Shown: piece after piece, positions 1-64,000 of the stretch | How the letters are laid out: every line of letters starts with the position of its first letter | How positions within the stretch are numbered: position 1 is the stretch's first letter | Source of the DNA: an uncultured Chloroflexia bacterium | GTDB lineage: Bacteria > Chloroflexota > Anaerolineae > CG2-30-64-16 | DNA: 64,000 nt | Reading direction: 5' to 3' | NCBI GenBank assembly: GCA_963810095.1 | Contig: CAWEMM010000006.1 | Span: forward strand, 320,001 to 384,000 | Program-made: the position numbers and the translations under genes | Notes under the pieces: model-generated | Told to the model about the DNA's origin: nothing | What the model saw: the letters and a program-made list of their open reading frames with translations, nothing else | Database searches by the model: none

Positions 1-689
1 TCGGGTACGTCGATCAACGTGTTCCAGTTGGCGGAGTTTCCCTTACTGGCCGCGGCCTTCTTAGGCGCACTCGAGCTGTAGGCGAGAGACAGCCCGGAGA
101 CGCTCGGCACGCTGTCGTTCGCGCTGAACAGGCGCACCTTGAGCTGCAGTGCGTCGGCCGCCGCCTTTTTGTTCGTCAGCACGAGCGTGTCGGTCGCCAC
201 ATAGCCATCGTCTCGCCCTGCAGCTTCACCGAATGCCGGTCAATGGCGCCGCCTTGCTCTTTGTCGTGCGACGCCCACACACCCATGTTGTACCACTTGG
301 TCCACCGCGTGCCGATATTGCGCGCGCAGCTGCACCTCCACCCACGTGCCGTCGGGCGTTTTCGCATTCCATGAGGCAATCGCTTCGCTGAAAGCGAAAG
401 GCCGGCGTGACCACCGGCCCTTCGGCCTCGCCTACCTTGTATGTCCCGCGGTTGTAAATGCCATCGGCGGGTCGGTTACGGACTGCGCGTTCGCCAGGTC
501 GAGCGTGAGCGTTTCGGCTGCGCAGTCGAAGGGTCACTGCCTGGACGTAAATGCGTTGAGATCGTCGCCGGTCCATTTCGTGAAGCCCGTCTGGTAGCCG
601 CCGCCCTTGTCGCCCGCAAATGCGGTCGCGGGTAGCGCAGCCAGGACAAGCACGACCAAACCAAGTCGAAGGAGAGTTACTGCGTGCAT
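1..689 (-). CDS. Secreted peptidase C39-like family protein, N-terminal part (runs off window; several frameshifts)
   Basis: Signal peptide MHAVTLLRLGLVVLVLAALPATAFA. Stitched frames read SEAIASWNAKTPDGTWVEVQLRA..GTRWTKWYNMGVWAS..RHSV..VATDTL..WNTLIDVP, typical of the N-terminal domain of C39-like peptidases. The catalytic domain lies outside the window. Confidence 0.6.
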
Positions 690-764
690 GGAGGACTCCT
701 CATTGAGGGAATAGAAGTACCGCACTCATTATAACGCAGGCCGCGGCTTCTGGTGACCCCAGAT

Positions 765-1708
765 TCAGGTTTCGGTCAGCGGCCTGATTTCCACCAGCGG
801 CATCAGCCGGCCGACGTCGTCGGGATCGAAGCGGCACGCCTCCCACGTGAGTGTGTTGGCCGCCGCAGCAGCCATTCCCAACCGCAGCGCGTCGAGCGGC
901 GACTCGCCCCGCAGGAGCCCGGCGACTAACCCTGCCGTCATCGCGTCGCCCGAGCCGATTGGATTCAGCGCCTGCACGGGCGGGGGGACGGCGTGCCAGG
1001 CGCCGTCGCCGGTCACCAACAGGCTGCCTCGCTCGCCGAGGGTCAGGATCGCCATCCGGGCGCCCGCCCCTCGCAAGTCGCGCGCACGGCCTGCTGCTCT
1101 CGGCCGCGTCGCCGAAGTTGCGGCTTACGAAGCCCTCTGCCTCGGCCAGGTTGACCTTCACGACGTCTGGGCCGGCGGCAAGGCCCTCCCGCAGCGCATC
1201 GCCGTACGTGTCGAGCAGCGTCAGCGCGCCCTGGCTTGCGCGCCCGCTCGATGAAGCGCCCGTAAAGGGTATCGGCGGCGGGCCCAGGCGAGCTGCCGCA
1301 CATACACAGCGCCGCAGCCCCCTTGACCAGCTGCTCAAACGCCACACCGGCGCGCTCCGCGTCCTCGGCGGCGAATTCGGCCGGCGGCGCATAAAACGCC
1401 CGCTGCGTCCCTTGCGCGTCGACGATCGTGATTTGCAGCCGCGTCTCGCCGCTCACCCACACGGGCGTCGCCTCGAACGGGTCGTCCTGCAGCACCTCTG
1501 CCACGTCGCGCCCGATCATCCCGCCGAGCGCCACCAACGAGTGAGCGGGCACGCCGAGCAATCCCAGCGCGCGTGCGACATTGTTCCCCTTCCCGCCCGC
1601 GATGTGAGTCACCCGGTGGGCCTCGGTGCGGTACACCGGCCGCATCTCGTCGACGAAGTAGGTCGTGTCCAGCACGGGGTTGAGCGTCACGCAGAGGGCA
1701 TATGCCAC
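765..1708 (-). CDS. 1-phosphofructokinase/PfkB family hexose kinase (frameshifted)
   Basis: ORFs 1043-1708 (VTLNPVLD, AGGKGNNVAR) and 765-1076 (NPIGSGDAMTAG), plus the middle frame LLDTYG..VVKVNLAEA. Confidence 0.9.
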
Positions 1709-1723
1709 CGCCCCCGCCCGCGC

Positions 1724-2738
1724 TCATTGCGCCCGCACCGTTTCGATAAACGCCAGCAGGTTCTCCAGCGGGACGTCGCCGGGCATGTCGTGCGACGGCG
1801 CGACGATGAATCCGCCGCCGCGGCCCAGCGTGTCCATCAAGCGGCGCACCTCGTCCCGCACCTGGCGGGGCGTGCCGAACGGCAGCAGCTGCTGCACGCT
1901 GACGCCGCCGTAGAAGGTGAGCGCGTCGCCGTAGCGCGACTTCATCTCCTGCAGGTCCATTACCTCGGGTTGGAACGGGTTGAACACCTGCAAGCCGATT
2001 TCGATGAGCTCGGGAAACAGGTCCTGCACCTTGCCGCACGAATGGAGACATACGGCCTTGCCCGCTGCGGCAACCCTCTTGTACATGGCGGCGGCCCGCG
2101 GCTTGATGAACTGGCGCCAGCGCTTTGCGCCGAACATCAGGCCGCGCTGCTGTCCCCAGTCATCACCGAAAAGCACGCCGTCGAAGGGTTGCTCGAGCAT
2201 CTGCGTCGAGCACCGCCATGTTCCACTCGAAGATCCGCTCGAGGAGGGCTTCGACGAAAGCGGGCGCTTCGATCATGTCGGCCATCAACGCCTCCATGCC
2301 CCGCAGCGTCCACGCCCGCTCGAACAGCGAGAAGCTGACGCTGAAAAGCTTGAAGCGCTGCGGGTGGGCGGCGAAGAAGCCCGGCAACCCGGCGTACCGG
2401 CGCGGGTCGAGCGGATCGGGCACGACGAGCGCCCCGAGGTCGCGCTCGGGCAGCACCCGGTTCGCCGGCACGCCGATGTCCCTATCGACGGTCTTGTTCC
2501 ATACGACGCCCCACTCGTCGCCGAACATGCCCGGCTCGGCAAGCGGCTCGTACTCGAGCCGCGACTTGTAGCGGACGATGTGATTGCCCAACAAGTCGTC
2601 GAGTTGGTGCGTGCCATAGTGGGCTTCCAGCTTGGCGCGGGCCGGCAGGGTCAGGTTGACCTGATAGGGAACAGAGTCGGGCTGTACGTGCCGGATGGCC
2701 TGCCAGACGCGCTGGCGTGGCGTAATGGCTGCGTTCAA
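1724..2738 (-). CDS. Uroporphyrinogen decarboxylase (URO-D)/MtaA-like family protein (frameshift near 2200)
   Basis: FERAWTLRGME, GDDWGQQRGLM, LHSCG, FYGGVSVQQLLPFGTP, GGGFIVAPSH motifs across ORFs 2163-2738 and 1724-2200. Confidence 0.85.
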
Positions 2739-3042
2739 CGGGGGCCTCCGAGGTGGTTTGGCACGGCAAGTATAACGTGCGGGGTCAAAAACCGGAAGGA
2801 TTTGAACGCTTTAGGCCGTGCTCATTTCTTCGCCCTCATGGCTTCACGCTCGCACCGTTCGGGCGTATAATGGGCGCGACTCCGTCAGCAAAACCCACAT
2901 CCGCGTGTCGCCAGGAGGACTGCAGTACCGTTCAGACCAACACGCTTGGCCTGACTGCCGGCTCACGCGGGTTCCTCCCGGCAGACCCCGGAGCGGCCGC
3001 CAGGGCAGCCTGACCCCGCTGGCTTCCCAACTGGCGTTGTAT

Positions 3043-3081
3043 TTGACACCCTATTGTGCAACTCGTTGCACTGTTGTAATA
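3043..3081 (+). promoter_or_regulatory. Putative promoter/operator upstream of the Mg/Mn transport genes
   Basis: TTGACA at 3043-3048, followed by the palindrome GTGCAAC-tc-GTTGCAC (3056-3071). Confidence 0.35.
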
Positions 3082-3117
3082 TTCCTGACCCGTATTTCGT
3101 TGCGCAGAGCAGGAGGG

Positions 3118-4380
3118 ATGACCATGACCTACATGAGTCAGCTCATCGGGAAGACGGTCGCCGACGTGAACGGCGAGCGTGTGGGCCGGCTGGACGACCT
3201 GGTGGTCACCGCAGGGGGCCAGGTGCACCCCGTGGTGAGTGCCTTGGTCGTCAAGGGCCGCAACGCGAAACCACTGCTGGTGCCCATCACCGACGTCGCG
3301 GTGCTGATCGCACCGGCTATCCCCCTGAAGAAACGCAGAGCGGAAATCACGCCCTACGTGCCCGGCGAGCGCGATCTTTTCCTGGCACGCGACATTCTCG
3401 ACAAGCAAATCATCGATATGAACGGGATGCGGGTCGTTCGTGTGAACGACCTGGATCTGGCGTGGGTGAACGGCAATTTCTATGTCGCGAATGTGGACAT
3501 CGGCGGCATGGGGCTGATGCGCCGCCTGGGGCTGGCCGGCCCGACGGAAAAGGTCGCCGGCCGGCTTGGCAAGGCGCCCGCGGGGGGGGTGATCCCTTGG
3601 GACACCGTGGAGCTGCTGCCCGGCAACCAGCCGCTCCGCCTGAAGGTGCCCAGCGACAAGCTGTCCGAGCTGCACCCGGCCGATCTCGCCGAAATCATCA
3701 GCGATTTGAGCCGAGCAGAAAGCAGCATGTTCCTCGACAACCTGGACCTCGAGACGGCGGCCGACACCCTGGAAGAGGTGGAGCCGGATTTCCAGGCGAG
3801 CCTGGTCGAGGGGATGTCTGACGAAAAGGTTGCAGACCTCCTGGAGGAAATGGCGCCCGACGAGGCCGCCGACCTCCTGGCCGAGCTGCCCGAGGAACGC
3901 AGCCAGGAACTCCTCAGCCTGATGGAGCGCGACGAAGCCGACGACGTCCGGAAGCTGCTCGCCTACGACGTGGATTCGGCCGGCGGCATCATGACGACCG
4001 AGTACATTGCGGTACCGGTAGGCCTGTCAGCCGAAGAAGCGCTGGCCTATATCCGCGAGAACTCGGACGAGGCCGAAACGATCTTTTATGTCTACGTCAC
4101 CGAGTCCGCCGGTCGCCTGTCCGGCGTGTTTTCGCTGCAAGACCTGGTGCTTGCGAAGCCCAATACGCCGGTGGAAGAGTTCATGCACCACCGTGTAGTG
4201 AGCGTGCACCCGGCGGCCAGCCAGGAAGAAGTGGCGGAGGTGGTCGCCAAGTACAACCTGCTGGCAGTGCCGGTCGTAGACGACGAGGGCCGCTTGCACG
4301 GCATCGTCACGGCGGACGATGCCTTGGACAAGCTCATCCCGACGGCCTGGAAGAAACGCCTGCCGAAGATGTACCGGTAG
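3118..4380 (+). CDS. MgtE N-terminal/CBS domain protein with PRC-barrel (soluble, no TM domain)
   Basis: RBS AGGAGG then ATG at 3118. LHPADLAEII, MAPDEAADLLAEL, SAGGIMTTEY motifs and a CBS pair (KYNLLAVPVVD). Confidence 0.9.
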   Translation: MTMTYMSQLIGKTVADVNGERVGRLDDLVVTAGGQVHPVVSALVVKGRNAKPLLVPITDVAVLIAPAIPLKKRRAEITPYVPGERDLFLARDILDKQIIDMNGMRVVRVNDLDLAWVNGNFYVANVDIGGMGLMRRLGLAGPTEKVAGRLGKAPAGGVIPWDTVELLPGNQPLRLKVPSDKLSELHPADLAEIISDLSRAESSMFLDNLDLETAADTLEEVEPDFQASLVEGMSDEKVADLLEEMAPDEAADLLAELPEERSQELLSLMERDEADDVRKLLAYDVDSAGGIMTTEYIAVPVGLSAEEALAYIRENSDEAETIFYVYVTESAGRLSGVFSLQDLVLAKPNTPVEEFMHHRVVSVHPAASQEEVAEVVAKYNLLAVPVVDDEGRLHGIVTADDALDKLIPTAWKKRLPKMYR

Positions 4381-4393
4381 CAACGACCGGCTC

Positions 4394-4465
4394 AACCACA
4401 AAGACACGAAGCCACGAAGGGGCATAGGGCTTTGTGGGGCTTTGCGTGCTTCGTGCCCCAGTGGT
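4394..4465. repeat. Imperfect palindromic intergenic repeat, family A (ACCACAAAGACAC...)
   Basis: Arms accacaaagacacgaagccacgaag / ctttgcgtgcttcgtgccccagtggt. The 13-mer ACCACAAAGACAC recurs inverted near 49167-49179. Confidence 0.6.
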
Positions 4466-4493
4466 GTCGTTCTGATGACGCGGGGGAGAGCCT

Positions 4494-5753
4494 ATGACGC
4501 TCGGACAACGCTTGCGCCCATTTCGCATCCGGCTGCTCCTGCTGCTGTCGGTGGTGGGACCCGGCATTATCACGGCCAACGTCGACAATGACGCCGGCGG
4601 CATCACGACCTACTCCGTTGCGGGCGCACATTACGGTTACAGCCTGCTGTGGATGATGCCGCTGGTCTTGCTCGCCCTGATCATCGTGCAGGAGATGAGC
4701 GCGCGGCTCGGCGTGGTGACGGGCAAGGGCCTGGCCGACCTGATCCGTGAGTCGCTGGGCCTGCGGCTGACGGCGCTGGTCCTCGGCATCCTCATGTTCG
4801 CCAACCTGGCGAACACGGTCAGCGAGTTTGCGGGTGTTGCGGCCAGCATGGAAGTCTTCGGCGTCAGCAAGTACATTTCGGTGCCGATTGCCGCCGTGCT
4901 CGTCTGGCTCCTCATCGTCAAGGCTAACTACAAACTCGTCGAACGCATCTTCCTGGTCGTAAGCGCGATTTACCTCACGTACATCATTTCCGGCGTGCTG
5001 GCGCGGCCCGACTGGGGCGAGATCGCCAAGCAAACGGTTACCCCGTCCTTTTCCTTCGAGGCCGGCTACGTCACGATCTTCGTAACGATCATCGGCACGA
5101 CCATTGCGCCGTGGATGCAGTTCTACCAGCAGTCGTCGATCGTGGATAAGGGCCTGAAGATTACCGACTACGCTTACGAGCGCATCGACGTCGTGGTGGG
5201 TTCGATCTTTGCGGTGCTGGTCGCGAGCTTCATCATGATCGCGTGCGCGGCGACCTTGTACAAGGAAGGGGTCACCATCAATACGGCGCAAGATGCGGCG
5301 CTGGCGCTGAAGCCGCTGGCCGGGCCGTTCGCGTCGGGGCTGTTTGCGCTGGGTTTGCTCAACGCGTCGGTCTTCTCGGCGGCCATCCTGCCGCTGAGCA
5401 CAGCCTACGTCGCCTGCGAAGCATTCGGGTGGGAGAAGGGCGTGGACCGCGGCTGGCGCGAGGCGCCGGTGTTCTTCAGCCTATACACGGCCTTCATCAT
5501 CGTGGGCGCGCTGATCATCCTGTTGCCGATCAAGTCGCTCATCCAGGCCATGTTGGCAAGCCAGACGCTGAACGGCGTGCTGCTGCCCGTCATCCTGATC
5601 GTGATGCTGCGCCTCATCAACGACCGGGGCTTGATGGGCCGCTTTGCCAACAGCCGGATTTTCAACATCATCGCCTGGCTCATGGTCGCCGTGCTGATCC
5701 TGCTCACGGTCATCCTCATCCTGGTGACCGTGTTCCCCAATCTGCTAAGCTAA
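4494..5753 (+). CDS. Nramp-family divalent metal transporter (NRMT-like)
   Basis: VVGPGIITANVDNDAGGITTYS, QEMSARLGVVTGKGL, IGTTIAPWMQFY; about 11 hydrophobic segments. Confidence 0.9.
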   Translation: MTLGQRLRPFRIRLLLLLSVVGPGIITANVDNDAGGITTYSVAGAHYGYSLLWMMPLVLLALIIVQEMSARLGVVTGKGLADLIRESLGLRLTALVLGILMFANLANTVSEFAGVAASMEVFGVSKYISVPIAAVLVWLLIVKANYKLVERIFLVVSAIYLTYIISGVLARPDWGEIAKQTVTPSFSFEAGYVTIFVTIIGTTIAPWMQFYQQSSIVDKGLKITDYAYERIDVVVGSIFAVLVASFIMIACAATLYKEGVTINTAQDAALALKPLAGPFASGLFALGLLNASVFSAAILPLSTAYVACEAFGWEKGVDRGWREAPVFFSLYTAFIIVGALIILLPIKSLIQAMLASQTLNGVLLPVILIVMLRLINDRGLMGRFANSRIFNIIAWLMVAVLILLTVILILVTVFPNLLS

Positions 5754-8700
5754 GCGGGCGGCCTGTTCCATGATGGCCCGGTGCCAGGGGACGTTGTCGA
5801 GCAGCGACATGCGCGCGGCTTCGCCGGTAAAAGGCGCGGCCATGTCTTCCAACCAGGCGCGAGCGGCCGCAATCACCTGGGCGGCGCGTGGGTCGGCCGC
5901 CGCCTGCAGCGCCCGGTAGCACCCCCAGATCACCCGTAGCGGCTGCTCCGTGCCATTGAGCGCGGCCCGGTTTTCCACGTGCGGCCCACCCAGCCCGGCC
6001 AGGAGCGTCTCGGCAGTGCTCAAAGCCTCGGCATCTGCTCCAAGTTCGAGGTAGACGTGGCACAGTGCGCCGAGCGCTTCGAGAACCAGCGCCTCGTTGC
6101 CCAGCGCCCGCCGCAGCTCCAGCGCCGCCTGCGCCGGCGCCAGCGCCTCTTCCGGCCGGCCGGTCCCGCAGAAGACATACGCCTGGCACGTCAGCGCGTA
6201 CGCTTCCATCAGCCGGTTGCCCAGCTTCGGCGTGAGCAGCAGGCACTGCTCCACGCACCTTTCGGCTTCAGCGTAGTTGCCGCTCGCCTCCGCGGCAATC
6301 GCCATGTTGACCCAGACGGACTCCTGGTCGGGCAACTCGCGGGCTTCACGAAACAAGAGCAGCGCTTGTTTGAAGTCCGCATCGGCGCGGTCATAGTTGC
6401 CCACCTGCGTCGCCATCCAACCGGTATTGATCAGGACAATCGCCTCCCCGGAGATATCGCCTAGCAGGCGGGTCAAGTCCAAGGCTTCCCCGTATAACGC
6501 CAACGCTCGCGGCAAGTCGCCCACTGCGCCCACAGAAACGGCCAGGTTGTTGAGCGCTTTGGCCAACTGGCGCTCGTCGCCGATAGACCACGCGATCTCA
6601 CATGCCTGCTCGTGCGACGCGCGCCCATGTTCGAGATCACCTTGCATGATTGCGGCCAGGCCGTCGACCCCGAGGGCTTTGGCCTGCAGCAGCAGGTTGT
6701 TCAGCTCGTGGCCAAGGCGATGCGCTTCGGCGAAACACGCCCGGGCGGCGGGATATTCGCCCCGGCGCATGAGTAGGCTGCCGATCACCAGTTGTGCGCT
6801 GGCCTCGACGTCGCGCCGGCCCGAACGCCGGCTGAGAGCGATCGCCTGCTCGCTGACGGCAATCGCCTGGTCGGGCTGCCCCTGGAGGAGCAAGGTGTCG
6901 CCGCGGCGGTAGGCGGCATCGGCGCGCATCCCGTCATCGTCCAGCGCGTCGGCCAACTGCTCCAGCGCGGCTATATCCGCCAGTCGTTCGTCGAGACGGG
7001 CGATCACGGCATAAACAGACTCCCGGACCGCGATGACCTCCCAGCGCTCGGCCTGCGCCTCTGAAGGCAGCAGCGCAAGCAGGCGCGTATAGTGTTCGAT
7101 CGCGCTCGCATTGAGGTACGTCTCGCGGGCCGCGTCTGCGGCAAGCCGGAGATAGACGCGAGCCTTCTCTTGCAAGCCGGCCTGCTCGGCATGATAGGCC
7201 AGTTCGCCGTACCGGGCGCGCAGGTCATCCCGATACAGGTTTTCGAGCGCGGTCACCGCCAGCGCGTGCAGCGCCTGCCGACGGCTGCTAACCTGCATTT
7301 GATAGGCCGCGTCGCGCAGCAGTGCGTGCCGGAAGAGGTACTTGAGCTCGGTCAACGCCGCCCAGATCGCCTGCCGCTCGGCCGCCGCTACCATTTCTGC
7401 GACGGCCCGGCCGCGCAGCATCTCCGAAAGCAGGCGCACTTCAAACTCGCGACCCAGCACTGCGGCCGTTTGCACCGTCTCGCGGATCTCGCGGCCGAGC
7501 CGGTCGAGCCGTGCGACGAGCAGCGCCTGGAGCCCGTCGGGCAGGGGGGCCAAGCCGGCCTCGGCCAGCCGCCAGCCCGACCCGCTCTGCACCAACTGGC
7601 CCTGCTCCTGGAGGTAGACCAGCAGTTGCTCGGCAAAGAAAGGATTACCGTCAGCCCGGCCTTCGAGCAGGTCGACTACGGCAGGCTCGACCGGCCCGCC
7701 CAACAACGCAACCGCGAGCGCTTCGAGTTGCGCTCGGCCCAGCGGCCCGAGCAGCAGTTCCTTCGTGCGCAGAGTGGGGGGCAGCGCGCCCGGTTCTGGC
7801 CGCCCGGTCATCAAGATCGCAACGCGGGGGCCGCGCCCTCGTCAGTCCACAAGACGTCCTGCAGCCGGAGCAAAAACGCCTGCGAGTCTGTGTCCAGCCA
7901 ATGCACATCTTCGATCACGAGGATCACCGGCTCGACGAGGCCGGCAGCCTGGATCAAAGCGGCAAGGGCCAGGAGGGTGTTGTCGTGCCGCGCCTGTGGG
8001 TCGAGCTGTTCGTAGAGCGAGTCGGGCCAATATAGCCCGACCAGCGCGCCCAGGAAAGACCGCGTCCGGTCCAGTTCGTCCTTCAGCCTGGCATCAGGGG
8101 TCGCAGCGATGAGGTCGTCCACCACCCGATTGAAGGCGCGCTTGTTCCTCGCTTCGGCCAGGCCCTCTGAAATCCCGAAGTAGTTCTTCAGCCAGTAGCG
8201 AAACGGATTGAGCGATTCGCGCAGGATCACGTCGCTCTGGGCAACGAACGACCCGAACCGGCGCCGGCCGTCCTTCTGCAGGGTCGCGATGAACTCGTGC
8301 ACCAGCCGGCTTTTGCCCGCGCCGGCCTCACCCCACACGACCAGCATGGGCATCACGTCGTCGCCCCGCCTCCTGCTCGCCCACAGCGGCTCGACAAAGT
8401 CGGCGAGCGCGTGCAGTTCTGGGTCCCGCCCGGTGAGGGCGCCCCGGTAGAACGTCTCGACGAGCTCCTTCCGCTCCAACAGCCGGTAAACCTTCTCCGG
8501 CTGCGTGAAGCCCTTGAAGCTACGTTCGCCGACGTACTCTATTTCGAACTCCGTCTCAGCCCGGCGGGCAATGTGTTCGTCAAGCCAAACTTCGCCGCGG
8601 GGCGCCGTGGTCATGAAGCGGGCGGCCAGGTTCACCCCCCGGCCGAACACGGCATACTCCTCGGAAAGCTCGCTGCCCGCGAACCCGGCATGCGCCGACA

Positions 8701-9673
8701 GGTACGTCACCCCGGCGTTGATCGGCAGCGCGGTCTCGGTTTGCAGGTCGAGCACGAAGCTCAGCGCACGTTGGATGTCCTTCTCGTAGGCGACGGGCGC
8801 GCCCCAGGTTACCAACAGGTGCACACCTTTGTCCCCGAACTGCAGCTTGAGCAGCCCGCCGTAACGATCCAGCAGCCCGAACACGATCTGCATGAAGCCG
8901 TCCAGTTGGGCCTCGGTGCGGATGCCGGGTAGGCTGACGAAGAGGTGCGTGACCTGGCGGAACTCCGCGCCGAACGCCTGGTCGAGCGGCAGGGCAGGAT
9001 AGAAGACCGCGGCGGCCTCGGCGTCCACGGGGTGAGTGACGAAAGGGCGAGCGTTCGGCAGCGGACCGTCCACCGAGATTAGCCGGAAGTGCTCGCCTGC
9101 CGGAGTGGTCGTGATCCGCTCGCCAAGCCGCGGCCGCAGGGCACGGTGCAAGACGACCTGGCCCGGACCGCCGTCATGCTCGGCCGCCACCGCACCGTCG
9201 ATGGCTGCGCCGGCGAAATAGAAGGCCGCTCGCAGCCGGTCTACCGCCTCCAAAATGCCCCAGCGCACCTCGCCCGCGCTCAGGCCGATCTCCGCGGTGA
9301 CCGTCGAATGCCCATAGGGCGTGGCGAAAATCGGGTGTGCTGCGGCCCGCTGGCAGATCGTGACTGCAGCGGCGAGGCTGCGCGCCAGGAATTCGTCGCT
9401 CTCGCCCTCCTGGCGGAAGACGGCCATGAAGCTGTCGCCGCCATGGGTTGCGACAAAACCGCCAAACTCGAACACGGCCGCGATCAGCGGCTCGAACGCC
9501 GAGCGCATCACCCCCGCAAGCGCCTCGGCGCCCGCCTGGCCGTGTTCCATGAGCGCATCTGTCATCGCCGAGAAGCCGGTGATATCGACGAACAAGCAGG
9601 CTGCCTCAAAGGCGCCGCGGCTCGCACCCGCAGACCGCTGCTGCAGGATAAACTCGGGGACAAGGCGATGCAT
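5745..9673 (-). CDS. Adenylate/guanylate cyclase (tandem class III domains) + AAA/STAND ATPase + TPR repeats; probably one gene split near 7812
   Basis: LFVDITGFSAMT/GGDS, FGDKG..GRGVNLAARFM, Walker A GEAGAGKSR, Walker B LVIEDVHW, GNPFFAEQL, YLFRHALLRDAAY, TPR-like C-terminus. ORFs 7811-9688 and 5745-7814 abut. Confidence 0.85.
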
Positions 9674-9867
9674 GTGCCAACCTCTCACATGGACTGGCCT
9701 CAGTTTACACCACTGCGTGCCGGCCGACTAAACCAGTCGCAAAATGAGCTTGCCTACACAGCGAGTCCTTGCCACCTTGCGATGAGTTCAGGCACCTGTC
9801 TGGTCTATGGCAGAGCGACATCGCTTTTGCCACTTTTCAATGCCCTTACATTCGCGGGGTATCGCCC

Positions 9868-9983
9868 AGAGGTGGCATAATAATCATAAAAGTATAAACA
9901 TCGCCAAAGAACACAGATCCCCCCGGCGGTGCCCGGCCGGCACGGTGAGATGTTTATATCTTTATGATTATTATGCCACATCT
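9868..9983. repeat. 35-bp AT-rich inverted repeat with 46-bp spacer (MITE/REP-like)
   Basis: agaggtggcataataatcataaaagtataaacatc (9868-9902) pairs with gatgtttatatctttatgattattatgccacatct (9949-9983) at 32/35 positions. Confidence 0.8.
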
Positions 9984-10058
9984 ATGGGGGGTCTCGCGAA
10001 TGCCAATACCTCCAAAACTGGCAGCTTATCATGCGCCTAACTGAATCGTACGCCGAAA

Positions 10059-10100
10059 CTGCGACCTGGAGACCTGCGAGGTCTCCGAGGCCCGCAGGTC
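10059..10100. repeat. Palindromic intergenic repeat, family B (GAGACCT(G/T)CGAGGTCT)
   Basis: ctgcgacctggagacctgcgaggtctccgagg; related copies at about 29990-30033 (inverted) and 53288-53322. Confidence 0.6.
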
Positions 10101-10120
10101 GGGCCGGCCACAAGAATCAC

Positions 10121-10156
10121 AAAGGACCAGGTTTCTGACCGAAACCTGGTCCTTTT
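10121..10156. terminator. Perfect 15-bp hairpin, probable terminator for the gene at 10214-10810
   Basis: aaaggaccaggtttc-tgacc-gaaacctggtccttt with T-runs on both strands. Confidence 0.55.
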
Positions 10157-10213
10157 CGTGCTGCGATTATGCGTGTTTGTGCTTAGCTACGCTCCTGTTC
10201 TGCCGGTTCAGCG

Positions 10214-10810
10214 TCAGGAAGACGAACCCGTCGACGGCGCGTTCGGGGTCGTCGGAGTCGTACCCGTGCCCGGCCTCGCGCCCGATCCAAAGTCGCCCCG
10301 GCCAAAGCCGCCGTGGCCGTGGCGCCCGCCACCAGGGCCGCCCAGCATTCCGAAGTCGCCGTGACCGCCGCCTACCCAACCCTTGTCGAGGCCAATCGTC
10401 CACCAATCCGCCTCTTCCTGGGTCATCGTGCCGTCCTTGACGGCCTGCGCCAGCTGCGCCTTCATTTCAGTCACGCGATCCGCATTCAGCGCGGTCTCGA
10501 TCGTCGCCAGGTCGACGCCCTTTTCGGTGGCAATCTGGCTGAGCGTCTTGCCGCCGTGCAGCGCCTCAAACAACTGCGCCGGGGTCATCCCCAGCTTTTC
10601 GGCGACGAGGTCGAACGCCGCCGAGTCGCCGCCCCGGAACCCGAAGCCGAGGCCCAACCCGTCCTGCTTGGGTTGGGTGGTGGTGGTGCCGGGCGTCGTC
10701 TGCGCGGGCGGCGTGGTCGTCTGTGCGAGCGCCGTGCCGACCGTGGCCATGCCGAGCGCAGTCACCAGTGCGATGGCGGTGAGCGTCAGCGCCAGCTTCC
10801 TTGTGATCAT
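10214..10810 (-). CDS. Secreted helical hypothetical protein with Gly-rich tail
   Basis: RBS AAGGAG, signal peptide MITRKLALTLTAIALVTALGMATVGTALA, then AEKLGMTPAQL..GKTLSQIATEKGVD..AVKDGTMTQEEAD. Confidence 0.8.
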   Translation of the reverse strand: MITRKLALTLTAIALVTALGMATVGTALAQTTTPPAQTTPGTTTTQPKQDGLGLGFGFRGGDSAAFDLVAEKLGMTPAQLFEALHGGKTLSQIATEKGVDLATIETALNADRVTEMKAQLAQAVKDGTMTQEEADWWTIGLDKGWVGGGHGDFGMLGGPGGGRHGHGGFGRGDFGSGARPGTGTTPTTPNAPSTGSSS

Positions 10811-11022
10811 GTCTTGCTCCTTCAGGTGATTGTCCGGCGGGGCATCGCCCGCCTGCACTCGTAACTCTAGCAGCCGCCTGTTTAGGTTGTGTCAAGATCA
10901 GGTCAGTTTCGCGTTGGATCGCTCCCGATCTCACAGATGCCGGTAGACTTTGCCGGAACGCGCGCCCGGTGCTATATTGACCCGACGTGCAGGGGCCGTA
11001 CAACGCGGCAGGGAGGTGCTGA

Positions 11023-11391
11023 GTGTTTCGAAGCTACGAGCATAAGTCCCAGGCGCTGCTGCCGCGAGCCCAATTCCTGCGCCGGCTGTTGGGGCACGTC
11101 CTTGTCGCTCTCGGCTTCATGACGTTTGCCCTCGCCGTCGGGATCGTCGGCTATCACGTCACCGAACACCTGGGTTGGCTCGATTCGCTCCTCAATGCCG
11201 CGATGATCCTTGGCGGCATGGGGCCGGTCGACGCCGTCAAGACCGCTGCGGGTAAACTCTTCGCCTCCTTTTACGCCCTCTTTTCCGGCGTGGTTTTTCT
11301 GGGAATTGCCGGGATCATCGTTGCGCCGATTGCGCACCGCCTGCTGCACCGGCTGCACCTGGAAATGGAGGATGAGCCCGCGAAGGGTTGA
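11023..11391 (+). CDS. Small two-TM membrane protein (K-channel-like topology, GMGP motif)
   Basis: RBS GGAGG, GTG start; TM1, WLDSLLNAAMILGGMGPV, TM2. Confidence 0.75.
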   Translation: MFRSYEHKSQALLPRAQFLRRLLGHVLVALGFMTFALAVGIVGYHVTEHLGWLDSLLNAAMILGGMGPVDAVKTAAGKLFASFYALFSGVVFLGIAGIIVAPIAHRLLHRLHLEMEDEPAKG

Positions 11392-11445
11392 CCGCGCCGG
11401 CGATCAATGCCATACTTTATTCGCAAGCTTGTGGGTGGAGACCGC

Positions 11446-11694
11446 ATGTCCCTTTCCGATTTTTTGCGCCGCGACCGGGCTCGCCGGCAGATCGCCGTGT
11501 CAGGCCAGGTGATTCCAGAGGCCGGGCGCTGCGTCCAATGCGGTATTTGTTCGTTCTATTGCCCGATCAGTATCGACGTGCGCCGTCACGCCTGGGAAGG
11601 TCAGCCCGTGATTGAAAGCCACTGCCTGACGTGCGGCGAGTGCGTCGCGCGCTGCCCGCGCGGCGTGCTCCGCTTCGAGCGAACGCAATCGTAG
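11446..11694 (+). CDS. 4Fe-4S dicluster ferredoxin-like protein
   Basis: CVQCGICSFYCP and CLTCGECVARCP motifs; GGAG RBS before ATG at 11446. Confidence 0.85.
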   Translation: MSLSDFLRRDRARRQIAVSGQVIPEAGRCVQCGICSFYCPISIDVRRHAWEGQPVIESHCLTCGECVARCPRGVLRFERTQS

Positions 11695-11735
11695 GGACGA
11701 CGCCAATCGTCGCGCCCTGGTCGCCAGGAAAGACT

Positions 11736-13043
11736 ATGCCCGCCCGCTACCTCATCATTGGCGCCGGTGTTGCCGCCATGGCGGCAGCCGAAAGCATCCG
11801 CACGGCAGACGCGGCCGGCGAGATCACGCTGCTTGCCGACGACCGGCAAGGGTACTACTCGCGCCCCGGCCTGGCCTATTACCTCACGGGCGAAGTTACC
11901 CGCCCGCTGCTCTTCCCATACAAGGACCCGGACTGGGCCCGCTTGTCCGCACGACGGGTGCTGGGACGCGCGGCCCGCCTCGATCCTGCGGCTCACCGCG
12001 TTTTCCTCGACGACGGCGCCGTCCTGCCCTACGACCGGCTGTTGCTGGCGACGGGCGCGACCGCGGTCCGGCCCGAGCTGCCCGGCGTCGACCTCCCGGA
12101 AGTCGTGAAGCTGGACAACCTGGAGGACGCGGACCGCATGATTGCGCTTGCCAAGCGCGCCCGATCGGCCGTCGTCATCGGGGGAGGCATCACCGCGCTG
12201 GAGATTGCGGAAGGACTGCGGCCCTACTGCCGGCAGATCCACTACCTCCTCCGCGGCGACCGCTACTGGAGCAACGTCCTCGATGAAGCTGAATCCCAGC
12301 TCGTCATGGGGCGGCTCAAGCATGACGGCGTCCAGCTGCACACGCGCACCGAAGCCGCGGCGGTGCAGGGCGCGGGTGGGCATGTCACGGGCGTGCTCAC
12401 GATGGAGGGTGAGCGGATACCCTGCGAATTGGTTGCCTTCGCCATCGGGGTCATGCCGCGCACGGAACTGGCCCGGTTTGCCCGCCTGGCCGTCGACCGG
12501 GGCATCCTCGTCGACGACCGCCTGGCAACCAGCGCGGCCGACATCTTTGCGGCCGGCGACGTTGCCCAGGTATACGACCCTCACACGGGCCGGGCGATCC
12601 TGGACACGCTCTGGAATGTTGCCCGGGGGCAAGGCGAGGTCGCGGGGCGCAACATGGCGGGTGCGAACGTGCCCTACGTCAAGCCCGTCGCGCTCAACGT
12701 CACCCGGCTGGCAGGCATCACGACGACCATCATCGGCGCCGTGGGCGCCGGGAAGGACGCGGACCTGGTTGGCATCGCCCGCGGCGACAGCGAGGCGTGG
12801 CGGGCGCTGGGCGACGCGGTGACCGCGGAAAACCACCACGAGATCAATCGCCTGCGTCTGCTGATCGGACCCACCACCATCGTTGGCGCGGTGCTGATGG
12901 GCGACCAGGCATTGTCGCGGCCCCTGCAACGGCTGATCGCCCAATCCATCGACATCACCCCGATTCGCGGCCGCTTGCTGGCGCCCGGTGCGGCGCTGGG
13001 CAAGATCATTACGGAGTTCGAGCATGCAATCCCTCGCCCGTGA
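11736..13043 (+). CDS. FAD-dependent pyridine nucleotide-disulfide oxidoreductase (NirB/rubredoxin-reductase-like)
   Basis: IIGAGVAAMAAA, YDRLLLATGA, VVIGGGITALE, TSAADIFAAGDVAQ. Confidence 0.9.
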   Translation: MPARYLIIGAGVAAMAAAESIRTADAAGEITLLADDRQGYYSRPGLAYYLTGEVTRPLLFPYKDPDWARLSARRVLGRAARLDPAAHRVFLDDGAVLPYDRLLLATGATAVRPELPGVDLPEVVKLDNLEDADRMIALAKRARSAVVIGGGITALEIAEGLRPYCRQIHYLLRGDRYWSNVLDEAESQLVMGRLKHDGVQLHTRTEAAAVQGAGGHVTGVLTMEGERIPCELVAFAIGVMPRTELARFARLAVDRGILVDDRLATSAADIFAAGDVAQVYDPHTGRAILDTLWNVARGQGEVAGRNMAGANVPYVKPVALNVTRLAGITTTIIGAVGAGKDADLVGIARGDSEAWRALGDAVTAENHHEINRLRLLIGPTTIVGAVLMGDQALSRPLQRLIAQSIDITPIRGRLLAPGAALGKIITEFEHAIPRP

Positions 13044-13698
13044 GCGGCCGAAGCCGGTGGAGCTGTGGTGGGCGGCGGGGATCATGGTCGCGATCACAGC
13101 CCTCTATCTCCTGCTGACCCAGGTCGCAGGCGCCAGCCCGCGCTCGAGCGGCCTGTTAGGCCATGGCATCGGGGTGGTCGGGTTCATCCTGATGCTGATG
13201 ACCGAAACGCTCTACTCGCTGCGCAAGCGCTCGCGGCGGGCGCGCTGGGGCCGCACGGCCAGTTGGCTGCGGTTCCACATCGTGACGGGAATCGTGGGGC
13301 CGTACATGGTCCTGCTGCACGCCGCATGGCGCTACAACGGCCTGGCCGGACTGGTCATGTTGATGACCGTGATCGTGGTGATCAGCGGGTTTGTCGGCCG
13401 CTACATCTACACGCGCATACCGCGCAATGCGGACGGCCTGATGTTGGAAGCCGCCGAATTGCAGGCACAGCTCGACTCCGCCGGGGGTTTGCTCGCGGAA
13501 GGCGGAGCCGGGGCACGCGACGCGGGCCGGATTGCCGCACGCCAGAAGCAGCTCGAACGACAGGCGACCATGGTGACAAGCACCCGCAAGGCCATGGGAA
13601 CGTGGACCTCGGTTCATATTCCGCTGGGCGTTGCGCTCTTCACCGCCGCGTTCCTCCACATCCTCGCGGCCATTTACTTCGCTACGCTGCTGCACTGA
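13024..13698 (+). CDS. His-rich integral membrane protein (cytochrome b/ferric-reductase-like TM domain)
   Basis: About 5 TM segments, with His in GHGIG, WLRFHIVTG, LLHAA, VHIPL and FLHIL. Overlaps the upstream stop. Confidence 0.75.
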   Translation: MQSLARERPKPVELWWAAGIMVAITALYLLLTQVAGASPRSSGLLGHGIGVVGFILMLMTETLYSLRKRSRRARWGRTASWLRFHIVTGIVGPYMVLLHAAWRYNGLAGLVMLMTVIVVISGFVGRYIYTRIPRNADGLMLEAAELQAQLDSAGGLLAEGGAGARDAGRIAARQKQLERQATMVTSTRKAMGTWTSVHIPLGVALFTAAFLHILAAIYFATLLH

Positions 13699-13755
13699 CC
13701 GACAGTGTGGTGTGATGCGGGCAAGCTGCCTGCGTCACACCGCATGGGAGACTCA

Positions 13756-15415
13756 ATGAACCGACGGCTTGGCTGTATGACGGGGGGCGGCCTGCTCGCC
13801 GCAGCCCTCACGATCGCCATCGTGCTCGTGTTCTACGTCGCGCGGGGCGGCGCCATGTTCAGCCCCGGCCCGCTCAACGCGCAGCCCGGCGAAGAGGCGC
13901 TGGGTGGTGTGACGGCCCACGCGGAAATTGGGGGCCAGTGCGCGGCATGCCACACGGCGCCGTGGTCAAGCGCAACCCTCGCGGATCGCTGCCAGGCCTG
14001 TCATGCTTCCGTCGCAAACGAACTGGTAAGCAACCAGGGACTCCACGCCCAACTCAGAGGACAGGCCGGCGCCTTCGATTGTCGGGGCTGCCACAGCGAG
14101 CACAAGGGCCCGACGGCCGCGCTGACCCAGATCGACCCCGCGGCCTTCCCCCACGCTGCCACAGGTTACGACCTGGCCGGCCATCGGGCAGATGACCGGC
14201 GGACGGCCCTTTGCGTGCGGCGACTGCCACACGACCGGCGTCACCCAGTTCGCCGTGGCAACCTGCCAGGATTGTCACCGGCAGATGGACGCGGCGTACA
14301 TGACGGCGCACGTCGCCGACTTCGGCGAGGCGTGTCTCGGCTGCCACGACGGGGTTGACCGCTACAGCCGCAAGCGCTTCGACCACAACGCGCTGTCCTT
14401 CGCCCTCGATGGTGAGCACACGGACCTGGCTTGCAGCAAGTGTCATGCCGGCGCGGCCTCGCCAGGCGACCTGCAAGCAACGAAGTCGGGATGCGTGGAC
14501 TGCCACCGGGCGGACGACGCACACAAGGGCCAGTTCGGGACCGACTGCGCGGGCTGCCACAACACGGCTGCCTGGCCCGACGCCACCTTCGACCACGCCA
14601 AGACCGCCTTCCCGCTGACCGGCAAGCACGAGGGCGTGAAGTGCCAGGACTGCCACCGGGACGGCCGTTTCAAGGGCACAAGCGCCCAATGCGTCGACTG
14701 CCACCGGGCGGACGACGCCCACAAGGGCCAGTTCGGGACCGACTGCGCGGGCTGCCACAACACGAGTGCCTGGCCCGACGCCACCTTCGACCATGCCAAG
14801 ACCGCCTTCCCGCTGACCGGCAAGCACCAGGGCGTGAAGTGCCAGGACTGCCACCGGGACGGCCAGTTCAAGGGCACGAGCTCCCAATGCGTCGACTGCC
14901 ACCGGGCGGACGACGCCCACAAGGGCCAGTTCGGGACGGACTGCGCGGGCTGCCACAACACGGCTGCCTGGCCCGACGCCACCTTCGACCATGCCAAGAC
15001 CGCCTTCCCGCTGACCGGCAAGCACCAGGGCGTTAAGTGCCAGGACTGCCACCGGGACGGCCAGTTCAAGGGAACTCCTCAGCAGTGCGCTGCCTGCCAC
15101 GAGGACCCGGTCTTCCATCGCGGCGCGTTCGGAACGCAGTGCCAGGACTGCCACACGACGGCCCGTTGGCAGCCCGCCACCTTCAACCAGCGCCACACTT
15201 TCCCGATCGATCACGGTGAAGGCGGCGCCTCATCCTGTCGCACATGCCACCCCGATGCCGTAAAAGCCTATACCTGTTACGGCTGCCACGAGCACACGCC
15301 GGCCGAGACGATTGCGAGGCATGCGGAAGAGGTGCAGGGCGATATCACGGACTGCGTGAGGTGCCACCCAACCGGACAGGAAGAGGGTGAGGGCCACGGG
15401 GGCGGCGGCGACTGA
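13756..15415 (+). CDS. Membrane-anchored multiheme cytochrome c, 21 CXXCH motifs (frameshift near 14190)
   Basis: N-terminal TM plus FSPGPL. Three CXXCH in ORF 13705-14358 and 18 in ORF 14192-15415. Confidence 0.9.
14492..15085 (+). repeat. 3 x 198-bp near-identical coding tandem repeat (66-aa, three-heme module)
   Basis: CVDCH codons start at 14492, 14690 and 14888; the next CAACH starts at 15086. Confidence 0.95.
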
Positions 15416-15511
15416 GAGAAGCGCGGCCAGCAAGCGGGCAGCGCAGCAAGGCGGCAGACAAACAAATGGGCCGGGAAGCGTCTTGCTTCCCGACCCTCTG
15501 CGACGGGTCTC

Positions 15512-16059
15512 TTATCGACTCTTCCCCGCCTGTGACTGGCCGGCCTTCGCCGGCGGGGCTTCACCTTGCGCCTGGGGCGGCGGAGCGCCTGCCGGCGGTC
15601 GGGGATGCCGGGTCGGCCGGCGCTGCGCTGCGACCTCGCGCGCGCAGCGACCAACTCCGGCGGCGCCTCGAAATAGATCGTCACGCCTTCGAGCGGCCCA
15701 CCCATTTTCCACTTCTGTGCCAATTCCCAGCTGATGTCGGCAATCCAGCCCCGCTTGCGCAGGTTATTGCGGTGCTTGGCCTCCGCGCAATCTACAACCA
15801 TCAAGGGGCCGACGATCTCGCCGTTGGGGTGACGGATCCAGACCTTCTCGCCGATGTGCTCGGGGTCAATGAGCGCAATTGCGTCCACACACTCCGCACA
15901 CTCGGGGACGTGGCCCTTCCAGACCCGCCAGTTCCACACTTTTGTCATCAGGCTGCTCTCTCCCGTTTGCCTTGGGGGAGCATAGTAAGTGACTTCGCCG
16001 GTGATTGGCTTCGAGACCGAAAGACTTACCGTCAGGAGAACTGCCGCGATCAGCGTCAA
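15512..16059 (-). CDS. Secreted hypothetical protein, possibly RlpA-like double-psi beta-barrel (3' end uncertain)
   Basis: RBS GGGAGG then TTG; hydrophobic N-terminus; GEVTYYAP..IGEKVWI..GPLMVVDCA..IADISWELA. A frameshift near 15640 probably leads to the stop at 15512. Confidence 0.6.
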
Positions 16060-16212
16060 ATTTTCCTCCCTTGGAGCTTTTCGCAGGGAGCGACCTGCAG
16101 TGAGAGGGTCGCCAACTGCGAGGATAAGGAAGAAAGACGCTCTTTTTTGTGATTTGTTCCGCTGGAATGGAGAGTTCAGTGGCATCAGCATAGCCGAATG
16201 CAATCATGCTTT

Positions 16213-17793
16213 CTAGGGCAGTTCTAGCGCCGCGGCAGATGCCACCTCCTTCGCCAGTGTCCCCGAATGTATCAGCTCGGCCAGCGACTCGATATCCGGT
16301 GTAGTCGGGCGATCGTGCTCGAGAAATGCAGCCACACGGCGGACTGCGGCGTAGGCCGCCGCACTGCCCACCCCCAGACGGTCCGGCCCGTGCTCGCGCA
16401 GGTCCACCGCCTGTGCGGCGGTCAGCAGCTCGATGGCGAGCACCCGGCGTACGTTGTCCAGGATTTCCAGCGTGTGCCGTGCCGCATTGGCGCCCATGCT
16501 GACGTGGTCCTCCTGGTTGGCGCAGGACGGGATGGAGTCGACGCTGTCCGGATGCGCCAGCGTCTTGTTGTCGGAGACGAGGGCGGCCGCCGTGTACTGC
16601 ACCATCATCAGGCCGCCGTCAAGCCCGCTCTCGCGTACCAGCATGGCCGGCAGCCCGGCATTGAGCTCGGGCGTGAGGAGGCGGAAGATTCTGCGTTCGG
16701 CAATGTCGGCCACCTCGGCCATGGTGATGCCCAACAGATCGAGCCAGAGCGCGGGGCCCTGGCCGTGGAAGTTCCCGCCCGAAATGGCCCGGTAAGTGCC
16801 GTCGGGGTTCGGGAAGATGAGGGGGTTGTCGGTCGCCGCGTTAATCGCCGCACTGAAACGGCCGCGCACAAACGCAACCGCGTCGAGCGCGGGGCCGAGC
16901 ACCTGGGGTGTGCAGCGGAGGCTGTAGGCATCCTGCACGCGGCCGCTCATCGAGTCGACCAGCCGGCTCCCTCGGGTCAGCGCACGCATGTTAGCGGCCA
17001 CCCGCTGCTGCCCGGGCTGCCCGCTCACCGCATGCAGGTCTGGATCAAACGCAGCGGAGAGACCGGCGAGTGCTTCCAGCGAGAGCGACGCGCCGATTTG
17101 CGCGTGGGCCAGCAGGTTTTCGGCGTCGAAGGTCGCGAGCGCCCCGCACGCGGCCATAAAGTCGATGCCGTTTGAGAGCGCCAGGCCCTCCTTGGCCAGG
17201 AGCACGGGCCGTTCGATGCCCGCCCGGCGCATCGCCTCGGCCCCGTCCAGCAGCTGGCCGCCGTACCTGGCCTTCCCGCCGTAAGCACCCTGGCCCGCCG
17301 CGTCTTCAGCGCCGTCACGCGAGAGAACGACCGCAATGTGGGCCAAGGGCGCCAGGTCGCCGCTGGCCCCAAGCGAGCCCTTTGCCGGAACGACGGGCGT
17401 GACGCCCGCGTTGAGCATGTCGATCAGCGTCTGGGCGATCAACGGTCGCACGCCCGAGTTGCCCTTGGCGAGCATGTTGGCACGGATCACCATCATTGCC
17501 CGCACGACTTCATCCGGCAGCGCCTCGCCCACCCCCACGACGCACAGCACGACGAGGTTGCGCGACAACTGGCGTGCCTGGGCCGCGCTGATCTGCCGGG
17601 TAGCCAGCGAGCCGAAACCGGTGTTGACGCCGTAGATGATGCTTCCCTCGCCGTCGATGGCATCCACGACCCACTGGTGGCTGCGCTGCATCCGGGCGCA
17701 AACCTCGCCGTCGAGGGGGGCAACCTTCTCGCCGAAGCGGGCGATGGCCACAACCTGCTCGATCGTCAGGCGGCTGCCAGTGAACTCAATCAT
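16213..17793 (-). CDS. hutH: MIO-dependent ammonia-lyase, HutH-like (atypical specificity loop)
   Basis: YGVNTGFG, GSLGASGDLAPLAH (ASG/MIO), QDAYSLRC, GGNFHG, NQEDHVSM. Confidence 0.85.
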   Translation of the reverse strand: MIEFTGSRLTIEQVVAIARFGEKVAPLDGEVCARMQRSHQWVVDAIDGEGSIIYGVNTGFGSLATRQISAAQARQLSRNLVVLCVVGVGEALPDEVVRAMMVIRANMLAKGNSGVRPLIAQTLIDMLNAGVTPVVPAKGSLGASGDLAPLAHIAVVLSRDGAEDAAGQGAYGGKARYGGQLLDGAEAMRRAGIERPVLLAKEGLALSNGIDFMAACGALATFDAENLLAHAQIGASLSLEALAGLSAAFDPDLHAVSGQPGQQRVAANMRALTRGSRLVDSMSGRVQDAYSLRCTPQVLGPALDAVAFVRGRFSAAINAATDNPLIFPNPDGTYRAISGGNFHGQGPALWLDLLGITMAEVADIAERRIFRLLTPELNAGLPAMLVRESGLDGGLMMVQYTAAALVSDNKTLAHPDSVDSIPSCANQEDHVSMGANAARHTLEILDNVRRVLAIELLTAAQAVDLREHGPDRLGVGSAAAYAAVRRVAAFLEHDRPTTPDIESLAELIHSGTLAKEVASAAALELP

Positions 17794-19059
17794 AAGAATC
17801 CTCCCCCCTGCGTTGGACAGGGTCACGCTCAACCACCCGCCCCCGCTTGACCATCCGGTCGACCGCGTTGTTGCCGAGACGGTAAATCACGTCTTCAAAC
17901 GTCGGCAGACGCCAGATCTGGATATCGGCAAGCTGACCGGGGGCGAGCGCACCCCGGTCGGTCAGTCCCAGCGCCCGTGCGCCGCCGACTGTGCAGGCCA
18001 GCAGCGCCTCCTCGGCAGAAAAGCGATACAGCCGGCAGGCAAGCTGCATGACGAGCTGCAGCGACTCGGTCCAGCATGCGGGGCAGAGGTCGGTGGCCAG
18101 GGCCAGCGTCATGCCCTGCGCCATCAGCATCCGGGCATCGAACGGACGGCGATGCGCGACCGCCCAGTCGAGGGCCGGCATGACGACCCCGACCACGCCC
18201 GCCTCGGCCAGGCGGCGCGCCGCATCCGGGGTGGTGTAGTTCAGGTGATCCGCCGATACCGCGCGCAGCTCTGCTGCCAGGGCTGCGCCGCCGATATCCG
18301 AGTACGCGTCGGCGTGCACTTTGGGCTTGAGCCCTGCCGCACGCCCCGCCTCGAGGATCCGGCGCGACTCGGCCACGGTGTAGTAGCCGTCGTCCAGATA
18401 GACGTCGCAGAACTCTGCGAGCCCTTCGCGTCGCGACCTCAGGAATCATTTCGTGCAAGATGGAGTCGATATAACGCTCGCGGGGCACGCCGGGCGGGAA
18501 GTCATGTGCGGCGAGGAACGTTGGCACGACGTCCGCCGGTCCCGCTTGCCCAAGACGCCTGGCGACCCGAAGCATCCGCAGCTCGTCGGCAACGGTCAGC
18601 CCGTAGCCACTCTTCACTTCGACAGTGGTCGTGCCATGGCGGAACATGCTCTCCAGCCGGGCTGCCGCGCCGGCGAACAACTCGTCTTCCGAGGCGTTTC
18701 GGGTCATCCCGACGGTGGCGAGGATGCCCGCAGGGATGCCCAGCTCGCGCGACCTCGGCCGCGCTGCGCGTCATGCGAGCGGCGTACTCCCCGACCCGCG
18801 AGCCGCCGAACACAAGGTGGGTGTGGCTGTCGACGAAGCCGGGTGCGACGATACATCCAGACGCGTCAAGCACTGCGGCCGGCGCGACGTCAACCTGGCG
18901 TGGGACGTCGTCCTTCGTTCCGACGGCGACGATTTGCTCGCCGGCTATCGCAACCATGCCGTCCGGAATGCGGCCAGCCAAGTCATCTCCCGAGGGCACA
19001 CAGGTGAGCACCAGGCCGCCCTGGATCACAAGGCTTGCGGAAGGCAGCGACACGTTCAA
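17786..19059 (-). CDS. hutI: Imidazolonepropionase-like amidohydrolase (frameshifted)
   Basis: PGFVDSHTHLVFGG, HGTTTVEVKSGYGL, KVHAD, SADHL, ALATD across three frames. Confidence 0.85.
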
Positions 19060-20819
19060 CTCTGGGCCGGCGCCTTCTCGGCCGTGTGCGCCCCCACCGG
19101 GTGGGGCCCCCGGCGGTCGACCGTGCCGTCCTCGGGGCCGAAGGTTGCCGTTGGGCTCCACCAGAGCGGCACCCGAATGCTGTCGGTCGTCAGCGGCCCC
19201 TTGCCCTGGGCCACCTGCCGCGCCAGTTCGTAACCCGCCTGGGCGTGGCGAATTACGCCGATCCCCGAGTCGACCGTCAGAGCCGCCTCCAGCCGCAGGT
19301 CGGCTTCCTCGCTACCGTCCGCGATCATGGTGACGCCCGTGTGCACCGCCTCGCCCATGGAATAGTTCGCCTGGATGGCGATCAGGTCGCACATCGCGGA
19401 CGCATTGAGCAGCGCGTTGAGGTAGGGCCAGTCCGAGATGAGGTCGCCGCCGTCGAGCATCTTTTCCGACTCGAAGGTCGGGTTGACGATCGAGCCGGAA
19501 TCGAGGTTATCGCGCGAGAAACCGACCGGTCCCTTGACTTCGCCGTCGCGGATGAGCCGGTTGACGGCCAATCCAAACGCCTTTCGCTCGCCGAAGCCAA
19601 GATAGCACACGCGGGCGGGCAGGCCCTCGATAGGGAGAATGCGGCGAGCGAGATTGATCCACTTGACGGTCGTCGCGTCGTGCGGGAACATCTCGAGCAC
19701 CAGGTCGTCGAGCCGTGCCAGGTCCGCGGCCTCGCCCGAGAGGCAAGTCCAGCGGAACGGGCCCCGGCCGACGGTGAAGAGCGGCCGGATGTAGGCGGCG
19801 ACGAATCCGGGGATGCGCATGGCGGTTTCTTCGGGCATACCCGCGTCACGACATTCCTTGCGGATGCTCGTGCCGTATTCGAAGACCTGGACGCCCTGGT
19901 CATGGAAGCCGAGCATGGCGGTCAGCTGTCGCTTCATCGACTCGCGCGCCCGGTCCAGGTAAGCCAGCCGGTCCGTGCGGCGCGCGGCCTCGGCTTCTGC
20001 CACGGAACAACCGGCCGCAATGTAGGAAATCGGATCATGACAGGGGCACATCTCGGTGACGATGTCCGGCTTCCACCCCAACTCGAGCGCCCGGGGGAAG
20101 AGATCGGCCGCGTTCCCGTACAAGCCAATGCTCAGTGCCCGGCCCTCAGCCTTGGCCTTCTCGGCCAGTTCGATGCCCTCTTCCAGCGAGTGCACCTGCA
20201 CATCCAGGAACTTCTTCGCAATGCGCACCGGGATGATGTCGGGGTTTGCATCGACCACCAGGCAGACGCCGCCGTGCATGGTCATCGCCCGCGGCTGGTT
20301 GGCGCCCATGCCGCCGAGCCCCGCAGTGAAGAGCGTGCGCCCCACAAGTGACCCGCCGAAGTGCTGCTCGCCGATCGCGCCCAGCGTCTCGAACGTCCCC
20401 TGGATCACGCCCTGCGTGCCGATGTACTCCCAGGGCGCGGCCGTGTACTGCGCAAACATGGTCAGGTTCTTGTCCTGCAGCTCGTAGAAAACCGGCCAGG
20501 TGGCCTTCATGATGTTCGTGTTCGCCATGACGACCCGGGGCGCCAGGCGGTGGGTCTTGAAGACCGCGACGGGCATGCCGGACTGGATCGCGAGCGTTTC
20601 GTCGTTTTCGAGGTTGAGGAGCGCGTCGACGATGGCGTGATACGACTCCCAGTTGCGCGCACACTTGCCAATGCCGCCGTAGATCACCAGCCGCTCCGGC
20701 TTCTCGGCGTTCTCCATGTTGTTCTCCAACATGCGGAGCAGCGACTCCTGTTTCCAACCCTTGCAGCGGAGCGTGGGGCCGCGCTGCGCCCGAACGGAGT
20801 AAAGGATCTCGTTTTTCAC
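19056..20819 (-). CDS. hutU: Urocanate hydratase family protein (divergent)
   Basis: LRCKGWKQE, LVIYGGIGKCARNW, YIGTQGVIQGT, AGLGGMG, GRGPFRW, GLPARVC, GVIRHAQAGY. Confidence 0.9.
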   Translation of the reverse strand: MKNEILYSVRAQRGPTLRCKGWKQESLLRMLENNMENAEKPERLVIYGGIGKCARNWESYHAIVDALLNLENDETLAIQSGMPVAVFKTHRLAPRVVMANTNIMKATWPVFYELQDKNLTMFAQYTAAPWEYIGTQGVIQGTFETLGAIGEQHFGGSLVGRTLFTAGLGGMGANQPRAMTMHGGVCLVVDANPDIIPVRIAKKFLDVQVHSLEEGIELAEKAKAEGRALSIGLYGNAADLFPRALELGWKPDIVTEMCPCHDPISYIAAGCSVAEAEAARRTDRLAYLDRARESMKRQLTAMLGFHDQGVQVFEYGTSIRKECRDAGMPEETAMRIPGFVAAYIRPLFTVGRGPFRWTCLSGEAADLARLDDLVLEMFPHDATTVKWINLARRILPIEGLPARVCYLGFGERKAFGLAVNRLIRDGEVKGPVGFSRDNLDSGSIVNPTFESEKMLDGGDLISDWPYLNALLNASAMCDLIAIQANYSMGEAVHTGVTMIADGSEEADLRLEAALTVDSGIGVIRHAQAGYELARQVAQGKGPLTTDSIRVPLWWSPTATFGPEDGTVDRRGPHPVGAHTAEKAPAQS

Positions 20820-20942
20820 GGGTGACTCCTGGTGGGGCTCTTGCCATGGAGGCCACAGACGGCCCTGAGTTACTCAGAGAGCACGAGAATCAGGGCCGAG
20901 GTTGCTCGCCGCGCGCCCGCGGCGCCCTCTGTGGCTGATCTG

Positions 20943-21836
20943 TCAATCGATGAGCGCGAGCTCGATGATCTGTTCCGTTGAGAACTCGTGCACCTGCAGA
21001 TAATAGCGCGCCACCTCTTCCAGCGCGCCGAGCGGAACCGGGCCGACGAGCTCGGTGCCGGCAATGGCAACGCCATAGCGAGCGGCCTCGGCCCGGATAG
21101 TCTCGAGCACGCGCGGAATAGGTGTCTTGGTGTAGTTGATGAGGTTCATCGAGACCTGGACCAGGTCTTTCCCCTCCAGCGCGAGGCCCATCGCCCGCAC
21201 GTACCTGTAGCCCCCGCTGACATGGCGCACTGCCTTGGCAATCCTGTCCGCGATGCTGACGTCGGTCGTGCGGAGGTTAACGTTGAAGGCAATCAGCGGG
21301 AAGCGGGCGCCGGTCACGAGTGCGCCCGACCGGGGGTTGAACGTTGCGGGCCCTTCGTCGGGCGCCCACTCGGGCTGCTGCAGCTTCGCCTCGAGCGCCT
21401 CGTACTCACCCTTGCGGATGTCGGGAAGGCTCTTGCGCTCGGGTCGCGTCGCCGCGTCCTCATAGTAATAGACCGGGACGCCAAGCTGGCCGACGAAGCG
21501 ACCCAACTGCCGGGCGATATCCACCGCCTCGGCCGGCTCCACGCCGCGCACGGGGATGAAGCCCGCGACGTCGACGGCACCCTGCCGGGGATGGCTCCCG
21601 TGATGCTCGCGCATGTCGATGAGCTCGTAGGCTTTCACGACAAGCCGCTGGGTCGCCTCCAGCACGTCCTCGGGCTCGCCCAGGTAAGTGAACACCGAGC
21701 GGTTGTGGTCGGGGTCGCTCGAGTAGTCGATGAGACGCACGCCGGCCACACTCCGCACCGCGTCGGCCACCTGCTCGACCACGTCTGGTTTGCGGCCCTC
21801 GCTGATGTTTGGCTCGCACAGGAGGATCCTCTTCAC
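20943..21836 (-). CDS. ftcD: Glutamate formiminotransferase (stand-alone FT domain)
   Basis: PNISEGR, DPDHNRSVFT, HPRQGAVDV, IRKGEYE, VQVSMNL; AAGGAG RBS with GTG start. Confidence 0.9.
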   Translation of the reverse strand: MKRILLCEPNISEGRKPDVVEQVADAVRSVAGVRLIDYSSDPDHNRSVFTYLGEPEDVLEATQRLVVKAYELIDMREHHGSHPRQGAVDVAGFIPVRGVEPAEAVDIARQLGRFVGQLGVPVYYYEDAATRPERKSLPDIRKGEYEALEAKLQQPEWAPDEGPATFNPRSGALVTGARFPLIAFNVNLRTTDVSIADRIAKAVRHVSGGYRYVRAMGLALEGKDLVQVSMNLINYTKTPIPRVLETIRAEAARYGVAIAGTELVGPVPLGALEEVARYYLQVHEFSTEQIIELALID

Positions 21837-22065
21837 TTGAGCTCCTTTCATCGCTGGTCGGGCGCCGCGTCACGAAGATCCCGCACGTGCGCGTTGCGGC
21901 TCACCGCGCTCATTGGAGTGGGCGACCGGCGCTTCACGCCGCTCGGCGAGTCACCGGCCGCGCCACTGCAATGCTGATGGCACTTGCCAGTTCTGTCAAG
22001 GAGGAACGGGTCGACCTGGCCACCCCGAGGGAGCACTCGGTCGCGCTCGCCGGCACCGTTTCCGC

Positions 22066-24086
22066 TTACGGCCGGGGGGCCATCGTCAGCGTGGCAAGCT
22101 GGCCCTGCGCGCCATCCTCCACCACCGCGACCAGCACATCGCCCGGGCGGACGACCGTCTCGCCCCGCGGGATGAAGATACGCCCCCGGCGCCGGATGGA
22201 CGCGATCAGGCAATCGGGCGGCCAGGGAATTTCGCGCATCTCGTGGTCCGCAGCGAGTGCGCCCGGCTGCACGGTAACCTCTACCGTGTGCGCGCCCGAG
22301 TACACACCCAACCGCACCTGCTCCTGCGTGTGCCGGGCAACGGCACGGCGGGTCGCGGCCAGGTCGTAGGCCCGGATAATGTCAGCCCGGCTCAGAATCC
22401 CCAGCAATTCGGCCGGATCGCCGCGGTTCACGACAGGGAGCCGGCCCACATCCCGGACGCTCATCCGCCGCAACGCCGCACCGATGGACTCATCTGCAAA
22501 GGCTGTCAGCAACTCACGCGTGCAGATCGCGGCCACGTGCGTGTCAAGCCCTGCGCCGCGCTCGTGGGCGCGCTGCAGGTCGCTCAGCGTCACGACGCCA
22601 ACCAGGCGGCCGCCGGTGTCGACCACGGGCATTCCGTGATGGTGCGTCAGTGCGAAGGCATGGTCCGCCTCCGCCAGTGTGGCAGATTCGACCAGGGTGT
22701 GCGCGACGGGCGACATGGCCTCGCGAACTGTCAGCGAATCCAACACGTCCACATCGCGACCGCGCTGCAGGCGAATGCCGTGCCGCGCCAACCCGACCAT
22801 GTAGACCGAGTCCGGACTGATGCGCCTCGAGATTGCAAGGCTGACTGCCACTGCGAAAAGCAAGGGTAGGATGATGCGGTAGTCATGGGTCATCTCGAAC
22901 AACAGGAGGACCGCAGTCAGCGGTGCGTGCACTGCGCCGGCCAAGACCGAAGCCATTCCCACCATGGCGAACGCGGGCGCCTGGATGCCGAGCCCCGGAA
23001 AGATGAATGCCGCGCCCCGCCGAAGACATAGCCAAGGGTGGCGCCGATGAACAAGGCCGGCGCGAACACGCCGCCGGGAAACCCCCCGCCGATGCTGACC
23101 GGCGTCAGGATCAGCTTGGCAAGCAGCAAGGCAAAGACGGTGGTTACCGCGATACCCCCGCCGCCGTTGAGCAGTCCGCCGATTACATCATAGCCAACGC
23201 CCAGCACGCCGGGCAGGAAGATGCCGACGATGCCGACGATGAGGCCGGCGATCGCGGGCTTGACCCAGACCGGGGTATGCACGCGCTCGCGAAACACGTC
23301 GCCCGAGAAGTAGAGCAGCTTCACATATAGTGCGGCGACGGGCCCGGCCACCAGGCCGAGCACGAGGTAAAGGGGCAGCTCCAGCACCGATTGAAAGGGA
23401 TAGGGCGGGACGGCAAAGGCGGGCTCGGGCCCCGACACCGCCTGTGTCAGAACGGCCGACGCGACGGCGGCGAGTGTGATAATGCCGAACGCGGCGCTAC
23501 TGATCTCGCCCAGTATGACCTCGAGGGCGAAGAAGAGGCCGGCAATGGGAGCATTGAATGCAGCTGCGATGCCTGCTGCTGCACCCGCGGCGACGAGCGC
23601 ACGCACTCGCTCGTCGGACAGGTGCAGCAACTGGCCAAACATGGAACCGAGGCTCGAGCCGACCTGTACCGAGGGGTCTTCCGGACCGACCGAGGCGCCG
23701 GTCCCGATTGCGAGGGCCGCGCCGGCAACCTTGTAGGGCGTGCGGGTATAGCGCAGCCGGCCTCCGGCCAACGCGGTGACCTCGATGATGCCGGCTACGC
23801 CGTGGTGACGCTCGTGGCCCACAAAGCGGTGCATCAGGAGCCCGACAAGAAGGCCCCCGAAGGCGGGGATGAGGGCCAGCGCCCATGGACCGATATGACT
23901 GAGCGCCGCGCCAATCTCCTGGTACGCCGCCGTGTAGACAAGCTCGATCAGCCGCTTGAAGAGCCAGACGCCGCCCGCGGCCAGCAACCCGACCAAGACC
24001 GCCGCACCACCGAACACCGCGGACTCGGGTGGCTGGTGCACGTCGAGCCAACGCCGAACTGCGCCCCACATCCCAAACCCCCACAC
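22066..24086 (-). CDS. ClC-family chloride channel/antiporter with CBS pair and TrkA-C domain (frameshift near 23010)
   Basis: GASVGPEDPSVQ, AAAFNAPIAG, GGVFAPALFIG, HAPLTAVLLLFEMT, CBS domains, RRGRIFIPRGET. Confidence 0.9.
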
Positions 24087-24171
24087 GGGGTCATGTTACT
24101 GCCGGTGGCCCATTTGTGCAGTAAGGGGCAAAACAAAAGGGCCGGTTCCACCTTGGCATGCCGCCGCCGCT

Positions 24172-24609
24172 TTATTGCGGCGTGCCCGCCCAGGGGATGC
24201 AGAGCCGCTGGCCGACATAGATCCGGTTGTAGTTCTTGATCCCGTTGTTCCACGCCAGCCGCCATACCGTCACGCCGTAACGGCTGGCGATCTTAGCCAG
24301 GGTGTCGCCCGCCCGCACCGTGTACTTCGTGCGGCACGTCTGCCCAGGCGGGAACGTGGGAGGAACCGTCTCGGTGGGAATCCAGAGGTAGGTGCCCGCC
24401 CAGATCCGGTTGATGCTCGCCAGCCCGTTAACGGCAGCCAGGCCGTCCACCGTCACGCCAAACTTGTGTGCGATAGAAGCCAGCGTATCGCCGGGCTTCA
24501 CCAGGTACCAGAAACCGCCGCCTTGTGGCGACGCCGCAGACGCGGCCGCCGGCAGAGCCAGCGCGAAGACGACGACGAACACGGTTGCCACCAGAAGCTT
24601 GCGCCGCAT
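24172..24609 (-). CDS. Secreted protein with two LysM domains
   Basis: Signal peptide; YLVKPGDTLASIA and YTVRAGDTLAKIA..IYVGQRLCIP. Confidence 0.9.
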   Translation of the reverse strand: MRRKLLVATVFVVVFALALPAAASAASPQGGGFWYLVKPGDTLASIAHKFGVTVDGLAAVNGLASINRIWAGTYLWIPTETVPPTFPPGQTCRTKYTVRAGDTLAKIASRYGVTVWRLAWNNGIKNYNRIYVGQRLCIPWAGTPQ

Positions 24610-24726
24610 GTGAGCCTCCTTGTGAGCGGACGTCCAAACTACACCATACACCCATTTTCGCGTATAATCAACGGGCTTTCTCGGCGCCTGAGAGTGTCTA
24701 TCATCAGCCCATCACGAGGTCTACGC

Positions 24727-25194
24727 ATGAGCGACGAACCCACCTTCGACATCGAAGCCGCGCACCGCTACTTCTCCACAGAGTGCTTCAATCGCGCCTG
24801 GGATCTGATCGACCAGGAAGAGCGAACGCCTGCCGAAGAAGATGAGATGCTCAACCTGAGCCTTGCCTCGCTGTGGCACTGGACGCAACGGCCTGACTGC
24901 AGCGACAAGGAGCTGTCACTCGGCTACTGGCAAGTTTCGCGCATCTACGCCATTACCGGCCGGCCGGAAAATGCCGTCTGGTACGCGGAACGCTGCCTGG
25001 AGGTTACCGAGGGCGCGGAGCTGCCGCCGTTCTACCTGGGCTATGCCTACGAGGCACTGGCCCGCGCGGCGATGGCGGGGCGGAACAAGCGGCAGGCGAT
25101 GGAGTATATCGTCCAGGCCCGGGCGCTGGCCGAGCAGGAAACGAGCGAAGAGGACAAGCAGCTGCTTCTCGACGAACTCGCGACAATCCTCTAG
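24727..25194 (+). CDS. Conserved hypothetical helical protein
   Basis: GAGG RBS; AHRYFSTECFNRAWDLI..ASLWHW..GYWQVSRIYA..YAYEALARA. Confidence 0.8.
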   Translation: MSDEPTFDIEAAHRYFSTECFNRAWDLIDQEERTPAEEDEMLNLSLASLWHWTQRPDCSDKELSLGYWQVSRIYAITGRPENAVWYAERCLEVTEGAELPPFYLGYAYEALARAAMAGRNKRQAMEYIVQARALAEQETSEEDKQLLLDELATIL

Positions 25195-25292
25195 CCCCTA
25201 AAGAAACGCCGACCGGTTGCCGGCCGGCGTCGGTATCCTGACCCTTCTCTGCTCGTGCCACTCGGCGAGGTGCACTCAACCCCCGAAGGAGC

Positions 25293-26612
25293 GTGCTGGT
25301 CATGCGTTCAGTGAACAACCCGATGTCCGGCGGTGAGCCGCGCCGGCCGGACCTATCCGGTCTGGCAGCATTCATGGCTCTTCTCTCCGTTACGTTCGGC
25401 GCGCTCCATTTCGTCCGCCTGCGCTCGCCGGGCGGAACGAAGTTCCTCGTCCCGCGTGTGATGGCCGGCGCACTTTCGCCCGTGTGGGCCGCGTTCGGGC
25501 TCCTCGCCGCGCTGTCTGCGCTCTGGGCCCGGCGGCCCTGGATCGCGATCTCCGGCCTGGCCGGCGCACTGGCCTCGCTTTCCTACATTCGCCGCATTGC
25601 CGCGGTGACACCCCCTGCGCCCGAGCCATACGCGCTGCTCCCGCGAAATGCGCCGCAGGTGACGCGTGACCTGGTGTTCCACATCACGACCCAACCGGAC
25701 AGCTGCGGGCGCGGGCCTCGGCCGCTGTACTGCGACCTCTGGCAGCCGGCGCCCGGCGGCGCGCGGTCGCGGATTGGGGTCGTCTACCTCCACGGCAGCG
25801 CGTGGTATCTGGGCGACAAAGCCCAAATGACCGACCCGATGCTCGGGCTCTGGAGCAGCCAGGGGCACGTGGTCATGGACGTTGCCTATCGCATGTGCCC
25901 CGAGACCGACCTCCGGGGCATGGTTGCAGACGCGTGGACCGCGGTGGCGTGGCTGAAGGATCGCTCGGGGGAATATGGGATCGACCCGGACAAGGTCGTC
26001 ATCTCGGGCACGTCGGCGGGTGGGCACATCGCGCTGCTCGCGGCCTACACCGCAGAAGAGGCGGCGCACGTCGCACCGGAATTGGCGGGACGCGATGTGT
26101 CCGTTGCGGGCGTATTCACGATGAGTGCGCCCGTCGATATGACCTCGATGCTGGCGTATCATCCGGACATGGGAGCGAGCGCGCACCCGCAGCCGGGCAC
26201 CGGCTATGATCCGCTCACCGACCTCGACCCGGTGGTCCCGCCTCAGCCCGGCGCCCCCCGGCGCGCACGGATGCGCTGGCAGCGTGCGCAGGCGCGCCGG
26301 CTCTCAGGGCTCGTCCGCGACCTGCTGGGCGGCGGGCCGGACGAGGCACCCGAAATGTTCGAGTTTGCCACGGTGAAGACACACGTGCGCGCCGGCCTCC
26401 CCGCCACGCTGCTCATCCAGGGCGACCAGGATGTACTTGTGCCCGTTGAGCCGACGCGCGAGCTGTACTGGCAGTTGCAAACTAACGGCGTGCGGGCGGC
26501 CTATCTCGAGCTGCCGCAAACCGACCACGCCTTCGAGATCGCCGCGCCGCAGATCTCGCCGCCCGCACGGGCAGCCGGTATCGCGATCCAGCGGTTTTTG
26601 GCCGAACTGTAG
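25293..26612 (+). CDS. Membrane-anchored alpha/beta hydrolase (esterase/lipase)
   Basis: N-terminal TMs, YLHGSAW, nucleophile GTSAGGH, QGDQD, TDHAF. Confidence 0.85.
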   Translation: MLVMRSVNNPMSGGEPRRPDLSGLAAFMALLSVTFGALHFVRLRSPGGTKFLVPRVMAGALSPVWAAFGLLAALSALWARRPWIAISGLAGALASLSYIRRIAAVTPPAPEPYALLPRNAPQVTRDLVFHITTQPDSCGRGPRPLYCDLWQPAPGGARSRIGVVYLHGSAWYLGDKAQMTDPMLGLWSSQGHVVMDVAYRMCPETDLRGMVADAWTAVAWLKDRSGEYGIDPDKVVISGTSAGGHIALLAAYTAEEAAHVAPELAGRDVSVAGVFTMSAPVDMTSMLAYHPDMGASAHPQPGTGYDPLTDLDPVVPPQPGAPRRARMRWQRAQARRLSGLVRDLLGGGPDEAPEMFEFATVKTHVRAGLPATLLIQGDQDVLVPVEPTRELYWQLQTNGVRAAYLELPQTDHAFEIAAPQISPPARAAGIAIQRFLAEL

Positions 26613-26638
26613 CCCGGCGCCAAAGTCGGCGGAGACAC

Positions 26639-26683
26639 AAAAAAGGCGGCGAAGACACCCAAGAGGGTCTTCGCCGCCTTTCT
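26639..26683. terminator. Bidirectional intrinsic terminator between convergent genes
   Basis: aaaaggcggcgaagac..gtcttcgccgccttt hairpin with A/T tails. Confidence 0.8.
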
Positions 26684-26693
26684 GATCCTCAGA

Positions 26694-28082
26694 TCAGTTG
26701 TTGTTGCTCGGAGAGCCCGCCCTGTTCGGGGAGCCCGCCGGCCGCCTGACTGGCCCGTGCGCCGGTTGCGTCCGCGGCGCCGGCTGGTTGCGCGTGCCGC
26801 CGCCCAAAGGGGCATGAGGCTGCACCGGCTGGCGTGGGCCAGGCGTAGAGACAGGTGCAGCGGCGCCCTGGGCAGGCGCTCGCTTCGGCTGCGACCGCGG
26901 CTGTCGGGGTCCCCGCGCAAACTCGTCGCCGCTCGGCTTCTGCGCAGAATAGTCGAACCCCTTCAGCGTCCGGCGCTCGAGCCGCTGGCCCAACAATCTC
27001 TCGACCGCTCGCACGTCGGGTTCGTCCTCGATCGTAACCATGGTGTAGGCCTCGCCGGTCCGCTCGGCCCGGCCCGTCCGGCCGATGCGGTGCGTGTACG
27101 CCTCCGGCGTGTCCGGCATGTCATAGTTGATCACATGAGAAATGCTCAGCACGTCGATCCCGCGCGCGGCGATGTCGGTGGCGACCATGATCTGGTGTTC
27201 GCCCGAGCGGAACCCGTCGAGCGCAGCCTGGCGGCGGTTCTGCGACAGGTTGCCCTGCAGCGACGTCGCGCTGAACCCGGCGGCAGCCAATTGTTCGGCC
27301 ACCCGCTTGGCCCGGTGCTTGGTCTTGGTGAAGATGAGCACTGAGCCGTCGCCGAGCGTCGGCAGCAGCGCCTTCAGAAACGCGGTCTTGAGATGCTGCG
27401 GCACCGGGTAGAGCGCGTGCGAGACCGTCTCGGCCGGCGCGGGCTGACCGATCTGCACCGTCACGGGGTTTTTCAGAACGTCGCCGGCCAGCTTACGAAT
27501 GTCGTCGGGCATGGTGGCCGAAAACAGGAGCGTCTGGCGTTCTTGGGGCACAGCGCGCACGATGCGGCGCACGTCGGGCAGGAAGCCCATGTCAAACATG
27601 CGATCCGCCTCGTCGAGCACGAGCACCTCGATGCCGCTCAAATCCGCCGTTCCCTGGCCCACATGGTCCAGCAGGCGGCCCGGGCAGGCGACGACCACGT
27701 CGACCCCGTGCTCCAACGCCTGGACCTGGCCCGTCATGCCCACGCCGCCGTAGACCGCAACGCTGCGTACGCCGGCCCGTTTGCCAAGCGCGATGAATGA
27801 CTGGTGGATCTGCTCCGCCAGTTCGCGGGTTGGTGCGACGACGAGCACCCGCGGGCGCCGCGCGCGCGGTCCTTGCGCAGCGCGCGAACGCTCGAGGCGC
27901 TGCAGAATCGGCAATGCGAAGGCGGCGGTTTTGCCGGTGCCCGTCTGGGCCAGGCCCATGACGTCGCGGCCGGCCAGCACGTGAGGGATTGCCTGTTGCT
28001 GAATCGGAGTCGGCTCTTGATAGCCGAGCGCGTCGATGCCCGCCGCAATGCGCGGGCTGAAGTTAAAACCTGAAAATGTCAC
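26694..28082 (-). CDS. rhlE: DEAD-box RNA helicase, RhlE-like
   Basis: Q motif PTPIQ, AQTGTGKT, PTRELA, LDEADRM, SAT, ARGID, HRIGRTGR. Confidence 0.9.
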   Translation of the reverse strand: MTFSGFNFSPRIAAGIDALGYQEPTPIQQQAIPHVLAGRDVMGLAQTGTGKTAAFALPILQRLERSRAAQGPRARRPRVLVVAPTRELAEQIHQSFIALGKRAGVRSVAVYGGVGMTGQVQALEHGVDVVVACPGRLLDHVGQGTADLSGIEVLVLDEADRMFDMGFLPDVRRIVRAVPQERQTLLFSATMPDDIRKLAGDVLKNPVTVQIGQPAPAETVSHALYPVPQHLKTAFLKALLPTLGDGSVLIFTKTKHRAKRVAEQLAAAGFSATSLQGNLSQNRRQAALDGFRSGEHQIMVATDIAARGIDVLSISHVINYDMPDTPEAYTHRIGRTGRAERTGEAYTMVTIEDEPDVRAVERLLGQRLERRTLKGFDYSAQKPSGDEFARGPRQPRSQPKRAPAQGAAAPVSTPGPRQPVQPHAPLGGGTRNQPAPRTQPAHGPVRRPAGSPNRAGSPSNNN

Positions 28083-28235
28083 TGAGAGTCCTTCCCTGGC
28101 ATGTCTGAGCCAAGTCGCACTCTCAGCCCATCCTTTACACTTTTTGCGATTTCGTCTTGCTCCGGCGTTGGCTTTTCGGCAGTTCTGCCTCCAACCACAA
28201 GAGAAATGACGTCACCACTTCTTAAGATGGAATTA

Positions 28236-28306
28236 TTATAACCTAGATTAGCAGAAATAGCTAATCCAGCCCTGTCTTTTCCAACTACTTCACAAAGTGG
28301 TATACT
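28236..28306. promoter_or_regulatory. Divergent promoter region with operator-like palindrome
   Basis: Minus-strand TATAAT (about 28236-28241); palindrome ctagattagc-N7-gctaatccag (28243-28269); plus-strand TGgTATACT (28298-28306). Confidence 0.5.
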
Positions 28307-28376
28307 GGTTGCGGATCGCACCGCCCCACCCATCGGCCTACCAACCACCTGTGCAGCAAGGAGCCACCGTCCGATC

Positions 28377-29135
28377 ATGCAAGATCCAATTCTCGAGCAA
28401 GTTGTCGCGCTCTCCAATGAACTCGGCCGGCCCGAATTCGACTACGTCATCCTGGGTGAGGGCAACACCTCAGCCCGCGCCGACGATACGACCTTTTATG
28501 TCAAAGGTTCGGGCACCCAGCTCCGAACCATTACCGGCGCCGGATTTGCCCACGTCGCATTCAAGCCGGTGCTGGCGCTGGTCGAACGGCAGGGCTTGAC
28601 GGATGCCGACGTGAAGACCGCGCTCGCCGCGGCGAAGGTGGACCCGGCCCAGGGGCCGCACCCATCCGTCGAGACGCTGCTGCACACGCTGTGCCTCCAG
28701 CTCCCCGGCATCAACTTCATCGGCCACACCCACGCAACTGCGGTCAACATGCTGACCTGCTCCGTCGGGTTCGAGCAAGCGTTCGCCGGACGCCTCTTCC
28801 CGGATGAGATCGTCTTGTGCGGCCCGGCCCCGGTCCTGGTGCCCTACACCGACCCCGGCGTGCCCCTTGCCCTCGAAGTATGGCGGCGCATCGAAGCGTA
28901 TCTGGCGAAGTATGGCGAACAGCCGAGGATGATCCTGATGCAGAACCACGGGCTGATCGTCCTGGGCCGCACGCCCCAGCAGGTGCTCGACGTCACCGCG
29001 ATGGCCGTCAAGACCGCCCGGGTGCTCCTCGGCACGTTCGCGGCCGGCGGCCCACGTTTCCTTTCCGACGCGGACGTCAACCGGATCCACACCCGTCCGG
29101 ACGAGCTCTATCGCCGGCAGCAGTTGAAAGTGTAG
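28377..29135 (+). CDS. Class II aldolase/adducin family protein
   Basis: GEGNTS, VKGSG, PSVETLLH, GHTH, MQNHGL. Confidence 0.9.
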   Translation: MQDPILEQVVALSNELGRPEFDYVILGEGNTSARADDTTFYVKGSGTQLRTITGAGFAHVAFKPVLALVERQGLTDADVKTALAAAKVDPAQGPHPSVETLLHTLCLQLPGINFIGHTHATAVNMLTCSVGFEQAFAGRLFPDEIVLCGPAPVLVPYTDPGVPLALEVWRRIEAYLAKYGEQPRMILMQNHGLIVLGRTPQQVLDVTAMAVKTARVLLGTFAAGGPRFLSDADVNRIHTRPDELYRRQQLKV

Positions 29136-29143
29136 GAGAGACC

Positions 29144-29965
29144 ATGTTAGAAGCCCCCTATCCCGAGTTGAATGAGCTCCTGGTTTTGATCGGCGAAGCT
29201 GGGAGCCGCATGTCGGAAATCGAAGCAACCGAGGGCGCGGCGGGTAACATCTCGCTGTACATCGGCTGGCCCCTTGACCCCCGGCGCACCTTCCCCAACG
29301 TGGAGACGATTGACCTGCCGGATGCGATCCCCGAGCTTGCCGGCAAGGCGTTCCTGATCACCGGTTCGGGCCGGCGCCTACGCGAGATTATCGACAACCC
29401 GGCGGCCAACTTGGGGTACCTGTTGGTGGACGAAGGCGGCCAGACCGGCCAACTGCACACCGCACCCAGCCGGCTTTTCGAGAAGCTGACGAGCGAGTTC
29501 AACTCGCACCTGGCCGTGCACCGCGACCAGGTCCGGCTGACGGGCACCAACTTCCACGCCGTGCTGCACGCCCAGCCGCCGCATTTGACCTATCTCAGCC
29601 ACATCCCCCGCTACCGGGACGAGAAGTATCTGAACCAGCACATCCTGCGCTGGGAGCCGGAGACGATCGTCAACCTGCCGGAGGGCATCGGTATGATCCC
29701 GTTCAAGCTGCCCGGCTCGGCCGAGCTGATGGCGTCGACGGTGCAGTCGTTGCGGACGCATCGCATCGTGCTCTGGGCGAAGCACGGCGTAGTGGCGCGG
29801 TCAGACGTCTCGGTCAAGCGTGCGTCCGATCGCATTGAGTATGCGGAAACCGGCGCTCGCTACGAATACATGAATCTCACCAACCGGGAAGCCGGCGAAG
29901 GGCTAACCGTCGAGGAAATCCGCACCATCTGCGCGGCTTTCAACGTGCAGCAGGCGATTTACTAA
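29144..29965 (+). CDS. Class II aldolase, rhamnulose-1-phosphate aldolase-like
   Basis: EGAAGNIS, ITGSG, TSEFNSHL, LHAQP, WEPET, LWAKHGVV. Confidence 0.85.
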   Translation: MLEAPYPELNELLVLIGEAGSRMSEIEATEGAAGNISLYIGWPLDPRRTFPNVETIDLPDAIPELAGKAFLITGSGRRLREIIDNPAANLGYLLVDEGGQTGQLHTAPSRLFEKLTSEFNSHLAVHRDQVRLTGTNFHAVLHAQPPHLTYLSHIPRYRDEKYLNQHILRWEPETIVNLPEGIGMIPFKLPGSAELMASTVQSLRTHRIVLWAKHGVVARSDVSVKRASDRIEYAETGARYEYMNLTNREAGEGLTVEEIRTICAAFNVQQAIY

Positions 29966-29989
29966 ACGAAAGCTGCATGAACTCGCTGC

Positions 29990-30033
29990 CAGACCGTCGG
30001 GCTCGGAGACCCCGAAGGTCGCCAGGTGCGCAG
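29990..30033. repeat. Palindromic repeat family B copy (inverted relative to 10059)
   Basis: Reverse complement ctgcgcacctggcgaccttcggggtctccgagc versus ctgcgacctggagacctgcgaggtctccgagg. Confidence 0.6.
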
Positions 30034-30146
30034 CTCACGACGGGACGTTTGGAAGCTTCTGTCGCCGCCCCAGCCACCACGACCAACAGGGCGAACGAAA
30101 CTCCTCAGTGCTTCACTGAACTTCTCCCCGGGGAGCCGGCTGCTGC

Positions 30147-30668
30147 TCAGCCCGCGCCGACGGGCTCGACCACAATTTCGACATTATTCGCCGGCGCGCC
30201 GCGGGTCAGCACAGGGTTCATTGTGGTGCTGATCCACCTTAGCTTGCCGTCGACTGTGATACGCGCGCTGACCGCGTAGGTCATTCGCGGGTCGATGGCC
30301 GACGGATCATAACCGAGCGAATAAGGGATCGGGACTTGCTTGCCCTGCGTCTCGATCGTCTGCGAGGCTACGAGTATTGCAGGCGCATCGGCGCGCGAAA
30401 CATCTTGGAGCTTGACCTCGACCACCGCATTTGACGGCAACGCGATGCGCTGACGATACGTCACAGTGCCGGTGATCGCGGTCATAGCCGGCCCAGGGAC
30501 GGGCGTCGGGGTTTGCATTCTCTCAGTCATCAATTCACTTGCTCCGGCGGCGGTGCTATCCCGTCCGGGAAAGACGGGTGGGAGGGCCGTACAGCCTGCG
30601 GCAACGCCGAGGACGACCAGCAAAAGGGCATAGACGGTACGGTATCGCGGATGGGAACGCATCAACAC
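30147..30668 (-). CDS. YbaY/YscW family lipoprotein
   Basis: Lipobox AAGC; ITGTVTYRQRIALP, VKLQDVSRADAPA, KQVPIPY, YAVSARI. Confidence 0.9.
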   Translation of the reverse strand: MLMRSHPRYRTVYALLLVVLGVAAGCTALPPVFPGRDSTAAGASELMTERMQTPTPVPGPAMTAITGTVTYRQRIALPSNAVVEVKLQDVSRADAPAILVASQTIETQGKQVPIPYSLGYDPSAIDPRMTYAVSARITVDGKLRWISTTMNPVLTRGAPANNVEIVVEPVGAG

Positions 30669-30765
30669 TCCTCCCTTAAGCTACAGGGCGCGGAAATCTC
30701 TCCCGCTGTCAATCAGTGGGCGGCCTGGACACACGTTATACAGAAGCGAGACAGGACTCTGTAAC

Positions 30766-31317
30766 TCACACTACACGGCGAAATTCGCCGTACACCTCGG
30801 CCAGCGCTCCAGGGGTGTAGTGGGCGTTCAGGCCGCTGGGATTCGGTAGAATCCACAGCCGAGCCCCGCCGAGCCGCTCGGGCTGTTCGCCCAACACCGC
30901 GTTGCGCTGCCCGAAAGCGTCGCGGTAAGCGGTCACGCCCAGCACGGCGACCACCCGCGGGCCGTATTCGCGCACCTTCGCGGCCAGAACCCGGCCGCCT
31001 TCCAGCAGTTCCGCCGGGGTCAACTCGGCCGCGCTGGCTGTCGCGCGCGTCACGAGGTTCGTAATCCCGTAACCGAGCGGCAACAGGTCGCGCTCCTCCT
31101 GGGGCCGGAAGAGGCGGGGCGTGAAGCCGGCCGCGTACAACGTCGGCCAAAACCGGTTGCCCGGCCGCGCGAAGTGATGGCCGGTGTGCCCGGAGTAGAG
31201 GCCCGGGTTAATGCCGCAGAAGAGCACGGTCAGCCCGGGGCCGATGACGTCCGGCACGGTCTTGCCGTACGCTGCTTGGAGGTCGGCGGGCGTTGGTTTG
31301 GCAGGTGATGATCCCAT
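30766..31317 (-). CDS. mug: G/U mismatch-specific DNA glycosylase
   Basis: VLFCGINPGLYS, HHFARPGNRFW, LPNPSGLNAH. Confidence 0.92.
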   Translation of the reverse strand: MGSSPAKPTPADLQAAYGKTVPDVIGPGLTVLFCGINPGLYSGHTGHHFARPGNRFWPTLYAAGFTPRLFRPQEERDLLPLGYGITNLVTRATASAAELTPAELLEGGRVLAAKVREYGPRVVAVLGVTAYRDAFGQRNAVLGEQPERLGGARLWILPNPSGLNAHYTPGALAEVYGEFRRVV

Positions 31318-31512
31318 AAGGTAATTCTGCCCCTTGTAGCGTTGATCCGAGCGTGCTATGATGCACGACACAAACCTAACACAATCGCCGTGCACGAGCA
31401 ATTCCGAGGAATTCTGTGTCGCGCTGCTGCTCGGGGCCGCCAGCCACTTGTGCCGTATTCTCAGGATCGCGTCGGAAAGACGCCATCCGGTCGCGGGAAA
31501 GGAGCGGTCACC

Positions 31513-33369
31513 ATGTCGCCACAGATGGGCAAGACAGACTCCTATTTGCTGCAATCGCTGCGCAACCTCGCTACTTCCAGGGATCTCTTCGACGATGGTC
31601 CACCTCCCACCGTAACCATGTTGATCCGACTGCGTGACCCGGCCCGATTTGTCGCGCCCGCGGGCTTCGAGGAGCTTTCCCGCATCGGCAACATCATTTC
31701 CGGTCGCGGCACGGGCGAGGCGCTTGACCTGCTGCAAAGCGACCCGAACGTGCTAGGTATCGAGGCCAGCCGCCCGGCAAAAACGCCCGAGGGCGCACCC
31801 GTCGCGCCTGCCGCGCCGATGGCGGCGTTCGTGGGGCGCGCGGGCGCCGAGACGGCCGTCATCTCCTACCCGCTCAACTTCGTCCGGGCGGCAGCCGTGC
31901 ATCAGGGCGCGCCGGCCGAAACGGGAGACGCGTGCCTGGTCGCCGTCCTGGACGGCGGCATCGATGTCTTGCACCAGGCCTTCCGCGACGATGCCGGCGC
32001 GTGCCGTATCGTGGAGGTCTGGGACCAGACCGACCCCGCCGGCCCTTCGCCCCGCACGGTATATGACCGCGCACTCTCGGCGAACTACGGAACGGTTCAC
32101 ACGGCAGACGACATCACGCGCTACATCGCGTCGAATACCGTCCCCGACAAGTTGGCCCGGGGAGCCCCCCACGGCACCCATGTCGCTAGCATCGCGGCCG
32201 GCAGGGCGCTCGGCGTCATCGCACCCGGTGCGACCGCGGCGTACGGCGGCGGGGTTGCCCCCGGCGCCCGCATCGTCGCCGTGGTCACCAAGACCGACGT
32301 CGAAGCGGGCGACCCATTCAGCCTGGGGTACTCGACCAGCCACTGCGATGCCCTGGCCTACGTCCGTGCCGTCGCCGACCGGCTGAGGCTGCCCCTGGTC
32401 GTCAACGTCAGCCAGGGCATGAATGCCGGAGCGCACGACGGAACGTCGCTGCTCGAGACGGCCTTTGACGAGTTCACGGGCGGCGGCCGCGATCCGGGCG
32501 TTGCCATCGTGAAGGCGGCGGGCAACGAGCGAAATTTCGCGGGCCATGCGGCCCTCACCCTCGGATCCAACATGCTCGACACCCTCACGTGGGAGTCCCG
32601 GGCGCTCAGCCGGCCGCAGGACGTCTTCGAACTGTGGTTTGAAGCCTGCGACGAGCTGCGCTTCACGGTGGTCGATCCGACCGGCGAGCGCGTTGGGCCC
32701 GTGAGTTGGTCCGCGCTCGATGTGAGCCAGCCGCTGCTTTCGGGCAACGTCGTTTCGATGAGCTACACCCGCTACCACCACGACAACGGCGACAGCCGCT
32801 TGGTGCTGACGGTCGACGTGGGGCTGGGCCCGGCCGATCAGATTGCCGCTGGCGGATGGTCGCTCGAGATCGAAAGTGGGCTGGTGCGCTCCGACGGCAT
32901 CATCGACGCATGGGTCGAGCGGAACAACAGCCGGCCGGTTCTCTTCACAAACCATCTGGCCGAGCAAAGCACGCTGACCATCCCCGGTACGGCCCGCACC
33001 GTTATCGCGGTCGGCGCGGTCACCGCGGCCCTGCCGCTGTGGACGCCTGACTTCACTTCTTTCGGGCCGACCCGTGACGGCCGGCAGAAGCCTGAGGTGG
33101 TGGCCCCCGGCGTTAACATCGTCGGCGCAGATGCGCGCACCGGCACAGGCTGCTCGGTCATGTCGGGAACGAGCATGGCTGCGCCTCATGTCACCGGGGC
33201 CATTGCCCTGCTCTACTCGCACCTGAGCAAGCGGAAGCAACGGCTGCCGAACGCAGCACAGATCCGCGCCGCACTGACCCAGCAGACCCAGAACTTCACT
33301 GGCCGCTTCACCCCGGGCGGAGGTTACGGGGTGATCGACGTACAGGCACTGCTGGACGCGTTCAGCTGA
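31513..33369 (+). CDS. S8 subtilase (Csp-like, with inserted domain), no signal peptide
   Basis: Catalytic triad VAVLDGGID / HGTHVASIAAG / SGTSMAAPHVTG; oxyanion AAGNE; GGAG RBS. Confidence 0.92.
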   Translation: MSPQMGKTDSYLLQSLRNLATSRDLFDDGPPPTVTMLIRLRDPARFVAPAGFEELSRIGNIISGRGTGEALDLLQSDPNVLGIEASRPAKTPEGAPVAPAAPMAAFVGRAGAETAVISYPLNFVRAAAVHQGAPAETGDACLVAVLDGGIDVLHQAFRDDAGACRIVEVWDQTDPAGPSPRTVYDRALSANYGTVHTADDITRYIASNTVPDKLARGAPHGTHVASIAAGRALGVIAPGATAAYGGGVAPGARIVAVVTKTDVEAGDPFSLGYSTSHCDALAYVRAVADRLRLPLVVNVSQGMNAGAHDGTSLLETAFDEFTGGGRDPGVAIVKAAGNERNFAGHAALTLGSNMLDTLTWESRALSRPQDVFELWFEACDELRFTVVDPTGERVGPVSWSALDVSQPLLSGNVVSMSYTRYHHDNGDSRLVLTVDVGLGPADQIAAGGWSLEIESGLVRSDGIIDAWVERNNSRPVLFTNHLAEQSTLTIPGTARTVIAVGAVTAALPLWTPDFTSFGPTRDGRQKPEVVAPGVNIVGADARTGTGCSVMSGTSMAAPHVTGAIALLYSHLSKRKQRLPNAAQIRAALTQQTQNFTGRFTPGGGYGVIDVQALLDAFS

Positions 33370-33464
33370 CACCGGGATCACACCGGCTCGGGGCGTCTGG
33401 CCGTCGGGGTGACGCACCGAGCAAGAACGTCGCTTATTCTGGCGTTTTCTGTAGGAGGGGTTCG

Positions 33465-34709
33465 ATGTCCGAGATCGATTTTGTCTTCGAGGGTGGTGGG
33501 GCCAAGGGGATGGTGTTTGTCGGCGCGTTGCAGGAACTGTATGGCACCAACCGTTACACCCCGGGCCGGGTGCTGGGCACCTCTGCCGGTGCGATTACGG
33601 CCGCGCTGATGACTGCGGGCTACACGCCACAAGAAATGCTGGTCGCGCTGGCCGAGAAGGATGCGAACGGGAAACCCGTTTTCGCGGCGTTCATGGGCGA
33701 GCCGGCCGCGTTCGACGCAGCCGCCGTCCGGGGCAGCGACATCCGGAAGCTCCTCGGCGAACTCAACGTGCCGATCCTGCCCGACGGTACCGAGGCGAAG
33801 GTCGACGACTGGATCGCGACCCGGCTGGCGGGCGATGAGCGCGGCCGGCACCTGTTCGCGTTCGTGGAGCGCGGGGGTTGGTACTCGGCCGACGCCTTCC
33901 TGGCGTGGCTGCGGCAGAAACTCTGTACGGGGCAGTACAACGGGCAGCCGCGGGCGTTTGCGGACATGACGCTGAGCCAGTTCCATGACGCGACGGGCCG
34001 CGACGTGACACTCGTCGCCGCCGACACGACCTGGCAGCGCATGCTGCTGCTCAACCACCGCACTGCGCCCCAACTGCCGCTGGTCTACGGCGTGCGGATG
34101 TCGATGAGCGTTCCGCTGCTGTGGGAGGAAGTCGTGTGGCAGGCCGAGTGGGGTTCCTACTACACGTGGGACCCGAAGAGCGAACAACTGGCGCCGAACG
34201 ACATGACCGGCCACGAGATCGTCGACGGCGGTCTGCTGTCGAACTTCCCCATCTCGCTCTTCATGGCGTCGCGTGCCGATGTCGCCGCCATCGTTGGTCC
34301 GCCCAAGGCCAAAAACGTGCTTGGCCTGTTGATTGACGAAACCATCCCCGTGCCCAACCGGCCGGCCCGGCCCGCGGCCGCAGGACTGGGTGCGGCCGTC
34401 GGCGCCCTCATGGTCGTGAAGCGACTGCAGCAGTTGGCTAATACCGCCACCTGCGCGCATGACAACATGGCCAAGGCGATCTTCGCGGCCAACGTCGTCC
34501 GGCTGCCTGCCGGCGGCTACACCACGACCCAATTCGACATGACGGATGAAGAACGCAAGGCGCTGATCGACGCAGGGCGGAACGCGATGCGCGACTTCCT
34601 GTCCACGCAGACGGTGCTCGAAGCCGCGGGAGGCGAGATCGACCTGTCTGTGACGGATGCGGCACGGGCGGCCGCCAACGCTGCTGCGGGCGCGATCGTC
34701 GGGCCCTGA
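33465..34709 (+). CDS. Patatin-like phospholipase
   Basis: FEGGGAKG, GTSAG, RMSMSVP, VDGGLLSNFP; AGGAGG RBS. Confidence 0.92.
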   Translation: MSEIDFVFEGGGAKGMVFVGALQELYGTNRYTPGRVLGTSAGAITAALMTAGYTPQEMLVALAEKDANGKPVFAAFMGEPAAFDAAAVRGSDIRKLLGELNVPILPDGTEAKVDDWIATRLAGDERGRHLFAFVERGGWYSADAFLAWLRQKLCTGQYNGQPRAFADMTLSQFHDATGRDVTLVAADTTWQRMLLLNHRTAPQLPLVYGVRMSMSVPLLWEEVVWQAEWGSYYTWDPKSEQLAPNDMTGHEIVDGGLLSNFPISLFMASRADVAAIVGPPKAKNVLGLLIDETIPVPNRPARPAAAGLGAAVGALMVVKRLQQLANTATCAHDNMAKAIFAANVVRLPAGGYTTTQFDMTDEERKALIDAGRNAMRDFLSTQTVLEAAGGEIDLSVTDAARAAANAAAGAIVGP

Positions 34710-34725
34710 GGCTGGCGCTAAGGAC

Positions 34726-34755
34726 AAGAAAAAGCCCGGACAGCGCCGTCCGGGC
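34726..34755 (-). terminator. Intrinsic terminator-like hairpin, U-tract on minus strand
   Basis: Minus strand reads gcccggac-ggcgct-gtccgggc-tttttctt. Confidence 0.55.
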
Positions 34756-34912
34756 AGAAGCATTCTGGAGACGAAACGGGTCCTTCGGCTGGCATCTCGG
34801 AGACGCCGCCGCGGCTCTTTGCCTCAGATTTGCCCACACTAGCAGATACGATTTTTCCTGCCAGGAGGTTCCACAAGCTATACTGCAGACAACTCTGCAG
34901 AAAGCATCGTCA

Positions 34913-36388
34913 ATGACCATCCAACATCTGGCGCAGTTGATCTCCTACCCCGATTCACTGGGAGGCGACCTCCGCGGCCTCCACCAGTTCCTGCAGCGCG
35001 ATCTTCGGGGCGTCTTCGGCGGGGTCCACGTGCTGCCGCCCTTCCCTTCGTCGGGCGATCGCGGCTTCGCGCCGACCGACTACCGGCGCATTGAGCCGGC
35101 GTTCGGCACATGGGAAGACCTGGCGGCCATCGGCGCCGAGTTCGACTTGACCGTCGACCTGATGGTCAACCACATCTCCCGGCGCTCCCCCGAGTTTCAG
35201 GATTTCCTCGCGCACGGCCGAGCGTCGCCGTTTGCCGACCTGTTCATTACGCTGGAAAAGGTGTGGCCCGGCGGCGAACCGCATCCTGAAGACGCAAGCC
35301 GCATCTTCCTCCGCCGGCCCAGGCCGCCCTTCTCCAGCGTAACCGTCGCCGAGACGGGTGCGGTCGAGCGCATCTGGACTACGTTCGGCAAAACCGAGCC
35401 TTCAGAGCAAATCGACCTCGACATCCGGTCGCCGCTCACCCGGCGCATGATCGTGGACCATCTGCGGTTCTTCCGCGAGCGCAACGTGCGGATCGTCCGC
35501 CTGGATGCCGTCGGCTATGTCATTAAGAAGCCGGGACGAGCTGCTTCATGGTCGAGCCGGAGATCTACGAGGTGTTGGACTGGCTGACAGAGGAAGCGGA
35601 CGCCCTGGGGTTGACCTTGCTGCCCGAGGTGCACGCCGAGCCGGGCATCCAGAGCAGGCTGGCGGAGCACGGCTACTGGGTGTACGACTTCGTGCTGCCG
35701 CTTGCTCGTGCTGCACACGATCGACCACGGGTTCGGGTGCGAAGCTAAGCGCCTATCTCAGAACGCTGCCCGCGCCGGCAGTTCACCATGCTCGACTGCC
35801 ACGATGGCATCCCCGTTCAGCCCGACCTCGACGGGTTACTGACGCAGCGACGAGATGCAGGCCGTGGTGGATCAGTGCCTGGTGCGCGGAGCCAACGTCA
35901 GCCCGCTGCTGAGCGTTGGCGGGCAGCCCGCCCGGACGTGCGAGGCGCACCAGGTTAACATCACCTACTACTCCGCGCTCGGTGAGGACGACACGGCCTA
36001 CCTGCTCGCCCGTGCGCTCCAGTTGTTCGCGCCCGGCATTCCGCAGGTGTACTATGTCGGCCTGCTGGCGGGCAAGAACGACGCCAGGGCCGTCGCGGCC
36101 GCCGGGGACGGCCGGGCCATCAACCGCCACAATTACACGGCCGGCGAGGCCGAACGAGACCTCCGTAAGCCCGTCGTCCAGCGGCTGCTGGCCCTGATCC
36201 GCCTGCGGAACGAGCACCCGGCGTTCCGCGGCGCGTTGACCGTGCTCGACGCGGCGCCGCACGAGGTGCGCCTGGAGTGGCGCCGCGACAAAGCTTACGC
36301 CCGGCTGGAGGTCGACCTGCGCGTGCCCCGTGCGCTGGTGACGTGCGGGGATGGCGAGCGAGTGACGCACGAGGAACGCATCGGCTGA
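34913..36388 (+). CDS. GH13_18 sucrose phosphorylase family, sucrose-6F-phosphate phosphorylase-like (several frameshifts)
   Basis: GVHVLPPFPSSGDRGFAP, DLMVNHIS, WTTFGKTEPSEQIDLD, RLDAVGY, LPEVH, MLDCHDGIP, HQVNITYYSAL, APGIPQVYYVG. Confidence 0.85.
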
Positions 36389-36389
36389 C

Positions 36390-37160
36390 TCAAGGGGATA
36401 GGTCGCCCGGCGTGTCGCCGCCCGGCGTGTCGCCGCCCCCGCCCACGTCGCCGCTGCGCTTCGGCCGGGGTTTGGGCTTAGGCCGAGGCTTGCCGCTCGG
36501 TTTGGACGAGGGCTTGGGTTTCGGTTTCGGCTTTGCACCGGTTGCGGCGTGCGCTGCGGGCTTGGGCTTCGGCTTGGCCGACGCGCTGGGTTTGGGCCGG
36601 GGCTTGGCCGTGGGCTTTGGCTTGGGTTTGGGCTTCGGCTTGGGTTTGGGCTTCGGCTTCGACTGGGCCGACGTCTTGCCGAGCCCGAGCGCCTTGAGCA
36701 CGGCCACGATCACCCCGAGCGCGCCCTTCTTGTTCAGCCCCGTGCGGCGCATAATCTCCTGCAGCAGGCCCGTGCCTGACAGCGCGTCGGCTGCGCCCGC
36801 CTTACCCTCCGCCAGGTCAACCAGCGCGGCCCGCGAGACGCCGCCTTCGGCCTGCTCGCCGCGCAGCAGGGCGCCGGCAAGCAGGGGCACGATCGCCTGG
36901 AGTACCGCCGGAGAAATTCCTGACTCGCCTGCCTGGGCGGAAACGTCGAGGGTGTCGCCACCCATCAGCGCGCCCAACAGGTCGCCCAGCCCACCGCCCT
37001 GCGCCGCGAGACCGCCTGTGGTCTCCGCGGCATCGGCGCCGCCCAGCAAGCCCCCGAGCAGCCCGCCCAGGTCGATGCCGCGGTTCGCGTCCGGGCCGCT
37101 GAGCTCCTCGCCCGGCGCGGCCTCACTGCCGTGCGGGTCCGTTTCGTCTGGCCGCTTCAT
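36390..37160 (-). CDS. Hypothetical protein with Gly/Leu-rich domain and Lys-Pro low-complexity tail
   Basis: Open 256-aa frame, GGGAGG RBS, (KP)n runs and GGDTP repeats. Confidence 0.65.
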   Translation of the reverse strand: MKRPDETDPHGSEAAPGEELSGPDANRGIDLGGLLGGLLGGADAAETTGGLAAQGGGLGDLLGALMGGDTLDVSAQAGESGISPAVLQAIVPLLAGALLRGEQAEGGVSRAALVDLAEGKAGAADALSGTGLLQEIMRRTGLNKKGALGVIVAVLKALGLGKTSAQSKPKPKPKPKPKPKPKPTAKPRPKPSASAKPKPKPAAHAATGAKPKPKPKPSSKPSGKPRPKPKPRPKRSGDVGGGGDTPGGDTPGDLSP

Positions 37161-37181
37161 TCTGCCCTCCCGGCGCGGATT

Positions 37182-37717
37182 CTACCACAACTCGAACGGC
37201 CGCCACTCGGCGGTCAGCGGCTGAGAAAGGTCCAGGCTGCCCGTTCGGGGCGTACGATACACCAGGACCGTTTCATTCGGCGTTTCGCTCACGGCGCCGT
37301 CCTTGTCGATCCACAGCGGCCCTTGCCAGCGCTCCCAGCCGAGCTTCACATACCAGGGCTCCACGGCGGGCGAGAGCGCGCCGAGCGGATAGGGGGCAAT
37401 TTCGGCCTGGAGCCGGCGCATGACTGCCTCGCCGTAGCCATGCCGGCGATAGTCGGATGTGTCGCCACCCCTTCCACGTAGGCGGCCGTGAACCAGGGCC
37501 CTTCTCCGACCCGCATGGGCCGGTCGAGCCACAGCGCGTGGGAGACCAGGCGCTCGTCCACGTAACCGAGCACGTGCGTGCGAACGGGGACGAGGTCGAG
37601 CAGGTATTGGTAGTCGATGTTGAAGACCCCGCCGCAGAGGTCGACAACCGCGGCGGTTTCCGCGGGGGTCAGGTCCGCTGACCGCACAACTTTCTCTCTG
37701 AAACAACTACCAGTCAT
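37182..37717 (-). CDS. GNAT acetyltransferase, AAC(2')-like (frameshift near 37455)
   Basis: LVSHALW, AAYVEGVATHP(D)YRRHGYG, LGALS, WYVKLGWERWQGP, C-terminal TAEWRPFELW. Confidence 0.75.
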
Positions 37718-37753
37718 TCTCACGAATCCTATCAGCCCAGTTGTCGAGAGGAC

Positions 37754-37791
37754 AAAAATAAGTCCCGACTCGCGATGAGCCGGGACTTATT
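37754..37791 (-). terminator. Intrinsic terminator downstream of ppdK
   Basis: Minus strand aataagtcccg..cgggacttattttt. Confidence 0.75.
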
Positions 37792-37817
37792 ACAGTGTAT
37801 GAGCCGTAACGACGCGC

Positions 37818-40563
<2,746 letters not shown>

Positions 40564-40818
40564 AATACTGGTGCCTCCTAAAGAATGCGCCGCGCCGTCG
40601 CGCCTGGTAGGGGGTCAACGGAGCCGTCAGGACCCCAGCAGCACGTACGGCGGCGAGACGAATGTCCGGTCGATGGTTTATGTCGCGTAACACCGCCCGA
40701 AGCATCCACTTCGGGCGGTTCTGAACGATTATAGATGAAGGGGGGAGTTTGGCCAAAAACCGGGCGCAAAGCCCTGAGCGGGGAGGTTAGCCGCTGGCCG
40801 GAGCACGGACCGCGCCGG

Positions 40819-41115
40819 TTAGTCGTTCCAGCGCTCGTCGTCGATGCCTTCTTCTTCTTCCTCTTCCTCTTCCTCGTCGAGGTCGTTCCAGCTGTCTTCG
40901 CCGAGCTCGTCGATCTCCAGGTCTTCCTCGTCTTCATCTTCCCAATTGAGGTCTTCGACCTGGCTCGGCAGATCCATCTCGTCGCCCGCTTCTTCCGGGA
41001 TTTCCTCATAGGTCGCGCAGTAACCCTCGCGATCGATGCGGATCTCTTCTGCGCCGCAGACGCCGTTGTCCCAGTTGACACAGTCGGCTAGCTTGCAGAA
41101 AACCTTAACGCTCAT
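40819..41115 (-). CDS. Small Cys-containing (DUF1540-like) protein with acidic tail
   Basis: CKLADCVNWDNGVC..GYCATY followed by a D/E-rich tail; GAGGAG RBS. Confidence 0.75.
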   Translation of the reverse strand: MSVKVFCKLADCVNWDNGVCGAEEIRIDREGYCATYEEIPEEAGDEMDLPSQVEDLNWEDEDEEDLEIDELGEDSWNDLDEEEEEEEEEGIDDERWND

Positions 41116-41287
41116 GGCTCCTCCTCGCGGACGCGGGCATGGTTAGGGTGAGGGGCTACGCGTGCACGCTGCGCCGGCCTATCGGCGTTGCACACGTCCA
41201 CGCGGGCGGGAGAATGCCACAAGTTGCGTAAGTGTGCAAATCGCGGTCAGGGGGTATGGATGGGACGCGCTCTGCGCCGCCCGAAGA

Positions 41288-41324
41288 GAAAGCCCCCGCC
41301 CGAACGAATCGAGCGGGGGCTTTC
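41288..41324. terminator. Intrinsic terminator after the extracellular nuclease gene
   Basis: gaaagcccccgc..gcgggggctttc. Confidence 0.75.
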
Positions 41325-41363
41325 GCATCACCTATCAGGAGCGACTACGACACGGACCAGACA

Positions 41364-44300
41364 CTAGGGCCTGAGCCCGAAGTTCACTGTGGCAGTCTGG
41401 CCCGTTGCCGGAACCGTCACGGTGATCTTGTACGTGGCCGGACGGGTCGGGCAGCGACTTGGTGCCCAGGTTGTAGATGTACTGGTTATCAGGTGCGCCG
41501 CTCCACCGCATGACGCCGTGGTGTCGCGTTGCTGGTACGAGATCGGCTCGTTGATGCTTGCCCGACGGGTGTAGCCCGACAGGCCAGCACTGACCTTGAT
41601 CGTCGGCGCCAGGTTCGACGGATACGAACCGTCGCAGTTCTGGAACCGGATCTTGACCGGGATGGTGCTGCCGTACTTGAACACGCTGGTGCCATCCGGG
41701 TTGAGCGGCTGCAGGAAGCCGCTGGTCTTGTAGTTGACCGTAACCGATCGCGGTTGCCGAGCCCGCGCCGCCGTCGTCGTCGGTCACCGTGATCGCTGCC
41801 GTGTAGGTGCCCGCCGTCGCATAGGTGTGCGCGAGCGAGAACGAAGTGACGTAGCCGGGGCGACGTTCTGCGTGTTGCCGTCGCCCCAGTCGATCACGGC
41901 GCGTGTGCGTGTCGGCGACGCCGGGATCGGTGAAGGTCGACAGCGAGCGTGGCGTTGTTCGGGCCGCAGCTCACGCCCGGGCCGCGCTGAACGACGCCGT
42001 GACGGTCGGGGCCACGTTGTTGACGTTAACGGTCGCGTGTGGCCACCGTGCTAAAGCCAGCGGGATCGGTTGCCTGCACCTTGACGGTGTAGCTCGAAGG
42101 CCCGTCGAGTTGCGAGGCATCGAACGTCGCCGACTGCCCGCTCGTCTCGAACGTGCCGTCGTTGTCCAGGTCCCACGCGTACGTGAGCGTGTCGCCGTTC
42201 GGGTCCGAGCCGGTCGCGCTCAGCGTGACGCTGCTGCCTTCGTTCACCGAGTACGGCCCGCCGGCATTGACCGTCGGCGGCGCGTTCGGGGTGAGGCCGA
42301 CGACGACCGGGTCATGATCCGAGATGCGGAACTGATCGGGTGCGTAGAGGCTGTTGATCAGGTTGGCCGTCTTGAAGTCGGTGTTGTAGTCGAGCACCGA
42401 GGGCTCGTCGGCGTTGATGTGGTAGTCGGCTACGCCGCGCGACCTGGCCACGAGGCTGGCCGAGCCGAGTGGCATGGTCGAGATAGCCCCACTGCCCGTC
42501 GAAGACATAGGAGTAAGCGTCCGGGCCGACGAAGGACGCGATCAGGTTGGTGAACCCGCCGTTCTTGATCGTCGTGATCGGGTCTTCCATCGCGTAGGAG
42601 TTGTAGTCGCCGAGCATGAGGATGTCCGGATCGCCCGTGCCGGTCGGATCGGTGGCGAACCAGCTCAGTCAGCTCGTTGGCCGCATTGACGCGCACCTGG
42701 TTGCAGTTGCCCTGCCCATCGCCCGTATCCGGCGCATCACAGGCCGAGCCCTTGCTCTTCAGGTGGTTGATGTCGACGATGAAAATCGCGCCGGTCGCGT
42801 TGACCTTGAAGGCCTGCATCAGCGACGGGCGGCTGCGCGGCGCGCCGTCGCCGCCGTTGACGAACGCGACCGAATTCAGTACAGCCGTCTGGCCGACCGG
42901 CGTCACCACGGCCGGCTTGTAGACCATGCCGACCTTGATCGCGTCGGTGCCGAGCGCATTGACCTGCCCGGTGGTCGCATCCGCATCGATGAAGGCGTAG
43001 GTGCCCGGCGCAGTCGCGGCGTTGAGCTTGTCGACCAGGAACTGCGATGGAGCTGTCGGGCCGTAGCCGTCGTTCTCGATTTCGTTGAACCCGAAGACAT
43101 CCGGGTTCATCGCCAGTCATGGCGGCAACCGTCTTGGGCCACTGGCGGTCGAACTCGGTTGAGTGTCTGCGCCGCGGCAGTCGGTGGCCAGCTGCCGACG
43201 CCGTTGTAGCAGTTGTCGACGTTGTCCGTGCAGCCGTCGAACGTGTTGAAGAAGTTGAGCAGGTTCATGCCGACGACGCGGACGGTGCCGCCGACCTCAG
43301 GTGCAGAGGTCGGCCGCGGGTTGGCCGCGCTCGAAGTTCACGTAGCCGTCCAGCGCGTTGATCGGGCGGATGCGGTAAGCGTTGGCGCTGGCACTGTTGC
43401 CGCGCCCAGGTGTAGTTCAGTACGCCCACGATGCCCGTCGCCGTGTCGCCGCCGCGCAGCGTGTTCGACGCCGACAGCGGCTGCCCGCCGCGGGCAAAGA
43501 CGATCGGGTCGGGGTTCTGCGCCTGCGACGCGTCGTCCAGGATGATCTTGTTCAGGTTGTTCTGCGCCTGCAGTGCGTTCGCAGCGGTCGCCCGGCGTCG
43601 ACGACGTTGGTCGGCTGCTTGAGGCGCGGCCGCCGGACGAGAGCACCACCTGGCCGAACCGGCCAAGCTGGAAGTGCTCGGTCACGTACATCGTCTGCGG
43701 CAGGCGGACGAGCATGCCCTCGTACTGCTCGAGGAAGTCAGCGCTCGCGACCGGGAAGGTCACATCGGTCGGGGTGACGCGTGCCCGTGCCGCACTTGAC
43801 GATCGTGCCGACGCTGATCTGGCTCTGGCCCTGGTTCTCGCCTGCCGTGCCCGTCACGCGCACCACATCGCCCAGGGTGACGGTGTCGGCGTTGCTGCCC
43901 TCGAAGACGAAGATGCCGTCCGAGGTAGCCGGGTTGCCGTCGCCGGTCGGGTCCTGGATGTAGAAGCCGCGGAGCGCGGGGGAAGCGCCCTCGTAGTCGG
44001 CCACCACAACGCCCTGGGTCGTGCGGGTGCCGGTGAGGGCAACCGTCGCGCCGCTGCCCTGGATCTGCCGGGATGGGCGTGTAAGGCTGCGCGCAGACGT
44101 TCGTGTCGTCGTTGGTGATCGTGCCCTGCCCCTGACCGTCCGTGACGGTCGCGCCGGTGACATTGGTCACATTGACGAAGAAGGTCTCGTCCGGCTCACC
44201 GTCGTATCGCCGTTGACCAGCACGCTGAAGGTGTAGGTCGAGCTGCCGGCCGGGATTGTCTGGCCGGTCAGCGACTTGGCGGTGTAGTCAGCGGGAGCCG

Positions 44301-45181
44301 CAGCCGTATTGTCAGCGGTCGCGATGTCAAAGGTGACGCCGCCAGCGCCCGCAGGGTCGAGAGGCTAACGGTGAAGTCGAAGGTGGTCGTCCCGCTGTTG
44401 CCCTCGTTCAGGTTGACGTCGTTACGAAGGGAAGGTGTTGCCGACGATGTGCCTTCCGGACGTCAGCGAGAAATCATCAACTGAAAGCCCATCGTCGGCG
44501 CCAGGGATCAGGTCCGTATCCGCCCAGCGGAGCCAGAACGACGCACCATTCGCGATGGTCAGCCCCGTGATTGTGAACTAGACGGCGGTCCGGTTGGGCG
44601 AGACGTTGCCGTTCAGAGCTCCCACAGTGCCCGCTACCACCGGGCTGGAAAAGTCGAGGCTATCGAAATCTGTCCAGGTGCCAGTCGTGAGGCTGGTGGC
44701 GTTGCGTGCTCAGTTGGAAGTCGAGGCGGTCGGCGGCGCGGCCGGTTGTGTTCTGGCCCAGGCGCCATTGCTCGCCGGTATAGCTGATTTCAAGCGAAGT
44801 AATCGTGCCGCCGGTGTTGTTCGTGAACTGCGCGCCAATGAGCGGGACAAGGCTGCCGCTGCGCAGCCCGCCAAACGCCCGCTCGCTATTGCCGCGTTGG
44901 CGCCGAAGCTGTACGTATCGCCGGTGTTGTCAGAACCAGTTCCGGCTCTATACGTCGTATTTGCGTTCGTGCCACTCTCGCTGAATTCCCAGCCGTCGGC
45001 ACGGCCGTGTTCGCGGTTCCGCTGCTGGCCAAGTGTTGAAGTCCTGCGTGTAAGCGGTGCCGAATGCGGTCAGGCTAACGGTGCCTGCTGCCTGGGCCGG
45101 GGGGACTGCGCCCGGCAGCATGCCGAGCGCCAATGCCAGGATGACCGCGAGCATCGCGATCCTGGACCGGGAGTACATCAT
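41364..45181 (-). CDS. ExeM/NucH family extracellular endonuclease with Calx-beta, PKD and PxKF-like domains (many frameshifts)
   Basis: Signal peptide; GVVVADYEG..GFYIQD..TSDGIFVF, EQYEGMLV, FQLGRFGQV, TLRGGD, MNLLNFFN, EIENDG, NHLKSKGS, GDYNSYAMEDP, GYLDH, HINADEP, SDHDPVVVGL, YAWDLDNDG, FKYGSTIPVK. Confidence 0.85.
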
Positions 45182-45358
45182 CGATTCCTCCAAGGATAGT
45201 GGTGGGTGCGCGTGTGCTGGAAATAGCGCGCGAGGGTTTTGAAGCAAAACGTACGGAGGAATTATAACGGAGGCCCCCGCCGGCAGCAATTCTCAATGCC
45301 GCGGCAGGGCAACAAGCGGCCCTGCAAGACTAGTTTGCGCCTTGCAGGGCCAGTGGTG

Positions 45359-46446
45359 CTAACAGTTGAGCCGCCGGCGGGCCGCATCCACGATCGCGTT
45401 GATCAGCGCGTCGTAGCTGGCGCCCGCGTCCGCGCCAGACGCTGCGGCATGCTCCGCCGCGGCCTCCAGCACCAGGTCGCTCAACCCCGGATACAGGCCG
45501 GGCAGCGGGTTGATCTCCAGAATGTACGGGCGGTCGCCGTCATCCGCATCCAGCCGGAAGTCGACCCGCGCCACGTCGCGGCAGCCGGTCACCCGGAACA
45601 CCTCGGCCGTCAGCAGGTTGAGCTGAGCCACCAGGCCGGCATCGAGCGGCGCGGGGCACAGGTACTTGAACTCATGCGCCCACTCCGTCTTCATCCGATT
45701 GGTGTACACCCCGCCCTCGCTCTCCGGGTACGCCTGCAGGTTGACCTCGAGCGGCGGGTAGAAAGTGCAGACCCTCCATGACCCGCGACGCGGCCTCATT
45801 CCCCGGCACCCGCTGCGCGACCGGCTCGACCAGGTTGCCCACCACCCCGACCGTCACCTCCCGGCCCCGGATGAACCGCTCGACCAGGATCGGCTGGCGG
45901 TAGCGCGCCAGTTGCTCGCGCAGTTGGACCGCGCAGCTCAGCCTCGGTCTGCACGATCGACGATGCGCTGACGCCGATGCCGGTCCCTTCCCGGCTGGGC
46001 TTCACGAACATGGGGAAGCGCATGTCGGGGTCAAGCGGTTCGCCGGCTCGCTCGAACACCTGGAACTCGGGCGTCGGCAGGCCGTGGAACGCCAGCACCC
46101 GCTTGGTCATGGGCTTGTCGAGCGTCAGCGCGAGGGTCATGACCGCGCTGCCCGTGTAGGGCACCCGCATCATCTCCAACAGCGCGGGCACGTGCGACTC
46201 GCGCGAGTCGCCCCAGTGGCCCTCGCAGATGTTGAAGCACAGGTCAGGCTTGAGCTTCGGCAGTTCCTCGATCAGCGAAAGGTTGCCCTCCAGAAACGTC
46301 GCCCGGTGCCCGCCCCGTTCGAGCGCGGCGACGATGGACTCGACCGTGATGTCAGAGTCAAGGTCGTCCCACGCGTCATCCGACATGCCCGGGTATTTCG
46401 GCGCGTTCCGCTTCAGGTTTGCGAGCACCGCGATGTTCAAGCCCAT
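45359..46446 (-). CDS. D-Ala-D-Ala-ligase-like ATP-grasp enzyme (frameshifted)
   Basis: FNICEG..RESHVPALLE..PYTGS, LDKPMTK, VKPSREGTGIG, ARVDFRL, LEINPLPGL. Confidence 0.85.
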
Positions 46447-46507
46447 GTACTCCTCTTTTTTATGCTGGATGTGGGGCCTGCGGCCCCACGTCCACCACAC
46501 GAGAAAC

Positions 46508-47984
46508 CTATCCGTGCGTGCCGTTGCGCCCGTTACCGTTGTGGCCGTTACCGTTGTGCCCGCTCTTGCCGTTCCCGTTCGGGCGGAGGGTGAGCACCTC
46601 GTGCTGAGCCGGGGCGGGGTCCCAGCGCACCTCGCCGTGACCGCGTGCCCGGTTGCGCGCGTGCAGCCTGGTCAAACCCTTCCGGCTTGATCTGCTTCCG
46701 CTCGCCCGTCAGCAAGGCGTGCACGCCGTCCTGGCCCGGCTCATCCTCGGCCGCCGGCCGTTCGGGCCGCGCCACCGTGTGCCCGGTGTAATCGTTGGGC
46801 TCGTCGTAGGTCGTAATGAAGCCCTCGAAGTTGCGGAGGACCACCCGGCCCGGCGCCTGGCTGATCAGGTACTGCGGCATGACGGGGATCTTCCCGCCGC
46901 CGCCCGGCGCGTCGACCACGTAAGTGGGGATCGCGTAGCCGGACGTGTGGCCCCGCAAGCCCTCGATGATCTCGATGCCCTTGCTGACCGTCGTGCGGAA
47001 GTGGCCCGCACCCTCGACCAGGTCGCACTGGTAGAGGTAGTAGGGCCGCACCCGGTTCTTGACCAGCTTGTGCACCAACTCCTTCATCACCTCGACCGAG
47101 TCGTTCACCCCGGCCAGCAGCACGGTTTGCGCGCCGAGCGGAATGCCCGCGTCGGCCAGCAGCGCCAGCGCCTGCGCCACCTCGGGCGTCAGCTCCTTCG
47201 CATGGTTGAAGTGCAGGTTCATCCACAGCGGGTGGAACTGGCGCAGCATCGCGACCAGCTCGGGCGTGATGCGCTGGGGCATGAACACGGGCACCCGGCT
47301 GCCGATCCGGATGATCTCGACGTGTTCGATGGCGCGCAGGCGGCGCAGGATGTCTTCGAGCACCTTCGGGGGCAGCACCAGCGGGTCGCCGCCGGACAGC
47401 AGCACGTCGCGAATCTCCGGCGTGCGCGCGATGTAGTCGATCTGCCGGTCGTAGTCGTGCCGGCTGAACTGTGCGCTCGGGTCGCCCACGATCCGGCTGC
47501 GGGTGCAGTAGCGGCAGTAGCTGGCGCACTGGGTCGTGATCAGCATGAGCACACGGTCGGGGTAACGGTGCACGAGCCCTGGCACCGGGCTGTGGCCATC
47601 CTCGTTCAGCGAGTCTTCATACATGCCGTCGAAGGCCACCAGTTCCTTCGACGTGGGGATCACCTGCCGCCGGATCGGGCAGTTCGGGTCGTCCGGGTCG
47701 ATCAGGGACGCAAAGTACGGGGTAATATCCACCCGGAAGAGGGCGCTGCGTGCACCTTCCTCTTCCTCGGGCGTGAGGTTAATGATCTGGCTCAGTTCTT
47801 CGACCGAGTTCAGCCGGTGGCTGAGCTGCCAACGCCAATCCTCCCACTGACTGTCGGGCACGCCGGCCCAGATGGCCGCGCGGCGCGAACGCAGAGACGC
47901 TCCCGGGGCTACGCGTTGGGGGGGCTCGTCATCCCGGTGGGGAGGCTCCTCCTTTACAACTTCCAGTTCGATTACGTTATCCAT
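46508..47984 (-). CDS. kamA: Lysine 2,3-aminomutase family radical SAM protein (C-terminal frameshift; tail NGNGKSGHNGNGHNGNG)
   Basis: WEDWRWQL, LVHRYPDRVL, CASYCRYCTRSR, LLSGGDPL, RPYYLYQCD, DAPGGGGKIP. Confidence 0.9.
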
Positions 47985-48021
47985 GATTAACCTCACGACA
48001 TTTTTCCAAAGCAGGTTCAAG

Positions 48022-48155
48022 GCAAACAAAAACCCCTGTAACACAGGCTGATCCTGCCGCTGGATGTCACTGGTCAGGAGCACGCTAACGCAACCTGGGT
48101 TGCACGTGTTCCTGGCACGACGGGCGGTCGTGGACCATAAGGTCACAGGGGTGTC
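48022..48155 (-). ncRNA. Candidate structured leader RNA upstream of kamA (family unassigned)
   Basis: Closing stem acccctgtgac / gttacaggggt followed by ttttgttt. Internal helices tggtc/gacca, cacgac/gtcgtg, caggaacacg/cgtgctcctg, gcagg/cctgt. Confidence 0.4.
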
Positions 48156-48328
48156 AGTATTATTTTATCGGGCCCTACCGGCTGCAAGCACCCTAGATTG
48201 GCGCCCTGCCGGTGGTTACCCAGCTAATGTAGCGTTTGTCAGACCACGTGCGTGGCCGAATCCTCCCAACCTTGCGTATTCGCACGCCGTACCGGCGTGT
48301 CCTACATCAGTGGGACCTCGGGGTGGGC

Positions 48329-48565
48329 TCAGCCCAACTCCTCGTCCTCAAAATCCTCGTCGTCATCAACCTGCACGGCGTGCCAGGCTGGTTCGTCGTC
48401 GCCGGAGGGAAAAAACTCGAGCGCCTGGGCCGGAGCCCCGCAATCCGGGCACACCTTAGGGCGCTTCGGCATCACGCCCTGCTCGACGTACCCGCACTCC
48501 ATGCACTCCCATTCTCCAGAATGGGCCCGTTCTCCCGCAGGCTCGGCTTGGACATCAGGTTCCAT
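48329..48565 (-). CDS. Rubredoxin-like small metal-binding protein with acidic tail
   Basis: WECMECGY..CPDCGA motif; GGAG RBS. Confidence 0.75.
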   Translation of the reverse strand: MEPDVQAEPAGERAHSGEWECMECGYVEQGVMPKRPKVCPDCGAPAQALEFFPSGDDEPAWHAVQVDDDEDFEDEELG

Positions 48566-48772
48566 CGCGTTCTCCCGCCCTTAAGACTACTGCCAGGAAG
48601 AGATAGTTCCTGATACGCCCACGTCAAAGAGCTTACCACTGACTGACGAGCAAGTCAGTGGCCGTTCACGCATTTCTTTAAGGTTGTCTTAAGTCATAAA
48701 ACGCGCCTGCTAATTGTACGCATTTGCCCGTTGGTGTCAATTAAGCGGGCCAAGGTTCCCGTGTACGGTCGT

Positions 48773-48802
48773 TTGACACCCTCCGCCACTCTGTGGCATA
48801 CT
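48773..48802 (+). promoter_or_regulatory. Sigma70-type promoter for the trpS leader
   Basis: TTGACA-18 nt-CATACT with extended TG. Confidence 0.65.
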
Positions 48803-48825
48803 GACGCTCGACAAGCACACATCAC

Positions 48826-49094
48826 AAAGACTAGGAACCGGGCAAGTACCCGGCGCGCGCGCTCTCAGAGAGCCCCGGCAAGTGTGAGCGGGGCAGCGGC
48901 GGCGCAGGGGAATGGGCCGGGGAGTCGCCAGCCTAAGAAGCTGCGCCGGAGACGCCACCGTTACCAGGGCGCGCGGCGGCTCGGTGAGCGCCTGATGCGG
49001 CAACCGCCGGCAGAGCGGGGCTGCACGCGCAGCCCAACCAGGGTGGCACCGCGAGGATCGACCTCGTCCCTGCACAGGGACGAGGTTTGTTTTT
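48826..49094 (+). ncRNA. T-box riboswitch (Trp specifier) with intrinsic terminator
   Basis: AG box cagagag; specifier GAA-TGG (48913-48915); T-box AGGGTGGCACCGCG (49040-49053); terminator acctcgtccctg-ca-cagggacgaggt-ttgttttt; directly upstream of trpS. Confidence 0.92.
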
Positions 49095-49112
49095 GCCCGT
49101 TGGCCTACGGCT

Positions 49113-49182
49113 AACACAGAGACACCGGAGCACAACGGACAGCTGCTTTGTGCTCTTCGTGTCTTGGTGTCTTTGTGGTGAA
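49113..49182. repeat. Palindromic repeat family A copy
   Basis: Reverse complement caccacaaagacaccaagacacgaag matches 4394-4419. Confidence 0.6.
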
Positions 49183-49227
49183 ATCCAGGGTCCGAGACGC
49201 GGCAAGGCGTGAGAAAGGAATGACATC

Positions 49228-50307
49228 ATGTTGGGCAAGAAACGCATTCTGACAGGCGACCGGCCCACCGGCCGCTTGCACCTGGGGCACTATGTGGGCA
49301 GCCTGCGCAACCGCGTGCGGCTGCAGGACGAGTACGAGTGCTTCTTCATCATCGCCGACCTGCACATGCTGACGACCAAGAACGCGCCCGCTGAGATCAA
49401 CGAGATTGCGGACAACGCCCGGGGTATGGTGCTCGACTACGTCAGCCGCCGGCATCGACCCGGCGAAGTCGACCATTTTCCTCCAGTCGGCCATCCACGA
49501 GACCTACGAGCTGGCGCTGCTGCTGGGCAACCTCGTCACCGTGCCGCGGCTGGCGCGCGTGCCCAGCATCAAGGACATGGCACGCGCGGCCATGATCGAC
49601 GTGGAGGCGATCCCGTTCGGCCTGCTCGGCTACCCCGTGCTCCAGGCCGCCGACATCCTGCTGCCCCGCGCCAACCTGGTGCCCGTGGGCAAGGACAACC
49701 AGGCCCACGTCGAGATTACCCGGGAGATCGCCCGCCGCTTCAACAACCTCTACGGCGAAGTCTTCCCCATCCCCGACGACCTCGTCGAGGGCGACACGCT
49801 GCCCGGCACGGACGGCCAGGCGAAGATGAGCAAGTCGATCGGCAACGCCATCTTCCTGAACGACGACGCAGCCACCGTGCGGAAGAAGGTGCATAGCATG
49901 TACACCGACCCCAACCGCATCCGGGCCGACATCCCCGGCACGGTCGAAGGCAACCCTGTCTTCACCTACCTGGACCACTTCGACCCGGATAAGCCGCTTG
50001 ATCGAAGAACTCAAGACCCGTTACCGGGCCGGAACGGTCGGCGACGTGGAGGTCAAGGAGCGGCTGGCGCAGTCGCTGAACGCGTTCCTCGAGCCAATGC
50101 GCGAGCGGGCCGCGCAGTACGCGGGCCAGAGCGGCCTGGTCGACGAGATCATCTTCCAGGGCACGATGCGCTACCGCGAGATCGCCGGCGAGACGATGCG
50201 CGAGGTGAAGAAGGCAATGGGGCTGTCGAGCACGCTTCAACCGCATCGCGCGGAAGGCCGAGGAACGGCAGAAGAAGCTGGCGAAGCAGGGCGCGGGCAG
50301 CCGCTGA
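49228..50307 (+). CDS. trpS: Tryptophanyl-tRNA synthetase (frameshifted)
   Basis: [47 protein letters not shown]. Confidence 0.95.
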
Positions 50308-50309
50308 CC

Positions 50310-51454
50310 GTGCTGGCCGGCCGCGCAACCCCTGCCGGCACTGCCCGCTTCGCGGACCGCTTCGGCGGCCAGCGCGCTGCCCCGTCGCAAACGGCGCAGC
50401 CCAGCCGGGCGAACACTTTCGCCCGCTGGATGACCTGCGTATCTCGTCGATAGGCTTCGGCCTGGCGTCGGGCGATCCGACCGACGAGATCGACGCGCGC
50501 TATCAGCAGGCGGTCGCGGCGGCGGTGGCAGGTGGCTGCAACCACTTCGACGTGGCGCTCAGCTACCGGGGGCAGCGCAGCGAGGTCGCGCTCGGCCGCG
50601 CGCTGGCCGAGCTGGTCGCCGCGGGCGCGCTGCAGCGCGACGAGGTGATCGTCGCCAGCAAGGCCGGCTTCATCCCCTACCCGCCGGACGAGGACGACAC
50701 CGCCCGTTACGTCTACGAGAACTTCATTGCAGCAGGCATCGCCGAACCTGACGATTTTGCGGGCGGCATCCACTGCATGGCGCCGAATTTCCTGAGCCAA
50801 CAGATCGCCTGGAGCCTGCGCAACCTCGGGCTCCGGCCGGTCGACATCTACTATCTCCAGAATCCGGAGACGCAGCTGCCGTTTGCGGACCGCGACCACG
50901 TTTCGGCGCCGGCTGCAACTGGCGTTTGCCAGGCTGGAAGAGGAAGTGGCTGCCGGGCCGCATCGGTTGTTACGGCGTCGCGACGTGGGAGGGCTTCCGC
51001 CTCGCACCGGTGACCAAGACCTACATGAGCCTGGAGGTGCTGGAGCGCCTGGTCGTCGAGGTCGCAGGCGTGAACCACCACCTGCGCGTGGTACAATTGC
51101 CGCATCAACACCGGCATGCTCGAAGCCTTGACGCTGCGCAACCAGCCCGTGCGGAACAGCATCTTGCCGTTCCTCTCGGCCGCGCGCGACCTGGGTTTCG
51201 TCGTCGTAGCCAGCGCGGCGCTGGGGCAGGGCCAGAGCGCACGGCCGCCTGGCCGAAGCACTGATTGACGGCTTTCGCGGGCTCGACACGCGCCGACCAG
51301 CGCAGCCTGCAGTTGGTGCGCTCGCTCCCGGGCGTCGACCTCGGCCCTGTTCGGCAGCACCGACGAACAGCACGTGCGCGAGAACCTGGCTTTGGCCGCC
51401 GAGCCGCCGGACCCGGCGACTGCGCTGCGGCTGGGGCACATGAAAGGGCGTTAG
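50310..51454 (+). CDS. Aldo/keto reductase family protein (frameshifted)
   Basis: [56 protein letters not shown]. Confidence 0.8.
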
Positions 51455-51455
51455 G

Positions 51456-52227
51456 TTGGCACACTTGCGGGCCGTCCTTTTCGACATGGGCGACACGATC
51501 GTCGAGCTGGGGGAGGGCGGCCGCCCGGTGGGCGACTAGCTACGAGGAGCGCGTGATGCTGCGGGTCGCACGCGTGTTTGATGCGCTGGCGGCCCGGGGC
51601 GTCAGCCTCCCCGAGCAAGCGACCTTCTGCGAGGCTTTGGCGCACGACAGCGAAGCGCAGTATCAGGCTGCGCTTGCGGAGCAGATCGGCATCGACGCCC
51701 CGACCGTCATGCGCCGCTTTCTCCAAGCGCAGGGATTGCCGGCCGACGACGATTTCGTGGAGGCCGCAGCCGAAGCCTACTGCCGCGGCGGCCCCGAGCT
51801 GGTCGCGCCGCTGCGACTGGGCGCGGTCGAGACCCTTACCGCGCTCCGGGCGCGCGGGCTGCTCCTGGGCGTGATCTCAAACACGATCCAGCCCGGCCGG
51901 TTCCTGACCACGAACCTGCAGCGCTGGGGGCTCGATCACCTCTTCGACGTGCAGGTGTATTCGTCTGATGTGGGCGTTGCCAAGCCGCACCCGCGCATTT
52001 TCCAGGTCGCGCTCGAAGCACTGGGCGTGGCGGCGCCGGATGCGGTCTATGTCGGCGACCGTCTGGTGCCCGACGTCGGCGGCAGCCAGGCCGCGGGAAT
52101 GAAGGCCGTGCTGATCGAGGTCGAGCACCGGGCGGAGACGCACCCGACCATCGTTCCCGATGCGCGCATCAAGGAGCTGCCCGAGTTGCTCGCCGTGCTG
52201 CCTGCGCTGTATGAAGTCCCCGTTTAG
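51456..52227 (+). CDS. HAD-superfamily hydrolase, subfamily IA (frameshift near 51530)
   Basis: RAVLFDMGDT, GVISN, AKPHPRIF, YVGDRLVPDVGG. Confidence 0.85.
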
Positions 52228-52239
52228 CAAAGGAATCCA

Positions 52240-53289
52240 ATGCAATCACTACCGACCATCGACGTCGATCTCCTGGTCGAGCGGCTCGTCGCCCTGCTGC
52301 AGACCCCCAGCCCCACCGGCGACACTGAGGCCGCGCTCACGCTCGTCGCCGGTTGGCTGACGCAGATGGGCCTCGCGCCTGTGCACACCAAGAAGGGTGC
52401 CCTCACCGTCACCGTCGAGGGGGCGGCTGACGACGCGCCGCGGGCAGTCACCGGGCATGTCGATACGCTGGGCGGCATCGTCACGCAGATCAAGGCCGAC
52501 GGCCGGTTGACCTTCGATCGCATCGGCGGCTACCCTTATTTTGCGGTCAACGGCGAATATTGCTGGGTCAGGGCCGCGGACGGCCGCTCGCACACGGGGA
52601 CGGCTCTGCTCGTGAAAGCGTCGGTGCACGTACACCGTGAGCCGGTGCGCGACCGTGAGTGGAAAATCGACGAGATGGAGATCCGCCTGGATGCCCGCGT
52701 CAGTTCCGCAGCCGAGGTACGCGAACTCGGCATCGAGGTGGGCGACCTGGTCGCGTGGGACCCCCGCACGACAGTGACCGAAACGGGCTACATCAAGTCA
52801 CGCCACCTGGACGACAAGGCAGGCGTTGCGGTGATGCTAGCCGCACTGCAGGCGCTCTTGGACGCGGGGCTCAAGCCTGCGCAGCGCACCACGTGGCACT
52901 TCAGCAACTTCGAGGAAGTTGGGCACGGCGCGGCGGCAGGCGTGCCCGCCGACGTGGCAGAGTTAGTGGCAGTGGACATGGGCGCGCTGGGCGAAGGGCT
53001 GCAGGGCAACGAACACGCCGTGAGCATTTGTGCCAAGGACAGCGGCGGGCCCTATGATCTTGGCATCCGGCGGCGCCTCGTCAGCCTTGCCCAGGGCCAT
53101 GCCATCCCGTACAAGCTCGACATTTACCCATACTACGGCTCAGATGCAGAGGCTGCGCTGCGTGCGGGCGGCGACCATCGCATCGGCCTGTTGGGACCGG
53201 GCGTCGACGCGTCGCACTCGTTCGAGCGCACGCACCGCGATGCACTCGACGCCTCGACGCGGCTGCTGTTGGCGTATCTATTGGCGTGA
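52240..53289 (+). CDS. M42 family metallo-aminopeptidase
   Basis: PSPTGDT, GHVDTLG, KSRHLDDKAG, FEEVGHG, YGSDA, ASHSFERTH. Confidence 0.92.
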   Translation: MQSLPTIDVDLLVERLVALLQTPSPTGDTEAALTLVAGWLTQMGLAPVHTKKGALTVTVEGAADDAPRAVTGHVDTLGGIVTQIKADGRLTFDRIGGYPYFAVNGEYCWVRAADGRSHTGTALLVKASVHVHREPVRDREWKIDEMEIRLDARVSSAAEVRELGIEVGDLVAWDPRTTVTETGYIKSRHLDDKAGVAVMLAALQALLDAGLKPAQRTTWHFSNFEEVGHGAAAGVPADVAELVAVDMGALGEGLQGNEHAVSICAKDSGGPYDLGIRRRLVSLAQGHAIPYKLDIYPYYGSDAEAALRAGGDHRIGLLGPGVDASHSFERTHRDALDASTRLLLAYLLA

Positions 53290-53322
53290 GACCTTCGAGG
53301 TCTTGAAGGCCTCGAAGGTCTT
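53288..53322. repeat. Palindromic repeat family B copy
   Basis: agaccttcgagg-N9-cctcgaaggtct, perfect 12-bp arms. Confidence 0.65.
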
Positions 53323-53343
53323 TGACCGACCGAAGGATTGCTT

Positions 53344-54113
53344 TATGACCGAAGGACCGAAGAGCTACCTGATCGACATGGACGGCGTGCTCGTGACTGG
53401 CGGAACGCCGATCGCGGGGGCGAACGAATTCATTGCGCGACTGCGCGAGCGCGGGGCGAAGTTCCTCGTCCTGACCAACAACTCCAAGTACACGCCCGGC
53501 GACCTCGCGTTCCGGTTGAACAGCAGTCGGGCTGGATATTCAGTCCGAATGCATCTTCACCTCGGCAATGGCCACCGCGCGCTTCCTTGCGTCGCAGCGC
53601 CCGAACGGCACCGCCTACGTCATCGGGGAAAGCGGTTTGACGTGGGCGATACACAGCGCCGGGTATGTCATCACCGAGCGCGACCCCGACTATGTGGTGC
53701 TCGGCGAGGCGCTCAACTACTCCCTCGAACAACTCACCCTCGCCACCCGGCTCGTCGCAGCGGGGGCGCGTTTCATCGCCACCAATCCCGACAACAACGG
53801 ACCGGCCGAGGGCGGCATCGTGCCCGCGTGCGGCGCGGTGGCCGCGCTCATCGAGCGGGCAAGCGGCGTAAGCGCCTTCTTCGTCGGCAAGCCCAACCCG
53901 CTGATGCTGCGGCTGGCGCTGAACTCGATCGGCGCGCACTCGGAGAGCACGGTGATGGTTGGGGACCGCATGGACACGGACGTGATTGGGGGCGTGCAGG
54001 CGGGCATGGAGACGGTGTTGGTGCTCTCGGGCATGACGCGGCGGGAGGATGTGAACCGCTATCCGTACCAGCCGACACGCGTCGTCGGTTCCGTGGCCGA
54101 CATTATTCCTTAG
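53344..54113 (+). CDS. HAD-IIA (NagD-like) phosphatase (frameshift near 53530)
   Basis: [36 protein letters not shown]. Confidence 0.9.
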
Positions 54114-54257
54114 AGTGCTGCGGCGGAAAGGCTTGCCCGCTTAGGAGCCCGCATTGCATCTCTGCGCCCTCGTTGCGCTGTAATTAAGAGCTGTTTGTGC
54201 CAGCCGGAGTTCGAGGCTTCCCCGCGGGGCGGGGTCTTTGGCAACAGGGGTGTCGCG

Positions 54258-54950
54258 ATGGGCAATCAGGTCAACGAAGTGAGGCAACTCCGCGAGCAGG
54301 TGGTGAAAGCAGCGCACGCAGTGATCAGGAGTGGTGCGATTTCGCGTTCGGGACACGGCAACATCAGCCTGCGCATTCCCAATACGAAGAGCATGCTCCT
54401 CACCTCGGTCATGAATCTCGAGGATTTGACGGCCGAGATGCTGCCGCTGGTCACCTTCAACGGTCAGGTCCTCGACGGCCAACTGGACCCAGTCTCGGCC
54501 GAGATTATCGGCATGCACGCGATCGTGTACGAAACCAACGAAGGCATGGGCTCCGTGGTGCACACCCATGCACCCTATGCGACGACTTACACGGTCGCGG
54601 ATCGTCCGATCGAGTGCTGGTACGAGGGCATGGCCCGCTTCAATCTCAGCGACCCCATCCGGGTGGCGCGCTACGGCCCCCGCGGCTCTGCAGAGTCGAT
54701 CGGCAATATCGCCGACGTAATGAATGAGCGGTCGCGTGCGGTGCTGTTGCAGAATCACGGTGTTCTGGCGTTCGAGCGCGATCTGTTGGGGGCCGTGCGG
54801 GTTTTGACTGTAGTGGAAGAAGCTGCCGAATTAGGCCTGCGGGCGAGCCTGATCGGTCAACCGACGCTCATCCCACCGGAACTGGCGGGCTATGCGCAAC
54901 AGCGTGCGGCCGAGTTTGCCGAACGCGGCGCCCTGCACACGCACGACTGA
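54258..54950 (+). CDS. Class II aldolase/adducin family protein
   Basis: GHGNISLR, EIIGMH, VVHTHAPYAT, LLQNHGVL. Confidence 0.88.
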   Translation: MGNQVNEVRQLREQVVKAAHAVIRSGAISRSGHGNISLRIPNTKSMLLTSVMNLEDLTAEMLPLVTFNGQVLDGQLDPVSAEIIGMHAIVYETNEGMGSVVHTHAPYATTYTVADRPIECWYEGMARFNLSDPIRVARYGPRGSAESIGNIADVMNERSRAVLLQNHGVLAFERDLLGAVRVLTVVEEAAELGLRASLIGQPTLIPPELAGYAQQRAAEFAERGALHTHD

Positions 54951-55025
54951 GTGCGGAGGCTGGATTGCCTCTCCCCCCGCTCGGCCTGTCTGGCGCCGAG
55001 CGGGGGCGGATGCCAGCTTGTGCCG

Positions 55026-56096
55026 TTACGCCGCGACGGCCAACTCGGGCGCCGGCGGCTCGTCTACTTTCGGCGTCGTGGGGGCGTTGAACAACACTTC
55101 CGCGGCATCTTCCGGCGTGACGGTGTTGATGTAGAACCCCGACCCTTCCTCGAACCCTGCCGGCCGCGTCAGCCGCGGGATGATCTCCATGTGCCAGTGA
55201 TAATCATACTGGATGGTGGACCAGTAGCCGGGCCGGGTGCGCCGGAAGGGCGCCGTGTGGATGAGATAGTTGAACGGCGGGTCGTTCAAGGCATAGCGCA
55301 TTTTCAGCAGGATCGTCTTGAGCGCTTCGGCCATGGCCGCGAACTCGGCGTTTGTGATGTTCACGTAGTCGCTGCTGTGCTGCTTGGGTAGCAGCCAGGT
55401 CTCGTACGGCACCCGAGCTGCAAACGGGCTGACCACGACGAACAGGTCGTTTTCGAAGACGACGCGCTCGCGGGTGAGCCGGGTTTCCTGGCGGATAATG
55501 TCGCAGAACACGCACCGGCGCTTGAAGTCATAGTAGCGCTGCGAACCCTGCAGTTCCTCTTTAACCCGCTTGGGCGTTACGGGCGTGGCGATCAGCTGCG
55601 AGTGGGCATGAGACATCGTCGCACCCGCCAGGTAACCCTGATTCTTGAAGATCAGCACGTACTTGAAGCGATCGTCACCCCCAAGATCGCTCATCCGCTC
55701 GCGGTAGGCCCGCAGCACGTCGCCGATCTGCTGCTCGCTCAAATCCGCCAGCTCGGTCGTGTGCTCGGGGGTTTCGACGATGACCTCGTGTGCCCCCACC
55801 CCCGTCATCATGTCGAAGATCCCCACACCCTCGCGCACGAGTTTGCCTTCGATGCGCAGGACGGGGAACCGGTTCGGAAGCACCCGCACCTGCCATCCGG
55901 GCGTGTTGCGCGTGGTGCCGGCAGAGCGAATAGCGTAAATCTCCGTCGGGTCTCGCCCCTCCTGGCCCCCACAAAAAACGCACGGTTCGGGCTGACGAGT
56001 CGCCGACAGCACCGGCGCCTGGTCGGGGCGCAGCCCGCGCTCGGGCGCAATGATTACCCAGCGACCCATGACCGGATCGCGACGTAGCTCCGACAA
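55026..56096 (-). CDS. galT: Galactose-1-phosphate uridylyltransferase
   Basis: ELRRDP..WVIIAPERGLRP, CVFC, NRFPVL, GAHEVIVETPEH, FKNQG..AGAT..HAHSQ, YHWHMEI. Confidence 0.92.
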   Translation of the reverse strand: MSELRRDPVMGRWVIIAPERGLRPDQAPVLSATRQPEPCVFCGGQEGRDPTEIYAIRSAGTTRNTPGWQVRVLPNRFPVLRIEGKLVREGVGIFDMMTGVGAHEVIVETPEHTTELADLSEQQIGDVLRAYRERMSDLGGDDRFKYVLIFKNQGYLAGATMSHAHSQLIATPVTPKRVKEELQGSQRYYDFKRRCVFCDIIRQETRLTRERVVFENDLFVVVSPFAARVPYETWLLPKQHSSDYVNITNAEFAAMAEALKTILLKMRYALNDPPFNYLIHTAPFRRTRPGYWSTIQYDYHWHMEIIPRLTRPAGFEEGSGFYINTVTPEDAAEVLFNAPTTPKVDEPPAPELAVAA

Positions 56097-56286
56097 CTTG
56101 GCCTCCCTTGGCCCGCGGCGCCTGTTACCACCCTTGACGCTGCAACAATACCTTGGGCCGATTCCTACCTCTACCAGCCTACACCACCCCAGTTACAGGA
56201 CCCATTGCGATTGTAACTGCCGGCACGACGGCCCTCAGCAAGCCGGCATACGGCTGCTGCAACCGGCTCACGCCGAGCTTCAGGTT

Positions 56287-57712
56287 CTACTGCGGCCGGG
56301 TGTTCTGCCAGATCCATGCCACGAGGTGGAACCCTTGCGCCGAGATGATGGCCCAGCCCGCGGCACGCAAACCCCGTCGCTCTGGCAGGGCGCGCACCAG
56401 TAACCAACCCAGCAGCAGCGCCGTGGGCACTGCGGCCGGCGAGAACAGGTCCCAGTCCTTCTGCCCGCCATAGTCCGCATTCCAGACAAGCGTCAGCACC
56501 AGGTAGAACGCCACCATGAGCGCCAGAAAGACGCCTTCCCGGCCCAAGTTCCGCAACCGGTTCCACCCCAGCACGAGCACCAGCACGAGGGTCAGCCAAA
56601 TCATCGGCGCCACAAGCAACTGCTGGTTCACGATGTCGGCCAGGTGTCCGAGCGAGAACATCGTGTAGTGCTGCCACTCAGTTGTGATTCTGGTCAGCGG
56701 GACGAACCAACTCCGGTCGCCGCCGCCCGGAAAATCCACGCCCATCAGCGCGTCGATCCCGTGCCCGCCGGCGCTCATCAGGGCAACGACGCCGCCCAGC
56801 ACCAGGAGATATGGGATGACGACGCTCAACACCGAGCGCGTATCTATACGCACACTACTGCTCAAGACGTCATGCGAAGGTTGGACGTTCCTTTGGCGTA
56901 CCGCGAAAGATGCGAAAGCGAGATACAGGAGGCTCGGGGCCAAGACAATCGTCGAAGGGTGGAAGGCGTTCGTCAGCGCGAGCGTGGTGGCGGGCCATAC
57001 GAGCGCGGCCTTGCCCCGCAGGCACAGAACCGCGAGGTAAGTATAGATGATCACGCCCAGCGTCATCAGCGAGTAGTTCTCGATGTAGCCGAAGAACAGC
57101 TCCATCGTCCCAAGCGTCAGGACCAGGCCCACGAACAACACGCGCTCTGTGCGGTTGCGGCCCAAGGCCGCGGCCAGCCCAAGGAGCACCCAGACGAAGA
57201 GCATGCCCGCCAGCACGCCGAAGATGCGGTACACGGGGATCGGATCCGGCCACCCGAAGAGTGCGTTCCCGAGTTGAAACGCCTTCGCGTGCACAAACAC
57301 GTCGAGCGGCGCCTGCCACACGTACGTGAGCCGGTAGGGCTCGGGGAGCGCCTTGACCAGGATCACCGCATCGCCCCAACGGAGGTGGCGGATGCGGAAC
57401 AGCACGAAGAACACGCCCGCGAGAATGGAGATCAGAGCCGCGGACCGGAGGCGCTGTGAAGCTGATGCGGCCCAACCCGGCCCGCAACCGGGGCACGCGC
57501 TCCCACAGCCACTCCCCACCCAGCGCAAGCGCCAACGCGACGAGAGCGAACACGACGGCGACCGCGGCCGGCAGATACCTGACCGGCCAGAGACCCCAGG
57601 CCACTTGTTCGGGCAGAAAATACGCCGCGAAGTTGAGCAGGATCATAAACGCCGCCGCGACGCGAATCGCAGCAAGCAGGCGGCGGGAGGTGGGGGAAAG
57701 TGTGTATGGCAT
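56287..57712 (-). CDS. Polytopic membrane protein, possibly GT-C-like (frameshift near 57450)
   Basis: More than 10 TM segments; RWGD, FFGYIENYS, AFHP, DWDLF motifs. Confidence 0.7.
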
Positions 57713-57803
57713 CGGATGCTTCGGGCGAACGTTGTCCCGTGATTATACCGCGGCGGCCGCTGGATGCCAACCCGATTTGGTCAATCGCTCTCAAAAGGGT
57801 ACA

Positions 57804-59592
57804 ATGGCCAATACTCGGACGATGATCCTGAAAACGATACTCCTCCACCCCTTGGGTCCCGCGCTGATCCTGATCCTTGGCGGCGCCGTTCTGGCGGTAT
57901 TGCGGCGAATCGTGCGGCGCAGAGCCGTGCTCGCGCAGATGATCGCCGGCCGCCCGCTGAGCGAGCCGCCGAAGTCTCGCCTGATCGAGATCCGTCTGCC
58001 AATTGCGTTGCTCGCCGTGCTGGGTGCGACCGCGCTCCTGGTGTATCTGCGCACACTTTACCCGCGCCCGGTGCTCGCATGGGTGTGGCAGCCCCTGACG
58101 GTGGCGGGCAGCACGCTCGAGTGGCGGCTGGACTCCTGGAACTGGCTGGCGGCAGCGGTCATTCTCGGCCTGACCGCCGTGGCAGCGCTCTATGCCGAAG
58201 CCGTGGCGGCGCTCGAGGGACGTCCGCGCCTCGACGTTTACGGCGCGGACCTGGAGCGAACGCTCTGGCTGGGCGCGGCCGGGTTGTTGTTCGTCGCTTC
58301 CGGCAACCTCCTGACCCTCGCCAGCAGTTGGCTCATCCTGGACGCCGCGCTGGCCGTCCGGCTGCATCTTGATACGGGGGAGGCGGCGACAAATGGGGCC
58401 TCGCTGCCGAAAGCCTCGGCCCGCGCCTGGGGTTCGCTCACGCTGAGCGGTATGCTGATCCTCATCCTGCTCGCTTCGCTGGGGGAAAGCGGCATCCGTT
58501 CTAACCTGACCGCGCCGAAGCTAACCGAGCTTCAGATCACCCTGCTCTGGGTGGCTGCCCTGGTGCGCGCCGGCGTGTACCCGCTGCACTTCTGGCTTTC
58601 GGGTGCGAAAGATGTGTCGCAGTCGAACTGGCTGCCCGTGCAACTCATTGGGGCTTCGGCAGGTCTATGGTTGTTGGGCCAGGTGCATGCACTGGCCGGG
58701 CCGGGTTTCCTGCGCCAACCCGAGTGGATCGCCTTAAGCGCGCTGGCCCTTCTGGGCACCTCGCTGAGTCGCGTGGACGGTGCAGGACGGCAAGGAGCGC
58801 TGGCGATGGATCGCGCTCAATCGCGCCAGCCTGGCGGTCATGGCCGCCTACACCGCAGGGGCGCCGGGGCCAGACGCGCTGGTCTGGTCTCTCGTCACCT
58901 TTGCGCTCGGCTGCGCGCTGCTGGCCGCCGGCCAGGCCCTCGCCGAGCGAAAGGGATGGCGGCTCCCATCGATCCTGGCGGCCCTGGCCCTCTGGGGCAT
59001 GCCGGCGACGGTCGGATTTATGGCCCGCAGCGTGCTGGTCTTTCCAACCGAATCGGCGGTCGCCGCCCCACTGTTCGCGGTCGTCTTGCTGGCCGAGGTA
59101 CTGCTGGTCGCGTCGCTGTGGCAGGCCGTCAACTTCGATTTTGCCCCCCAGGGCGGCACACCGCGGGCGGGCCGCCGGAGCACTGTACTTCTGGCCGTCA
59201 CGGTCGTGGTGCTGGTCGTGCCGCTGGTCGGGTTTGGCGTGTTCCCCCGCACATTGGCGGGTTTGGCCGGCCGGCCGCCCGGGGAAAACCTCGACGGGCT
59301 GCTCGCCGCGGTCTCGCAGACTCGGCGCTCGGTCTGGGCGGGCCTGGCCCTGGCGGCCGTGGCCGGCATCGGTCTGGGCATTTATCGTGAGCGTCTCCTG
59401 AGCCAGGTGCGCGGCTGGCAGGCAGGAATTGCTACCATCGCGAGCCTCGAATGGCTTTACGTTGGCCTGGCCGCGGGCTTCCGGCTTCTCGGCGGCGGCC
59501 TCCGGTACTTTGCGACCCTGGGCGAAGGGGAGGGCTACCTCGGTTGGCTGTTCCTGGCGGCCTTCATCCTGTGGGTCCTGCTTCGCGGATAA
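57804..59592 (+). CDS. Degenerate NuoL/M/N-MrpD-like membrane protein (frameshift near 58770)
   Basis: LEWRLD, SGNLLTLASSW, RAGVYPLHFWL, LWGMPATVGF, TLGEGEGYLGW; many TMs. Confidence 0.7.
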
Positions 59593-59607
59593 GCTACGTG
59601 ACGACCT

Positions 59608-60413
59608 ATGTCGCTTGGTGATCTCTTTCGCCAGCTGAGCCTCCTGATCGGCGCCCCTGCCGTGATCCTGGCCGGTATCGGCGCGGTCCTGATCGTCGTG
59701 CCCCGTGACTGGCGGATCGTCCTCTTCGGGTATGCAATCTTGACCGTGATGTTGTCGCTGCTGCTGTCGCAGGTTGTGCCCACCGAGTGGGCGCTGCAGC
59801 AGGCCATTGCGGGCGGGATGGTCGCGATCATGTTGTTTCTTTCGGCGCGCCAGCTGCGCGGTTCGACCCAGATCGGGCTGCCCCGGTCGGCAGCGTGGCC
59901 GCGCGTCGCCTCGCTCACGCCGTTTCGCGCCCTGGCCGTCGGTCTTGCCGCCGTGACGTTCGCGGCCGTCCGCGAGACCGTGAACGTGCCCCTCATTTCT
60001 CCGCTCTTCAGAGATGCCGTGCTCTGGCTGGGGCTGCTCGGGCTGGTGGGCCTGGCGCTGCATGAAGAACCGCTCCATGCAGGCCTCAGCCTGCTTACTT
60101 TCCTGGGCGCAGCCGAACTGGTGATCTTCACGCTGATCCAGCGGCAGATGCTGGTTGGCATCCTGCAGGGCGGCCAGGTGCTGCTCGGGCTGGCCATCGC
60201 GTACCTTGTCGTCGCACACGGCCTTGCGCGCGCCCCGACCCGCTGTGGGATGGAGGTATGGACGATTCGGCCTTGCAGAGTCCCGGCCAGGGTGCGCGCC
60301 TCGAGAGCGCGCGGGGCTCGGGCGCCAGCCCAACCGAGGGCCAGTATACCGGTGAAGGATCGGCGTCCGATGGCATGCCCTCTGAGGCAATCGCCTCCGG
60401 AGGAAGCTCATGA
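59608..60413 (+). CDS. Integral membrane protein (about 6-7 TM), hypothetical
   Basis: PRDWR motif and hydrophobic segments. A frameshift near 60240 gives a stop overlapping the next start (ATGA at 60410-60413). Confidence 0.65.
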
Positions 60414-61810
60414 TCCCCGGTCCGCTGCTCCTGCTGGGTTTGCTGCTCTTTGCAGCGGTGGCCGTGTACATCCTGCGCCGCATCGAGCCGCTCGCCGCAC
60501 TTGTCGCGTCGGGCCTGTCCCTCCTCATTGCCGTTGGCTTATGGCGGCTGCCGCTCAACGCGCCGAGCAAGTTGCTGGGCCGGCCCGTCGCAATGGGCCA
60601 GTTGCTCACCTGGCAGGATGTTTCTCTGCGCATCACGCCGGCCTCCCGGGCCCTGCTGGTCTTCCTGTTTGCCATGGCCGCCGTCGCTTTCATCCTGGCG
60701 TGGCGAACGTACCAGGGGCGCACCTTCTATCCGTTTGGCCTGATCCTGCTCGCGCTGTGGAGCGTGGTCGTGATGCTCCAGCCGCTGACGCTGGCGCCGC
60801 TCGGAGTGGTCCTCGCTGCCATCCTCGCCGTGTTCCTGATCCAGGCCGGTCGTCCCGGTGAGACCCACGGCGCGTGGCGACAGCTCATGTTCCCGACGCT
60901 GGCCGTGCCGTTCTTCCTCGTCGCGGCCTGGTTTATCGAGCAGGCCCCGCTGAACCCAGACGACCAAACGCCGCTTCAAATCGCGGGCTGGCTGCTCATC
61001 GCCGGCTTCGTGCTCCTGATCCAGCCGGCACCGCTTCACGTGGCCGTTCCTGCGGTGGCCGGACAAGCCCCGCCGGTTGTCGCCGCGTTCCTCTGGTCGG
61101 GCGGACAAGCCATCACCCTGTTCCTGCTGCAGCGCTTCCTGGTGACCTACCCCTGGCTCGGGGATGCAGTGGATAGTGCGCGCTGGTTGCTGTGGCTCGG
61201 CGTCTTCACGGCCGTGCTGGGCGGGGTGGTGGCTGCAACCCAACGCCGGCTGGGCCGCATGGCCGGCTACGCCGCGCTGTACGACTACGGCATCCTCATC
61301 GTCGCGCTGGGGCTCCGGGGGACGGCGGGCTTGCCCACGGCCATCTGGCTGCTGGTCACCCGCACATTCTCGCTGTTCACCCTGGCCGCAGGCGCGGCGG
61401 GCATCCGTCACTACATGGCTTCCGATGCTTACGACCGCATCCGCGGCGCAGCTTCCCGGCTTCCATGGGCCGTGGTCGCGCTCATTGCGGGAGGCTTCGG
61501 GCTGGCCGGGCTGCCCCTGACGGCCCAGTTTGCCTCGCGTTGGGCGCTGCTGCAGCTCGTGGGCGAAACCGACCCTCGCTGGGCCATGCTGCTGATCGTC
61601 GGTGCGGTCGGCGTGATTATCGGCGTCGTCCGTGCGGGACAGGCCTGCTTCGGGGAACTGCGGTCGTCGCCGGTCGAACGCGAGCCGGTTCTGCTAGCCG
61701 TGGTGGCCTTCGTCCTGGTTGCGGTGGGCGTGATACTGGGCCTGTTCCCCCAACTGCTGACCGGCCCCGTGGCAGCCGTCATTCTCCCTCTGTCAATCCT
61801 CGAACCCTGA
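60410..61810 (+). CDS. Proton-conducting membrane transporter-like (MrpD/NuoN-like) protein, degenerate
   Basis: QPAPLHVAVP, TQRRLGRMAGYA, FGLAGLPLTAQFASRW, LGLFPQ; about 13 TM. Confidence 0.8.
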   Translation: MIPGPLLLLGLLLFAAVAVYILRRIEPLAALVASGLSLLIAVGLWRLPLNAPSKLLGRPVAMGQLLTWQDVSLRITPASRALLVFLFAMAAVAFILAWRTYQGRTFYPFGLILLALWSVVVMLQPLTLAPLGVVLAAILAVFLIQAGRPGETHGAWRQLMFPTLAVPFFLVAAWFIEQAPLNPDDQTPLQIAGWLLIAGFVLLIQPAPLHVAVPAVAGQAPPVVAAFLWSGGQAITLFLLQRFLVTYPWLGDAVDSARWLLWLGVFTAVLGGVVAATQRRLGRMAGYAALYDYGILIVALGLRGTAGLPTAIWLLVTRTFSLFTLAAGAAGIRHYMASDAYDRIRGAASRLPWAVVALIAGGFGLAGLPLTAQFASRWALLQLVGETDPRWAMLLIVGAVGVIIGVVRAGQACFGELRSSPVEREPVLLAVVAFVLVAVGVILGLFPQLLTGPVAAVILPLSILEP

Positions 61811-61898
61811 ATCTGATAGGTTTTGAGAGCCCGCGCAGCTTATATTTTCGGAACGCTTGCTAGACCTTCCCCGTTTTTATAGTGGAGACAAGTGAACT

Positions 61899-63218
61899 AT
61901 GGCACGATCTTCGCGCGTCAGCGGTTTCTATAACCTCGCCCCCCTGGAGCGGCAGCGCATCGTGGCGGACTGGGCCGCCATCTCGCCCGAGCAGTCGACC
62001 GCCATCGGGGAACTGTTGGGCGCGCCCGGCGGGCTGACGCTCGAACAGGCCGACAAGATGGTCGAGAACGTGGTGGGCATCTACGGGCTGCCACTTGGTA
62101 TTGCGACCAACTTCGTCGTGAACGGCCGGGATGTGCTGGTTCCGATGGTCATCGAGGAACCCTCGGTGGTGGCCGGAGCAAGCTTTGCAGCACGCCTTGC
62201 GCGTGCCGGCGGCGGCTTCCATGCCGAGAGCACCGAGCCGCTGATGATCGGCCAGATGCAGGTGATCGGTGCGCCCGACCTCGGGGACGCGTGCGAGAAG
62301 GTCGAAGCCGGCAAGCAGCGCCTGCTGGACCTGGCCAACAGCACAGACCCGGTCGTGGTCAGCCTCCACGGCGGCGCGCGCGACGTCGAGGTTCGGGAGA
62401 TCCCCGAAAGCCCGGTAGGGCCGCTGCTAGTGGTTCACCTGATCTACGACTGCCGCGATGCGATGGGCGCAAACATGGTCAACACGGCCTGCGAAGCCCT
62501 CGCGCCGCTGGTAGAAGAGATGACCGGGGGCCGGGTTAACCTGCGCATCCTCTCCAACCTCGCCGACCGCCGGCTTGCGCGTGCACGCTGCGTCGTGCCG
62601 GCCAAGGAGTTGGCCACGGAAGGGATGAGCGGGGAACTGGTGGCGCAGCGGATCGTCGAGGCCTACGCGCTCGCCGCGGTCGACCCGTATCGCGCAGCCA
62701 CCCATAATAAGGGCGTCATGAACGGTGTGGACGCGGTCGTCATGGCGACCGGCAACGACTGGCGAGCCATCGAGGCCGGGGCGCACGCCTATGCAGCACG
62801 GGACGGCCGCTACCGCTCGCTCTCGACGTGGTCCCTCGTCTCTGAGAGCGATGGGATGGGCGCCAGGCTGGTGGGCAGCGTCGAACTGCCGATGGCCGTT
62901 GGCACGGTGGGCGGCGCAACCCGCGTTCATCCCCTGGCCCGCTTCGCACTGCAGCTTATGGGCGTGAAGAGCGCCCGCGAGTTGGCGGAGATCATCGCTG
63001 CCGTGGGGCTTGCGCAGAACCTGGCGGCGATCCGGGCCCTGGCGACCGAGGGCATTCAGAAAGGGCACATGGCCCTGCACGCCCGGCAAGTTGCCATTGC
63101 CGCCGGCGCACAAACAGACGAGGTCGACGCCGTGAGCGCGGTGCTCGTCGCCGAACGCCAGATTCGGGTGGACCGGGCCAAGGAAGTACTCGCGGGAATG
63201 CGAGCGGAAAAGACTTGA
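61899..63218 (+). CDS. mvaA: HMG-CoA reductase, class II
   Basis: ENVVG, EEPSVVA, DAMGANMVN, RILSN, RAATHNKG, GNDWRAIEAG, EGIQKGHMALH. Confidence 0.95.
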   Translation: MARSSRVSGFYNLAPLERQRIVADWAAISPEQSTAIGELLGAPGGLTLEQADKMVENVVGIYGLPLGIATNFVVNGRDVLVPMVIEEPSVVAGASFAARLARAGGGFHAESTEPLMIGQMQVIGAPDLGDACEKVEAGKQRLLDLANSTDPVVVSLHGGARDVEVREIPESPVGPLLVVHLIYDCRDAMGANMVNTACEALAPLVEEMTGGRVNLRILSNLADRRLARARCVVPAKELATEGMSGELVAQRIVEAYALAAVDPYRAATHNKGVMNGVDAVVMATGNDWRAIEAGAHAYAARDGRYRSLSTWSLVSESDGMGARLVGSVELPMAVGTVGGATRVHPLARFALQLMGVKSARELAEIIAAVGLAQNLAAIRALATEGIQKGHMALHARQVAIAAGAQTDEVDAVSAVLVAERQIRVDRAKEVLAGMRAEKT

Positions 63219-63244
63219 CAAAACCTAGACAAAGTATATATAAT
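63215..63244 (+). promoter_or_regulatory. Sigma70-type promoter upstream of HMG-CoA synthase
   Basis: TTGACA (63215-63220), 18 nt, TATAAT (63239-63244). Confidence 0.65.
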
Positions 63245-63343
63245 AGCTATGCAGCTTACAGAGAGTGACCTGTCAAATGGATACTATATTCCCAAGAGAT
63301 AGCGTCGGGCAAAGGCCCGAAGCGGCTGCGGAGGACCAGGGAA

Positions 63344-64000
63344 ATGCTTAACCAACTCGTGATGTTGGCATCGTCGGTTACGGCGCGTACGTGCCGAGAT
63401 ATCGCCTGCCCGCCTCCGAAGTCGCACGTGTGTGGACGGACGGATCGGGCGGCCTCCCGATCAAGGAAAAGGCCGTCGCAGGGCTGGATGAAGACACGCT
63501 GACGATGTCCGTGGAAGCGGCCCGAAACGCCTTGATGCGGGCCCAAATCGATCCGAGCCAGATCCGTGCGGTCTGGGTTGGCAGCGAGTCTCACCCGTAT
63601 GCGGTGAAGCCCACGTCTACCATCGTCGCCGAAGCCATCGGCGCGGCCCCGTATACGCAGGCGGCCGACCTCGAGTTTGCTTGCAAGGCGGGCAGCGAAG
63701 CAATCGTCATGGGCATGGGCATTGTCGGCTCGGACATGGGCCGCTACGTGCTGGCGATCGGGATGGACACGGCCCAGGGGCGGCCTGGCGACGCATTAGA
63801 GTACACGGCGGCTTCCGGGGGCGCGGCCTATATTATCGGTCCCGCGGAAGAAAGCGTCGCCGTATATGAAGCGGCCCTGTCGCACGTCACGGATACGCCC
63901 GATTTCTGGCGCCGGGCCTACTCGCACTACCCGAGCCACGGTCACCGCTTCACGGGCGAGCCGGCGTACTTCGAACACATCGTGAGCGCGGGACAGGAGC
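63344..64000 (+). CDS. mvaS: HMG-CoA synthase, archaeal type (partial; indel near start)
   Basis: [76 protein letters not shown]. Confidence 0.92.

Follow-up and report, generated by a model that had tools for sequence, protein, structure and literature searches.

The window, that is, the whole 64-kb stretch of DNA analyzed here, contains an operon of four co-directional genes on the minus strand, ftcD-URO2-hutI2-HAL2 (Table 1). The catalytic cores of the encoded enzymes are retained and read GASGD (the MIO motif), GLGGMG and DSHTH. Gene calls, NCBIfam matches and core motifs agree with a preliminary description of this DNA, which had proposed an ftcD-hutU-hutI-hutH operon with intact catalytic cores. 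The operon lies where that description had placed it, except that the end coordinate given there, 21836, falls 15 bases short of the ftcD start codon. hutC and a cyclodeaminase gene are absent from this locus and present at the loci of relatives.

Table 1. Features of the hut-like operon, with positions numbered from the first base of the window
Feature	Position	Strand	Remarks
ftcD, glutamate formimidoyltransferase	20943..21851	-	First gene of the operon; start codon ATG at 21851; TIGR02024 413.9 bits (cut-off 221.25); Pfam FTCD_N and FTCD
URO2, urocanase-family NAD-dependent hydratase paralogue with altered pocket	19056..20819	-	TIGR01228 629.6 bits (cut-off 375)
hutI2, imidazolonepropionase paralogue, in three frames in the assembly	17786..19053	-	TIGR01224 in three pieces
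hutI2 proposed start (GTG)	19053	-	2 nt past the URO2 stop
hutI2 first frame change	18744	-	One base gained or two lost, between ..AEVAR and LGIPAGI..
hutI2 second frame change	18431	-	One base extra
HAL2, MIO (ASG) aromatic amino-acid ammonia-lyase, Leu-Cys dyad replacing Ser-His	16213..17793	-	TIGR01225 553.7 bits (cut-off 539.15); PF00221
HAL2 start (ATG)	17793	-	8-nt overlap with the hutI2 stop; open frame extends to 17832

Pocket motifs and phylogeny of the three ring-handling enzymes

Alignment of URO2 to the urocanase structures 1x87, 2fkn and 1uwk confirmed every motif deviation that had been claimed for the hydratase. FAQYTAAPW is found in place of YGQMTAGSW, EMCPCHD in place of DQTSAHD, and RDNLD..NPTFESE in place of RDHLD..SPNRETE, and HHGGGVGMG is replaced by Q, a two-residue gap and ANYSMG. 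These four canonical HutU pocket motifs are altered as well relative to the hutU of the source genome itself and to long-form representatives. The clade is common: in one-genome-per-species collections, 382 stretches encode a relative. Among 191 URO2-clade sequences, which were not de-duplicated, Y125, P129, N438 and Q483 are invariant, and the EMCPCHD cysteines C258 and C260 are each present in 189. These changes, like those of the lyase and the amidohydrolase, are fixed across the clade and are not chance drift. The same four segments vary between urocanase paralogues whose substrates are known to differ.

A tree had been suggested as a check on whether the proteins nest among verified L-histidine enzymes. 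In a quick IQ-TREE run with SH-aLRT support, URO2 formed a single clade outside the ordinary urocanases, canonical hutU included (support 100), with a long stem of 0.97 changes per site and very short internal branches. Within a super-clade with support of 97 it groups with a 7NED-like protein and with P0125, an S-methyl thiourocanate hydratase that scores 894.2 bits on NF058531. On TIGR01228, URO2 scored well below the canonical hutU of its genome (943.4 bits); it passed the cut-off, which is loose enough that P0125 also scores 644. It fell below the cut-offs of the models for thiourocanate hydratase (NF058530; 588.8 against 930) and S-methyl thiourocanate hydratase (NF058531; 627.5 against 880). 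Neither 7NED (517 bits) nor 8Q9U (492 bits) is a closer match to URO2 than ordinary urocanases are (593 bits to 1x87). A search of the ESM Atlas returned generic urocanase clusters only, and cluster membership of five representatives gave no informative names. All named members of the clade are annotated as plain urocanate hydratase.

The lyase changes were likewise borne out when HAL2 was aligned to 7tqr and 6v6h: the Ser-His dyad is Leu-Cys and NGT(S/Q)F is NGIDF. The dyad position controls the substrate selectivity of MIO enzymes (PMC9002059). HAL2 passes TIGR01225 marginally, whereas the canonical hutH of the genome scores 640.7 bits. Among lyases encoded next to URO2, 38 of 49 retain the MIO motif yet carry Cys or Asp at the position of the HAL histidine; Ser-His is present in 18 of 19 non-adjacent HALs from URO2-bearing genomes. 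These counts exclude the ORFs of L119, L121, L132 and L135 and seven duplicate URO2-adjacent lyases. The lyase tree, built with FastTree only, requires three or more independent replacements of the ring-contact His by Cys or Asp, all of them in URO2-linked lyases. This convergent switch is a ready-made natural experiment on MIO-enzyme specificity.

The amidohydrolase deviations were verified through an intact orthologue (L025), in which HADEI is H(A/V)DAY, DFNPGSS is DLCPG-CW and GGGI is IPAGI. The segment described earlier as an altered Y..I..GGGI extends across the first frame change of hutI2. The Glu/Gln of H-x-D-E is missing from all 55 URO2-adjacent HutI genes (54 Ala, 1 Cys), as is GGGI, in place of which IPxGI-type loops occur; five of five comparison HutI genes keep both. 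The Glu of the HxxE motif is reportedly catalytic in HutI, as a B. subtilis structure paper is said to have described.

Co-inheritance of the altered enzymes and coexistence with canonical hut genes

A separate canonical hut set, for which the preliminary description had advised looking, was found at other places in the source genome (hutU, hutH and hutI at 943.4, 640.7 and 439.7 bits, respectively). By TIGR01228 search, an ordinary urocanase accompanies URO2 in 42 of 50 URO2-bearing genomes, 23 with a short canonical form (at least 879 bits) and 19 with a long form that scores 400-457 bits and, in its representatives, retains the canonical motifs. No second urocanase was seen in seven genomes, mostly incomplete MAGs, and one was ambiguous. 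Only variant hutU, hutI and hutH were detected in genome G014, which is 95% complete. Canonical and variant hutU-hutI pairs lie side by side at one locus (L069), and in genome G005 a canonical hutU follows hutI2 immediately in the same operon, with one hutI found in the genome. The G005 arrangement speaks against the modified-histidine reading given below.

At 80 URO2 loci, many of them cut by contig ends, we counted a lyase at 54, ftcD at 39, cyclodeaminase at 32 and a GntR/UTRA regulator at 24. The three altered enzymes co-occur across many phyla. The partners of URO2 in Pseudomonas and Burkholderia members are another kind of amidohydrolase and a lyase that has the Ser-His dyad, and the URO2 family may for this reason cover more than one substrate. 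Pseudomonas, Burkholderia and Desulforhopalus are culturable carriers, which makes the question of substrate directly testable.

FtcD passes the TIGR02024 cut-off with both FT subdomains present, and the copy in this operon is the sole match in the source genome. The enzyme appears ordinary and, being the only copy found, is probably common to the canonical and variant pathways. No hutG or hutF above cut-off was found in this genome; given also the single FtcD, both routes may converge there on one formimino-glutamate enzyme.

Candidate substrates and comparison with known systems

Since each of the three enzymes in this extra gene set has a pocket altered clade-wide, the set probably serves to degrade a modified histidine. 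The preliminary description had arrived at such a substrate, and the canonical set elsewhere, the separate URO2 clade and the ring-contact changes in three co-inherited enzymes support it. Judged from sequence, the operon is probably a Hut paralogue for a ring-modified histidine with C2 unsubstituted, the likeliest substrate being N-methylhistidine (tele or pros). HAL2 would remove ammonia to give a substituted urocanate, which URO2, with tightly bound NAD+ as electrophile, would hydrate to a substituted imidazolone-propionate. HutI2 would then open the ring, and FtcD would transfer the (N-substituted) formimino group to tetrahydrofolate with release of glutamate. A cyclodeaminase encoded elsewhere in the genome would finally yield methenyl-THF and ammonia or methylamine. 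C2-substituted substrates (2-thio, diphthamide-like) were rejected by inference, since conserved FtcD and cyclodeaminase imply a transferable formimino carbon.

The set resembles canonical Hut with an FtcD branch in its four or five protein families, its order of chemistry, its cofactor motifs (MIO ASG, GLGGMG, HxH) and the GntR/UTRA regulator in the operons of relatives. It differs in the clade-wide pocket changes of all three ring-handling enzymes, in the position of URO2 outside the canonical clade and in its coexistence with canonical genes. With the thiourocanate and S-methyl thiourocanate hydratases of ergothioneine-type catabolism, URO2 shares membership of the super-clade, and these too are urocanase paralogues for ring-substituted urocanates, with departures from HutU in the four segments that are altered in URO2. 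The ergothioneine route uses a MIO-less ergothionase and desulfurizing steps, whereas the partners of URO2 are a MIO lyase and FtcD. URO2 is also set apart from these hydratases by its profile scores and its motifs: it has EMCPCHD, QANYSMG and NPTFESE, whereas P0125 has DQTEP-D and HEMD and the 7NED-like protein has HSGGGGY.

A soil Bacillus reportedly degrades N-tau-methylhistidine through HutH-, HutU- and HutI-like paralogues, a route that Beliaeva, Atac and Seebeck (ACS Chem Biol 2022) are said to have found to end by hydrolysis to glutamate and N-methylformamide. By that account the logic would be the one proposed here, and the difference would lie in the transfer to folate. Bacillus was absent from the best 120 matches of either URO2-clade search and from the 80 loci. 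A search with a representative of the sister clade (P0124) recovered a very small clade, followed by urocanases of archaea, without locating the Bacillus enzyme, and no matching NCBIfam model named N-tau-methylurocanate hydratase was found.

A preprint on Shewanella oneidensis describes SO_3299-SO_3301 as encoding an N-pi-methyl histidine betaine lyase and a predicted N-pi-methylurocanate reductase, and takes a non-polar residue in the place of a polar ring-N ligand as a sign of N-methyl specificity (10.64898/2026.04.22.720169). This too is a Hut-related set, adapted to a histidine derivative with ring N-methylation; it is periplasmic and respiratory with a lyase that lacks MIO, whereas the URO2 set is cytoplasmic and assimilatory and comprises a MIO lyase, hydratase, amidohydrolase and FtcD.

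Our full-text literature search found no paper on the URO2 clade, none linking a urocanase to MttB and none on the enzymology of thiourocanate or methylurocanate hydratases. No characterized member of the clade was found in that search or in NCBIfam and PDB content, and on this basis the variant set would appear to be undescribed. To our knowledge, the universal histidine pathway has few reported offshoots, and the URO2 clade would add a folate-linked one.

The neighborhood of URO2 at other loci bears on the form in which the substrate enters. MttB methyltransferases occur at 17 of the 80 loci, with up to three in tandem (L055), and at three (L046, L053 and L065) URO2 has a MIO-less lyase homologue next to it or close by. 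Both point to betaine-type precursors, which the plain methylhistidine model leaves unexplained. In place of plain methylhistidine, the physiological input might thus be a betaine of histidine or some other quaternary derivative methylated at N-alpha (hercynine-like or ring-methylated hercynine), fed in by MttB-type corrinoid methyltransferases or MIO-less trimethylammonia-lyases. Corrinoid proteins (L033, L079), a URO-D-type methyltransferase (L033) and a BCCT betaine transporter (L105) next to URO2 would fit this, as would the lyase that the preprint cited above reports as specific for N-pi-methyl histidine betaine, with its natural source given there as unknown (10.64898/2026.04.22.720169). 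We nevertheless regard this combination of input and feeding as unlikely for the operon studied here. In the cluster of the window, as at most Chloroflexota loci, the lyase has MIO and MttB is absent from the vicinity, the nine MttB matches of the source genome all sit on other contigs, and MttB may merely co-reside with URO2 in "methylated-amine islands" alongside AcnX, LarA and transporter genes. The betaine proposal also overlaps with the N-methylhistidine reading, as the ring modification is the same and the precursor alone differs.

It is distinctly unlikely that the set is a divergent but isofunctional pathway for L-histidine, for example anaerobe-adapted or differently regulated, with motif changes that reflect drift or adaptation unrelated to substrate. 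The seven genomes with URO2 alone and G014 count against a modified substrate, and the set might serve L-histidine there, although the URO2-only genomes are mostly the incomplete MAGs noted above. The NCBIfam thresholds for HutU, HutH and HutI are, or would be, exceeded by all three enzymes, the regulator counted above is of HutC type, and the sole FtcD of the source genome sits in the variant cluster. Against this, most carriers also keep an ordinary urocanase, and both hutU-hutI pairs share one locus. The HAL ring-contact histidine was lost convergently only among URO2-linked lyases, the HxxE Glu is gone from every linked HutI, and the URO2 clade combines a long stem with very short internal branches.

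The N-methylhistidine reading can be extended, more tentatively, to a widespread folate-coupled route for assimilating ring-N-methylated histidine. Its users would be anaerobic scavengers (Chloroflexota, Desulfobacterota, Actinomycetota, Bacillota and Spirochaetota) and some soil Pseudomonadota. The methylated nitrogen would leave as methylamine via cyclodeaminase or as N-methylglutamate, and many lineages would feed the route by corrinoid (MttB) demethylation or MIO-less lyase cleavage of histidine-derived betaines. Were this true, hundreds of clade genes labeled "urocanate hydratase", "HutH" and "HutI" would be mis-annotated. With a methylhistidine or histidine betaine derivative as substrate, the pathway would reveal a way in which modified histidines from proteins, dipeptides or thiol-histidine antioxidants are recycled in anaerobic communities, and methylamine or C1 units would have a biological source not recognized before.

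Frame changes in hutI2

Two frame changes in hutI2, near 18744 and 18431, had been overlooked in the preliminary description. The window copy matches TIGR01224 in pieces of 52.6, 111.5 and 188.9 bits (profile positions 2-75, 76-179 and 175-377; 2-75, 85-179 and 197-377 in the NCBIfam scan), whereas intact orthologues score 369-394 bits against a cut-off of 298.15. The change at 18744 was placed by three-frame translation and by comparison of the DNA with an intact orthologue; short-read-derived contigs leave 18618-18779 uncovered. In run X3, one contig of 262 nt derived from short reads (7 mismatches, 97% identical) is without the base at 18431 and stays in frame; each sequencing run holds at most 22% of the sampled words. 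The window contains at least three further split genes, which encode PfkB, a ClC channel and, broken into three, pyruvate phosphate dikinase. Given these split genes and the near-identical contig, the frame changes most likely arose as errors of assembly.

That the cluster is decaying in the source genome, with hutI2 a genuine pseudogene, both frameshifts real and the operon no longer working, is very unlikely: two changes do fall within one 1.27-kb gene, neither within a long homopolymer, and hutC and cyclodeaminase are gone from the locus, but the adjoining ftcD, URO2 and HAL2 are unbroken and strongly conserved, at least three other genes of the window are split too, and two few-contig assemblies (G001 and G002) show the same genes similarly fragmented. 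Orthologues of hutI2 are encoded in one frame at L025, L026 and L027.

A second Hut-like operon in a genome with a canonical Hut system

Four tightly spaced minus-strand genes span 16213-21851 of the window (G+C content 66%). They encode a glutamate formimidoyltransferase (ftcD), an altered urocanase paralogue (URO2), an altered HutI paralogue (hutI2) and an altered MIO lyase (HAL2), bearing out the order ftcD-hutU-hutI-hutH of the preliminary description. The close coupling of the URO2/hutI2 junction and of the hutI2/HAL2 junction, where the hutI2 stop and the HAL2 ATG overlap by 8 nt, fits a single operon. HutC and cyclodeaminase genes are absent from the cluster site in the window, and the only FTCD_C match in a profile search of the genome (G000) sits on contig 11. 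Immediately 3' of the operon, the opposite strand carries a gene for a 407-residue multihaem cytochrome with near-identical repeats of about 60 residues carrying CxxCH, and with Cytochrome_C7 and c3 Pfam matches.

Features of the window and of compared loci
Feature	Sequence	Coordinates	Strand	Remarks
ftcD	window	20943-21851	-	TIGR02024 413.9 bits, cut-off 221.25
URO2, urocanase homologue	window	19056-20819	-	TIGR01228 629.6 bits
hutI2, HutI homologue	window	putative GTG start 19053	-	start two bases past URO2 stop
HAL2, MIO lyase	window	open frame 16213-17832, likely ATG 17793	-	TIGR01225 553.7 bits, cut-off 539.15
Multihaem cytochrome	window	14192-15412	+
PfkB kinase	window	768-1708		split
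URO-D	window	1727-2738		likely further split case
ClC channel	window	22069-24086		split
Pyruvate phosphate dikinase	window	37821-40563		three pieces
tRNA-synthetase/aldo-keto-reductase chimera	window	49406-51010		likely further case
Split gene between canonical hutU and hutH	G000, contig 6; L108	1754676-1759523; 6650-11536		two ORFs
Canonical hutU in URO2 operon	L025	6797-8449
Genes directly upstream of cluster	L033	862-7190
MIO-less lyase homologues	L046	2367-3821, 11972-13414
MIO-less lyase homologue	L053	11953-13449
MIO-less lyase homologue	L065	2968-4797
Multiple urocanase-family genes	L061, L063, L068	about 7000-19000

A search for a separate canonical hut set, as the preliminary description had proposed, found hutU (943.4 bits) and hutH (640.7 bits) on the same contig, at a distance of about 1.4 Mb from the cluster, and profile search of the genome also found hutI (439.7 bits). 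The cluster is a paralogue, distinct from the genome's own Hut system. The canonical hutU and hutH flank a gene that is broken into two ORFs and, to judge from its N-terminal sequence, is putatively glutamine-synthetase-like; the ORF after hutU is, by the look of it, a putative M32 carboxypeptidase.

Coexistence was surveyed by searching 50 URO2-bearing genomes, most of them MAGs, with the HutU profile TIGR01228. Both URO2 and another urocanase were kept in 42 of the 50, the latter being a short canonical enzyme (879-1024 bits) in 23 and a long form (400-457 bits, open frames of approximately 670-790 residues) in 19; library representatives of the long form retain GQMTAG, DQTS, RD(H/Q)xD and GGGVG. 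One genome was ambiguous, and URO2 was the sole urocanase in seven, which may simply be incomplete since most of the genomes surveyed are MAGs. Genome searches of G014 (95% complete) found no canonical hutU, hutH or hutI. In G005 (locus L025; genome 87% complete), the URO2 operon continues after hutI2 with a canonical hutU (45% identity to URO2), and a single hutI was found in the genome; in another locus (L069) hutU-hutI and URO2-hutI2 pairs lie a few kilobases apart.

The hutI2 gene of the window is spread over three frames, matching the HutI profile TIGR01224 at positions 2-75, 76-179 and 175-377, with frame changes near 18744 and 18431 that the preliminary description had overlooked. Orthologues in L025, L026, L027 and in named loci occupy a single frame. 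Although hutI2 may be a real pseudogene in this strain, we think that the frame changes are assembly errors, because other genes in the window are also split, as judged from consecutive Pfam coordinates on neighboring ORFs within the 64 kb, and because cluster genes of two related genomes in few contigs (G001, G002) are fragmented in like manner. Moreover, a 262-nt contig from run X3 (seven mismatches) lacks exactly base 18431 and keeps the frame, which bears on the second site only. The assembly seems rich in indel errors, and any single frameshift is therefore weak evidence of a pseudogene.

Coordinated motif changes in three enzymes

Alignment to the solved urocanases 1x87, 2fkn and 1uwk recovered every URO2 substitution in the preliminary description, and revealed that the loop corresponding to HHGGGVG is also two residues shorter. 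The other motif changes it described were likewise found. Against solved HALs (7tqr, 6v6h), HAL2 has Leu-Cys for Ser-His and NGIDF for NGT(S/Q)F; in a relative's intact HutI orthologue, compared with 2bb0, 2oof and 2puz, H-A-D-E-I becomes H-x-D-A-Y, GGGI becomes IPAGI, and DFNPGSS shortens by one residue to DLCPG-CW. GASGD, GLGGMG and DSHTH, the catalytic cores, are intact. URO2 and HAL2 pass the loose score cut-offs for HutU and HutH, and intact orthologues of hutI2 pass that for HutI (369-394 bits against 298.15), but the three differ from HutU, HutH and HutI in pocket motifs and in clade.

The deviant URO2 residues are essentially fixed across 191 clade sequences drawn, without removal of duplicates, from the window, 69 loci and 121 database proteins. 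Y125, P129, N438, Q483 and N485 occur in all 191, E256 and F449 in 190, and C258 and C260 in 189. The four segments altered in URO2 coincide with those that vary among paralogues with different substrates, and we read them for that reason as likely to shape the imidazole pocket.

In all 55 HutI genes adjoining URO2, the position that follows H-x-D is neither acidic nor an amide (Ala in 54, Cys in one), and GGGI is missing, whereas H-A-D-E/Q and GGGI were kept in all five HutI genes beside ordinary urocanases or elsewhere. The same comparison was made for 49 lyases beside URO2 and 19 further HAL homologues from the same genomes that do not adjoin it. MIO was kept and the HAL His replaced by Cys or Asp in 38 of the 49 (LC 13, AC 9, SC 7, AD 5, SD 4); seven, all from Pseudomonas or Burkholderia, retain Ser-His, and four, all from Actinomycetota, have no MIO triplet. 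Among the non-adjoining homologues, 18 have Ser-His and one Asn-His. A FastTree phylogeny of the lyases requires at least three independent changes to Cys/Asp, in a large clade of Chloroflexota, Desulfobacterota and Spirochaetota, in a clade of Actinomycetota and Syntrophomonadaceae, and in one Oscillospiraceae protein. The same dyad residue has therefore been lost repeatedly, and only in URO2-linked lyases. This position is described as the selectivity switch of MIO enzymes (PMC9002059). Of the evidence gathered, that from the lyase is the strongest.

The URO2 clade and its neighbors

Five of seven congeners carry a URO2 orthologue (76-94% identity), as do members of three further genera in the family and of one further family in the class; no other match in those 41 genomes exceeds 52% identity, leaving a clean gap. 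At least 120 clusters were listed from a large protein collection, all at least 78% identical; those with names were all "urocanate hydratase", and the named organisms among them were Anaerolineales or Chloroflexi. In a 50%-identity library, a single full-length representative (P0121, 59% identity) stands for the clade, accompanied by fragments, and the next matches, at 49% or less, are ordinary urocanases. A URO2 relative is encoded by 382 stretches in one-genome-per-species contigs; the best 80 of these come from Chloroflexota, Thermodesulfobacteriota and other "delta" lineages, Actinomycetota, Bacillota and Spirochaetota, and include Pseudomonas, Burkholderia and Alphaproteobacteria at 64-65% identity. 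A search with a Pseudomonas member added Paraburkholderia, Janthinobacterium, Rhizobium and Mesorhizobium. Named carriers include Pseudomonas brassicacearum and Desulforhopalus singaporensis (clusters in L097 and L100).

A quick maximum-likelihood tree was built from 46 sequences, 23 of them URO2 proteins, and a single branch (SH-aLRT 100, length 0.97) set all of these apart from the rest. URO2 fell within a 97-supported group with the library proteins P0125 and P0128 (7NED-like) and a small clade of P0124, apart from canonical hutU. P0125 scores 894.2 bits on NF058531, the profile for S-methyl thiourocanate hydratase, and the motifs of P0125, P0128 and 7NED are unlike those of URO2. URO2 itself falls short of both NCBIfam cut-offs (627.5 against 880 for S-methyl thiourocanate hydratase; 588.8 against 930 for thiourocanate hydratase) and by this measure is neither enzyme. 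The trees of URO2 and its linked lyases mix phyla, with Spirochaetota (L045, L050) nested in Chloroflexota and Actinomycetota (L079, L082) grouping with Syntrophomonadaceae, and have very short internal branches. Horizontal transfer seems to carry the cluster as one piece.

The 1,070 ORFs of the 80 loci, many of which end at contig ends, were clustered, mapped and named by Pfam. Recurrent neighbors were a lyase (54 loci), ftcD (39), FTCD_C cyclodeaminase (32), a GntR/UTRA regulator (24), Dpp/Opp-type (12) and polar amino-acid (11) binding proteins, an M20 peptidase family (cluster 12; 8), AcnX (8) and LarA-like proteins (7), and the most frequent order was hutC, cyclodeaminase, ftcD, URO2, hutI2, HAL2. 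What these comparisons show is a distinct trio of enzymes, under selection and co-inherited, that comes with an ordinary FtcD.

Substrate and proposed route

It is quite likely that the trio acts on something other than L-histidine. The substrate would keep the histidine skeleton, since all three enzymes retain intact machinery for the carboxylate and amine, and its C2 should be unsubstituted, because FtcD and cyclodeaminase must receive the formimino carbon. The alteration would then lie at the ring, with an N-methyl group as the simplest option; an N-methylhistidine is our tentative candidate. In each enzyme, a polar partner of the ring nitrogen, which we take HAL His83 and the Glu of HutI HxxE to be, appears replaced by a smaller or non-polar residue. 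In a recent preprint, the same residue logic is used for an N-pi-methylurocanate-specific reductase (10.64898/2026.04.22.720169). The substituted imidazole handled through a folate-dependent formiminotransferase, as first suggested, is supported overall, the ring modification being the inferred part.

The route would work much as the canonical Hut pathway does. A tele-methyl group would leave the glutamate moiety normal for FtcD, and cyclodeaminase would then set methylamine free; a pros-methyl group would lead to N-methylglutamate instead, and an unmodified ring to ammonia. Profile search of G000 (88.5% complete) found no FtcD besides the cluster copy, and no hutG or hutF above cut-off. This single FtcD probably serves both the canonical and the variant routes, so the tele reading is slightly favored. 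The nearest idea in print is the N-tau-methylhistidine degradation pathway reported from a soil Bacillus. If its N-tau-methylurocanate hydratase falls within the URO2 clade, the cluster is a folate-linked member of an already known type; if outside, it is a further specificity.

Several features do not fit a plain methylhistidine route. MttB-family methyltransferase genes adjoin URO2 in 17 of the 80 loci (three in tandem in L055), some without any lyase (e.g. L082, L105); L033 and L079 also have a corrinoid protein, L033 in addition a URO-D-type methyltransferase, and L105 a BCCT transporter. MIO-less lyase homologues near URO2 in three actinobacterial loci read GQA-DL or GQS-DL for Ala-Ser-Gly and adjoin short-chain dehydrogenases; their resemblance to trimethylammonia-lyases would suggest a betaine precursor. 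Together, these neighbors, the MIO-less lyases and the lyase-free MttB loci suggest that some lineages start from quaternary precursors of the betaine type. A Pseudomonadota subclade deviates at about 10 otherwise fixed URO2 positions and is partnered by a 507-residue amidohydrolase, a Ser-His lyase, an amino-acid ABC transporter and M20 peptidases, with no FtcD at its loci in the Pfam-named survey; it may have its own substrate.

Directly upstream of the L033 cluster (cyclodeaminase-ftcD-URO2-hutI2-HAL2) lie genes for PfkB, MttB, a URO-D-type (MtaA-like) methyltransferase, an AsnC regulator and a corrinoid protein. In the window, PfkB and URO-D also lie together (768-2738), about 14 kb from the cluster, perhaps as a remnant of such an arrangement. 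Genes for AcnX (large and swivel subunits) and LarA-like racemases recur beside URO2 in L057, L071, L074, L078, L083, L089, L100 and L105, often with TRAP/Liv-type transporters. Finally, in alphaproteobacterial loci (L061, L063, L068) four to five urocanase-family genes share one locus: an S-methyl-thiourocanate-hydratase-like gene, a member of URO2, and two or three that resemble the canonical form. Alongside stand HutI, other amidohydrolases, HutF-like ones among them, and a Liv-type transporter, and the whole looks like a putative "super-locus" for histidine derivatives.
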